Shown here one piece after another: positions 1 through 64,000 of a stretch of 64,000 bases of DNA; within the stretch, counting starts at the first letter, position 1; each line of letters begins with the position of its first letter. Both the position numbers and the translations under genes were made by a program. The stretch comes from Trichodelitschia bisporula. Its lineage: Eukaryota. The stretch lies in assembly GCA_010356995.1 (NCBI GenBank), contig ML996688.1:1772579-1836578 (forward strand). The letters are read 5' to 3'. Below the pieces are notes generated by a model. The model searched no databases, had not been told where the DNA came from, and saw only the letters and a list, made by a program, of their open reading frames with translations.

Positions 1-834
1 CACGCTTCCTTTGGACAGGATGAAAAGAATGCCAGTCATTAATGGCGAAGCGTTAATTCTCGCGCCATTTGTAGTCTTCAATGGCTCCTACGGTCTTGCG
101 GTAGAGCAGGATGAGGGGAAGGAGGAAGAAGTTGGAATTCGGTGACGACGTTTCCTTGGTGCGAGGTGGGCGAAGCCTTCGAGCTAACGAGCGTGGGACG
201 TAGCGCGGCCGTCCCGTTCGCAGCGAACTGAGAGGTCCGTGACAGACACGGCGTAAGGCAATCCTCAGTCCGCAAAAGGTCTCATTGGAATGAGCATCTC
301 CCACGGAGAATAGGAACATTCATCGACATCCTCCCCCCTTCGTTCCACATCCAATTCCTCCTCCCTTCCCTCATTCTGCACCGCGAGCCAAATCCGGGCC
401 CGCAGGTATCCTAATGCAAGGGTCGGAAGTGCAAGATGTTCCTTGGACAAGAGGGGGATGAGTGGGCAGTACGGGGCAGGGCCGCCGGCACCTCCCTGTC
501 TGCGGGAACGCGCCCATTGGCTCGCGAAGCAAGGGCGGGAGTGCGAAGCCCAGGCGCGCTCACGATCCGATCGCCCTCCTTGCCCAAGCCGAGTGGAGTA
601 GGGGTGTGTGCTGGCGCAGCTGTGGGCAGCGGGCGCGCCTGGCGCGCGTTCTCGAAGTCCGCTTTCACGTCTTAATTTGCGCATCTGCGCGCTCGATTTT
701 TCAACTCGTTGTTCGCGAGGTTTCGCGCCTACGGATGTACACTACTACTACAAATTAAACACCATATAATCCCATCATATCGCCCGCCTGCGTGGCACCA
801 CCCAGTCCCCCCTCCTCTCCTCAACCTCCTGGGC

Positions 835-1824
835 TCACAGCGCCGATTGGTACCGCCGTCGCGCGCAGCTGGGATACTTTATCCCGCGACCCCGCGCGCC
901 ACGCTGATAGGCTCGTGGGGGCCAGCAGGTTAAGGCTCGGCAGGCGAGGACTGGCGCTGAGCTTACCGTACTGCACAATGCCCTCTTCGCATCAAGCAAG
1001 AAGTGCTGCTCAAACGCATGAATCCCCGCAGTCCGTTTTGCCCTGTTGCCCTGCGGAGCGCGATGAGTGGCTGCTGTGCTATCGTGAGTGAGAGCGCGTC
1101 GCGTCAGTGGCAACGGGAAACGGCGCGGGGAGGGGACGCGTGCGCGACGCGTGCCGACGCGTGACGCGCGAGTCGGGGGCGTTTCAGCTGCCCGTGGGCT
1201 GCGCCACGGTGGGACGCGGGGTCGGTGGGCGCGTTGAGCTGGGGCTTTTATCGGCCGAGGGCGGATGTCGCTGTGTGGGCCAGAAGAACGCCTTGTGAAG
1301 ATGTCGAACTGTTGAACTACTGAACTTACGCTAAGTTTGGGGGCAGGTTAAGGTAGGGCGAGGGCAGTGTCGGGCTCGCGAACGCGGATCGACTTTCCGG
1401 GCCAGGTTGGTTGGAGAGCGCGGGACGAGCACGACGAGTCATCGTTGGCGGGCCTAGGGCTACTGGAAAAGTCGTTGCTGCCTTTCTTGGGTGTCGTTGT
1501 GGATGGGGCGGCTATGACCTTTTACGGGACCCTGGGGTATATCAAACGGCTTGGCGGGACGACGTCGTGCAGCTTGACTTAAGTGAACTTAGAGGATTCT
1601 GCATATGCGCAGACGGGAAGGCGCCGTTTCAGCATGCTCATAGTGCATCGCTGATACAGAGGCATTTGCGGGGCTGGCGGGTAAGCTCGCCGGCGGACGA
1701 AGTCGGCGAGGCTGTGGGGCGGAGTGCATGTTGGCAGCTGAGTATATGGCGCCATATTAAGTGTACGAGCTGCTTGCTCGTTTATATGAGGCAGGCCTTG
1801 GATGGAGATGTTGGACGATGTCAA
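835..1824 (-). pseudogene. Possible RIP-inactivated pseudogene of unknown product (Pro/Ser/Arg-rich)
   Basis: One minus-strand frame joins ORF 1579..1824 to ORF 835..1113 and is interrupted only by three TAA codons (~1579, ~1522, ~1348), all compatible with CAA->TAA. No recognisable domain. Confidence 0.3.
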
Positions 1825-2826
1825 AAAGCGGTGTGAGGGGACGCGATGTTGTGTTTTTGTGCGCGGTGGTTGCTGGGCAGGCGATATGAATAGTGAGAGG
1901 AGATATAACCGGGTTTGCCTGCTGCTGTGCCTACCGTACGAGCGTACGCGAGAGTGGCACGAGTGGGGGGGATGGGAATGCGTGGGTCACGTGCTATGGG
2001 TATGGAAGGCTGAGGATGAGAGGGAGAGGGAGAGAGGGAAGAGGTGGGTATAAGGAGGACGTGAGAGGTCTTCATATGTGGGAATTACTGAAGTGTTCCT
2101 GTCGTTCCCTTCGTTCTGAGCTTCACTGACGTCTAAGGCAGCATCTAGTCCGAGTATCAAAGTACCAGAATCATTATAAGATCGTCCCTTGATTCCATCA
2201 GCGCGCCTGGAAGCGTCGACGGGGCTCTGCTTGTCGATATTCCCCTCCGCAAAAGCACGCCATCCATCACAGGCAGCGGCTTCGCGGCTCCGGATAGCTT
2301 GTGCACTGGGCCTTTGGAACATAGCGGCAGTCACCCTCTCCGCGTCCAAGCTCGGTATTCTCGATTAGATCTAGACCGACCGGTCCCGAATCGCCGCCGG
2401 ATATACATCTCCATTCCTCAGCACCAGACTCGCGAGATGCCCGGTTCCCCGATACCGGAAATCCCCACTCTGACAGCTGTACATAAAGGTGAACAGCACT
2501 GCCAGAAAGTCGCTATGCGCTGTGCTTGCCCTCGAAGACCCGGCCATCGGGTTGTTCATTAAGGCGAATGTTTCACTGCGAGGGTTGCCTTCATGTTTGA
2601 GCGGCGAACCCAAGCCTAAGCCTCACCTATCAACATCGATCACCTTTTCCCCTCGCCACCTTCACTCCGTCCGTCTACGCTCCTTTTATTCCCACTATGC
2701 GGAACATCTTTATGCATGGCCACAGAGACGCCTAATATTGAGATGATCAAGGTCGACTGGACGGAGCGGGGTTACAAGCACACTGGAAACCTAGGCTCAA
2801 GGCAGCAAGGCAGTGATGCGGTATAC

Positions 2827-3062
2827 TGATGTAGACAAGGAAGGAGCATTGCAGTGTTGGGAAGGCGCATACTAAGGGACATGATGTAATGTGCGCATGA
2901 TCGAAGGAAGGAGCAGAAGATACTTGGCATTGGGTATTCAAGTCTGGAGAGTCTGCGACTCTCTTCCTCTCTTCCTCTTTTCCTCTTTTCCTCTCTTTAT
3001 CTTTACACAATCTTCAGTTTTATAGTTGCCCTGTCGCAGGTAATGAGCCGTTGCTCACATCA
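2827..3062 (+). mobile_element. Solo-LTR-like repeat, copy 1
   Basis: Bounded by the inverted repeat TGATGT...ACATCA. Shares the internal blocks GGAAGGAGCA, GAAGGAAGGAGCA..GATAC, a CT-rich tract and ACAAT..GAGCC with copies at 11.9, 12.1 and 25.4 kb. No matching TSD seen. Confidence 0.65.
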
Positions 3063-4487
3063 AGAATAGGGAGTGTGGGATGACTATGATTGGAATAATT
3101 GTGGGCAAAGCAGCTAACTTTTCGCTATTAGTTGCACCATCGGTGAGGCTCACGGGCTGGTGACCTCAAGTCTCGCACACATGTCACTAACGCTTTGAAC
3201 GACGCCATCAGCATGCTTTTGGGCACAGAAAGTGCGTGGAAGTCTGGAAACTTTTGCTTCAGTGGTGCAACGCGGGGAGGCAACCGACGCGACATCGCCA
3301 CGTTCATTATGCTTGATGCTTTCACAGGTGCTGCACGATAGTCTTCGTCTGGCCCTCATCAAAGGCTGTGCCCTGGGTGGTATGAAGACACATGGTGATA
3401 TCAATCCTACGGCTGGCAAACACACCGAATATCCAGTTCAAAGATGACACTTCCCATACTATTCTTGTGGTGCGACTTGACTTGAGACTAGGGGCATCGA
3501 CTTCAGATATGAACTGGATGATGGATACTCGATGGGGATGCCAGTCATTAGAGAATTTGCGCAGCTGCTTGATAAGGTTATGGCCCGTCCCATTCACCGG
3601 GTCTCGAAAGAAACATCTCCACACCGCCGGAATTGAAGAATTGGATGGGAGCGTATCGTGAGTCCTTCAAAAAAATCCGTGGTCAAAGCAGTTTAGCTTT
3701 TTCGTCTCATATCTCAAGGCGATATGGCCTTGCTGCACCGTTGAGTAGTGACGTCGATCTATATGGACGACAGGGATTTAGATGACTGGCATAAAGAGTT
3801 TGGGCGGTACCTGGCAGCAATCTACAGCTCAGCGTTCACCTCTTTTACGAGTCTCCTGCACTCTGAGGGGCTTTCCGCATTTGACTGGCGATGACAAAAG
3901 CCAACTGGAGCGTGAAATTGACGACCGCCGTTCTCACAACCGCATTCGGGTATGGAGTTAAGAGCCGCATCTCCTTCGGGCAGCTTTATCGCAGAGTGTC
4001 GGTCGAACCGCGGACGTGGAGATCTTCTGTGCGGCGATATGAGACTTCATCAGAAGTTCACCAGGTAAGGCCCAGCCTTCATCTGCTTCCACCGTTTGAA
4101 TCGACAGAGAGCGTGCTGAATCATTCAGTGGCTTCAAACCACCTAGAAGCAAATACGCATCTTCGCTCTCGCATCGAGCGGTCGTGGCAGGCCCCATATC
4201 CCGCTCGTCTATCCGCGACCCACGACGTTGGTCCGCGCGCCCAGCACCATCTACGCACGTCTGACAACCCCGTCCTCGATCTCGAAGCCATCTGAATCCA
4301 TCTGGAGATGCAAATGCCAATTGACGGGCAATACCGCAATATGACGCCGTCTACCGCGGCCACTTCCCGCGGGCCTAAACGCCTATACTGCTCGTCTACC
4401 GTAATGGAGTAGGTTAGCATATTCCGTCCTTTCGAGAGGATATAACCTGCTCACACCGCGGCTCATACCCTCCGCACCCATTGCACC

Positions 4488-6238
4488 ATGGCCTTCCTCC
4501 TCTCCTTTACGGCCGCTCTGGCCCTGGCCTTCGCCCTCCCCAATGACAACCCGCTGGCCAGCATCTCGGCGCCCAGCGTCGCGAACCCCACCGTGACCAT
4601 CGATGCGGGCATCGTAGCCGGGACCATAACCGCACTCCCAAAAGCTACCGCCCCTATCAACAAATTCCTCGGCATTCCGTTCGGTGACTCGCCCCCGGTG
4701 CGCTTCGGCAAGCCTCTCCCACCGAAGAAATGGACTGGCGTCCGGCAAGCGGTCACAAATAAGCCGGCTTGCGTGCAGCAATTCAATTACCCCGAGGCGT
4801 CGCGCAATCAGACTATGACGGTGTTCAATAACCCACCGCCTCAGGAGAGCGAGGATTGTCTGTATCTCAATGTGTGGGCGCCACGCTCGGCCCCCCCTGA
4901 GGGTTGGCCGGTTATGCTCTGGTTGTATGGTGGGGCGTTTATCTTTGGCAGCGGCGGACTGCCGGGGTACGACGGAACCAATTTTGCCTCGTAAGTCGCC
5001 TTGACCTCCGCCGGAGCCGTCTAAAAAAAATAAGCAACGAGAACATCGTCCTGGTGACGATGAACTACCGCACCAACGTCTTCGGCTTTCCGGCCTCGCC
5101 GGAGCTGCCCCTCGCAGAGCGCAACCTGGGTCTGCTCGACCAGCGCGCCGTACTCGCATGGATCCAGAAGAATATCAAGGCTTTTGGGGGCGATCCGGAG
5201 AAGGTGACTATTTTCGGCGAGAGCGCGGGCGGCGCGTCTGTCGATGCGCTGCTCACCGGGTACGGCGCGGGGGAGAAGCCGCCATTCCGCGCGGGCATCA
5301 TGCAGAGTGGTCAGATCAGCGTTGGGGGCCGGATGGTGAGTTTTCTTTTCGAAATAGCTACCCGAGTAGCGCTGATTATGTGTCTAGGGTCGCGGCGACC
5401 AGAACTCGTCTGCGTGGGACGCGCTGGTCAAGGGCCTGAACTGCTCCTCCACCGCCAGCGCGCTAGCCTGCGTGCGCGCGGCCCCCGCCCTGAAGGTAAA
5501 GGAAGTTGTCGAGCGTGGCGCGCTGTCTTTTGGCCCGCAGGTAGATAACGCAACTCTCTACGCCGGGGCCGGCGAGCGGCGCACACAGGGCCTGATTCCG
5601 AAGCTGCCGGTGATGATCGGGAGCAACGCGCAGGAGAGCAAGATCAACGTGCGGGGCATGAACGATCTCGCCGGTTACATTGCCAAGACGTTCCCGGGGA
5701 ACACGACGAAGCAGGCGCTCGTTGCCGCTGCCTACGCCGTGGGCAAGGAGTTCCAGACGGCCAATGACGCCATTGCGCAGATCTCGACGGACATGGGCGC
5801 GGGATGCGTGAGCCCCCCTCCTATCCTTCACGAGCCGAGTAAGACCTAACATCTCAGGGAACGTACAAATACTCCCTCGCCGCCGCTGCCGCCGGCCACC
5901 CCACCTTCTGGTACTACTACAACGCGTCCTTCCCGAACATTCAGCCCTTCCCGGGGTCTGGCGTGTACCACGCCTCGGAAATTGATATGGTCTTCGGCAC
6001 GTACGGCCACACGGGTGCGACTTACAGTGGGCCTGCGTCTACGAGCCAGCAGATTGCGCTCTCGAACTACATGACCGGTGCGTGGGCGGCGTTTGCGCGC
6101 AATCCCCAGCGTGGACCTGGGTGGCCGGCGGTTGGGAGTATTGCGGAGGATGTGGGTGTGTTGGGGCCGGCAGGTACAAGTGGCGTGCATATGGTGCCGT
6201 GGCAGAGGGTCGCGGGCAAGTGTCACTTGTTCGATTAG
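4488..6238 (+). CDS. Secreted type-B carboxylesterase/lipase (alpha/beta hydrolase), 4 exons
   Basis: Signal peptide MAFLLSFTAALALAFA. Motifs FLGIPF, SEDCLYLNVW, WLYGGAF, NYRTNVFGF, TIFGESAGG (catalytic Ser) and YHASEI (His). Introns 4991-5034, 5336-5387 and 5808-5857 restore one frame. Confidence 0.93.
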
Positions 6239-6670
6239 TCCGGCGCGCTTGTGCCGTAAAAGTAGCAATTGTTGAAGGGAAGGCTGAATGTGCCGTCGTG
6301 GCCGTCAGCCTTGCCCCCTGGTTCAGTCCAGCCCGCTGATTGGTGCCTACTGCATATCGGGGCAGGGGTGGGTGGCGTATGCCAGGACCATATTGATAGA
6401 AGGAACTATGGAAGCCACACACCGTATTTAAGAGCTGCATTTGCTTTCCACCTCCTCTCCTCTCTTCTTCACCTCATCACGAATACGAGTAGTCAGTTGC
6501 TTGCTTTCTCCCACACGCTTTTACGTGTTGCTTTGCTCGGGATCGTCCTCCCACGGCCTACCCCGTATTTTCGAGCTACCCCTACACGCGTCCGACTTCA
6601 CGTCAGCCTTTCCTTCTCGCCCAATCTTTCCAACGTTCGTACCAATGCCACCCAAAGGGGTCATCCCGCT

Positions 6671-9600
6671 ATGCTTGACCTTGAAATGTCAGCACGTTCC
6701 GAGCCACCGGACTACGAAAACGAGGCCATTGTCAAACGCAACCGCCTCCCGCCCCGCGCCTACTGGATCCCGCCCGACGCGCTGCTGCTGGACGGGGTAT
6801 GGGACTTTCACTACGCGAAGTGCGTGATCGAAGCGCCTGATCCACCCTCGCCAGATGTAGCCCCGAATACCACCTCCGGTGACTCCTCGATCCCGGATTC
6901 CGAGCCAGAGCCCGCGCCAGCCTGGACCAGTATCACCGTCCCAGGGCACTGGCAGCTTCAGGGCCACGGACACCCGCACTACACCAACATCGACTTCCCG
7001 TTCCCAGTCGCACCGCCGCGGGTGCCCTCTGAGAATACGACAGGCACGTATAGGCGGCGATTTCGCGTGCCGAGTGCGTGGGCGGCTGACGCGCAGGTGC
7101 GGCTGCGGTTCGATGGGGTAGATTCCGCGTTCCATGTTTGGGTCAACGGGGTACTGGTTGGGTATTCGCAGGGGAGTCGGAATGCGGCAGAGTTTGATGT
7201 TAGTGGGGCTGTGAGGAGGAGAGGGGAAGAGGAGGTTTGGGTCAGGGTGTATAGGTGGTGTGATGGGAGTTATTTGGAGGATCAGGATATGTGGTGGTTG
7301 TCTGGTGAGCGGGTCTCCGTTGTGGATGAAATGGCGCTGACCGCAGAGGAATATTTCGGGATGTGCATCTCATTGCGTTTCCGCGCGAGGCGCGCATTGA
7401 GGATTTCTTCGCTTCGACGGAGCTGGACAATGGCGGCTCGAAGGTACCCGTAAAGGCAACGCTGAAGATCGCCCTCACTCTCACGCTCTACCACGACGTG
7501 ATAATCACCGCCTCACTCACGCATCCGTCCCTCAGCGCACCCATCACCACCAAAGTCGGCCTCTACACCGGCGTAAAATCCCACCATCTCACCCTCCCTG
7601 TCCGAGCCCCCCACCTCTGGACCGCCGAAACACCACATCTCTACACTCTAACCCTAACCCTCTCCGCCCCCCTCTCCCAGCCCCTGCAAACCATAACCCA
7701 CCCGATCGGCCTCCGCACCGTCTCTCTCCACAACAACCTAATCAGCATCAACAACACCCCTATCCACCTCCGCGGCGTAAACCACCACGACCACAACCCG
7801 GACCGCGGGCGCGCCGTGAGCGCTGCCGACATACGCACCGACATCCTCCTCATGAAAGCACACAACATCAACGCCCTCCGCTGCAGCCACTACCCCCCGC
7901 ACCCCTCCCTCCCAACCCTCGCCTCCGAACTCGGCCTCTACCTCATCGACGAAGCAGACCTCGAATGCCACGGCTTCAGCAGCACCGGTAGCACCCCGGA
8001 GTCATGGACAAGCAACAACCCCGCCTGGCGCCCCGCATACGTTGATCGGATGGCTCAGCTCGTAGCGCGGGACAAAAACGCCTCCAGCGTCATAATCTGG
8101 AGTCTAGGGAACGAATCCTTCCTCGGCGCGAATCACGGGCACATGGCTGCTCTGGCACGCAAAATGGACCCCACACGGCTGATCCACTACGAGCCGGACA
8201 AAGATCTCAAATATGCAGATATCCGTAGCGACATGTACCTGTCCCCCGCCGCCCTCCTCGCGCAGGCACAAGGCCCGGGGCCGCCAATCATCCTGTGTGA
8301 ATTTGCGCACGCAATGGGCAATGCTCCCGGCGGGCTGATGGCGTATATACACGCCTTCCGCGCCTCGCCGCGTTTGCAGGGCGGCTTTATCTGGGAGTGG
8401 GCGAGCCACGGGCTGTGGGTGCCCGGCGATCCGAGCAAGCCCGGTTGCGAAAGGGAGGGGTACTACGCGTACGGGGGCGAGTTCGGCGATCAGCCAAACG
8501 ACGGGGACTTCGTGATCGATGGGCTGTGCACCAGCGCGCATGCTCCCGGCCCGGGCCTTGCGGAGGTGAATAAGGCGTACGCGCCTGTGCGCATCAAGAT
8601 CGATGAGGAGAGCCTGCGAATCCATATCATCAACGAGCACGACTTCCAGGATCTTAGTTACTTATCCGGGTCCTGGAGCCTTGCGGTCGTTGCGCCTCCG
8701 TCCGCGGCCAGACAATATGACACCGGCGTCCTACACTTCCCCCCGCTCGTGCCGGGCGCATCCGCCACCCTCCCCTTCGCGCTTCACACTTTCACTTTCC
8801 CGCCGCATACCTGGCTCACTGTGTCACTGGCCACGAACAAGGTTACGCCCTGGGCCAGCGCTGGGCATGAAGTTGCCTGCGCGCAGGCCCTGCTACCTTT
8901 TGTCCCAGCGGCGCACGTACCCCCCGCACTGCCCGCACCAAATGACATCACCCTCTCTACTAGTCGCTCCACCTTCACCGTCACGACTCCCATATCCACA
9001 CTCATATTCAGCCGGCGCTTCGGCGCGCTATCCGCATGGACCGCAAACGGGACCGAACTCCTCGCCGCACCAAGCTCCGTGCCTAACGTGCGCGTCTCGC
9101 TAACCCGCCCCGCGACGAGCAACGACACGCACGGTGGAGACGCAGCATATTTCGCTTCATACGGGATCGGCGCGATGCAGACCCGTGTGCAGTCATTTAC
9201 AGCGGCGCGATGCGCAGCCGGCATTATGCTCGTTGCGGAGACGGACCTTGCGCCACCGGTCCGGGCATGGGGCGTCCGGTGTGGGGTGACGTATACCGTC
9301 GGACTTACTGGGCTAGGGGTGGGTGTCAAGATGGAGCCGAGCGGGAGGGAGGAGAAGCCGGCGTGGGTGCCGCGGTGCGGGATTGAAGTCCGTCTTCGGG
9401 ACCGCGCCGGGGCTGGGGGCGAGGACATGCGCGTCGAATATGCCGGCTGGGGGCCGGGGAGCGCGTATGCGGACCGGTGGCTGGGTGCGCGGATGGGTGT
9501 TTGGAGGCACACTGTGCGGGACATGGACGGGGCGCTGGAGTACGAGGTCCCGCAGGAGGGGGGCAATAGGCTGGCGGTTAAGTGGGTAAGGGTTGGGGGG

Positions 9601-9870
9601 GTAGAGGTAAGGCGGATGCAGGGGGAGGATGGGGGGGTGCGTGACGAGGAGTGGGGGTTTGCGTTTCAGGTGAGTCGGTATAATGATGCGGATGTGGACG
9701 CGGCGAAGCATCCGAGGGACTTGGTGCCTGTGCCTGGTGTGGTAAGGCTGAGGGTTGATGATGTGGGGAGTGGGGTGGGGACGGGGGCGTGTGGGCCTGG
9801 TGTTGCGGAGGAGACGAGGGTGTGGGTGAATGAGCTGAGGGAGTTTAGGTTTTGGATGGAGGTGGGTTGA
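6671..9870 (+). CDS. Glycoside hydrolase family 2 beta-galactosidase (LacZ/Lac4-like), intracellular
   Basis: Motifs NRLPPRAY, VPGHWQLQG, RFDGVDSAF, SYLEDQDMWWLSG|IFRDV, LRGVNHHD, RCSHYP, WSLGNE (acid/base), ILCEFAHAMGN (nucleophile) and GGFIWEW. One intron, 7305-7348. Confidence 0.93.
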
Positions 9871-10064
9871 GGGGGGGATGGCCTGGTCAACCCGATTGTT
9901 TGGGTATCGGGCATAACTATGGTCGTATGCCTGCCTAAAGGAGCACCCCTTCACACCAGGCCACCACTCGTATGGAGATGGAGGATGGCACACAGCACTC
10001 AAGAAGCTATTCGACAGCCTCTTAATTCAAGCACCCCCAGAACACCTGAACCTTTACATCTACA

Positions 10065-10340
10065 TCACCACACCCCGCCGGCTCCCTTCACCATCCCACC
10101 CGGCCCGCCTCTCAATCCCCCCTCCCATTTTTTCCGGTCAGCCTCCTGATGCGCCCTCAGAATCTCCTTCGCCCCCTCTACATCCGCATCGTTGTAGAGC
10201 TTCCCGCCATGTGACCCGACGAGGTTCTTGAAGCTGGAGTAGCTGGCATCTTGCGCTTGACTGTTCCAGCCGTCGGAGGAGGAAGAGGAGCCAGTGTTGG
10301 CCGAGGAGGAGGAGGAGGAGTTCTTGTTGTTGGAGGGCAT
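10065..10340 (-). CDS. Small Ser-rich protein of the expanded 'ESxGGKxY' family
   Basis: MPSNNKNSSS... followed by SFKNLVGSHGGKLYNDADVEGAKEILRAHQEAD. Closely similar to 49141..49374. Confidence 0.75.
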   Translation of the reverse strand: MPSNNKNSSSSSSANTGSSSSSDGWNSQAQDASYSSFKNLVGSHGGKLYNDADVEGAKEILRAHQEADRKKWEGGLRGGPGGMVKGAGGVW

Positions 10341-10994
10341 TATGGGTGGTTGTGGGAGAGGGTGTGGGGGGGGGATGAAGGTTGATTGGGTTGGAATAGG
10401 GGAGGCTACGGCTGTGGTGGAAGGTGGAAGGTGGTAAGGCAGTAAGGCGGAAGCGATGTCACATTCGGATCATATTCGGATCAAAGGACTGCCTGTGGAC
10501 CATGATTGCCGGAAGAGCAGTGGTTTTCGGATACACAGCTCGCTGAGTGACGATACTTGAACACTTTGGTAGGTATATTCTCATATCATCCCTCCAATCC
10601 ATGATCTCTGCCTTTCACTGACATCGTCTGCCACAAGGCGCGTCAACAAGTGGGGACTTGAGTTGGTGCAAAGCTGGAACGGGGGCGATCGGACACGCAC
10701 GTCATTCTTCCAATGGGGACGAGTGCTTGGGAGCAAGTCATGAGGGTTTATCGTGACTATCTCGAACATATGTGAAGCTGCCACCCCTTCATACTAAGCT
10801 ACCACTCGTACGGATGTATTGAGACGGAGAATAACAAGCAGCACTCAGGAAGACACGAGACAGCCTCAATTCAAGCACAACCCACGCTTCTCAAACTTCA
10901 TACTTGCAATAACATGTCGTCATCATTCAGACCCATGGCACACCAGCGACCCGCCGCCTAACCTCATTAACTGGTCCAGACCGCATCTCAGTCC

Positions 10995-11765
10995 TCAATA
11001 TTCAAACCCTTCAGAGTCGTCGAAAAAGTCGCTCTCGTCGTCGTAGAAGTCACTCTGGTCCGCATGTGAGGAACCGTCGTCGCCATGGGAGGCGCAGTCG
11101 TCCGTATGTGAGGAACCGTCGTCCCCATGTGACGAACCATCATCCTCATGTGACGAACCATCGTCCTCATGTACGGAACCGTCGTCCACATGCGAGGAAT
11201 TGTCGTCATGTAAGGAAGCGTCGTCCACAAGTGACGGACCATCGTCCTCTTGTGAGGAACCCTCCTCATGTTCAGCACTTTCAGCGTCATCCCTCCCGCT
11301 CTCCGAGCTCGCCTCATCCATATGTTTGGCACTTTCAGCGTCGTCGCTCTCGCTCTCCAAACTCGCCTCATCCCCACATTCAACACATTCAGACTCGTCA
11401 CTCCCGCTCTCCTCACTCTCCTCATCCTCATGTGAAGCTCTTTCAGCGTCGCCGCTCTCGCTGTCCGAACTGGACTCGTTACTTTCCGTCTCCGCCTCAC
11501 TGCTCTTGCCATTCCGATAATCTATCTCCTGGTACGATCGAAGAATGTCTTTGCCGTCCTCGTAGTCCGAGTCGTCCCAGATCCGCCCACCGTAGGACTC
11601 GAGGAAGTTCTTCATGCCGCTGTAGCCGGCGTCTCTGGCTTGACGGTTCCAGCCGCCTTCATAAGGCGTGAAGTTGGCGGAGGTAACGTGGCCACGGGAG
11701 GATGATGTGTTGCCGGAGGCGGGGTGGCCACGGGAAGAGGAGGTATTCTTGTTGCTGGACGACAT
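10995..11765 (-). CDS. Family member with a long Asp/Glu/Ser/His-rich repetitive tail
   Basis: MSSSNKNTSSS... followed by GMKNFLESYGGRIWDDSDYEDGKDILRSYQEID, then acidic repeats. ATG at 11765 chosen by analogy with the paralogs. Confidence 0.75.
   Translation of the reverse strand: MSSSNKNTSSSRGHPASGNTSSSRGHVTSANFTPYEGGWNRQARDAGYSGMKNFLESYGGRIWDDSDYEDGKDILRSYQEIDYRNGKSSEAETESNESSSDSESGDAERASHEDEESEESGSDESECVECGDEASLESESDDAESAKHMDEASSESGRDDAESAEHEEGSSQEDDGPSLVDDASLHDDNSSHVDDGSVHEDDGSSHEDDGSSHGDDGSSHTDDCASHGDDGSSHADQSDFYDDESDFFDDSEGFEY
11045..11275 (-). repeat. 21-bp coding tandem repeat (HEDDGSS-like heptads, about 10 units)
   Basis: Repeated catgtgacgaaccatcgtcct-like units on the + strand. 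Confidence 0.85.
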
Positions 11766-11874
11766 CGTCAAGCCCGAAGCAGATATGACAAGAAACAGTA
11801 TTTCAAGCAAAACCTTCAACTTCGCGCACGAATCGGAGATAAGCGCCGAAAGCGCGTAGCATAGATTCCAAGGC

Positions 11875-12087
11875 AGCAACGGATGGCAGCAGGGCTCGTA
11901 CACAGGCAATAACTATCTACGTAAACTGAAGATTGAAAGTAGAAGGCGAGGGGCGGAAGAGAGGCAGAGACTCTCGAGACTTAAATACACGATACCAGGT
12001 ATCCTCCTTCGCTCCTTCCTTCCATCAAAGACCCATTAAATCATGTCCTCTGCTTTACATAAGGATGTCCCTTCCATAACTACATCA
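11875..12087 (-). mobile_element. Solo-LTR-like repeat, copy 2 (inverted)
   Basis: Reverse complement reads TGATGTAGTTATGGAAGGG...GGAAGGAAGGAGCGAAGGAGGATACC...GTGTATTTAAGTCTCGAGAGTC, homologous to the other copies. The 3' end is approximate. Confidence 0.65.
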
Positions 12088-12125
12088 GCAACTGCATCTG
12101 CCTCGAGACTATATATACCCGGGCC

Positions 12126-12345
12126 TGATGTGGTCACGGAAGGGAGCATTTTTATGTAAGCAGGGACGTGATGTACCCGTAATGCGAGTATGATAGAAAG
12201 GAAGGAGCAAAGGAGGATACCTTGGCAATCGTGTATTTATACCTCGAGAGTTCTCTGACTCTCCTCTTTGACGCTCTTTGTCTTTTCTCAAACTCTTTCA
12301 CAATCCCCCTGTTGTGCACACGGTGCCAGTGAGCCTGTGCTACGA
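12126..12345 (+). mobile_element. Solo-LTR-like repeat, copy 3
   Basis: TGATGTGGTCACGGAAGGGAGCA...AGAAAGGAAGGAGCAAAGGAGGATACC...CACAAT...GAGCC. The 3' terminus is degenerate. Confidence 0.65.
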
Positions 12346-13019
12346 GTAAAACAGGGCCCGACGTGATCGCTCCTTTCTCCCCCGAAGGCGGGCTCGGTTC
12401 CGTCCCCTGGTGGGGTGTGCGGGGGGGTGTGGATTACTCCGGCTTGTTGGGGGACGGACGGTGCCGAAGGGGAGTTTTCGCGTCACGGGCGAGCACGAAG
12501 GGGATGGTGAGGAAGGGGTTGGTTAGGTACCAAGCGTGATGGGATCGGGGTGGACAAGGGGTGGGAGGGGAGCTTTTGTGTACTGTAGAGCCCGTGGTTA
12601 GAAGGGAATACAGGTGACTAGCTAAGAGTAAGTATATGCTTGGAGATTGGACATCGAGCGTGGCTCGCTATCTGCTTCCGAGAGAGCTATACAACATCAC
12701 CAGTACTTTCTCACGGCCCCATAAACCACATATCACAACCACACAATCGATCAAACCTCTAACATAATCCTCAGCGCCGACACGCATACACTACAACTAC
12801 AAAAAAAAAAACCACGCACAATGCAATATCACCAGCCCCCCACACCCATAAAACCACAAACAGAATCCTCTAAGCCAGTTCCCGTGCCCCTACAAAACAC
12901 GTGTATGAAAAACCCGATGAAACGTACCGCGATACCCGCTCCCATCCCCAGACCACCCCCATCACCCGATATCGTACATCGCCCTCAAGTCATCTATGCT
13001 CTCGCCGTTCCGTGAATCG

Positions 13020-16000
13020 CTATTGAAACGACCCCGGATCCGCCATCCCATCCGCAATCGCAAGCCGCTGCTTCACCGTCTTCGCCTTCTTACTCCCCCC
13101 CCCCTTCCTCTTCTTCGCCGGCGGCCCCGCAGCCGCATCCACCGGCGTCGCCGCCCCCGACGCCTTAGCACTAACATCATCGAAATGACCCTCACCTAAA
13201 AGCACATCAGCCCCATCCCCATCTGCGAAAAAAGACAACTCACCCTCATGATACATATCATCCATACTAACCTCCTTCTTCTTCCCCGCCGCCGCAGCAG
13301 CAGTACCAGGGGCCTTCTTCTTCCTGCTCGCAACAGGGGGGACCTTGAGACCATCCTGCCCCACAGCCGCAGCCTCGGCTTCCTTCTCCTTCTCCTTCTT
13401 CTCGATCTCAGCCGCCTGGTCGTCGTCCGCGAGCCAGAGCGCAATATCCTTCGTCCGATTCTCGCGGCTCCGCGTATTGAAGTCTACGCCCGCGCCACCG
13501 CTGATGACAACGCGCTGCACCTCCTCCTTTTGCAGCGCGCGCTTGCGGATACGCTCTTCGATCGTGCCGCGCGTGATGAGGCGGTACACCGTGACCTGGC
13601 GCGTCTGGCCGAGACGATGCGCGCGGTCCATGGCCTGGGAATCGATCGTCGGATTCCAGTCAGAATCATAGAAAATAACCGTGTCCGCGGACGTCAAGTT
13701 AATCCCCAAGCCACCGGCACGGGTACTAAGCAGGAACACGAAAATCTCAGGCCGGGTCTGGAAGTCTGCGACCGTGTCGCGGCGGTCCTCGAGCTTGGTG
13801 CTTCCGTCGAGACGGCAGTACTTGTAGTTGCGGTACGTGAGGTACTCCTCCATCAGATCGATCATGCGCGTCATCTGGAAGTAGAGCAGCACGCGGTGAC
13901 CACCTTCTTTCAGTTCGCGCAGCAGGGCGTCGAGGCGCGCTAGCTTGCCGCTGTCGGTGACGAAGCGCCGCATGCTTGGGACGCTGATGTGCGTGTACCG
14001 GCTGTGCTTCTGCACGGGCTCGGGGAGCAGGTCGTGCGCTGGGTATGCCGTGGGCAGGACCTTCTCCTCGACAAGCGCCTCATCGATGCGCTCTGGCACG
14101 CGGTACAGCGCTGTCCGAACGAGCGGGTTGAAGAACGTCGCATCGCGCTCCGGCAGATGCGCCTGGCTCGAGCACACGAGCTCGATCGGCGGCGCCGTGG
14201 CCCCGGGAACTGCGCACGCCTCCGAGAGGCCGAGGCCCTGGTCGTCGAACGTCGTCTGCGCAATGTTGAACAACTTGGCCAGAGTGCCGGAAGTCGCCTC
14301 GACAAGGGGCTTGCGAGCGGACTTTTCGACAATGTTGAACAGCGCATGGGACGGAGCGTACGTATTCTCATCCTCCCCATCGTAGAGCACGTTGAAGCGG
14401 CCCAACTCGCGCCGCGTGCGCTGCTCGAGCGCGCGCTCGAACACGCCATTGCGTGGCGCTGCAGCAACCTCACCAGGCGACACGTCTGCGAAGCGCTGCC
14501 AGGCAAACGCACCATTGCTGCGAGCACTCTCACGTATATTCGTCGGCGTCCAGATACTTAAACCGCGGTGGTGCAGGAAGTGGTTCCGCCAGCCGGCCTT
14601 GTCGTTGTGCGGGCCCGGGAGGTCGATGCGGCCGCCTGCGGCAAAGATAGCGCGCGGGACGCGGTACTCGATCAAGTTGCGCACCGAATAGGCGACATTG
14701 ATGTTCTGGCCCTCGCGCATGAAGGAAGCGGTCTCGGCGAAGTGGGAGAAAGAGAATGGGGAGCTCGTGTCCGCGCGTTCGAAGAGGTCTGGGTGGTTGC
14801 ACACCTTGCGGAACTGCATAACCAAGTTCATTAGCGTCGCCGTGTCCTGGTCGTCACCGACAGCGGCCTTCTCGATTAGGTCCATGATGCTGATCTTGTT
14901 GCGCAGGTTGGTGTAGTACGCGCGCTGCCGGTACGTCAGATCACAGAACACATCGAGCTCAATCTTGTCTCCCAGCTCCTTCTGGACGTGCTTCTTGATG
15001 CGGCGCAACATGAAGGGCTTGAGAATCATATGCAGACGCTTGAGCTGGTCCTCATTGAGCTTCGTGTTACTCTGGGCGTGACTCTCGATATCCTTTGAGA
15101 ACCAGTCGCTAAACTCGTCATGCGAGTCGAACAAGCTCGGCATGATAAAATGCAGCAGAGCCCACAACTCCTGCATATTGTTCTGAATCGGCGTACCCGT
15201 CAGCAGCAGCCGGTTGCGACAGTGGAAGCCGAGCAGGCTCTTCCAGCGCGAGCTCTGTGAGGATTTGATTGCCTGCGCCTCGTCAAGGATCATGTACTGC
15301 CACTTGATCTTCTGGAAGTATTGAGCGTCCTGGACCACCAGCTGGTACGACGTCACAAGAACATGGAACGGCGAGTCCTGGCGATACGTGATATGCTTCC
15401 GGTCCCAGAACTTACGCAAAATTTTGCGGTCCTTCGCGTTGCCCCAGTACGGCAGCACCTTTAGATCGGGAACGAACTTGACAATCTCTTGCTGCCAGTT
15501 GTGCAGCGTCGATGCCGGCGCAATGACGAGGAACGGACCCCAGATGTTGTGGTTCTCGGCGAGATATGACATGACAGAGATGCTCTGTACGGTCTTTCCG
15601 AGACCCATCTCGTCAGCCAGAATCCCGTTGATGCCCTGCTCGTACAGGTTGACAAGCCAGTTGAGACCCTTGAGCTGGTACTCCTTAAGCTGGCACGACA
15701 GCATCTTGGGCTGCGGGATGTCCATGCTCTGCAAGCTGGTCGGATTTTGGAAGTTCATCTCGCCTTCGTCAAAGGCGCCCTCGTTGAAACGCTGAGCCGC
15801 TTCTTGAGCCTCGCGTACGGCGTGCTGGGCATTGGCGCGCGCCGCGTTCTGCAGATCCGTCTCGTCATCGTCGTCAAAGTCGAGTTCCTCAAAGTTACGC
15901 ACGGGTCCGTCGACGGTATCGGCGGGCTGCTCGGTGTCCGGCACAGGCGCGGCGGAACCATCGCCCTCGGTGCGCTCCAGTTCGTCGGTCTTGACCTTCT

Positions 16001-18075
16001 TGCCGATGAAATGCGAGTAGAGCTCCGTCTGCGAGATGAGGAAGTTGAGCTTACGGCGTTGACGGTTCGCCTCGCGCTCGGCCTCGGCCTTCTTCGCATT
16101 CTCCAGCTCCTGGCGCTCGGCAACCTTGCGCTGGTCGCGTTCATCGCGCTCATTGCGCTTCCAGAAGGACACCATTTCGCGCATGCTGCGCTTCGCCCGC
16201 GCTTGAACGTCCTTCTGGCTCTTGTTCGTCCGGAGCTGCCAGCGACGCGCCTCCTTTGCCGCAAGCTGGGCGGTCTTCCGGTGATTTGACATGCGAACCG
16301 TGAGCGAGTCGTTCTTAATGCGGTGGACCTTGTAGACATTCTTGCCGATCTCCTTCCAGATCTGCTCATACAGTTGGTTGTAGCTCTTGGAGGTGAAAGG
16401 CTGAGCATCGACGACGGGCGCAGCAGCAGGCGGCGGGGCGACAGGCTCCTCGGTCTGGCTGTGCTCAGCTTCCTTCTGGGCTAGACGCTCGAGACGCGCA
16501 CTCTCCTTGGGCGCAATAGGCGGCAACTCCTCGCCGCGGTCGAGCGCTGCCTGGGCGGCGGCGGCGGCGTCCTTCTCGGCCTGCTTCTGCTCCTTGCTCT
16601 TGCGGGGACGCGTGCTCTGGCGGCCGGCACGACCGCGACGCGGCGCTTCTTTGGGTTCGTCGGATGCCTGGAAAGTGCTCATTGTGCCGCCCTCCAGGTT
16701 AGGCCCGTGGGGTGTGACTTCGAGCAGCTCTTTGTTTGGTGTTTCGCCCTGGAGCAATTTGGTCGTGATGCGGAGTTTCTTTTCATGCTTTTGCGCTTCC
16801 TTTATGAGGCGTTCGCGCTCCTCGGCGTCGGCAGCCTGTGCGGCACGTTGTATGGCGGATGCGCGCTTAGCAGATTCCGCAGCAAGTGTCTTTTCTCGGC
16901 GACGTTTGCGCTGCATGTCCTTTTTCCGCTCTTTCTCCTCCGCAATCTCAGCCGCCTGCACTTCACCCCAGGCGCGCTCCTCATGATCCTTGATGTAGTT
17001 CAGCTTCGCCTGAGTGGAGGCAGCTTCGAAGGTGGCGAGCAATTTCTGGGTGATGTTGAGTCGGCGCCGCTGGTGAAAAATTAGCTCACGTGGATAATGG
17101 CGTGGCTGCCGGCGTGATTGGGACGAGATGAGACCTACCTTACGCTTGGTTTCCTCCACCAACTCCAACTCATGCACACGCTTCTCGGCGTGCTGACGGA
17201 ACATCTGGTGCCACTCATCAAACTCGCCAGTCTCGACGTCGCTGAGGTTGGCGTCGATACGAGCCGACTCTGCATCAATGTCCTTTTCCTCCAGACCTCG
17301 GTCATGGCGATCCGACTTGCCATTTGTAACCTTGGCCGGGTTGTACACGGGAGGAGGCGAGGCGGGTTCCTTACGCCTCTCATAGCTCTTAGGTGTGTAT
17401 GCTGGAGCTGCCTCATTGTCCATGATGGCGGACAACGACATGGGATCTGCCCGCGAGGGCGTCTTTTGCTTGGGCGCAGGCGACATGTCCTGTGAAACTT
17501 TTCGCTCGGAATAGTGAGAGGGGGTAAAAGCGGAATATGGTTTAGGGGAGATGGGTGAGTGTGAAGGAAGGGGTGGCGGCAGGGCTTGGTGTGGAAAGTT
17601 TGCCGTCACGGGAGAGTGGTATTGTTGGCGTTGTTCATACAAGGAGTTGGGACGCGCGTCGTAGGAAGCACTTTCGCGGCGCTGATGGGGGGGAGAAGGC
17701 AGAGTCAGCACGGACAATGGAAAAAGACTTGCAACACAGCGAATTACTCACATCGTAGACAGAATCGTATCGACGGGTTGCAGACCGATCGCCGGCGTCC
17801 TGTGTTGGATCGTAGTAGTTTGACGATGACGACTCACGCGGCGCGTAGAGTGAATGCGCGATGGGAGGCAAGGAGTTCTGCTGCGGGGATGATGGCAACG
17901 GGTTGCGATTGCTCGGGAAGGTCGGCTGTACAGGTGTGGGTGGTTTCGGATGATGGTGTCTGTTGGGTGGAGGCGAGTGCCAGGTGCGCTGGTGGCCGTC
18001 GGCTGGCATGGTGTCGCGCATCGGGCGATCTCGCTCGTCGTCGTCTCCGCGCTGCATCACCGTTTTATGGAACAT
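13020..18075 (-). CDS. INO80: Chromatin-remodelling ATPase INO80 (SNF2 family)
   Basis: DBINO-like region ([19 protein letters not shown]), [19 protein letters not shown], a split ATPase with long insertion, [11 protein letters not shown] and [11 protein letters not shown]. Introns 17682-17751, 17070-17138 and 13196-13243. Probable ATG at 18075 in ccgccATG context. Confidence 0.95.
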
Positions 18076-21000
18076 GGCGGGGACGATGGTTTTAAGGCTT
18101 GATGTGATGACAAGTGTGAGGAGTGGCCATGAGACCGGAGCGAGTGTGCGTGGAGATGCGTGCAGAGAGTTGGGTGAAAGCGTGGGTTGGACAGGTTTGC
18201 CGCGCGTTGATTAGACGGAACGGGTTTTGGTGTCTTTTGACGCGCTAAAGGGGACGTGAAGCGGGAGACTTGGAAGGAAGGTGGGTGGAGGGAGACGGTA
18301 GGTACAGTACGATGGGGATGGGAGGGACGATGGATTTGATGAAAAGAGACTAGAGAATGATGATGCTTTGTTTGGGTTGTTTGGTGTGCGGTCGAGTAAG
18401 AGAGTGTGTGTTGGGGGACTTTTTCGGAGAGGGGGGAGAGGAGGAAGGGATGAGGATGGGCAGAGACGGAGAGTGACGGGGAAGCGTGTGGGATGTGTGA
18501 GCGATCAAGAACCTGTGAGAGAGGAGAGAGAGCGAGTGAGAGAGAAGAGGCGTGAGCGGCCTTGGGGTGTCATCTGGTTGGCAGTTCGTGGGGCCTGTGC
18601 ACATCCATAACCTCTCATCTTTGTGTGTTTGTCAATTCTTTCCTCTCCTCTCTCCTCCTCCTCTCTCCTCCATAGATTGTCTCTTGTCCCTCACCTCCCG
18701 TCTTTCATCTCATGTATCTTCAAGCTTGACGCCGCTTCCTGCTACGCTCGCTGCATTGCTTCATGCCATCTCTAGTGGTATAGTAGACGATTCTTCTCTG
18801 CTTGACTCCTCATCCAGCTCTAGCCCCAGACTCCCATCGTTTCTGATCCTCCCCCGTCACCGCCCAACTCAATCCAGCTCCAATGCCTCATGTGGAGTTG
18901 CTTTCCCTTCGTTGCGGCTCAGCACGGAAGAGACAAAAATACCGGCACTGCATCGTCATCAATCCCCTTCTACCGTACCGGGCGTCGGCTTGCCCATCTC
19001 ATCCCATATCAATCTCCCGTCACCCCACGTCACATCGCATCCAGACACTCTGACACGCACCGTCCCTTTTGCCTTGAGTCGCCGAACTGTCATCCGGTCC
19101 CCGCGATACAAGAAGTGGCGTGCGAGGCACCAAGGCATCACGCCAAGGCCGTCTCATCCCCCCATGGGGCTGTGCGTCGATTGCGCCACATTCCGATCAT
19201 CTTTGCAACTTTGAGCATCTACGGAGTACGTACGGATGTACTCTTGTCGATAGAGGACTGTGATCTATATTCCGCCGGAGAACGCCAGCCTTTTGCGAAC
19301 CAGCCTTGTTCTTCCAAAAAGATAATAATGTGCCGCGGCTGCGATATTATCTGCAGTCGCGAGTAGCTTTGAATCTCTAGCAAACGGTCTCTCGTCAAAA
19401 CGTATGCCGTTATCCTTTGAAAATGGAGAGTAATATGAGTCACTGAGATATCCATAATAGCTGTAACTATTCCAGGCGGCCCCCTTTCGTGATTGAGCAA
19501 ATGAACTGGGCAAGATGGCGAGCATCCTCTCAAAATGTTGTTACCCACTTTTTCTAGAGTTTTTGCTGAGTGAAAAGCAGACACCATCGTGGAGCTAGCC
19601 TTGGGATCCTAATTTTTTCACAATGGACACGAATGTGGTATGACCTTCGGCCTCGGATTCAAGATAGGTCTATATGATTTAACGCTCGACCCCGAGGATG
19701 TCGATGGTGCTACTGATGCCAGCGACCAGTCTTGCTGAGGTTCATACTTATATTCTCCTGTCTCTAACCTTATACGAACTTCAAGTCAATACTCTGTCTA
19801 TTCGAGATATCACACACAGGCTATATCAACTCGACTAGAGAGCAGTCACCGTGTCACTGTAGGAACTCTTCGGACAGCCATAATTCCTGTTCAAATACCT
19901 CCCTCCGTTCCATTGAGCAGCTGCCGTACCGCTTCCAGGATTCTTCGGGCAGCCAGAATTCAAGATCTGATGCGTCTACGGACCCGATGGATATTACATC
20001 TCGTCCGGAAGGCACTACAACATGGGCTATCCGCCACCCCAGGGATCCCATTCTCTTACATCAAATGGGATGAACCATCTTCGTGCTATAATCCGCCGCA
20101 ATGACTTCAAGGATCACCAACCGGATTGTCCGGAGAATCCGCTCAAGCTCGTGGACAGCCTTGTGCGGGCCTGGCCCGCCGTAGACGAACGTGCCAAGGG
20201 CGACGCAAAATCGTCGTGATATCCTCGGTCCGCAAAGCGACAAATGCGGAGTCGCTGATGATACGACGAAGCCGATGAAGAATCGGCTTCGTGCTCTTCC
20301 GGAAACGGCTCAAGGGCCAGGCAAAAACGTCCGGGCCGGTCCCACCATGGTCGCTACTCCCTTCTCAGCAAGGACACTGGCAAGAGACGGCCACGGTTTT
20401 CTAGGAAGCAGCCGCGAACTTTCATCCGGCGCTTGGGTGCTTAGGGGCAGCGCAGCAAGTCCAGGTTCGGCCCTGAGTCGAACCAGCAGCAGCAGTGATA
20501 GGCAATCAAAATCTATGCACCGGCAAATATTACTCTCTGGGGACCGCCGTCAATTTCTCGGATACCTGGACGTTCCGCATTTGGTATTTGTGCCTCATCG
20601 CCTCAGTTCTCAAGATGGCTTGGCGACAGGGGTGGTCGAACTTCATCTGTGGCGCGAGGCTGTGGCTGTGCGTCCTCTGCCAAAACACCACGGCTTTCCA
20701 TCTCAACACTGCTTCGGACATGACGATACTGCCCCTTTTGGTGCTGCGGAACGCGGTGGAGTCTCGGCGACAAGGTGGTAGGTGCTCAGTGTCGGCCACG
20801 CCAAGCTTAAGCCATCTCGGCAGCTGCTTTAAATTCCGTTGTTTTGCTCGCTGTTCTGAACCCTTTCCTTTACAACAACACTCTTCCACAAACTCCTCAG
20901 TTCCCCCTGCTTTGCAACTCATTGTTGCTCCTCGCTATCAGTTTTTGAGCTTCTCCATCAAAACCTGTGTCATCACCATCCATTCCTTTGCCATAGGCAT

Positions 21001-21307
21001 CTCCACCTTTATTCCCTCTGCCGAAAAGGCATCTCCACTTTCACTCCCTCTGCCGAACAGGCATTCCCACCTCTACCCGCGGTCATCCTTTTTGCGTTCC
21101 CTCCAGCGCGTGTGAAGCGACGTCCTCGACCAGCGTGGGCAAGCGACTTCCTCAGCGCCATCGGCTTTCGCGCTTTACGCGTTCTCCGAGTTCAAAGTGC
21201 GAGGTCACATCAGGTACAAAGCGACACCAAGGATCATTTCGTTCAGCACCCAGTCTTTTCTCCAACACTGCTGAAGCGCCAGCTTTGCGCGTTGTTTACT
21301 CTCGTCA

Positions 21308-23742
21308 TGCCTTACATACCGCCGATCCTCGTCAAAGAGGAAGACTGCTCTCCCCCCGCGAGCCCAAAGAGTTACGAGCGCATGGTCCACATCTCCATCC
21401 CCAAAGGGGTTAAGGAGGTTCGGTTGGGGCTGGACACACCGAGGATTGACCGTCCTACATGGAATTATTATTACTATAATGGATTGACAAACATTCATGC
21501 TAACCGTGGCCGCAGTATGTCCGAGCCCGCGGGTCCTTCCGGCACCGGTGCCTTGGGCGCTGGTAGCAACAAGAAGTCTCTTACCAACACGCACTCGACT
21601 GCTGATACGGGCATGACCGACGTCAACATGTCTGGTGTCTCCGAAAACGCCAGCAACACTGCCATCACGGCTCCGGACGCTCTCAACACGTCGAGCGTCA
21701 ACACCGGTTCGGTCGTCGATCCGCGTGGTGTCTACATGGCGCAATCGACAGTCACCCCTGAAGCCATAGCCGCTCTTGTGGAACAAAACAGGCAACACCG
21801 TCTGCAAGTTCGACAGAACCTTCTCCCACGTGGAATTGACACGCTCGCGGATCCCAGTGCGAATCAGTCAGGCCAACAACAAGCTCAGCATCTTGCTGCT
21901 CAGAATCAAACGGCTCCTGGTCCTCCTTGGGCCCTTCAGACGGCTCCCGTTGCCCCATACAGTCAGACAGGTGCTGCTCCTGCTTCGTATGCTCAGACGG
22001 GTTGTGCGCCTGCTTCGTACCATCAGACGGCTCCAGCTTTCTCCGGACAGCAAGCGCCTCAGCGGAACGCCCAGCACGCTTACCATCAACGCGGACAGGC
22101 AGCGCCTCAGTACGAGCAGTACATGGCACAGCATGGGCAACCGGCGGGTAGTCGCTACGGTCTGCAGGAGGCGATGTATAGTGCGCAGACTTCGGACTCC
22201 TCTCGGCCTACTCACTACACCGGTAGGGATCACTTCCAAGAGAGCAACGAGCGTCCGAACATCCGGCGTCGCCTTGCTATTGACAACCGGCCGTACAGCG
22301 ACACGCGCAGCGACCGCGGCGACAGGCAGTACCACAATCGCCGCGACGACGGTCCTCGTCGCGATTCCAACAGGGATCGCCGCGACTATGGGAACAGCCG
22401 GCGCGACTGGAACAACAACGGACGCGGTCACAACGGCAATCGTAGGCGCTTTCGCGACGGTGATCGCTCGGGTCAGAACTTCCGTAGTAACCGCAATGGT
22501 CGCGACGACAGCCAGGGTCGGGACTCTCCGAACAACTTCACCCCCTTTGCCGGGCTTCCGGTTCCTCACTTCGGACCCAACAGTCCTCCGCCGCCTCCAC
22601 CCTCGGCTGGCTGGGGTCCGCCTCCTCCACCTCCTCCGCCTCCTCCTTCCAACCCCCCTCCACCTCCTCCCGCGGGTCCTCCTCCGTCGGATGGCGATAA
22701 CAATGGTGGGGTTCCTTTCATCGGGCCTCTTCCTCCTACCGCCTCCAATCCGTTCCCCAAGGGCTACTACGACGACGGTAAACCTGCCCCGCGTGGACCC
22801 CCTCCTCGCCTGGAGCACACGCGCAAGCTGCTCCACAACACCTACGTGGCTCCAATGGACGTGCAAGAGGGCCGCCCGTTCCCGCCTCCTCCCCCGGCGT
22901 TCAAGGACGTGTTCCCGGAGATAGAGAAAGCAGCGCAGCAGCCCTACTACTGGCAGAACCGCCAGGCCCGGGAGAACCAGGAGAAGGCGCGGTGCCATGC
23001 CTTGGGCGTTCCATACACAACGCAGGATACCATGGGCAACGTGTACCAGGACCTGCCCGGTGGTGGTTGCCTGAAGAACGGCAAGCGCTATCCTCCTATG
23101 GCTGACCCGAACTTCAAGGAGCGTCTTGAGCGTGAGCGTCTTGAGGCTCTGGCCTGGTGGGCTCAAGAGAAGATTCGTGCGCAGGAATACGACGAGTGGC
23201 TCAAGGCCGGTGGCGAGAATGCGGTCAACCCCAAGCCTCGTCCCGAGGGCGCCATCGTCAATACGCATGGTGTGCCTCAGCCTCAGCCTATGACGGGGCA
23301 GAACGAGCCCATGCGCCAGCACCCGGATTTTATGAAGGCTAACCACCTCACCTACGTCATGTTCCTGCGTCCTCACACCGAGCAGCAAATCTGCCTTTGT
23401 TTCAATCACATGTGTCTGGGCTGGGCGACATATGCGATGAACGTCGGTCAGCTCCCTGACGGCAAGCTCCCTCGCACTGATGACCCGGTCCGCCAGGCTC
23501 ATTATGAACGCGGTCGCCTGATGCGCCTTCGTGCGGAGAAGGACTTCGGCATGCTGGACCGTCCCCGTCGCGAGGATTACGGGGTGTCCGTTATGGGAAC
23601 GATTTGTAAAGACAACAAAATTGAGAATCACCCTCTCTTCCAGCACTTCTTGGACCAGCATGGGCTGCGGCGCGATTCGACTGAGGAGCTGGAGCGGGCT
23701 CGGAGGCTGATTGATAAGAATTTCAACGGCAAGCTTGATTAA
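21308..23742 (+). CDS. Large low-complexity protein of unknown function (Q/A-rich, R/D/N/G-rich, poly-Pro, then a more complex C-terminus)
   Basis: Open frame >2.4 kb with host-like codon usage. Start uncertain: ATG 21308, or ATG 21517 just after a branch point/acceptor (gctaac...cgcag, 21515). Confidence 0.75.
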
Positions 23743-25364
23743 GTCCTCGCTGGGCTTAGTCACATTTCGCAGATCGCTCTACCCTTTTCCACATCTTCAT
23801 ATCCGCAAGCGATTCTGCACGGCCACAACTCTCTTACTCAACTCCCCCTTTTTCACACCACATTTCACATTGAAACGACACATTTCCTCCCAACGACATC
23901 TGTGAAACTCTCTCTAGAGCATCTTTGAACCTCAAGTCAAACTTCGAACACGCAAGGAAATGGGCCTCTGGGCTTACACTTCAAGCGCATCGAGGCACGG
24001 CTCTAGTCCATCGATTCTCTTTCCTCTTTCCTCTTTCATCAGAACATCCAACAGGCGGGCGATCGGCAGCATGCACCGGTTTTACATTGGCGGAAGCGGA
24101 TCTGGACTTTAAGACCTGATTGGACAGCTCTGATGGCAACGAAACACAAGTGCGATACATCATCCTTTGCGACACATTATCCTGTGCGACATCGACATTA
24201 CAGCATTCTTTGCAATCCACCAAGCACGCGACTGGGAATGGCGGGAGCATGCACTGGTTTCATTACTAGCGGTAGCAAACGTCACGGAACTGGGCTAAAA
24301 GTGTACTTTGGTGGGCGCGGTGGATGTCATTTTGTTGATGTGGTTTGCGGATTTACGACTGGATGGGCTGGACGACGACACGACTCTTGATACCCGGATT
24401 GGGACGGCGGTCTCGCTATTTGCAGGACTGGTTCTTATGGGAGTCAGGGATTTTGTTCTACAGTGCATTGCAGGTTTCGGAGGATGGTGGCTTTTTACAA
24501 AAATGGAGTGATGGATGGTTGTATGGCCTTACGGTCGCGTAGATAGTCCAAAATCGTCTTCACTCTACTTTCTGCTTCTTGTGATGTGAACGTGCCATGC
24601 TTAATTCCTAATACTACAGTAAACCCGCCCTGATAATCCTTAGTGAGTCCATCATCAGACAAACACCACCACCAAAGACAAACATGTCCATTATCAAAAA
24701 AAAAGGCCTTCCCAACATAAAGAAGTCCTCAGCGGCTGCCCTTCGGCGGCCGTTGAAGCCCAGAAAACCGGGCGAACCGATTTTACTGATAACCCAAAGC
24801 TTTTAGCTTTCGGTGAGCACACAGGAAAAAAACCAGCGGGTGTAAGATATAGGAGAAAACTCAAAGGTTTTTAAGCTCCGAGTGTGAGAATCAAACAGGC
24901 GTCCTTGAGGGGATGTAGGCTAGACCGCAACTTGCAGCTGCGCTACGGCCCCCCCAGGGCCGCCTGCTCGATTCTCAAATGTAATTATAGATTTATGGAA
25001 TTATGTACTAATAGTCGCTCGCCCTTCATCCTATCTATTCAACCAGTCACCACGCCCTCAGGTCTAAGCGAATATAGGCGAGCCTAAGCGAGCATCCTCT
25101 CCCATTCTTTCAGCCTTACGACGCGTGGCTTCCCCGCCTTGCCTCTGTGGTGTGACGTGCAGATAAAATTTACAATATCTAACCCCAGCCCAGCCGGCGA
25201 TCCTGCGGGCACGGACTCGGACTTCCCTGACTCCGTCCTGACTCCGTGATGCACAACGGCCCTTGAAAAGCAGCAAATTCCACGGCTTCAGCCGTTGCCT
25301 CTCCAGGCCGTGCGAACGGCAGGGCCGAAGACTATTTCGGCATCCCGTTTACCGACATGCTACG

Positions 25365-25577
25365 TAATGTGGTTATGGAAGGAGCACTCTTCCGTAAGCA
25401 GGGCCATGCTGTAACACGAGTATGACAGAAAGGAAGGAGCAAAAGAGGATACCCAGCATCGTGCATTTAAACCTCTCTTCCTCTTGTCCTCTCCATCTCC
25501 CCGTCTTTCATTAACTTCTTTCACAATTACCATATTGTATACCCGTACACGGGCCAGTTGAGCCTTGTTGTATATCA
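25365..25577 (+). mobile_element. Solo-LTR-like repeat, copy 4, with probable 5-bp target-site duplication
   Basis: Ends TAATGT...ATATCA, consistent with TGATGT...ACATCA after transitions. Flanked by CTACG and CCACG (4/5 match). Internal ATTTAAA TATA-like box. Confidence 0.7.
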
Positions 25578-26692
25578 CCACGCACGGCATTCCTCCGCCA
25601 GGATAGAACTGTTGCCGTACACATTCGGCTGTTCGGCCACCTGTGGCCAGCGACATCTCCATCTCCGACTCCGGCTCCGTCGCCACGCGCCAGACTGGAA
25701 TGGGGTATGTCTGAGGGTGTGAGCTACGGTTCGCACCGCGGGGGACGCGTATACATAGGCTTTGTTCCAATGCCGGTGGTTGAAGCATTTAGTCCAAGTG
25801 CCGTTCTCTCCCATCTCCCACTTCAGCACACCACCCACAACCCCAGAACACCGTAAGCCACCCTTCCACCGCCTTCATGCGAATCACCCCCTCACACCCA
25901 AGCAGGGCCAGGTTTCAGCCCTGGCCTATCGCTACCCTCACCCACCCCCCACCCGTCCGACAGCCATGGCCACACACCGCCAGCTCCAGCGGCACTACCC
26001 CCCCAACACTCCCTCCCCCACCCCGCGCCCTCCCCCACAGGGTCCGCTGCCGTGGGACAGTGAGGATTTTATCGCCTGGTGAATGAAGGGCTGGAGAGGT
26101 GCACATCGACCAATATGGCGCAACGTGGGGATGAAGGTGATGATTGGCCGGCAGTTGACAAAGGAGTTGGATATGTGCAATCAAGCGGAACGGCGTTGGG
26201 ATATAGTTGAAGGGCGGATAGGGAGTTAGGATGGGATAGGATCGAGACCTGAGGGTTTCGATGTCGTCCATTTGGAGTAGTTGGTCTGACAATGTCTGCA
26301 ATATCAGTCTGCATTCATTCATGTCTGTCGTAACCTACTGTACCACCACCCACCGGCCCTCCCCCTCAAGCCCCACACATACACAATGTCCCTTGGCACA
26401 AGGCACCCGACACATAAAGCCGACCAAGGACCACCACGCAACACACAGGCAGCCCGCTCCCGCGCACCGCACTCGCAACGAGATGCTAGAACTAAAGACC
26501 ACACCCACTCCACAGCCAGCAACACCCCACTGCGATCACGCACAACACACGCAAAGCAGGACCAGGAACCACACACTCAAAAAAGCGAACAGTCTTGCAC
26601 CTCACAATATCCCTGCGCCCGTAGGCCTAAACGAATAATGCCCCACCTCAAAACGCCCTATACACAGTGCCCTAATCCCAATAGCACTAGAA

Positions 26693-29600
26693 CTACTCCC
26701 TCTCCCCACCCATCCCACTCCCCTCCCCATTTCCTTCCCGCGCCACCGCCGCAGCCCTCTCCCCCGCCTTCCTAGCCCTCTCCCTCAACAACCCCCCCTC
26801 CCCACTCCTCTCACACATCCCCCTAAACACCCCATCCTCCACCTTCAACAACTCCCACGGAGCACCCCACTCCACCACCCCCCCCGCCTCCAAGACCACA
26901 ACGCGATCATAATCCACAATAGTCCCCAAGCGATGCGCAACCGTCAACGTCGTCGTCCCCCCCAAACCTCCATCTGCCTCCCTAAGCGCATTCTGGATCT
27001 TGCTATCCGTGGCCCGGTCGATGGAGGCTGTGGCTTCGTCCATGAGGAGGACGCGGGGCTGTTTGAGGAGTGCGCGAGCGAGGCAGAGGAGTTGGCGTTG
27101 CCCTTGGGAGAGATTGAGCCCGGATTCAGAGACCGCGGTTTGCAAAGACAAGAATGGGTTTTTGTTCTCGCCTTGCGTGGTGCCGGGCGTGGCGGTGCCG
27201 GTGCCGGCGTGTACGGCCTCGCCTTCGTCTTCCGCCTCCACAGCGGCCGGGGAACTAAGCGGCGAGTCCTGGATCGTGATCAGCGGGACGGTGGACGCAG
27301 CAGGCGTAGTCGGGCGCGTGGTCGCTGGGGTATTCGTTTCGCCGATGAGGTGCACGCGGCGCAACGCGTCGAAGATCTGCTCGTCGGTGAAGGCGTCGAA
27401 TGGATCCAGATTGGACCGAATAGTTCCCGTGAACAGCGTCGGATCTGAAGGCATCAGCACAATCCAACCCTCGAAGCGCGGAACTCACCCTGCGGTACCA
27501 TGACAATCGCCTCGCGCAGATCCCTGAGGCCGACAGTCGAAATATCCACCCCATCAATGAGTATCCTCCCCTCATCCGCCTCGAGCGCACGGAAAAGCGC
27601 AAGCGCAAGGGAACTCTTCCCCGCGCCCGTCCGCCCCACAATCCCCACCTTCTCCCCCGGCTTAACACTAAAGGACACCCCCTTAAGCACCCTCTCCAAA
27701 TCCGGCCGATACCTCGCCGAATAATTCTCAAACACAACCTCACCAGCCGGTGGCCAACCCATCGGCGGTCGATGCCCCTCCGGCACCTCAGCCGGCGCCT
27801 CCTGCTCCACATCCAGATACTCCTTAATCCTCTCCACGCTGTTCATATTCTGCTCATTACTCGCATAGCACCGCACAAACCAGAGCACATTCTCCGTAAA
27901 CGTAACCGCGTACGTGAGCGCCAGACCCGCAGCACCGGGATCGATCCTCCCCGTATTCAGCACCACGAACGCGCCGGCGAAGAAACCGACCAGTGCGCCC
28001 ACGACATCGACGCGGAAGGCGAGCCACCTGTTCGCGGCCCAGAGGAAGATGAATGGTCTGTTGTGGGCGTTGATTTTGTTTAGGTTTTCGCGGATGAAGC
28101 GGCGCTGGTCGCCGTAGGCGCGGATGGTGGTCATGCCGCTGAGCGTTTCGCCGAATTGCTGGTAAAGCGGGGAGCGCTGCACGGACTCGAGGCGCTTGAG
28201 GTCGCGGGAGGAGTTGATGTAAAACGCGCCGATGAGGTAGTACAGCACCGAGATGCCGACGCCAGCGATCAGGAAACCGGGCGTGATGACACTGATCAGG
28301 ATGACGATGGTGACGATGCTCGCCATGCAGTGCACGACGCCCAGCGCAATCGGCGCAACTTCCTGATCAATCGCCTCCACGTCCTTGGAGAACCGATTCA
28401 TAATCTGTCCCAGCGGTGTCTGGTCGAAAAAGCGGAACCGCGCCCGCATCACCGATTCCATAAGCCGCTGGTGTATGCGCCGTGACGCAGCGAGCGACCC
28501 ACCGAACACAATCACCTCGCGCAAGCCAGTGATGATGATAAACCCGATGCCGAGCAGCGCGTACACACCGAGGTAGTAATCGTTATCCACAGCCGGATGC
28601 GCGCCAAACACGCCCATCGGCGCAACATTCAGCGTAAACGCCGGATTCGGACTCTCGCGCTTCAACGGCACAGGCAGATTACACGTCCCAGGCGGGAGCC
28701 TCGCGCCCTGCCCGGCAAAATACGCCGCGTGAGTCAAGCCCGATGACTCCACGTCCGGCGCATACGCATTTGCCCACTCGCGGATCCACACATTCGTCGC
28801 CACGGACGAGGCCTGCTGCAGAACGAACGTCGACATAGCCGCGAGCCAGAACCACCACGGGCCCATAGCGCGCAAGTACAGCACGATAATGCCCATCTTG
28901 ACACTCCCATAGGCGCGCGTTTCCGCTTGCTGCTGCACCAAAGCCGCAGACACGGCATCCGCCTTAGCCGTGCCATTCGTAGCACCGTTCACCGTCCCGT
29001 TGCCATTGCCATTTGCCCTGCCGTTCGTTTCTTCGACCGGTAGCTTCGCCTGCGAGGCCACGCGCGACGGCGCACCGCTCTTGGTGTCGACTTCCTCGCC
29101 GAGGAGCCCCGTGTCGGCGACGGAGTCCGGATCGCCCTGGGCGACGACGCGGCCGTTGTCCATTACGACGGCGAAATCGGCCCTGGGCAGCGCGAGGGAC
29201 ACGTTGTGCGTGACCATGATGCAGGTGCGGCCGCGCATTAGCGCGTTGCCCATAATCGCATGATCGAAAATCCACTCCGCAGTATGGGTATCCACGGCCG
29301 AGAGCACATCGTCAAGCAGCACGTAGCGCGCCCGCGAATACAGCGCACGCGCCAACGAGATGCGCTGCTTCTGGCCGCCCGAAAGCGTGACGCCCTTCTC
29401 GCCAACAAGCGTCTCGTCGCCCGCATCCAGAATCTCCAGGTCTCGCTCCAAACTGCAAGCCTTGACCACGTCGGCATACCGCTTCGCATCCCACGGTGTT
29501 GCAAAAGTGATATTGTTCTTGATGTTGTCATTGACCAGCCACGCCTGTTGCGCGCAGTACGCGACCGAATCCGACAGGCCATCGGCGTCAGGACGCACAT

Positions 29601-31954
29601 CCTCGCGGCTGCGGCGGCCACCAGGCAAATACACGCTGCCCTTGATGAGTGTCATCTCGCCGAGCAGCGCGAGCAGAAGCGAGGTCTTGCCCGCGCCCGT
29701 CGGGCCGACAACAACATTCAGGCCACCGGGCTTGAACTTGACGTTCATATCCCACAACCGGAACGCTTCGTCCTCGACCGGAGTCGATGCACCGTGTACA
29801 AGCTCCGTGTTCGCGCCCCACGAAAAAGTCGCGCGCTCAAAGCCGATATTCGGATTTCCATCCGCATCAACCGCGTCATCCTTCAGCTGCTCGTATTTCT
29901 CCGTCTCCGGCTCAGCGAGGAACTCCTCGATGCGGTCCACGGACACCTTAGACTCCTGCACATGAGCAATCATATCAGCAAGCTGGTCGAGCGGGATGCG
30001 CAGGATCTGGAAGAGCGAGAGAGCGGTAAACGCGATACTCGGGATAAGCTCGCGGTGTTCAACCTTGGTGAAGACTAGGAACGAGAAAAAGGTAATCAAA
30101 ACCGGCACACCGGACCACAGCATAGCAGCCATGGACCACATAGCGTACTTCCAGCGCAGAAGCTTGAGTTCCAGGCTGCGCGTTTGGTTGACGTTGTCCA
30201 TGAAGCGCGGCTCCCAGGCAAAAAACTTGATGATGCGAATGTTGCTAAGCACTTCGTTGGTCTTGTGGATGCGCACGTCGGTCGCCGCCAGGATCTTCTT
30301 CTGAATGCGCGCAAACTCGCGCGAGATGAGCAGATTCACCGGTAGCAGGATAATCATCATGCTAATACCGACGATGGAGCTGTAGCCGAGGATGCGATAC
30401 AGCAAGGTAATGGCCACAACAGCCTGCACCGGCGCACTCGCCCACAGGAAATGGAGGTAGGCGCAGATCTCGCTGACTTTGAACGAGTCGACAGCCATCA
30501 GATTGATGATGGTTCCAGACGTGACCTGCTCGTTGCCAGTCGGCGCCGCAGCTACCGGCTTCGCCTTCTCCTTCTTGCGGCCGAGTGACAGGAGCTTCTT
30601 GAGTAGACCCTTATCATCTCCTTCCGCCTTCTTTCCCTGTTCACCCAGTACCTTGTCGCCCTGGGCAGACACACGCCGCTTCAGCGCCTTGGCGTAGATT
30701 TCACCGATAATGACAGCGCGAATGCGGATGCACACCTTGCGCCCGATCCACAGTGCCTGGCCGTCCGCAAGAGCCGCCGCGCAACCAGACACGAAAAGCA
30801 GGACAACATAGAACCAAGCGGCATTCCGCGGCGTCTCCTCCGGCTTCTCGACATACTCGAGAATGGCCTTGAGGAGAAGGGTCGGCGCAAAGGTGAGGAA
30901 CCCGGAGAAAGCGGCCCACAGCGACTGAATGATGAGACTACGCTTGAAATACTTGAGCAGGTGCCATGCAAGGACAGACGTCTTCTTGAGCTGACGGTAG
31001 TCGGCGAGCAGCGCACCAGCCTTGTCGCGCGGCGGTAGGTTCCAGACATCGGCCATTTCAAACGCCTTCCTATACCCCTGCCAAACGATGGCATCAACCC
31101 AACCAAACGTCGCCAGAGAGAAAACGCTCGCCGTCTGCTCCTCACTAGGCTTAAGATCGCCCTCGTACTCGAGACGGACGGCCTTGTTGCCCTTGCGGCT
31201 GGTGAGCGCAATCGCCGCCAGCAAACTGGTCAAGGAAAAGTCGACAATGCACAGAGTCTGCGCCTGTCCGGAGCGCGGATGGACGAGCGCGGAGCGGAAT
31301 GTGAGTCCGCTGATGAGCCACAACGCACAGTACAGGAAAGCCGTGTGGTACCAGAGACGATAGAAAGACCAGTGCAGCGCACGGGTCGAAAAGAGAAGGC
31401 GACCAGATGCAAGGGCCGCAATATACGCCCAGACGGCAAGCATAGAAATAGCCGCAACGCGTCCGCGGTGGCCCCAGGCATTGCTCAAGAAGATGACGGC
31501 GTGTACGCCCAGCTGTGTGAGCACGGCGATCTCCTCGACGACGACGAGCAGCGTCTCGAAGCGGGGCCGGCTAGTGTCGATGACGGAATCGTGGGTCGCG
31601 ACGCGATGTAGAGTGACTTCCTCGTCGCGCGCGGACTCGTCCAAGGTATCGTCCACGTCGTCCTCGTCATTGGCCGTGGCAATGTAGGGCGTGGCATTGT
31701 CCCAGGCGTGCGAGTGGAGGGGCTTGTAGCCGGCGTGGTGGTGGGAGCGGATGGAAGTGATGATCTGAACAGTGAGATAGACGAGCGATATGGAAGCGAC
31801 GAGAAGCGGAAGAAGGGTTAGTAAGTAGCTGTAGTGGTGGTAATGTTAGCCATCATCGATAAGGCGAGAAGAGTAACAGCCGGACTCACTCAAGTTGGAA
31901 GCAACGCGTGAAGTCATCGAGGCGCCAGAGCGGCGACCGGCAGTGGGCAAACAT
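26693..31954 (-). CDS. ABCC/MRP-family ABC transporter, YBT1/BAT1-like (probably vacuolar)
   Basis: Two TMD-NBD halves: GPTGAGKT/LSGGQKQR and GRTGAGKS/LSQGQRQ/DEATAS. N-terminal exon MFAHCRSPLWRLDDFTRCFQ. Introns ~31830-31888 and ~27446-27489. Confidence 0.93.
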
Positions 31955-33891
31955 GCTCGAATGGGCTATCGAGAAAGAGGAGGCATTGAGCATGCTCCAG
32001 CGGTGATGGTGGGAAGGAGAGGAGTTGGGGGGAAGATTGTGTGTTGATTTACAGTAGGAAACGGGGGGGAGGGAGAGGGCGATGCAAGAAGCTTGAAAAT
32101 GGATCTTCTGGGTTGAGGCGTCAAACAGGCATCCCGACCGCATTCGCCTCAGGCATATGTGCGGGGCCAAGCTCACAAGCTTCGCGAGCTACTGCAAGTC
32201 CTTCTGCAAGACCATCTGCACCTCAAGTCCTAGCACGATACTTTGAATTCGGCTGCCTCTTTCAACCCCACCTCTTCTTCATCCGGATCGCGGCCTACTG
32301 CTCTAGCCCTATCCTTAGCCAGGTCCCCGCAAGGTCTCCATCCTTTGTCGTTTGCCGGGTGGCCTCGGTAGTATCCCACGCATCTGCAGATGGACTTCAT
32401 GTACACTATCTGTCGTCAATGCAGGGGAGGGTGGATAAACAGTCAGATACACTTCACATGGGACATGGATGAGGGTCGTTATGCATCTGCGCAACGGGCA
32501 ATTTATCCCGTCGTACACACAGCGGGGCACGATAATGCCCATATCCCCTCCATTCACCGCCCCGCTCTCAATTCTCACCACCATCTCCATCAAGCGGTAA
32601 CATCGCACGCTCACCGTCGCCACTGGCAATTCTCTCATCATCATAACCATCATAATCATCATCGTGAACAATGAAAAATCTTCTTCTCCTAGTAAAACTC
32701 CCACCAGATCTCCCCCCCCTCCATCTCAATTCCGACACCGCACTCCCTTCTCAGACGCACAATCCCGGCTCCAACCCCGGCAGCGGCAAGGATTCAGCCG
32801 CGGGACGCAGAGCCGACCTGCACCGAGCGGGAACGGGCGGCCTGATAGGACACGGGCTCGGGGCTCGGAGTACAGTCCAGTACGAAGCGCGCGGATGGAA
32901 ACTGATATTCCGGCTATCACGAAGGAAAGTGCGCACGATTTTCTCTGCGCAATCCCTTATTAGCCACATCCCTTCCGTCTAAACACATTTGTCAACCGAC
33001 CCGGTGTCACAGACCGAGTACAATGCCGAAGCCTTCTCCCCGCCGTCACACACCGCCATCGCACCAATCCCCGCACCTCCATTTCCGCTGACAGACAACA
33101 GGCATGACGTCTCCGCTACAAAACCGTCATGGCCTCTGCTCGTGCGCATTGGCCTTGATATGCGGTGTTAGCTCCGGGCTGATCGTGATTCCCGCTCCAC
33201 CAAGTGCCATCCTCAACGTCTATTTGAATTTCGAAGGTGCCATCGTCGAGTCCTCTCCCCTTCACCCCCCTTCACCCCTTCACTCACCCCCTCCCCAAAA
33301 ACCCCAGCACGCTCGTATCCCCAAATCACGCGCCCACGCGCAAGGAGAGCGGAGTCATACCTCGTATTCTCAATTCAACGTATCGTACATCACTGCCCAA
33401 ACCGATATTCCACCATATGCTCAACACCGCAATGCGAATGTGGTGCTTGCTCCAACCTCTTCGCTCATGATTCTCATCGCGAGGAAAGCATTTCAAGTCC
33501 CCCATTTTGGACTCGGCATAATCCTCGACCCAGTCGACTTGTGTCCCGAGTACAGTGCCGCCCGGTGCTACGTCTCCGGGCCGGTATCGTGGCACGGAGT
33601 CGTGTGCGAGGGGTGATGGGGGGGTGTGATTGTGCCACTGAACCTTGTAACCACCGAGGTCTGGCAGTCGACACTGATTTACTTGTGATGTGGTCAAATA
33701 TGCATAAAAGACTCGACATCACTCTTCGAAGCCCTTCGTCCCACAGCAGACAGATGGCGTCGCTGTAGGGCTGAGACCAACAAGTCACAAGTCACGAGAT
33801 CCATTTCCATATCTGGAAGGCAGCGCAATATGTCGTAGGACGCTCAATTCAACATCAACTCCTCTTCTAATATTCAACCCCAACTCCCTCC

Positions 33892-35136
33892 TCAACCCAT
33901 CACCAACCCCCCCCCCTCCCTCTCCCCATCCCCAAATCCTGCCTCAACAACCCCCCAAAATTCCTTCGCAGGCACCCCCCTCTCCCCCAACACCCACTCC
34001 AACGTCCCCCCAAACGTCTGCCCATTATTCTCAAACCACTCCCCCAAACCCCTAACAAAGCCTTCCACCATCGCCCGTCTCGGCGCATGTTCCTTAAGCC
34101 ACATAATCTGCCCCGGATCAAGCTTAAGCATATCCTCAACCACATAGTAGTGTCCCACCTCATCCCCCCACCCCTCGCCCCCAGGATCACTCTCCCCACT
34201 CAGCGCATACTTCGCCGCTCTCGCCCTCCTCACCGCCGAAGAATGGAAATAATGACTCGCAAAGAACCCCTCCCTCTCATCCGTGACCCCCCTCTGCCCA
34301 AACCCATCTGCGGGAAACCCCGCGCCCGGCCCCGCAGGAGCCGGGTAATTCAGATGGATATTGAACCCAAACAGCACGCTCCGCGCGCCCTCATCCCCCC
34401 ATCTTCTCCGGACTTTCCGCGCCACCGCCCCGTTCGACGGACACACATTCCCCTGCACCACCTCGCGCACCACGCCCTGCACATCCGCCATATCCGCCAA
34501 CTCCGCCGTGCTGTAATTATGAAGCAGTCTCGCCCTCGCCGCAACCGCCTCCGGCGCCATACGGCGCTCGCGCGGCGTGGACCGGGTGTGGAACGCGCGT
34601 GTGTACAACCAGAGCCGATAAACAGCAGCACGAACTCTCCGGCGCTCCTCAGGCGTCAACAGCCTCCTGGACGCAGGATTCAATTTCCATTTCTTGAACG
34701 GGTAGAGCGTAGCCCACTTCTCGGCCACCGTACCCGTGGCCGCGATTTGGGCCAGGAGAGCGAGGGAAAAGGGCGTTGCGCGCGGAACGTGCGGCGGCTG
34801 CGACGCGTTATGTGTGAGGAGCTGGGTGAGGTCGGGGAGCGGGCCGTATTGGGCCTCGGCGGCGCGCTCGAGGATGGCGAGTTTGCGGGAGGAGAAGATT
34901 GCGGAGAGGCGGTGGCAGGTGCGGGCTAGGGCGAGGCAGGAGGGGAGGGTGGGGAGGGAGAGGTAGATTTGGGTTATGATTTCGGTGGGGAGGAGGTCCA
35001 GAGGTGGCGAGGAGGTTGGGGTAGCAGTGGGGGTGAGTGAGGAGGCGGGGAGTTCGGTGGATTCGATGATGTGAGTGAGGTCTTTTGACTCGATGTCCGA
35101 GAGGGAGAGGGAGCGGAGATCATTTTCCCAGGCCAT
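33892..35136 (-). CDS. F-box domain-containing protein
   Basis: LDLLPTEIITQIYLSLPTLPSCLALARTCHRL fits an F-box pattern. Intact 414-aa ORF. Confidence 0.8.
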   Translation of the reverse strand: MAWENDLRSLSLSDIESKDLTHIIESTELPASSLTPTATPTSSPPLDLLPTEIITQIYLSLPTLPSCLALARTCHRLSAIFSSRKLAILERAAEAQYGPLPDLTQLLTHNASQPPHVPRATPFSLALLAQIAATGTVAEKWATLYPFKKWKLNPASRRLLTPEERRRVRAAVYRLWLYTRAFHTRSTPRERRMAPEAVAARARLLHNYSTAELADMADVQGVVREVVQGNVCPSNGAVARKVRRRWGDEGARSVLFGFNIHLNYPAPAGPGAGFPADGFGQRGVTDEREGFFASHYFHSSAVRRARAAKYALSGESDPGGEGWGDEVGHYYVVEDMLKLDPGQIMWLKEHAPRRAMVEGFVRGLGEWFENNGQTFGGTLEWVLGERGVPAKEFWGVVEAGFGDGEREGGGLVMG

Positions 35137-35975
35137 TTTGTCGTGGATCTAGAGAATGAACGCTACACTTGCTCGTTCAGGTGAGCAAGTAGTAGCGCGT
35201 GCGAACTTGGAAACTCAAACAACGAACACCCCGACGTTGGGGCTATATAAAGAGGAGGGATTCGAGCTCGTAAAGGGACCATTGGTCTGGCCGCGTAGGC
35301 CGGGTCCTCGCAAACGTATCATGGTTGCTGTGGCTAACAAGAGAGGAAAGGGAGGAGGTGACGAGATGAGCCAGGAAATGGTGTTGCTGGCTCCAGGATC
35401 CCGGACGCTTGGCGACGCGGCAGAGAGTTTCGCCGTGCCGTGACATCTTACTTCTTTGGCTTTGGTGGCATGCGGACGCAAGGAGTTTATGCGTTCTGGA
35501 GATGTTTTGGGGAAAGCTCTCTGCGGGTGCGAGATTAGGATGCTTGGATGCGTCATTGAAAAGATTGTGATAGAGGACCATCATTACCTCTAGCTATCAC
35601 TTACGGACTCCACATCTGAATTCCGCTACCCGTACTCCGTACATATGAACCACGACCACCAGCGACATACAAACGTCTCAACCACCCTCTCAAACGACAG
35701 AGCCTAGGAATAAACGCCCACTGAGCCGCAAGCTATCTCCTGCTTATCGGAGCACACGCGCGCGTACCGTATCGCCAATCCCTCACCGCCAACTGTCGTA
35801 TCGTCACCCCCGGTCATCCCGCTAAGCCGCGCCGGCCCGAATCCCGCTTCCCGCCCGCCTTGGCGCCCCGACATCCACTCCGCACGCTCAGCCTTTCCAG
35901 TTCCACGACATCTCATCACACAAGCAATCGGAAACTCCCTCGAAGTCCACAGCTTCAATATCGTCCTCTCAAAAA

Positions 35976-36809
35976 ATGCCCCACCACGCCGAACCCGACC
36001 CCGACTCCGATCCCCCGCGCCTCCCACCTCTCCTCCGCCTCCCCCTCGGTACGCAGCCTCGCGCTCCCCAAGGTCAAACTAACCACCCAGAACTCCGCCC
36101 CAAAATCTACGCACACCTGCTGCCGCACACTCTCCCTTGCGACAACAATCTATCAACTTTCAGCCTCCTCTCCACCTCGCACAGCCTCCTCCCCACCTCG
36201 CACAGCCTCCTCACCACCTGGCACCCCGGCCACATCGGCCTCCTCTCCACCTCGCAACAACTCTCCCTCGAAACCCTCACGCACCTCTACTCCCACTCCA
36301 CCTTCGAAATAGACCTCACCTTCAGCAGCACCGCATTCCGCCTCGCAATTAACTTCTCCTCCGGCTTCAGTTCATTCTTGTACCTCCCCTTTCCCTCTCG
36401 TTTCTCTCCTCGAGTACTGGCGCTAATGCGCCGCTTCTTCATCACACTTTGGCATCCAGACTACTACAAGGGGATGGTGATGTACAACTGCGACGGGGAA
36501 GGTGTGACGGCGGTCGTACGAGCGCAGGTGAGCGCCCTCATCGACGTCCTGCGGGTGTGCAACCATGATCTAATCCTCGTGCACATGTGGGTGATATACG
36601 GGCCGGGGGACAGATGCAGCAGCACTATAGCACCACATACGCAATCCGTTCTCAAGCCCTTCCAGCTGCTTCGCGGGCTGCGGCGCGCACGGGTCGAAGG
36701 CAACGTCACGGCCGAGTATGCACGCAGTATCGAAGACGCTATGACGAAGACTAAGGACGGAAACGCCCTGTCGCCCTACTTAGAGAAGCCAGTCGGCGTG
36801 CAGGCGTAG
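35976..36809 (+). CDS. Uncharacterised fungal protein with an F-box-like N-terminal motif
   Basis: Removing the in-frame intron 36049-36090 gives PLLRLPLELRPKIYAHLL, followed by LLSTSQQLSLETLTHLY. Short 21-bp internal repeats at ~36165-36260. Confidence 0.7.
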   Translation: MPHHAEPDPDSDPPRLPPLLRLPLGTQPRAPQGQTNHPELRPKIYAHLLPHTLPCDNNLSTFSLLSTSHSLLPTSHSLLTTWHPGHIGLLSTSQQLSLETLTHLYSHSTFEIDLTFSSTAFRLAINFSSGFSSFLYLPFPSRFSPRVLALMRRFFITLWHPDYYKGMVMYNCDGEGVTAVVRAQVSALIDVLRVCNHDLILVHMWVIYGPGDRCSSTIAPHTQSVLKPFQLLRGLRRARVEGNVTAEYARSIEDAMTKTKDGNALSPYLEKPVGVQA

Positions 36810-37290
36810 GTGTGCGCCTTCGTCGACGTCCTGCGCAGCTGCAGGCCATCGGCGTCATCAGCCCTCAACGGGCATTCACCTTCCGCACACCCATCGAAGG
36901 TGTTTAGGCCGGACTCTTCGGCAGCGTAAAGCGATTGACTGAGAAGAGCCGCGAGTGGCGCGAAGACTGGACCGGCGAGGGCATAATTGAGGAGCCCGGC
37001 TATTCACGCGCAAATCATGCCAGATCATTTCAAGAAAAGAACCGCCTCGCATATTGAAATCAGACTATCGATGAAAGACAGTAAGCCGGCCAGTTCCAAC
37101 AATTCCAGAACAATTTCAAAAGAATGGTACGTTCAGGCCGTCAATAAACCCAAAGATTTCACATGTGTTAGCCCACTGAAACATCATATCTCGAGTGGCC
37201 AATGAGCGAGCACGTCTGCGTGTCCTTAAATCATAACCAAATTCCTCATTTCCAAGCAATGGACCGCTCCGAAGACGCGGCAGACTCCTT

Positions 37291-38289
37291 TCAAGTGCCA
37301 GGTTCCGGTGGGTCAGTGGCGCTATCGGTGTCGTCGAGCTTGGAGGGTGCAAGTTGGGAAGTGTCCATGGCAAAGAGCATTTGTCCCCATTCCTCGTCAC
37401 CAACCTTGACAGATGGATCAACATTCTTGTCCATAAGCGTGTCGTACATCTCGGTCTCCTTGTACTCCTGCTGGAGTTCTTCCGGGCTGAGCGCGTCTGC
37501 GCTCGACGCATCTGCGCTCTGCGCGTCTGGGTTGCCGGGTTCCTGTGCCACCGTCGTTACGCCCGTGAAGGTGGTGGGCTTGGTGGGTGTCGCGGCGGTG
37601 ATGTAGTAGGCGCAGTGCCAGGCCAACTTTTTGCCCTTTGAGTCAGCCCCTGTCGCCAGACACCGGTACTGGTCATCCCGACGGATTTGGGCGATGGGCC
37701 CGTAAGCGGTTTTATTATCATACGAGGCGCAGAAACCGACGACACGATCGACCTTGATCTCCTTCTTAGTCATCGGGTCTATGATCGATGATGTAAGCGA
37801 CCCATCCGAGGCCGTGTCGGCGCCAGACATGATGCAGGCTCTGCAACATTTATCGCCCGCGGGAATGTCTGTGGACGAGCACGTAGTCCGAGGTCAGTCG
37901 CCTGATTGCCCCGGAAAAGAATCAAGGTCTCGAGACTTACCGAACATGAAACCTTCCCAGCGAAAAGCGGTGCCGGGAGTGGCGATATTGGGGTCCAGGT
38001 AGATCGTGTCTGGAGCCTCATAGAGATTGAAGGTGTTGATGTTGGCCACCGGGTAATGCCAGGCATACCGCTGCCGGATCGTTGACGGCAAGGTACCGTC
38101 GCTGTTCACACGCTGGACTCTCTGCACATTGGTGACATCGTGCTCGTCGACCAGATAGATGACGTTGAACGTCTTACCAATCACGACCGGAGGCGGTGGT
38201 GGGGGGGGGTTTTTAGGTGGGTCGACCGCGTGAGGATGACACTTCGGCTTCCACTGGGCTGGACACTGTCCGTCGCTGAGATGACGCAT
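37291..38289 (-). pseudogene. Cys-containing protein gene with a single in-frame TGA (pseudogene or readthrough)
   Basis: ORFs 37894..38475 and 37291..37830 are in the same frame. The intervening codons are open apart from TGA at 37894-37896 (…PGQSGD*PRTTCSSTDIPAGDKCCRACIM…). Confidence 0.6.
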
Positions 38290-38638
38290 CTTGGAAGTGG
38301 AGGTTGAGGGCCTAAATTCAGAAGAGTGTATGATTGTTCGACAGTAGATATTTGTATTGATCAGGAAGTCCTGTGAGAGGCTGCTGCAGAGGATTCCGAT
38401 ATCGTGTCTCGATGGGTGGAAAGGGCTCAATATATAATTTTCCCTTAGAAATTCAGGGTATGTCCGCCACAGCAAGTCCTCTCCAGACTTTTCTCCTCAT
38501 ATCTGCTTCCGGAGCACTCGTCGCACAACGAAGCCCAGAGTCCCTTTGGAGTTCTCCTCCTAGTTCAAGCATCATCCATTCTGCGGGGTAACTGGGTACG
38601 TAGATACCTACCGGCTGTACCGAGATAACAGTCAGATA

Positions 38639-38692
38639 TCTGACATGGATGTTCTGACATGGATGTTCTGACATGGATTGTTCTGACATGGA
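38639..38692. repeat. 14-bp tandem repeat (TCTGACATGGATGT) x ~4
   Basis: tctgacatggatgttctgacatggatgttctgacatggattgttctgacatgg. Confidence 0.9.
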
Positions 38693-40291
38693 GCGCTTGA
38701 ATTGTGGCTTGCTGTCGCAGCTGCCGTCCTCCTCAGTTCTAGACTACCGGAGAAGCCAAAGGATCAATCAGAACCACTCAGAATGCAAGCCGTTGAAATG
38801 CATCTTCGTTATCTCAGCTGGGGCTCGGACGGTGGCGCACGTCGTGCGGGGGATTACCGCGGAGGCGCACTTCGCAGGACCACCAGCCAAGAATTCCCCA
38901 CCCCCACAGGAGGTGCGCCACCGTCTGAGCCCAGCTGAGATATGGTAAATCCTCGTGCGTTGCCGCGTTTTCCTACCGTAAGGTTCAACCCGCCGCTAGG
39001 TTAGCTCCCGGAAGCTTAATTGAAATACGTTGCCCCACTCTTCCTGCCAAATACTACGTAGCTAGTACCTCAGTACGGGTATGCGTAGAAATGATGCCCA
39101 CTACGGAGTACTACCCAACGCACCTTCCCGTACCCCATCATAGCATAGTGTAAAATTGCTATCGGTAACAGGGTCTCATCGCTCGCGCTACCCTTCTTGA
39201 GGCTGTCTGACCAACTTGCATTGGATTCAGCTCCGGTATTAGAGGTCACCCCTGAAAAACTGCTCACAACCGACTGGCATAGAACTGGCTTGCAGCTTAG
39301 GTTAACTGCTGTGGCTGGCTGAAAGGCAAAGAGACGATATCATCACTTCCATGGTCATGTGCCCCGGACTTCCGTTTCTCAGGTGTGTGATCCGTAGTCT
39401 GAGCGCTAACGGACTTTCAAGTCCATGAACGGAGAAGCTGAAAGACGAGTCGACAGCATGTCTTCAACCAACCAACTTTCCCTAATCGGCCTCTCCAGAC
39501 CGTGGGTTCTTTCACTGCGCAGAATCCGATACAGCATTATGCGCAGGTGCCGAACCCTAACTGCAGAAACGCTTCCTTCAGGTCGTTGCCTGCTTCCTTC
39601 AGCTCGACGCCTTAGCTGAGCTTCATGCACAGCACTAGGGCCATACTCTATGTACGGTGACCCACCTAAAAGTCTCATCTGCTCATCCAGGACATGTGGA
39701 CAATGAGCCCTGACCAGACCGTTCCGATCTGTCCGCAGTACAATCCAGCCACGTAGAAACCGGCAAACCACTTCTACGGTACGCTGTGATGTTCCGATTT
39801 AAGGTACCATGCTAATCGAGGACATCGGGAGGAGAGTCTAGACTCATCGTCAGCCAGCCATCGTGCTCAGCCTGCCTTTCAGCTGCATGCTGCCCGACGC
39901 GGCAACAGCGGCTCGCCCCGGCCTGCACCGGCCTGCCACATTTGAGACGCCGACAGGTACTGATGCAGAGTCTAGATGCTTCGGCGAAGAAGTACCCTAA
40001 AACGGTCATGTCGATGCTCCTTCTGGCAAAATAATCTCGAGCTCAGCTCACGACTGGCTGCGGGGAAGCTCTCGACCCCTGCTGGACGTCTGCGGCCTGA
40101 TTTGGTCCACCTATTCCCGGAGCAAGTCTTCTGGTGGACCATTCCTAGTTGATAACAAAGCAAGACTCCTAGTGCTGGCATCGAGTTTACTTGGGAATTT
40201 GGACTCTGTTCAGTCGTCGTGCGGTGTGACCCGGTCAATAAGGAAGGTCTACAGCTCTACTTTGCCCTCTCTGCCTGATTCGCTGAACAAA

Positions 40292-41711
40292 ATGAACGGT
40301 CCGGGCCAAAGTATTGTTTCGCCTCACCTTCTTGATGCTCTTGCAACAAGCGAAGATCCGGAGACTCGGCGCATGGCCTTGAACACGTTGACCCATAGTT
40401 CTCATGTCCGGACCAGGCGCAGACATCACTTGAAGGCCAAAATTGCTGAGTCCAGCGAGTCATCATCTGAGCAGCGGCCAGTTTTTCAAGGATTCGTGCC
40501 GGACCAGCTGCTTGACCATGTCGCGACTTCGCAACAATCAGATGAGGCTAGTCGGGAGCTTGCAAAACGGACGCTAAACATCAACCAGAAGCTTCAGGGC
40601 GACCTCGCGACGAGCTCGCCCACCGTGAATGACGCCGCGACGTCGAGCAAACTACAACGCCGGATATTCGACATGAAAAATATCGTCCAGATTAACGGCC
40701 GCAGCGATGAGACCTACAAGCTGCTACCCGGCACCCTAGTGAGGTCAGAAGGCGATCCACCCGTTCCGGACGAGCACGCAAACCAGGTATATGACAATAG
40801 CGCCATGGTGCTCGAGTTTTACCAGCAGGTCTTCGGCTACAACTTCCTCGACGATCTTGGCGCCCCCATTATCAGCTCGATCCACTATGAGAACGGCTAC
40901 CAGAACGCACAGTGGGTGGGTGATTTGGCGAGACAGATGATTTACGGCGACGGCGGCAGCAATCTGTACAATTTCACCGCCTGTCTAGACATCATAGGCC
41001 ACGAGATGGCGGTTTGTGACCTCTCCTTGCCCCGACAGCGCAGAGCGCAGAGAGATGACTTATAGCTGACTGCGCTGAAGCATGCCGTCACCGAGTACAT
41101 ATGCCCCCTCGAGTACGAAGGAGAGTCCGGTGCTCTGAACGAGCACGTCTCGGACGCTTTCGGCATGATGGTCACCCTGTGGGCGGACAAGAAGACGACG
41201 GCCGAGTCCGACTGGCTCATCGGGGAGGGCTCTCTGATGCCCGGCGTCAAGGGCATCGCCCTCCGCAATATGAAATTTCCAGGCACGGCATACGACGACC
41301 CAAAGGTATGTGAGCCAGAAGGGAGAATCTCACTCTCATCTCTACCGATCATTGACCACTTCCTCGCAGTTTGGCAAAGACCCGCAACCGGCCTCCTGGG
41401 CCGAGATCGAAGCCTACAAGACCAAGCACGTGCGCTGGAATGTGTACGACCACGGGAGCGTGCACGCGTTCTCCGGCGTGCCTAACCGCGCCTTCGTGCT
41501 AGCGGCGGAGTCGCTCGGCGGCTACTGCTGGGAGACGGCGGGAAAGGTCTGGTGGACGGTGTTGAAGGGGAAACGCGTGTCTTCGACCTGCACCTTTGTC
41601 GAGTTTGCTGACGCCACTGTCGATGTGGCCCGGGAGCTACTGGGCGAGCAGGCGGCGGGGCTTGTTAGGAATGCTTGGGATGAGGTTGGGGTGAAGAAAG
41701 CTGCTGCTTGA
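40292..41711 (+). CDS. M4 (thermolysin-family) zinc metalloprotease, protealysin-like
   Basis: YQNAQW, MIYGDG, GHEMA|HAVTE (HEXXH split by intron 41012-41080), GESGALNEHVSD, WLIGE, PGTAYDDP|FGKDPQP (intron 41306-41369) and DHGSVHAFSGVPNRAF. No signal peptide. Confidence 0.92.
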
Positions 41712-42809
41712 GCATGGTCGCTGTTGCCGATCTGAGTTCTGGATATCCTTCTGAGATGACACATATTAACGTTATGTTCCTATTGTGCCGACAATTGTCG
41801 TTCCCTTCAGGGCTCAGGAGCGGCCGTTCATCCCCCCCTGCTTAATCTAAGCCAAAAAGGGTATGGTAACAACCCCACTACCAAGCTTCCGCAAAAAACT
41901 CTATTTAAACGACGCACAATAGCTCTTCAAGTTGTGCAACCGCAATCAACTGCTTTTCTTGACTTCAAATACTCCTTTCTAACGTTTAACATGATGCTCC
42001 TACTTCTTCTTCAAGTTTATATGCATCTTGTTCGCCGCTGGTTACCTTTAAGGTGTAGAAGTCATGCTCTTTGAGCGCATGTCACGGAACTCCCAGGCTC
42101 ACCTGTGGTGCAGGCCCCAAGGGCTCGCAGGAGCGCCCCGAGGGCTCGCAGAGCGTCCAGGGCTCAGGGCCAACTGTCAGGACCACGCCATGATGGAGGA
42201 TATTTGCACAGTATTACTCTTGTCTTCCTCCATCCCCAAGCAAACAACTTCAGACATTCTCAAAACCTTTGCCGGTACTGAGCCCTTGTGACACGTATCC
42301 CTTCTCTTGCTCGCGTCTTTGGAAGGGTCCAAACTGTGGCGTAGGCTGTGGCGCAAGCGGGGGTTCGTCGCTGGGGGTCATGGGTCCACGTGATATCGTG
42401 AGATCTCAAAAGCCTCATGCTTGCAGCTTGCCACGCTTAATCAGACTGCAATCAACCGAAATTGCCGAGTGGCACCACAACAATGTCTTACACATATGAA
42501 ACACAATCCTTAGATGCAGCCCGACGGGCTCTATCGCGTCCAAGTCTTTTTATATCGCTAGCGTACTTGCGCATCGAGATGCTCGCGCTTGAAGGCGTGC
42601 TACGATATATGTCGCATTTTCTTAATGTACGAGTATTCCAGCCTTATCAAATTTAGACACGCGATAGATCCAGTCTATGCGAAAGTTTTGGCAAAATTTC
42701 AGTTCTATATCTGGTCGTCGCATAGAGATACAGGCGTTTGAGGCTTTGAGGGTATTGACATCGTGATAGGCCTCGTGTTGAGCTTCATTTTGCCAAGACT
42801 ACTTGCAAC

Positions 42810-43048
42810 CAATGGGTGCGGGTGACAGACGGACTGGAGCCGGCGGAGCAGCACGGCGGCCACACAGACAGTCCATCCTCGAGCCCTTCCGGCAGCTCCG
42901 CGGGGTGCAGCGCGCACGGGTCGAAGGCAACGTCACGGCCGAGTACGCACGCAGTATCGAAGACGCCATGACGAATACTAAAGGAAAGGGAAACGCCCTG
43001 TCGCCCTACTTGGAAAAGCCCGACCAACCGCCCCTAACGCCGCACTGA
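42810..43048 (+). pseudogene. Isolated duplicate of the 3' end of gene 35976..36809
   Basis: QSILEPFRQLRGVQRARVEGNVTAEYARSIEDAMT...GNALSPYLEKP is nearly identical to 36640-36790 at DNA and protein level. Confidence 0.85.
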
Positions 43049-43090
43049 TGCCTGACTCTCATCTTGGGTATTATCCTACATGCTCCCCGA

Positions 43091-44100
43091 TCACGCAAAC
43101 AGCTCCCGGTTATCCAGCGGATCCCGCTCGGCCTTTGTTCCTCCATGCGTCGTGAGACCAAAAGCGCCACGCTTGACCCGGCTCTGTGTCTCCGCCTCAG
43201 CACGGCGATTGAACCGCCCAGCCTTGCTCTTGATCAAATCGGCGCGAATTGCATTCGGCGAGACAAATTCCTTATTCTCGAAGATGACGGGCCCGCCGAA
43301 GCTGCCCTCGAGGATGACAATAGGCGTCAGCACAAAGCGCGGGCCAATCTCTACCAGACCGATGCTCGTCTCGCCGCGCTTGGGCGCCTCGGCTTCCGGA
43401 ACATCGCCCTCGGGCAGCGCCTGCGCCTTGTTGTCCGCCGTTTCGTTGATCTGGTAGCACCGGACCCACACCTTGCCGTCTGCGACCGTGAAACCCATGA
43501 CGTGGTCGACGAAGGGCTTTGACTTGCGCGCCCCTTTGGGCACGCCGAATGTCTGTGCTAGCAGCTCCTTGATCACCTGCAGGTGAGGCGCGGACTCGAA
43601 GGTGGCGTCGAAGGAGAGAATGGGTCGCGAGCCCTTGAGGCAGTTACCGGTGAAGTGCAGTTCGTCCGTAGTGTGCACTGCATCATTAGCTCAGCTCCTT
43701 GCGCTTCCAATTAACCCACTATTCTGCACGTGGAATTTGACCGTCGGGCCATTGGGCGGCTTGCTCATCCACGCGTACAAGTCCTTGCCCTTGCGCGCCT
43801 CAAAGAACAGTACATTATTACAGTTGTACAGTTCCGCGAGCTCATTGAGCTGGTACAGCTTGGTTTTGGTGTCGAGCTTGGCCTCCTTGCGGCTGTGCGG
43901 GAGCAGAAAGTGGATGTCGTTGAGCAGATGGCGCTGGCTGAGCGGGTTAGCAAGGCTCGGTTCCGCGGCGCAATGGTGACAAACCGGAAGGTGACGCCTC
44001 TTGAACTGAGAATCAGGACGCGCTGTCGTGTTGCTTTGTCGCCCTCGGATTTGGGGACTTTGGAGTCGGGTTGCGAAAGGGCTTTGTAGACGGCGGCCAT
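43091..44100 (-). CDS. BRX1: Ribosome biogenesis protein Brx1 (Brix domain)
   Basis: MAAVYKAL..RVLILSSRGVTFR|QRHLLNDI..PHSRKEAKLD, LAELYNCNNVLFFEARK, FTGNCLKGSRPILSFD, EIGPRF and FGGP. Two introns (~43938-43985, ~43679-43721). Confidence 0.95.
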
Positions 44101-44570
44101 ATTTAACGGTGGATTTGCTGATACAGAGATGTCCGATAGAAACTTTTGGCGGAGAAAACTTGTCGGGGCTGAGAGATGATCCATGCCGGCTTGGCCCGTG
44201 GTGGTGGCTGGTGGGGCTGCTTGGCATCATGAAAAATCTTGACTCGGACCTCATAATGCTGTGTTCGATGTCTCCGTTTGTAGGACGCTTCTTTAGTGAG
44301 TATTCGCTCATCGTGTTCCGAAGTCATAACTTGTTGAAATTTTAGCATTTCATCCATCCGATGCATGTTTCGTTAAACGTGCCGATGCCAGTGATCTTTT
44401 ACAGGGCTTGAAGCATGCATGTCAGGCGTTAGAGATTCTCGACATTATCACAATCACCGCCAGGCCCTGGAACCGATCACAAAGCCGACAGCGCGCCCTC
44501 AACTTCACACTGGACACTAGATTACCACCTCACACCCCGACATGTCGCGCACCGCCTCAACTGAACCTCA

Positions 44571-44972
44571 CTACGGCCTCTCCCCTCTTTCCTTCGCCCT
44601 ATCCATTTCATACAGGGCTCCACTCACCATATTCCCCACCCACACCGCTCGCTGTTGCTCTGTCAAAGTGATCTTCCCCGTCACCACGTCGTGCGTAGTG
44701 AAAACCTTGTCCCCTTGCGACTCGGCTATGGCTTTCAGGTGAGCTTCCCAGGCGGCTGTGGGTTCTCCTCCGCCCTTCTTGCCGGCGGGGCTGGTAGAGG
44801 TTCTGCCTTGCGCTTTACGGTCACTGTTGGCGGAGCTGGGCGCGGCTTTCCCTTGCGTTTTCCCTTGCGCTTTCCGGTCGGTACTGGAGGGTTTGGGAGC
44901 GGATTTGTCACCGATGCGGGCGATACCGCTGACTTCAGGCCCTAGGGAGGGGGTGACGTTGTTCAAGGGCAT
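44571..44972 (-). CDS. Diverged member of the small 'ESxGGKxY' family
   Basis: MPLNNVT... followed by LKAIAESQGDKVFTTHDVVTGKITL. Flanks are homologous to those of 45741..45974. Confidence 0.6.
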   Translation of the reverse strand: MPLNNVTPSLGPEVSGIARIGDKSAPKPSSTDRKAQGKTQGKAAPSSANSDRKAQGRTSTSPAGKKGGGEPTAAWEAHLKAIAESQGDKVFTTHDVVTGKITLTEQQRAVWVGNMVSGALYEMDRAKERGERP

Positions 44973-45740
44973 GATGGGAGTCTGACTGAAGCTCTAGAAG
45001 TGAAGTTGTGAGTGCGATGAACTGGATGGAGATGATGCCCTGACAGAGGGGAAGGTGAGCCAACTTTGTACGCGCGATATTGGAGCACTTGGTTACTTAC
45101 CACGAGTTGCGCCAGCAGTGTATGAAAGAGTTGGTTGTATGAGCGTTGGTGGATCTCGCAGCTCTCTGACTGTTTATCCAGGGCGTATGCCAAGCCTTGA
45201 AGTTGTTGAGGAAGGCGCCGCCCGCAGCGATGCGGTACTTGTGAGATAAGTTTCCCGAACGTTGCTTGTTTGACCTGGTTGTCCAATGGGACCTGTGGCG
45301 AATCTCATCAGTGGAGCCATCTTGAGACATCTTTCCACTCGAGATGGACTTCTGCAATTAAACCTGGAGTCATGAGGGCAGATACGAATTCTTGCGTCTT
45401 ACGGGTGCGCGTCGCTGCTGGTACAGTCATGGCTCGCGTTTGCAACGGCTAGGAAGCATGCATTCCGGCGCCAGAGGTTCTCAACATCGTCAGAATCGGC
45501 CGCCAGGCCACGAGGACCGGTCGCAAACCCGACAGTGCACTTAACTTCACACTGGACACAAGATCACCAAGCCGATCGCTTCGCTTGACTTCGCACCGGA
45601 CGCAAGATCATCAAATCACCAAGTCACATCACAGCAGCGAGCGGAAAAATCTTCAATTGAAGCCCGCTACCTATCCTCCCCACAATCCCATATCACCCTT
45701 CCCGCAGAACTTCAACCGCGCATACCCGCCATCCACACCT

Positions 45741-45974
45741 CTACTTCCGCCCCAGGTACTCATTGCCCTTCGCCACATCACCCGCATTGTAAACCTTGCC
45801 ACCCTGGGACTCGACCAAGTTCTGGAAGCCAGTGAACCCGGCGGCTTTGGCCTGCGACTCGCGGCCCATGCCGGCGGGGTTGGCGGTGCCGGAGGAGGAA
45901 GCCTTGCCGCCGGAGGAGGAGGCGCTGTTGCCGGATGAGGCCTTGCCGGAGGAGGTATTGTTGTTCCAAGGCAT
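45741..45974 (-). CDS. Small Ser/Gly-rich family member (77 aa)
   Basis: MPWNNNTSSG... followed by GFTGFQNLVESQGGKVYNAGDVAKGNEYL. TATA-like TATAAAA on the minus strand at ~46117-46123. Confidence 0.75.
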   Translation of the reverse strand: MPWNNNTSSGKASSGNSASSSGGKASSSGTANPAGMGRESQAKAAGFTGFQNLVESQGGKVYNAGDVAKGNEYLGRK

Positions 45975-46530
45975 GGTAAGAGATTTGACTTGGAGTTGTG
46001 GAAGTGAAGGTATGTGAGTTTCAGGGAATCGTGTAGAGTGGATGATGGTATGTCAGTGTGTGGGAATCGTGAGAGTGGATGAACTTGATGCCTTGAGGGA
46101 GTGGAAGATGAACCGATTTTATACGCGCGATTGGAGCTCTGAGTTCCTAGAATTGAGCCTAGTCATGGGGGCAAATCCTGATGCTTGCTTTGCGGTTACG
46201 CATCGCTGATGGTGTAGTCATGGATAACGTTTGCGAGGGCTAGGAAGTGTGCATGCCCGGTGCCAGAGATGCTCGGCATCGTATATCAAAATCGGAAGCA
46301 AGTGAGCGCTCGATGCTTGTTCTCGGAATAGGTCGTTGCATTTACTGACTCTCCGCAGGAGATATCTGTCATTGTCCACCAACGCAGCATTCAAGCATGA
46401 CGGTTCGCAACCAAACTCGTCGATTCAAACGCCAGGATAGCTCAACGTAGACGATAGACTCGCAACAACAACCCCGTCTTTCACCACCGCGACCAACGCC
46501 CTTCCAGCAAGCCAACTGCATATTGACTCC

Positions 46531-47462
46531 CTACTCAGTAACGAGCAGCACCCACCTCCCCCCCCACTTTTTCTCCATCTTGGCCTGAATCATCTGCCCC
46601 TTCACTAACTTTGCCCGCACCTTTTGACGCACCTCCTCAATCCAAAACTCCTGCCACTCCCCCGTCAACCCCCCTCTGCGCCACCTCGCCACCTCCTCCC
46701 ATTGCTCCCGTCTTGTCTCTCTGGACTCCTTCGGCATATCCCCCAGCCCCCCAAACTTCTCGCTTTTCTCCTTCCTCAACTCCTCTCTTAACTTCTCCTT
46801 TAGCTTCTTCACCCTTTCTTTTGTCATCTCCCGCCGCACCGTTTCCCTCAACTCCTCTCTATACTTCCCCTTCAGCTTTTCCATCTCATCTTTCCATATT
46901 CTTGACATGTCCCGCCATACCGCCTTTCTCTTCCTCTCCAACTTGTCAAGAACGAGCTTGGCCTCATCAATATCGTCATCGTCCAACGTGTCAGGGTCGA
47001 GCCCGTGGGACTCCATCAGCTCATCGAAGCTGGCATATCCCACGGTCTGAGCGCGCTGGATATACTCCTCGGCCCGCTCACCAACCATGAGGTTGGACCG
47101 CTCACCGACCTTGAGTTTGGACCGCTTGCTGATGAGCTCGGGGAAGAGGGTCTCATTGGAGAGGCGTTCTTGGCCCTCGGTCTCCGTGTCTCTGGGTTGC
47201 TGGTCGTCACGCTCCGCGGGACGAGGGATGGAAGAATCTCAATATTCCCGAGAGAGTAAGTTTCGGGGTGTCATTGGAATGATAGGACCGTCTTTGTATC
47301 CATATTGGAGACATTACCTGAGGTGGTGCGCCTTTGGTTCTTGGGGGACGATGACGGAAGGTCACCATCTGAGATGGTAAGGGACGATAACGGAAGGTCG
47401 TCAGCTGAGATGGTAGGGGATGCCTTTTTTTTTCGGGATGCCTTTCTTTTCCGGGGTGTCAT
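46531..47462 (-). CDS. Diverged family member with a charged, coiled-coil-like C-terminal extension
   Basis: GYASFDELMESHGLDPDTLDDDDIDEAKLVL, then K/E/R-rich helices. The frame is open upstream of ATG 47088 to ~47240. A possible first exon MTPRKRKASRKKK (47462) has a GTAATG donor at ~47319; the 5' structure is uncertain. Confidence 0.55.
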
Positions 47463-47916
47463 TGGGTAGGGTGAAAAAATGACCGAAAAACTTGGATGTG
47501 AGAATGGATGACAGGTTGGAATGTCGGGTGAGAGTCAGGATGGTTGGCCTGCCCGGTATGAGTATCAGCACCGGGCATCGCTTCTGACGTGGAGAAGGAG
47601 CATACTGTCTGATGGTGATGGCCTGGCTTCTCTTCGTTGGCTAGTTGAACTTACTCTCCACAGTTCACAGATTCCCTCCAAGGTGGCTTGTTGGTGGTTG
47701 AGGTGGCAGCTTCACGGATGGTTACGACAGTTGCGGTACCCCTCCTCCTGCCTTCCTGGGGAAACTTGGTGCATACCTTGCCCGCAGAAAACTCCTTGCC
47801 ATTGGAAGAATGGCATGTGCATCTTATCGCCCTTATTTCATAAGATGACGTACGATGAAGAGCAGGCACAATGGCGGTCTCCGTAGGCAGCCTGAGCTCT
47901 GTCGGAAGGAACAACC

Positions 47917-48528
47917 GTGTCAAACCAGAGTATGGCTTCAGACCCCGCCGCGGACTTAGAATCCATCCGCACACTTTCACAACACTCTTCGAACTTGACT
48001 GCACTTCTTCTCCAGAGACACTCTTCTTCCGGCAAACTCTCTCCACACCTCTTACCAACCGCATCAACCTCGATCCAAACCTCACATCGCACATCCACTT
48101 TCACAAGGCCGTCCAACAAGAAGAAACTCTCCTCTTCCAGTGGCAAATCTACCTCCGGCAATACCTCCGCTTCCAGTGGCCGCGTTCTTGCTACCAGCTA
48201 CGCTGAGATCGTCGACCCCTCCTCTCCTAGTATCCACGTTGTCACCACCCGCAACGTTGAGGTCCACGTCCACTCTTCTTCCAGTATCCCCGTTGTTACT
48301 ACCGGCAACGTTGAGGTCCACGACCCATCTCCCTCCAGTATTCCTGTTGTTACCACCGGCTACGTCAAGGTTCACGGCCCCTCCGCTTCCAGTATTCCCT
48401 TTCTTATCTCCGGCCACGTCGAGGTTCACGACCCCTCCTCTTCCAATGGCCCCCTTTCCCCCCCCGGCTACCTCGACGCCGTCAATCTCTCTTCCTCCAA
48501 CTCCAACTCCTCCTCCGCCCCCAAGTAG
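47917..48528 (+). pseudogene. Degenerate array unit: family-like N-terminus plus five ~48-bp repeats, lacking the core motif
   Basis: RPSNKKKLSSSSGKSTSGNTSASSG resembles paralog N-termini, with AGG where ATG is expected. Repeats VEVHDPSxSSIPVVTTGN. Upstream and downstream flanks match the units at 49.1 and 50 kb. Confidence 0.5.
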
Positions 48529-49140
48529 GGCGGCTGGAACTGTCAAGCCGAAGACGCCGGGTTAATCGGCTTCAAACCCCTCGCCGAGTTCTACAGGCCA
48601 AGATGTGCAAGGAAAACACCGACACTCGGTGTGTGGTTGCTGGTGTGTGATGAGTACTGATGAGGATGATGTGTTATTGCGAGTATGAAATCTGAGGACT
48701 TGTGGTGTTGTTGAATTGAGAGACTGCTTCATGTATCTTGAGATAGTCATGAAGAGCCCCCACTGGGCTTGCTTGGTACCTTTCCTCCCAAACCCTCCTT
48801 CCCGTTGTAAGAATGCCATACACGTCTTTTCGTTATCACTTGGGTGGGGACGTACAACTCAGGGCAGTCACCACGAGGGTCTCCTCAGTCAGTCCTGGTT
48901 CTGGTGGAAAGAACAACCGCTTGGAGAGAAGGAACGCCCGTGACAGGGCAGAATATATGGCTCAGGCAGACCCACCGTAGACCCAGAATTCATCCGCACA
49001 CATTCACAGCACGCTTTAAACTCGGCTGCACTTTAACCTCAAGAAAAACTGTTATTTAGGCGAACAATGACCACTCCTCTTGCAACCTCAATCGATTTCC
49101 ATCAAACTCGCCAACCTCTCATCTCGCATGTACCTTGAAA

Positions 49141-49374
49141 ATGCCGTCCAGCAAGAACACGTCCTCTGCCTCCAACAACACCTCCTCCTCCGGCACCTCC
49201 AACTCTGCCGGGACGGGCCAAGGATCCCAATCCAAAGCTGCCAGCTGCACCAGCTTCAAGAACTTCGTTGAGTCCCAGGGCGGGAAGATGTACAACCCCG
49301 AGGATATCCAGCAGGGCAAAGAGACTCTTCGGGCGTTCCAGGAAGCCGACCGTCGGTACAACCGGGGGAAGTGA
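49141..49374 (+). CDS. Small Ser-rich family member (77 aa)
   Basis: MPSSKNTSSAS... followed by TSFKNFVESQGGKMYNPEDIQQGKETLRAFQEAD. Confidence 0.78.
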   Translation: MPSSKNTSSASNNTSSSGTSNSAGTGQGSQSKAASCTSFKNFVESQGGKMYNPEDIQQGKETLRAFQEADRRYNRGK

Positions 49375-50048
49375 ATTGTAATCTTGGCCAGATACCGAGC
49401 TCGGCGGTGGTTACTGGGGCCGGCGATGGGTCACTGGTGCGCGGTAGGCGTGGATGATGAGACATGTTATTGCAAGTATGAAGTTTGAGGACATGTGGTG
49501 TGCTTGAATTGAGAGACTGCTTTGTGTTTTTCTGAGTGCTGCATATGTCATTCTCTGCCCAATGAGCGATAGGCTCGTGTGAAAGGGTGCCAGTTTACGT
49601 ATGTTCGAGACCGTCATGGTGAACCCTTTATGACTGCTTGGTACCTCCTCCCTGAACGCTCTCGTTGAACGATTGATGTGTGCGTGGCATCGCGATCGTT
49701 CCCTAAGGCGGCATGCAACGGAGACAGGCGCCATGGCGCCCTCAGCAGGAAGCCCAGGCTCTGCTGGAAGAAGCCTGCCAGATGGAGAGAGGGAGTAATC
49801 ATCTGGAGAGAGAGAACAGCCGTTTGGAGAGAAGGGATGACCGTTTGGAAAGGAGGAACAACTACGTAGAACTGGAGTTTATAACCCGAGTCGACTCCGA
49901 TACTGAGGTGGAACATCAACACGCTTTCACAACACTCTTCAAGAACGCCATAGCCTCAAACTTCTCCAGAAATACTCTTCTTCCGGCAACATCATCTCCT
50001 CTTGCAACCCCAATGAGTCTCCATCCGAACCACACGTACACTTGGAAC

Positions 50049-50757
50049 ATGTCATCAAGCAACAAAAACGCCTCCTATTCCAGTGACAACCCTATGTCCA
50101 GCAGGACTATCAGATTTGCACCCGGGTTTTATGGCAAAGTCGTGCGCAGTGACTCCCGCAAACCTGGTCCCAGTAACCGCACTGTTGTCGACGGCTGGGC
50201 GGTTGACTCTCGCACACTTGCTTTTCCCCTAACCTGATTGCTACCTTCTCCCGGGTGGTTGACTTTGACGAAACCTCTGCTTCCTCCGGCAATGTTGAGT
50301 CTGGAAACACCACCGCTTCCAGTGGCAGCGCTACATCCGGTTCCGGGTACGTTTGCCCTGTCTGCATCTACCTTTAGTTTTGACAACGGGGTCAGTGGGC
50401 AGAAGTGAAATAGGGTTTGGAGAGAACCTAGTCGACTGCCATGGCGGGAATATCTGGAACCCCGCGAACTACGAGGACGGCAAGGAGATTCTGCGGTTGT
50501 ACCAGGAGATTGATGATCGGAATGGTGAAGGCAGTGGGCAGGAGAGGGACGAGGACGAGTCGGATTCGGAATCGGAGCGGGGAGCGACCACTCCGAGGGT
50601 GCTTATCATGAGGATGGGGGTGACGACTACGATGACGGGGGTGATCACAATGATGATGATGGTGATTACTATGAGGACGATGGAGGGTACGGCTGGGATT
50701 GAGACGTGGTATGGGCCAGACACTAGGCTCGGCGACGGGTCGCTGGCGTGGGGGTGA
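50049..50757 (+). pseudogene. Frameshifted paralog of the acidic-tail gene 10995..11765
   Basis: MSSSNKNAS start. Motif NLVDCHGGNIWNPANYEDGKEILRLYQEIDDRNG lies in another frame. The acidic tail (HEDGGDDYDDGGDHNDDDGDYYEDDGGYGWD*) is shifted again at ~50580. Confidence 0.65.
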
Positions 50758-51201
50758 GCGTTGATGGTGATACGGATATGCTGTTCCAAGCATGAATTTG
50801 TGGAGTCTGTGGTGTGCATGAATTGAGAGACTATTTCATGTCTTCCTGAGTGCTGCATGTGCCATTCTCCGGCTCAATGACAGTGATAGTCCGGTGCGAA
50901 AGGGTGGCAGGCATTGATTCGGCGTAATAGAGAAGCCCTTACTCCCTGGTTCGGTTGGAAGGAACCTGCCAGTTCGTGAGATGGAAAATTATGTGAAGAG
51001 AAGAAACGACCCATGTCAGGTAAGAGTATATAGCTCTAGCAGATCCGGCTGCCGACTTAGAATCCATCGACACACGTTCAGAATAGTCTTCGATAACGCC
51101 AGACATTGCCGCTCTGAACTGGAAACTATATTCACCCCTAACCTCGAGCGCTACACACTGGTTCTAGCTACTCTACTACCCCTCATCTACCTGGCCCTTC
51201 A

Positions 51202-53059
51202 TCACACTTCAAATCTAACCGCCCTCTTCACCATCCCCTTCGGTGCAGCCGGGGTAGCCGCCTTCGGCTTCGGCGCCGCCGCTCCCTTCGGCAGCTGCGC
51301 ACCACTCGTCCCTAGCAGGGCGGCAAGGCTAGATAACCCCCCACTCCCGCCCGCAGCACCCGCATTCGTGAAACTCGACATAAGCGAGCACCCAATATCC
51401 AGCCCCCGCGGACTTACAAACTTAACATCTCCAACATTCGACCCACCAAGTTGGACCACACTCGCCTTGGCCGCATCATACATCGGCCACCCCGCCTTCG
51501 CAAGCGCGTTCTCGGGATCCTTAGCGAAGCCCGCCCAGGCGGACATCATGGTCTTGATGATTTTTTGTTGCGCGGGCGTGTCGGGGATGAAGCTGGCGGC
51601 GCTGACGTTCGCTTTGGACTGGTAGAACTTCTGCTGGAATTCCGTGCTGCCGAAGACTTGTCCGATTTCGCTGCCGTGCCACGCGCCGCCGCCGGGCGCG
51701 AGGGCTTGGTTGGGATACTCGCCTGCATACAAGTAGCGCCATGCCTTGACGCCCTGCGCCATGCGCGCGGCCGCTGCGTCGCCGCTCGGGCACGAGAAGC
51801 CCGCGCTCGCCAGCTTGAGCAGCGGGTTCGCGAGGTTGGCCTTCTGGTTCGCGATATACAGGAAGAGCGCGACTTCGTTCGCATTATTCCCGACCAGCAG
51901 CGGGCGCTTGATGAATTTTCCCGCCGCACTGCGCGCCCCGTAGTCGTTCATCACGACGCGGCCGTCGGGGATAGGCCCGTAGTCGCCCATGCCACCGAAG
52001 TTAGCCGCCGCGCCGGTCGGGCGGATGGCCTCCATCACGGTGCGCCAGGGCTTGCCCTTCATGCAGGCAGTGCTGGTAGCCGCGTCCGTGCAGCCCAGTT
52101 TTGCGGCCAACGTATACCAGCGCTGCGTGCTGTTGCCCGCGCCGCCGAGCATGCCGCCCATGCTCGAGGTGCCGGACTGCGCGATGAAGGCGTTGACGAT
52201 GGGGTCGGCGGTCCAGGCGTAGGCGTACATGTCGACGGAGGCGCCGCCCGCAGACTCGCCGAAGAGGGTGATGCGCTTCGGGTCACCGCCGAAGGCGGCG
52301 ATGTTGTCGCGGATCCATTCGATGGCGAGGCGTTGGTCGAGGAGGCCCAGGTTCTGGTCTGAGACATGCGGGGAGCCGGGGAAGCCGAGGATATTGAGGC
52401 GGTAGCTGGCTCGGGTTAGAAGAAAGTATTTGGAAGGGAGGCGGGGACGCACTTCATGCTCACGACTATAACGTCTTGCTCGGCGGCCAGGCGCGCGCCG
52501 TTGTAGGACGCGACCTCAGTAGCGCCTAGCGCGAAGCCGCCGCCGTAGATCCAGACGAGCACGGCTTTGGCCTTTTCACCTGTCTGCGGCTGGGTCCACA
52601 CGTTCAGCGTCAGGCAATCTTCGTCGTAGGTGACGCCCCGCTGACCGAGGGAGGAGAGGATGACACCCGGTGCGGTGTCGACCTTCGGCGCATTGTCGAA
52701 GGAAGGGGTGTTTGCGGGGCAGGATCTGGGGAGTTAGCGATTATGGGAGCACGCGGTGGTGCGCGTACGGGGACTGCCATGTTAGATTTGCTCTTTATAT
52801 CTCTGGGAGCAGTGCTTACATATTTTGTCGCGTCAATGGCTTTGGGGCTATTGTATGCGACTGGCTTCTCCCACCGCAGCGGCCCCACTGGTGGCTGGGC
52901 GAACGGCACTCCCAGATACTCACTCACGGTCGGCTGCCATGCCGACGGCTGGCCCTTCAGCGTACCGCTGGTAGTTTTAACAGTTTCGCCGACGGTCCAA
53001 GCCGCAACGGCGGGAAGAAATGAGGGGACGGCCAACAGGCCGGCAAGGAGGGCGTGCAT
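51202..53059 (-). CDS. Secreted type-B carboxylesterase/cholinesterase-like
   Basis: Signal peptide MHALLAGLLAVPSFLPAVAA. Motifs YLGVPFA, DEDCLTLNVW, WIYGGGF, NYRLNILGF, TLFGESAGG and WHGSEI. Introns 52774-52819, 52726-52768 and 52406-52452. Confidence 0.93.
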
Positions 53060-55508
53060 GGTAACGAGTGTGTAAGGTTTCCTGCGAGTTTGGCGCCGCG
53101 CAGGGCGGTATAAGACGGCTCACGACCATAGCGATGGCGGTGGTATACTGGCAATATGCCTTCGGCCGGGCCCTGCAATGCTGCAACCGATGCATCTGCG
53201 GGGCATATGGAGCACTTGGCCTGACGGGCGGATTGGCTCGATCGCGGGGAAAGATACTCTAGTGGAATCTGCTCGTTCCTGGGCTCGGGTGGACGGCGAA
53301 CGCCCCGTGCAGGTGGTCCGGGGGAAGAGCACCGTTAGTATGCGTGAAATCCGTGGTTCGGCCCTAAGAGATGTGTTGTGTGCTCAGGCTTCGGCTGTGT
53401 CTGGAGATATTGTCGCCATGTCGCTTCATGCATACACTCACCAGCGACGACACACGGTTCAATTGGGCTCATCGAATCTTTGAACCCACGTAATTCCAGA
53501 TCTAACTCCTCGTTAGCGCTTTGTGGCCACACTCATCCGCTGGTTTTCACCGTCGATGCAGTGAAGTGCCGATGCCAAGGCAAAGTGATGTCGGAGGTTA
53601 AGGACGAGCCGAATATGCGCAAATGGATTTATAACGCAGTTATAGGCGATTGATTTCCAGGCTAAGACGACTGAAGTCGCTAATGCGGGCGTTCCTTGAC
53701 GCTAAATGACTTGCAGTCGAGCTGAAGGCTTTTGGTGTATGTGTGGTTCACTTCGGACGTACGGTTCCAGCGATTAGTTCTAGATGCCTATTGGAAGGAA
53801 CTGCGGACCTAAGCAGCTGTAAGAATGAAATCAATATACAAGCTCCTCTGCGCAAGAATCGACACTGAGTGCATAGTGGAGTTGCTCGGGGTCGTGGGAC
53901 GTTGAATGGGTCCTATAAGTTAGCTGGCACTTGAGCCTCGAAGGCCTTCAAAGCTCGTGAATGGAACTCCTCGACTCAAAGGGTGCGGAGATGGCTAAAA
54001 TTTGGGACTGATAAGTTGAGGATATAGAAAGATGGCCCAGATACAGCCCGAAGTATAGATCAGAGAGGAAAGACGATTTCATCAGCCGCCCATGGGGACA
54101 GGGCATGCACATGCAGCGTAAAACTTGGATGCTCAGCACCGAGTACACAGGTAAGGGCTATAGCGAAGCCACTGCAATTCGGTGAGCCTAACAAAGGCTG
54201 ATATTTCACTCTTCCGACTATCGGCCGCTCCGGTGAAAGTGTTCATTGAGCAGAGATGTTAACTGTGACAATCTGTGATGAAGGCGACGGAGAACAGTTA
54301 GCCAGCGCATCACTTTGCGGGCAGTGGGAAACGCGATGAGCCCTCACCAGAAAGACCAGTCGTCTGAGAGTGTCATTCAGCAAGCTGCCTTGGGTAGCAT
54401 TTGTGTAAACTTCTCCAGAAAGATCGCTTCACGACGTTGACCTTCATCAAGGAGGGCGACGCCTGACGCGGACGAGGAATATCACAGAGCGGAAAGGAGA
54501 TAGGAATGCCGGTCAGAATATGCTACTTTTAGCGAATACGGCATCAAATATAGTCTGATCGGGATATTGTGAACTGGCATGATGTCCCGAAGGTGGTGAT
54601 GAAGCTCAAAGCTCAAAGCTCCCCCGTTCCTTCCCGCTCCCATGCCAAGAGACCAAGCAATGGGCTTGCGTGGCTTGAAAAGCTTGATCTCGACTACACA
54701 GCTATCTCACCCCAACACCAACTCCGAGCATCTTCGCTAACCATAAAGAGAGCACTCAATCTATCTCAGCTGATCCATTTACTCGCGCAGCCTTCGGCCG
54801 CCAAAGTCTGGTCCTGCACATCAATCAGAAACACTCGTGGCGCAACGCGTTCCTAATCCAGATACCGGGAACGACCATCGGAGGATCGGTTAAAGTTGAA
54901 GTTGGCCTTTGCGACGTCCGACTACAGAAGTAAGTATTTCCTCGCGTCTTCGTCATCGTCGCCGCTCAAGCACAATGTCGGGCCCGGTAGGCGGGCTGAT
55001 GATCACCTCCCGGTTTGCGGGAAGCGCTGTCCGTGCAATATACCCACTGTAACGCTCCTATCCATTCTCGCGTGATTGGCACGGCGGCAGTGCCGCTTAA
55101 TCTGTCAGGCGGCTGCCCACGTGCCTCATTGCAAAGTGCTCGCTATGCAGATATCCTATGACGTGGGCCTTACAATTAATATGAACAATCTTCGCCTCCG
55201 GGCCATGGCGCGCCTGGCGAGGCTTCGCTGCGGATGTTATTTCGGCTGCGGATCCATGGACCGCCGAATGGCACGATTGGCACGAAGACCATATGCATAG
55301 CCTCGGGGGGCCAGAATGCGTACACCGTCCTCGAGGTCACATACCTCTGCAGTGTCGTATACGCTGCGGGACGTGCGGAGATCAAACCCGGGAAAGCGCT
55401 CATGGTGACGTATAAAGCCTCCATCTCTTCCCGACGACCACCGCACGACTCGCTCCACAGCAAACCACCATCACTTCATCAGCAACACCTTCCTTATCTC
55501 TCTCCAAA

Positions 55509-55826
55509 ATGAAGCTCTCCACCATCACCCTCCTCGCCCTCCCCACCCTCTCCCTCGCCTGGGACCTACGCACCGACAGCGCATCTTTCTCCGGCCGCAA
55601 CTCCTCTCCTTGCCGCACGATCAAGCACCAGCGCGGCGGCTACTTCGTCTGGAAAGACGACAATAGCCGGGGCGATGGGCGTGGCGGGCCTGACCGTGAT
55701 GGCCGCCGCGGGTGCTGCATCTTCCTCTACGACGACCGGACGTGTGGCGGCCGCGCCGATAAGCATTGCCGCGACTTTGCCGGCAATGCCGACTTTAATT
55801 TCGACTCGTTCCGTGTGGAGTGTTAA
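55509..55826 (+). CDS. Small secreted cysteine-rich protein (effector-like)
   Basis: Signal peptide MKLSTITLLALPTLSLA, 105 aa, 6 Cys including CC. TATAAA at ~55411. Confidence 0.82.
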   Translation: MKLSTITLLALPTLSLAWDLRTDSASFSGRNSSPCRTIKHQRGGYFVWKDDNSRGDGRGGPDRDGRRGCCIFLYDDRTCGGRADKHCRDFAGNADFNFDSFRVEC

Positions 55827-56274
55827 ATGAGGATGGTGGGGGGTCGGCGGAGAGATGGTGCTGTGTATAGTTGCAATGGAGAACCTGAAGACGGGATGAA
55901 TACTGCTTGTGCTGTAATGATGGACTGCTCTGAACTGCATGTATGCTTCTGCTGAAGTTTTTGACTTCAGACCTGCTCGATCTTTTGGATGTCGTGATGA
56001 GCAGATGACTTTCCTGACCAAGGGCTGCCCAAAAAAGGTATGCCCTTCCTCCTCCGAATTTTGGCAGAGGTCTGTCGCTGGGGGCGACATGACTTTTTCG
56101 ATTAGCTCTTCGACCCTCTCCCGATCATGCCGAGCGCCAGACCTGATGCTCCCGTCCCGAGATCCCGCGGCCCGAACACCAAGCCACAGCCAGGCGAGCC
56201 CAAAAAGGAAACTAACGAAAAATTTGTACAAAGCCCAGCCAAATTACTATGGCGGGACCTTAAATCATCAAATA

Positions 56275-56377
56275 GGCAAGATGGCCGAGCGGTCTAAGGC
56301 GCCAGCTTCAGGTTCTTCTCATCCGAGTGCATCTGCTGGTCTAGTAATAGGCGTGGGTTCGAATCCCACTCTTGTCA
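56275..56377 (+). tRNA. tRNA-Leu (anticodon CAG) with intron
   Basis: GGCAAGA/TCTTGTC acceptor stem, A-box TGGCCGAGCGG, CCAGC-TTCAGG-[intron]-GCTGG anticodon arm, long variable arm, B-box GGTTCGAATCC and a downstream T-tract. Confidence 0.93.
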
Positions 56378-56734
56378 ATATCTTTTTGCCTCTGTCTGAA
56401 GCGATGAGAAGAAGAGGGGTGGGGCGGGAAGATTCACTTTGCCCGGCTTGCAAATTAGTGAGCCAGCTTTGTTTTGTCCTGAGTTGTCTTCAGTGGCTCC
56501 GGCATCGCATCAGCAGGGTCCTGTGGTTCCTTTAAGACGAGAGGCGACGGAAAGGAAGCCGGGCTGGGCGCTTTCAGATGGTCAGCGGTATCTGATCCAG
56601 TGGATGGCATGGGTGATGAATAATGGTATCAAATGGACTGCGGCTGTACATCTATATACAGCGCAATGAAGCCCTGATACGATTCCAGCAGCTGTGCCCT
56701 CATGATAAAATGAGCTATCTGAACATCAGTGCGC

Positions 56735-58396
56735 TCAATTCTGTAGTCCCAGCATCATCCCCATCCATACCCTTGCTGTACTGGAGTTTTCGTTCTGCAT
56801 GCATAGGCGTTGTAAGTCACACAAGACTTGGAGGAGGGCGGCACTCTCCTGCGAGGTGAACTTGGTCACCGGTACGTCCCGACAGTTGTCATTTGGAACG
56901 GAAACCGTCACACCTGACCAATCAAAGATGGGGTGACTGTCTGCAGAGTCTTCCTGGTAAAGTGAGCGGGCAGCCCATGAGTCTCTTGAGGCAACCAAGT
57001 GATCGACTAGTTTGTGCCTTTCGTTGAAGCTCAAATCTGCCACCGATAGGTCCTTAATGCGACCAAGAGAGACTGTCACACCTTGCCAGTGAAGACGAGG
57101 GTTAGGGGCTTTCGCTATGACTTGATCTGCCAGATCGTAGATATTCGGCGATGCCGCCCGCTTTGAAGTGGACTTTGCTACCGGTACGGCTTGCACTGCG
57201 CCTCCCTGATTCGGGGCTTCCTGCGCCTGGACTCTCTCCATAGGGGCCGCTTCAGTAAGTTCGCGTGAGTCAAGCCTTCCGGGAAATGATTCCTGGGCGT
57301 CCGATATTGCCAAAACTGGTGCAGGAGAGGCTTCCTGCGCCAGGACTCCCGCCGCTGTGGCCGCTTCAGTAAGCCTGAATGACTGAAGCGGCTTGGGATA
57401 TGATTCCTGGGCGTCTGATGTTGCCAAATCTGGTGCAGAAGGGGCTTCCTCCGTCTGGACTCCCTCCGCCGGCCCTGCTTCAGTAAATCTAAATGACGGG
57501 AAAGGTTCGGGATATGATCCCTGGGCGTCCGATGCTGCCAAACCCAGTACAATAGATGGGTGAGATACGTGACGAGATGCGCTTGCCTGGTCCAGGGTTT
57601 CCTGCGCCCAGATTCCTTCCGCCGGGGCCGCTTCAGAGAATCCGAAGGATGGAAGCGGTTTGGGATACGATTCCGGGGCGTCCGATGTTGCTAACTCTGG
57701 TACAGGAGGGTTTTCTTGCGCCTGGATGCTTTCCACCGGGGCCGCTCCCAGAAGTTCGGATGGTTGAAATGTTTGGGCAAGCGCCCCCTCGGCACCTGAT
57801 GTTGGCACACTTGGGATGGTCCGATGAGGGAATTCGGTTCGCAAAATGTCTTGTATATAAGGATGCAACTCTTTTTGGCGCGGTAAAGGGTGAACGTTTG
57901 GTGGATAGAGTCTTTCGGGACAATTAGTGCGCATTGACCGACGCTGCGTCATCGTTCCCAGCTCCTCATTAACATCCCACACCGTTTGATACCGTAGCTG
58001 TGCATCTGAAAGAGAGGATATGAGGTCGATGGCTCTTTTGGTTGGCTGTCCAGTTGCAGAGCGGAGAATTTCACCAGCAGTTTTAAACCCTGCGTAATTA
58101 TACAAGCGCCAGTTGTAACTTTTTTGCATGATAGCGCGGGCAATGGAACCTAGCCTCGCGTCGCTCAAAGGACCAGCCGTGGACTTGCTGAGCAGTTGTG
58201 GATGTCCCTCCATGCGATCCACAATGTCCGATATCTCGGATTTTGTTTGCCAGTAGTTCAGCTCCCAGCCTGCGGCTCTTGAAGAAATTCTTATAGGAAT
58301 GTCTACGTCGCGAAGTGGCCTCCCACTGACTCGAGATGTGATCCTTGGTTCGATAAAGTCCGGAGGACCACGCGAAACCCACACGAGCCTCGACAT
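56735..58396 (-). CDS. Unknown protein with internal tandem repeats
   Basis: 553-aa ORF with about four ~39-aa repeats (P.LA.SDAQESYP.P..SF...EA.PAEGV.AQE) and a duplicated C-terminal module (W.GVTVS). The 5' end may extend further. Confidence 0.65.
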   Translation of the reverse strand: MSRLVWVSRGPPDFIEPRITSRVSGRPLRDVDIPIRISSRAAGWELNYWQTKSEISDIVDRMEGHPQLLSKSTAGPLSDARLGSIARAIMQKSYNWRLYNYAGFKTAGEILRSATGQPTKRAIDLISSLSDAQLRYQTVWDVNEELGTMTQRRSMRTNCPERLYPPNVHPLPRQKELHPYIQDILRTEFPHRTIPSVPTSGAEGALAQTFQPSELLGAAPVESIQAQENPPVPELATSDAPESYPKPLPSFGFSEAAPAEGIWAQETLDQASASRHVSHPSIVLGLAASDAQGSYPEPFPSFRFTEAGPAEGVQTEEAPSAPDLATSDAQESYPKPLQSFRLTEAATAAGVLAQEASPAPVLAISDAQESFPGRLDSRELTEAAPMERVQAQEAPNQGGAVQAVPVAKSTSKRAASPNIYDLADQVIAKAPNPRLHWQGVTVSLGRIKDLSVADLSFNERHKLVDHLVASRDSWAARSLYQEDSADSHPIFDWSGVTVSVPNDNCRDVPVTKFTSQESAALLQVLCDLQRLCMQNENSSTARVWMGMMLGLQN

Positions 58397-59294
58397 ACAC
58401 GCAGGGAGGTTGTTTCTCGAGATATCGCGCTCCGACTCGAGGTAGCTCGTGAAGTCTTCTGGGTGATCGCAGGATTGGCGCAGTATCCTGTAAAGACCTG
58501 GATCTGGATCAGGTCCCGGGGGCTTCGCTACCTTGTAGTACTCCTCTTCCCTGGGGTGATTGAACAGGGGTTGCGGACGAGGCGGGAACCGGACACCCGG
58601 GACGAACAGGTCGTTATCTTCTTCTTGTCTCGGTCAGATTTGAATAGCCATTGATAATGAAATAGATCACAAACCCATATTGACGTCGTATACCATTGAA
58701 GATGTCGCTGAGGGTCGGAAATCGCCGCGGTTTGAAGAACGTGAAGGATGTCGTATGGCGTACGTTGATGTCAGCTTTCCTAGCTATACCACTTCTGCGA
58801 AAAGCGTATGGGAAGAACGATTGTTGGTTATGGGTGATATGGCGGCTTGACGAGGATGTTGACTGGGTATGTTTCCTGTGACTTGGTCGTATGTGCGACG
58901 AGTGTTGATTTGACGTCCGGCATGTCAACTCACACTTACTCACGGCAGCAAGGTCACTGCCACATACGTGCGGCGCCGCAGCCACCGATGTGCGGGGCCA
59001 CTGCCGCACGTGTGTGGGTTGAGACCTGAACGTGGAGGAAGCTGAGGTTGAGATCAAGGACTTGGCGCGGCCAGGGTTAAGCAGGGCGGGTATCCCTCAA
59101 CGGTAAAGGAGGCAGCTGCACCTTTGAGGTGAACGAGGAAAATATGGCGGACTGCGGCAGGTGGAGAGGTGGGGAGAAAGAGTTAAAGTTGAAGTAAAAT
59201 TGCATTTCGCGAGATGGTTAAGCCAGTGCTCTCTAAACTGTGACGGTCAGCGCTATGAAAAGCGAGTGGTTTAGGATATGGATGATCTCCGTCT

Positions 59295-60573
59295 TTAAAC
59301 ATGCTCGGACAGGCCGGTGTTTCTCCAATTCGCGTTCGCTCCATACCAGCGACCGTTAACATTGCCCTCTCCTTCTTGGTTGTGGTGAACTGCGGCAGCC
59401 AGGCCGTTGTGAATCCTCACAGCATCTAAAATGTTAGCCAGCGATGTCACAGTATGCCGGTACCACGTACCTAGTTCGAGAGACTCTGCAGGTTGAGACT
59501 GCCGGCGTCCGCACATCAACCATCCCGGCAGGAACCGATCAGCCGCACTCGCCGCTCCGGAATGCCTGAGTAAGTGATCGAAAACCTGCCGCATGGGCGC
59601 CATCAACAATTCACGCTGCCGCTGCGTAAGGCCAAAGAGCGCAAACGAGATGAACGCAAAGATTGGCCACGTCCAGCGGTTATTTGCAACACTTCCGCCC
59701 GTAGCGATGAAGTGGGCCGTGTTGTGCTTTTTGTGAATGAGGTCCCAGTCGTATTTGACGCCGTCCGAGGTCTTAGAGAAGGTGATAAGTTGCCCTATGG
59801 TTGGCGGGAGCAAGGAAAAGATGACGGAGCTAGCCATGAGAAACATGCGAATGAAGGCGGATGGAGTTGTGCTGCTTTGGCTCAGGATGGACGTGAATTG
59901 CGAGTAATGCCTGTACAGACGAAACACAAGAAGCGCTGGACCTGGTTAGCGAGGCTGGCGTATGGAAGGCCTACCTACCAGCCCAGCCGAGAGCCATGAG
60001 GGACAGTACCAAAGGCCAGACAAGCACAATTCCAATGGTGGCAGGCGTTATAGAGCGCGCCGGTTCGCACCCGGTGATGGAGTGAATCTCGTACCGGCCC
60101 AGTTGGACGCTGTAGTACGACGCCGCGATCAACGCCGGAAATGCAATGCAGCAAGTACCGTTAAAGATTTTGTCAGAGCCCAGAACGCCCCACCGGGCTC
60201 TGTTGATGGCATGGTCCGGATTGACCACCTTGCAGAGCCAGCGCATGATGCACATGGCAGAGGCGGGTAGAGCGACCAACAAGAACACCATGGTGTAGAC
60301 TTCGATGTCGCAAAGTCCTTCTCCATTATACCAATGCATGAGGTCGTCGTCTGGCCAGATGATTGCGTTGATGAACCCAATGAAGTTTAAGAGCACGAGG
60401 AAAACCAAGAGTATAAGCACAGTGCTGTTACGCGGCGTCCCTACAGCGAAGAGAAGTGAATAAACACACATCATAAGGGCCAAGCCGCAAAGGACGGCCA
60501 TCATGTAGACCTTCCATGAGCGATACGTCAAGTCGCTTAGGTTGGCGTGCGTCCAGTTGTAGTCGATTTTCAT
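59295..60573 (-). CDS. STE3: STE3-type (a-factor) pheromone receptor GPCR
   Basis: FINAIIWPDDD..WYNGEGLCDIEV, CIMRWL, YSVQLGRYEIHSITGCEP, LVWPL and FRLYRH. Seven hydrophobic segments. Intron ~59940-59978. Confidence 0.88.
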
Positions 60574-61601
60574 CCTCAGAGAATCTTCTGGAGTACTAAT
60601 AGCAGTCAATGATGGTTATAAGAGGTTGAATAGATGGCCATGAGGATGCAAAATCTGTTCGAAGGAGAGTATCGCACTTCCGACGAAGTTGTTAAAGGAG
60701 CTTGCTTATGTCGGAAGACGGGCGGGCAGTCACAAATGATAGAGCAAGCCATCGTTGGAGACAGGGGGCTCTATAGAACTGAAGGCTCAGGCTCAATGAC
60801 AGAGACATATTGGATGTACCAAGCAAAGTTACTGGCTGCTATGGATGAGAGTGTCGTCAATCAGTGCTCACCCACGCTTCATGATGGACGCTCAGATGCG
60901 AAACACACTTCCCGATTCGGACTCAATGAAGCTTTGTACCCGTGAAATGACCTTAAGCCTCGCACAGGAAAGAGCAGGACAGTCTCTCAATTTACAGAAC
61001 TTGCTCGAGCGGAGTGGGTCCAGCCTCGTAAGTTCATGACTTCCGGCTGCCGTGAAGCGGTCAGCGTGGCAGACTGCGACTGCGACCGGGCGCCGTAAAT
61101 GTCGGTCTCGGACATTTCGAAGAACTCGTGATACCACGCCAATAGTGAACCCAATGGGAGCAAAGTTGTGAAGAGTTCAAGAGGATGTGTGTATTATTGA
61201 TAGTGAGATGTATAGGTGAGGTGGTCCTCTGCATCTCGCAATGTCCTGAGTGGTGGAACTGGTCCGTGCGTGATCTTCGAGGCGCCAAGGCAAATTGATT
61301 GAATGACAGGGTACGGCGATCTGAAGAAGTTATGGCTATCCCCGTCTGCAAGGATGCCGTTCGTGGGCGGCCAGGACTTTTCGGGATGACCCTTGGGCAC
61401 TCAACCGCCGTCATTGCATCGCGAGGGTGTTCAGCTCCTCTCCCAACGTCACTCCTAGCATCTCTGCCTCACTGATGCGTCCCACCTCACTCCAGCTGGC
61501 GTGCATTGTGGGAACCATGCACGGCGACATCCAGCGCATCCCATCCTCCCTCATATCCGCCTCTCTGGCCAGCTCTACCGGCTGAGGGAGCACGCGCCAT
61601 C

Positions 61602-62837
61602 ATGTCCGACCCGGAGGAAAGCTTCGGCCGCGCCACGGGCATTCAACGTGCCAGCCCGACTCTCCGAAGAGCAAATACGCTGGGTCCTGGCCTACGGCGA
61701 ACCCGCTCGCGCCAGTTCTCTCTCGCCTCCACCGATAGCGTCTTCTCGGCTGGTGACCGTCCTGTTGTCGAAGCGGACGAGCCGTCGATATGGCACATGG
61801 GATCGCTCCTGTTTGTCGCACTACCTGCGGTAGCAGGGCTGTTCTTTGAGAATGGAAGTTCCGTCATGACGGATGTGCTTCTCCTGGGGTTGGGTTGTTT
61901 GTTTCTCTACTGGTCCATACGGTGGCCATGGTACGTGCTAGAGGGTATATGTAGAGCATAGATCTGACGGCACAGGCAATGGTACCGCACGGCGCAGATC
62001 CTAGTCTTTGAGCCGGAGTTCGATTCCGCCATCAACAGCGACGATGAGATGAATGAGACGAAGGAAAACGGAGATACGCACAAGCATCGCGAACGGGAGG
62101 CAGCGGTCAACTCGCTTCACAGACACGAGCTCATTGCACTTGCATCGTGTTTCGTCAGTCCAATGGCCGTGGCCTACATGCTGCACGCCATTCGACCATA
62201 CCTGTCAAGCCCCTCTGGCGGACTCGTCTCCAATTCGAATCTGACGCTGTTTGTGCTCGCCGCCGAAGTGCGGCCAGTGCTGCACCTGTTCCGGATGGCA
62301 GAGGCGCGAACACTTCATCTGCAGCGCATCGTGGCCGAATCACCGGTCGAGCCAATTCTCGACGCGGAAGGCATCCAGTCGCTCGCGCAGCGCATCGACG
62401 GTCTAGAGCGCAAGCTGTCCGCGACGTCAGACAAGCCCAACGACAAGGCGAACGACAAACGCGATGAAGTGGCGCTCACGCGTGTCCGGCAGCAGCTGCA
62501 GACGCAGCTCGACGCGCTCAACCGTGCAGTGCGGCGGTACGAGAAGCGTGAGATTACGCAGACACTACGTACCGAGGCGCGCCTGGACGGGCTGGAAGTC
62601 CAGCTTAGGGATGCGCTCACACTGGCGGCCGCGGCAACACGAGGTCAGCACCGGCGCGGCATCTTCACCATGGGTGTTGACTTCGTGTATTCCGTCTATG
62701 TCTACACTTTTGCCATCTCTAGCTATATGCTGCATGCTCCGGCTCGGCTGGCCAGCGGAGTGTATCGCTATCTGCTCGGGCCGAGAAGAAAGAAAATTCG
62801 CAGAGTTAGGCCAAAAGACAAGGCGGCTGTGGAATAG
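61602..62837 (+). CDS. Uncharacterised multi-pass membrane protein with coiled coil
   Basis: Hydrophobic segments (ALPAVAGLFFENGS, FLYWSIRWPW|QWY, NLTLFVLAAEVRP) and QLDALNRAVRRYEKRE. Intron 61931-61975. Confidence 0.8.
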
Positions 62838-63295
62838 TAATGCACAGCCGATGCTATGATCTGTCGAATATTGAGACCGGCAAGTACCTTCCGGGCACAG
62901 GTCGCACAACGTCATCTGTGCAGAGTTTCAGCCTTCCCAATCGAATCGGTGTCCCGATCTTACCACTTCTCTGCATGAATATGTCAGAGCAGATGCCGTT
63001 GGTGTACGCCCTCCCCTGCATCTCCCTTTTCGTCTATATCCGGACGTTAATCCTTGGATGAGATGCATCTCAGCCTCGTATCTGCAGTCTCGATCTGCAG
63101 TCTCATTGCTGCCTGCTGAGATAGCTCCGCTAAATCCCGGTGCTGATCGTCGTTTCTTATTTCGTTGGCGCTTCCACCCCTGCTCACTTCGGCGCCCATT
63201 TTCCTACCCCACATCTGCCCCGCATCTATATAAAGCAGCCTCGTTGCCGAGTATCACAGCAACAATCAACATCGCCACATCTCAATTCCGCAATC

Positions 63296-64000
63296 ATGTC
63301 ACTCCAATCTGACCTGAGCCTCTCTGCCGCCAAGTTCGATCCAGCCGCCGTCCCGGCCCAAGCTGCGCGCCTCAACGGTGTACTGCTGAAAGTCATGAGC
63401 CAGGGGCCGACATGGAATGAGGTATTTCTCTCCGTAAAATGGAAGATTGTCTCTGACCAAAAAGGTGGGCGCTGCGCGCTATCGTGAGATGCGCTGGAAC
63501 AACGAGACGGCACTGCCCCGGCCACCGGTTCTCGAGTCTGGCATCAACGCCACTATTCCGTCTCGCGACAAGGGGCGCGATATCCCGATTCGCCGGTTCA
63601 AGCCGGAAGGAGAGATTCGCGGGACGTTCATGCACATCCATGGTGGTGGTTGGGTGTTGCAGAGCGAGGCTCAGTGCGTGGCTTCCACGTGGCGTGCGTG
63701 GCATGCGCAAGGCTGATTAGGGCAGTCAGGATACGCTGCTCAAGGCTATTGCCGACATGGGTGGCCTTGCCGTTGTATCTGTTGGGTATCGACTCGCGCC
63801 AGGTAGGCCTTCTGCTTTTTCGTAGGAATGGAGCTGACCGGCAGAACACCCTTTCCCTGCTGCTCCGGACGACTGCGTCGATGTTGCCAACTACCTCATC
63901 GAGAATGCAGAGCGCGAGTTCGGCGGGCCGTTGCGCTTCTTCAGCGGCGAGGTTGGTTGTCACGCCCTTTATGGTCCATGTGACTAACTCTCCAGTCTGC
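63296..64000 (+). CDS. HSL-family alpha/beta hydrolase (esterase/lipase), truncated by the window end
   Basis: FMHIHGGGWVL, SVGYRLAP|EHPFPAAPDDC and SGE leading to the GxSAG motif. Several introns. TATATAAA at ~63228. Confidence 0.88.

Follow-up and report, generated by a model that had tools for sequence, protein, structure and literature searches.

Local multiplication of a small gene encoding a predicted three-helix domain in the fungus Trichodelitschia bisporula

A run of short, divergently oriented reading frames in the genome of Trichodelitschia bisporula, to which a first-pass annotation could assign no named family, raises the question of what these genes encode and how the array came about. 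We analysed the 64-kb stretch of DNA around it (the window). It holds eight paralogous units, six with open frames and two broken, and one promoter remnant (Table 1). The array at 44.4–51.1 kb consists of six of these units and the remnant: C, D and E on the minus strand and F, G and H on the plus strand, as initially described. C, D, E and G are open, while F and H are broken, bearing out the impression that some copies are decaying. The extent originally given to the array (44350..51200) is incomplete, since the intact copies A and B at 10.1–11.8 kb had been missed. The promoter-like remnant I is real as well and is truncated where the 3′ end of the esterase gene begins; it does not represent the lost promoter of B, since it is nearer to F and G and shows no significant similarity to B. 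Flanking the array are a Brix gene, an esterase gene and two genes recognised from their translations, one beta-galactosidase-like and one INO80-like. Public gene models look unreliable here: E is fused to D, G is given another end, and H is partly rescued (P0012) by an alternative start and by an intron that none of the observed RNA joints supports.

Table 1. Features of the window, in window coordinates
Feature	Position	Strand	Description
Copy A	10065..10340	-	Intact, 91 aa; Ser/Asn-rich N-terminus and core; annotated as P0007
Copy B	10995..11765	-	Intact, 256 aa; core and acidic tail of 21- and 54-nt repeats
Palindromic repeat	11930..12340	.	Dispersed, MITE-like, self-inverted match; putative left inversion breakpoint
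Esterase fragment	12451..12628	+	Decayed inverted copy of esterase 3′ end; source gene ends at 51202
3′ flank of C	44410..44527	-	Common to D (45356-45569) and E (46151-46302)
Copy C	44571..44972	-	Open frame, 133 aa; most diverged core; overlapped by antisense intron
Intron 1	44739..44945	+	GT-AG; antisense to CDS of C; joint in X1 and X2
Intron 2	45055..45118	+	In promoter region of C; tandem acceptors (ends 45115 or 45118)
Copy D	45741..45974	-	Intact frame, 77 aa; stop shortens helix 3
Intron 3	46302..46358	+	In 3′ flank of E; joint in X1 only
Copy E	46531..47088	-	Open frame, 185 aa from first ATG (start codon uncertain)
Copy F	~48106..48610	+	Pseudogene
Copy G	49141..49374	+	Intact, 77 aa; annotated P0005 has a different C-terminus
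3′ flank of G	49410..49600	+	Common to H (50722-50910), F (48635-48742), B (10778-10971) and A (9944-10054)
Copy H	50049..50702	+	Broken paralogue of B
Remnant I	50944..51107	+	Promoter/5′UTR homologous to F, G and H (73-78% identity)
Carboxylesterase 3′ end	51112..51286	-	Putative right inversion breakpoint

The core of these proteins is not an orphan; it belongs to a widespread fungal family without a curated entry. A profile of 82 foreign members, from which all T. bisporula sequences were excluded, detects six of the eight copies (B 57.9, A 46.4, G 44.0, D 31.8, E 27.2 and H 20.9 bits, against a best score of 9.5 bits among 20 shuffled six-frame sets), C and F being undetected. In a profile search 51 of 59 matches are foreign members of the family; dropped were P0008, P0009 and P0014, repeat artefacts scoring below 0 bits on the core profile, and five models of the own genome. 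Species names are attached to 13 of the 59 matches, every one of them fungal and labelled 'hypothetical', and the domain ranges from Dothideomycetes to a mushroom-forming fungus. The statement that no named family applies holds for the curated resources. No model describing the core was found in Pfam (9 window frames, 57 matches, 82 aligned members and 17 further frames) or in NCBIfam (82 members), and PDB sequences gave no match to it (best E 0.14), so that no characterised domain was found to correspond to it. DUF7515 (PF24359; 85 positions, cut-off 27 bits) was rejected: 10 of the 82 members match it below the cut-off (best E 0.004), over about 21 of the 85 positions where alignments are shown. 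None of 436 candidates from viral contigs contains the core, and the six matches in a search for longer proteins (8000 candidates scored) were all read as mis-joined models of a 55-aa form. Literature searches by motif strings, gene identifiers and DUF7515 returned, judging from titles, nothing on the family.

This 55-aa protein is the canonical form of the ~40-residue core elsewhere. It is strongly conserved and is under strong purifying selection in Pleosporales, including Bipolaris. Of 17 independent foreign locus groups of the family, 16 have a single gene at the locus. Two residues are near-invariant, the Leu of the Gly-Leu pair that follows helix 2 and the helix-3 Glu (each in 80 of 82 members). 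The Gly before the conserved Leu is kept in all window copies, and Leu and Glu only in E, so the window copies appear, from their sequences, to be a divergent sub-branch of the family. The core is confidently predicted to fold as three helices. In the AlphaFold model of the A core, which is driven by the family alignment, they span positions 3–10, 16–22 and 30–49 (pLDDT 90.4); a canonical member reaches 83.1. Foldseek against PDB gave no match at E<=0.001 for either model, and a BFVD structure search 0 of 43. A wide fold search (VIA) reached best Z values of 4.1 and 2.7 for the two models with no row above background, and this applies also to UBA/CUE-like or LOTUS-like helical domains, which the fold may resemble. 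The absence of fold matches does not show a new fold. In the ESM Atlas no named cluster was found; three unnamed eukaryote clusters at 0.76–0.81, with recognition below threshold, are leads only. The six open copies have no hydrophobic segment or signal-like stretch (maximum 19-residue hydropathy 0.27).

The motif on which the first-pass annotation grouped the copies is real as a consensus and has no exact match in the window. Of its 16 fixed positions G and D each keep 15, H 11, and C and E 9, the match of E including a 2-residue insertion. A Ser/Asn-rich N-terminus, described for most copies, is missing from E (S/N/T at 3 of the first 30 residues). The latter, with a Lys/Glu-rich tail, is the most distinct copy; B is nearest to the canonical family (63% identity to P0065). 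C is linked to the family by tblastn to G (E 4e-5, window) and by DNA shared with D, its core giving 4% in hhalign. F was recognised by DNA alignment: it has AGG at the position of the start codon, a stop at 48526–48528 just upstream of the core, and a frameshift and a deletion within the core. H has a first-frame stop at 50237, a deletion before the core and a frameshift in the acidic tail. By their flanks the copies fall into two subfamilies, A, B, F, G and H versus C, D and E. The 3′ flanks of C, D and E are 78–83% identical, above all 100 shuffles per pair, and unrelated to those of the other subfamily, which are 70–85% identical and have no other occurrence in a genome search. A snoRNA or structured RNA in the shared 3′ flank was rejected, with the best Rfam C/D rows at 16–21 bits against cut-offs of 38–45 and an unfavourable covariation term.

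The notion that the domain carries swappable tails, some of 16-aa C-terminal repeats, was not supported. Tandem repeats have 21- and 54-nt units in B, 21-nt units in H and 54-nt units in F; those of F encode 18 aa, occur in about five copies (48164–48476) and precede the broken core on its N-terminal side. Both tails and inserts arose by tandem expansion on the spot, and B and H have their acidic tail in common by descent. The tails grew where they stand and were not exchanged.

Pooled dN/dS of A, B, D and G is 0.51 (bootstrap 0.29–0.85; 34 codons, pairs non-independent). A value near 1, one half of a joint objection that the first-pass annotation had raised to its own reading, was thus not found. 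Among ten window pairs one exceeds 1 (B–G, at 1.9), but it has few sites and does not reach significance (p 0.96 for purifying selection); of seven tested, three have p<0.05, with D–G at 0.29 (p 0.005) and A–D at 0.25 (p 0.002). Foreign relatives show 0.01–0.33 in the 22 of 28 pairs with finite dS, five others being saturated and one near-identical. These codon comparisons show weaker constraint on the window copies than on relatives from other fungi. In the tree the six 'GG' copies are on one side at 83/83 only and E falls apart from them (AU p 0.45), so that this copy may have arrived earlier or have a separate origin. Eight paralogues, two of them broken, a remnant and the pooled dN/dS against at most 0.33 in foreign relatives support the proposed birth-and-death of a small modular domain. 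A small gene has multiplied locally here, giving an ordinary birth-and-death array of an unnamed domain whose way of evolving is nothing unusual. It is not a transposable element fragment: genome searches with core and flanks found only the window copies and one distant gene on C8, a copy number that is a lower bound, and the RIP indices of the array (0.61/1.21) equal those of the window (0.62/1.22). The Pol_BBD link described below concerns foreign fusion proteins, not the window copies.

The decayed inverted copy of the esterase 3′ end suggests that an inversion of ~39 kb split one ancestral array, which from the sequence we consider fairly likely. The fragment is 64–70% identical to its source, with a similar C-terminal peptide, and its score is 79, whereas none of the other tiles among the 633 exceeds 43 and the other esterase yields 27. 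The palindromic repeat beside it has at least 81 matches in the genome. The copies would once have formed one cluster, and the inversion, whose break within the 3′ end of the esterase would have been staggered, would have parted F–I from B–A. A simple segmental duplication in inverted orientation would not account for a fragment that is upstream of B but downstream of I, and was rejected. In Drosophila, inverted duplications mark staggered-break inversions (PMC1885836).

What the domain does is a separate matter. Nine longer proteins have two or three domains of the family. P0033 is a Pol_BBD fusion (Pfam E 4e-9) with modules at 28–37 bits, and L061 and L065, which align with it, match Pol_BBD below the cut-off (E 3e-4 and 7e-4). 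Asp-Ser-Gly, the catalytic motif of the copia-type protease, was not seen in the Pol_BBD barrels of these three. Stand-alone copies resemble the fused repeats only distantly, and the Pol_BBD match of T. bisporula itself has no module within its locus. We infer, tentatively, an intracellular protein-binding module, which would be used alone, as a tandem of two or three, or as an extension of a copia-type pseudo-protease barrel. The products of the stand-alone genes would be small adaptors or competitors. Redundancy and drift are the probable state of most extra copies, and antisense RNA overlies some of them. Expansion, inversion and protein-binding module together make an explanation that is on balance probable, and its evolutionary part alone is highly probable.

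That the domain instead binds or coats nucleic acid, as do HNH-associated repeats or spore DNA-protecting proteins, with the acidic tails of B and H chaperone-like or a mimic, is unlikely. The three-repeat P0021 reaches the Pfam HNH_repeat cut-off (27 versus 26 bits) when summed over repeats, but no single repeat passes; P0055 matches at E 0.009, but none of the 82 short members does so at E<=0.1. The HNH_repeat family is absent from the genome search, and no window copy matches PF18780 (cut-off 26 bits). C, D and G are basic (pI 9.6–9.8), whereas the conserved polar residues are mostly acidic, and the Bacillus spore protein-DNA complex 2z3x, present in both fold lists, has Z values (3.2 and 2.1) that are background for helical bundles.

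Somewhat less probable still is a set of stress- or spore-stage hydrophilin-like proteins similar to con-6, con-10 or grg-1, whose copy number would have risen for dosage in a dung-dwelling species with long-lived spores. The proteins are small, hydrophilic, Ser/Asn/Gly-rich and, as predicted from sequence, intracellular. T. bisporula is listed as dung-growing (PMC7082219), and orphan genes of Pyronema are often induced in sexual development (PMC3778014); both would suit this reading. However, the conserved part is modelled as an aromatic-rich folded domain rather than a disordered one, and Pfam gave no conidiation or LEA family match.

A comparably low probability attaches to the view that all copies at 44–51 kb are relics and that the product of the region is a plus-strand non-coding RNA or noise from the divergent Brix promoter. 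Contigs from runs X1 and X2, from one sample, were taken as RNA because the flanking genes are spliced in them. Among the 16 of 56 pieces listed, all strand-informative joints in the array are on the plus strand, and intron 1 has a canonical donor, branch site and acceptor. Cover is absent at 48878–51047 (G, H, I), but this does not show that these units are silent. Relics would fit the three canonical plus-strand introns, a spliced model whose longest first ORFs are 33 and 78 aa, two broken units out of six and a barely recognisable C. Against this stand the D–G and A–D ratios and frames that stay open at ~30% DNA divergence. Paralogous positions do not retain the splice donors, which makes a long-established functional RNA less likely. 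Many fungal genes have antisense splicing, with 281 cases in Pyronema (PMC3778014).

An extension of the preferred protein-binding reading is speculative and rather improbable: the pan-fungal domain would serve a domesticated copia-type pseudo-protease for docking or regulation, and the micro-genes would be its competitive regulators, here amplified, re-tuned at two otherwise invariant residues and antisense-controlled. A new mechanism would be revealed only if the pseudo-protease link holds. Least probable is a fungal non-self or conflict system with an array diversifying under positive selection, for which HET, ankyrin, ankyrin-deaminase or long WD40 neighbours in 4 of 13 scanned foreign locus groups (38 chosen frames, a count without control), altered near-invariant residues in the expansion and the B–G ratio could speak, but that ratio is not significant, the conserved 55-aa form lies among housekeeping genes under strong purifying selection, and the array's own flanks are the four genes named above.

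The domain merits a Pfam entry, being widely conserved in fungi and, as the 55-aa protein of Pleosporales, under strong purifying selection, with no solved relative found. The array is a compact example of duplication, decay, simple-repeat tail growth, antisense overlay and probable inversion. Lineage-specific tandem gene arrays evolve by birth-and-death and likewise show tandem paralogues, pseudogenes, shared flanks and relaxed selection; the window family differs in having clear relatives across fungi and in an array that was apparently split by inversion. HNH-associated repeats have a similar aromatic, Gly and Gly-Leu spacing over helices 1–2 of the core, but helix 3 is uncovered and no HNH nuclease is near in the window family. 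In the fungal Pol_BBD (PF22936) proteins P0033, L061 and L065 two or three copies of the module lie at the C-terminus, fused behind a copia-type protease-like barrel, whereas those in the window are unfused and fall into a different subfamily. The closest comparison is with the unnamed family itself, whose hypothetical proteins include COCMIDRAFT_36209 (Bipolaris oryzae), PMIN06_001641 (Paraphaeosphaeria minitans) and D9756_000067 (Leucocoprinus leucothites). These share the three-helix core and low-complexity N-terminus, at up to 63% identity to B, and are mostly single genes per locus and strongly conserved, whereas the window has eight relaxed copies which, except for E, have Gly for the conserved Leu and have lost the conserved Glu.

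Copies of the core domain lie in two clusters (table). The three minus-strand and three plus-strand units of the larger array, with promoter-like remnant I, were located as the first-pass annotation had described, and tblastn with unit G as query revealed two intact copies outside its range, A and B, at 10.1-11.8 kb. Open frames persist in A, B, C, D, E and G. The decay noticed earlier is evident in the remaining two of eight: F, which carries five 54-nt repeats, has AGG at the start position, a stop ahead of the core and a frameshift inside it, whereas H stops early, carries a deletion ahead of the core and is frameshifted within its acidic tail. The motif initially drawn up for the core has no exact match; its 16 fixed positions are partly kept (15 each in G and D, 11 in H, 9 each in C and E). 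Exchange of modular C-termini was not borne out, the tails and inserts being local tandem repeats.

Features discussed in the text (window coordinates unless a contig or locus is named)
Feature	Coordinates	Strand	Remark
Units A; B	10065-10340; 10995-11765	-	
Units C; D; E	44571-44972; 45741-45974; 46531-47088	-	between Brix and carboxylesterase genes
Units F; G; H	~48106-48610; 49141-49374; 50049-50702	+	between Brix and carboxylesterase genes
Remnant I	50944-51107	+	between Brix and carboxylesterase genes
GT-AG joints	44739-44945; 45055-45115/45118; 46302-46358	+	canonical signals
Carboxylesterase-like paralogues	4488-6238; 51202-53059	+; -	69% over 180 nt
Palindromic MITE-like repeat	11930-12340		left end of proposed inversion
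Other copies of this family	2808-3034; 25367-25565		
Inverted esterase 3' end	12451-12628		decayed copy of 51112-51286
Orphan ORF, low complexity	21307-23742	+	811 aa; core-like C-terminus 23638-23712
Inverted similarity, 63%	34885-35073; 36180-36365		between two divergent F-box-like ORFs (called by eye)
205-nt direct duplication, 81%	36586-36790; 42817-43020		3' part of ORF 35976-36809; adjoins Brix 3' end
Orphan ORF	56735-58396	-	553 aa; several ~38-residue repeats, 57.2-57.8 kb
C8 pair, same genome	L066:1393-1656 (G000:C8:22346-22501); L067:1018-1719 (G000:C8:14000-14197)		
Ankyrin protein, SsdA-like deaminase domain	L055:3041-4600		1.3 kb from a family gene

The domain is uncatalogued. Neither Pfam, NCBIfam nor PDB searches gave a descriptive entry for the core, in agreement with the initial failure to name a family, and no description turned up in the literature that was searched. 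The HMM search proposed at first reading, run with seven window cores against 1.84 billion representative proteins, recovered 59 proteins, or 51 foreign ones after removal of five own-genome models and three repeat artefacts. A second search gave 59 proteins, of which all 13 with a species name are from fungi: mostly Pleosporales, plus Cryomyces, two Leotiomycetes and the agaric Leucocoprinus, annotated as hypothetical throughout. The window is from a filamentous fungus, and a protein with 99% identity to unit G is recorded under Trichodelitschia bisporula, which is given as a dung fungus (PMC7082219). When built from 82 short foreign members alone, a profile picks up B, A, G, D, E and H, with scores of 57.9-20.9 bits versus a shuffled-sequence maximum of 9.5, and misses C and F. 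The core-like stretch of the 811-aa ORF between the two clusters, chosen post hoc, reaches 79% in hhalign (pairwise E 1.6e-5) and 4.7 bits on this profile, under the shuffled null. The module occurs alone, in two or three copies per protein (nine proteins) and behind a Pol_BBD barrel (three sequences). Among 45 metagenome loci, 16 of 17 independent groups hold one gene and the remaining one two, 2.4 kb apart; the eight-copy cluster is therefore unusual for the family. A class II tRNA synthetase gene is the tail-to-tail neighbour of the conserved 55-aa gene in two independent loci (L022, L028). Copy number in this genome is a lower bound, since a more distant member on contig C8, with an upstream ATG in another frame, was matched only by the Pol_BBD fusion P0033 as query. 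This member is of the Pol_BBD-linked type; a stand-alone Pol_BBD gene lies 8 kb away, with other genes intervening.

In the structure prediction suggested at the outset, AlphaFold gives three helices for the core of A (pLDDT 90.4) and for a canonical member (83.1). The domain is small, soluble and intracellular-looking, and strongly selected in other fungi. A 40-residue helical unit that lacks a catalytic or metal-binding set and is used alone, repeated or as an appendage would most simply serve as a binding module; we tentatively favor protein binding. Nucleic-acid binding, at which an HNH_repeat hint in Pfam searches points, is unlikely, and a stress or spore protection role marginally more so. 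A conflict role, at which HET, ankyrin or WD40 neighbours in 4 of 13 locus groups hint (38 chosen frames, a count without a control set), is improbable.

Two contig sets from one sample represent RNA, since both the Brix gene and the esterase gene appear in them with their introns spliced out. Plus-strand RNA is antisense to the coding sequence and promoter of C and to the 3' flank of E. The first ORFs of the spliced model are short (33 and 78 aa), and the splice donors lack conservation at paralogous positions. Contigs also extend over D and E and across the 5' portion of F, where they are strandless and do not imply a single transcript; no joint supporting the annotated E-D fusion (P0006) was found in them. 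Antisense splicing is reported as frequent in fungi, with 281 genes in Pyronema (PMC3778014).

Arrays of this kind are common. This one evolves under relaxed purifying selection with ongoing loss, in line with the birth-and-death evolution first suggested. Pooled dN/dS for A, B, D and G, the comparison proposed earlier, is 0.51 (codon bootstrap 0.29-0.85). Over 34 codons, nine of ten paralogue pairs lie below 1 (p<0.05 in three of seven tested) and B-G is at 1.9, not significant; foreign relatives show 0.01-0.33 in 22 of 28 pairs, five being saturated and one near-identical. A separate possibility, that every copy at 44-51 kb is a relic, is unlikely. A Leu and a Glu present in 80 of 82 family members are kept in E and gone from every other copy. 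In a 41-column tree the six Gly-Gly copies fall on one side (support 83/83, unstarred) and E elsewhere, its grouping with them not being rejected (p 0.45). RIP indices are not raised.

The units also share flanks: one 3' flank is common to A, B, F, G and H (70-85%), another to C, D and E (78-83%), and one promoter region is common to F, G, H and I, another to C and D. With a score of 79, the inverted esterase match near B stands above every other tile of the 633 (at most 43) and above its score against the second esterase in the window (27). The two esterase paralogues bracket the region in opposite orientation, and the MITE-like repeat has at least 81 genomic matches. If 12.4-51.1 kb is inverted, F, G, H and I come to lie immediately upstream of B and A, all on one strand, and the five flank-sharing units are brought together. 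An inversion probably split the array. Staggered-break inversions in Drosophila are reported to be marked by inverted duplications at both ends (PMC1885836).
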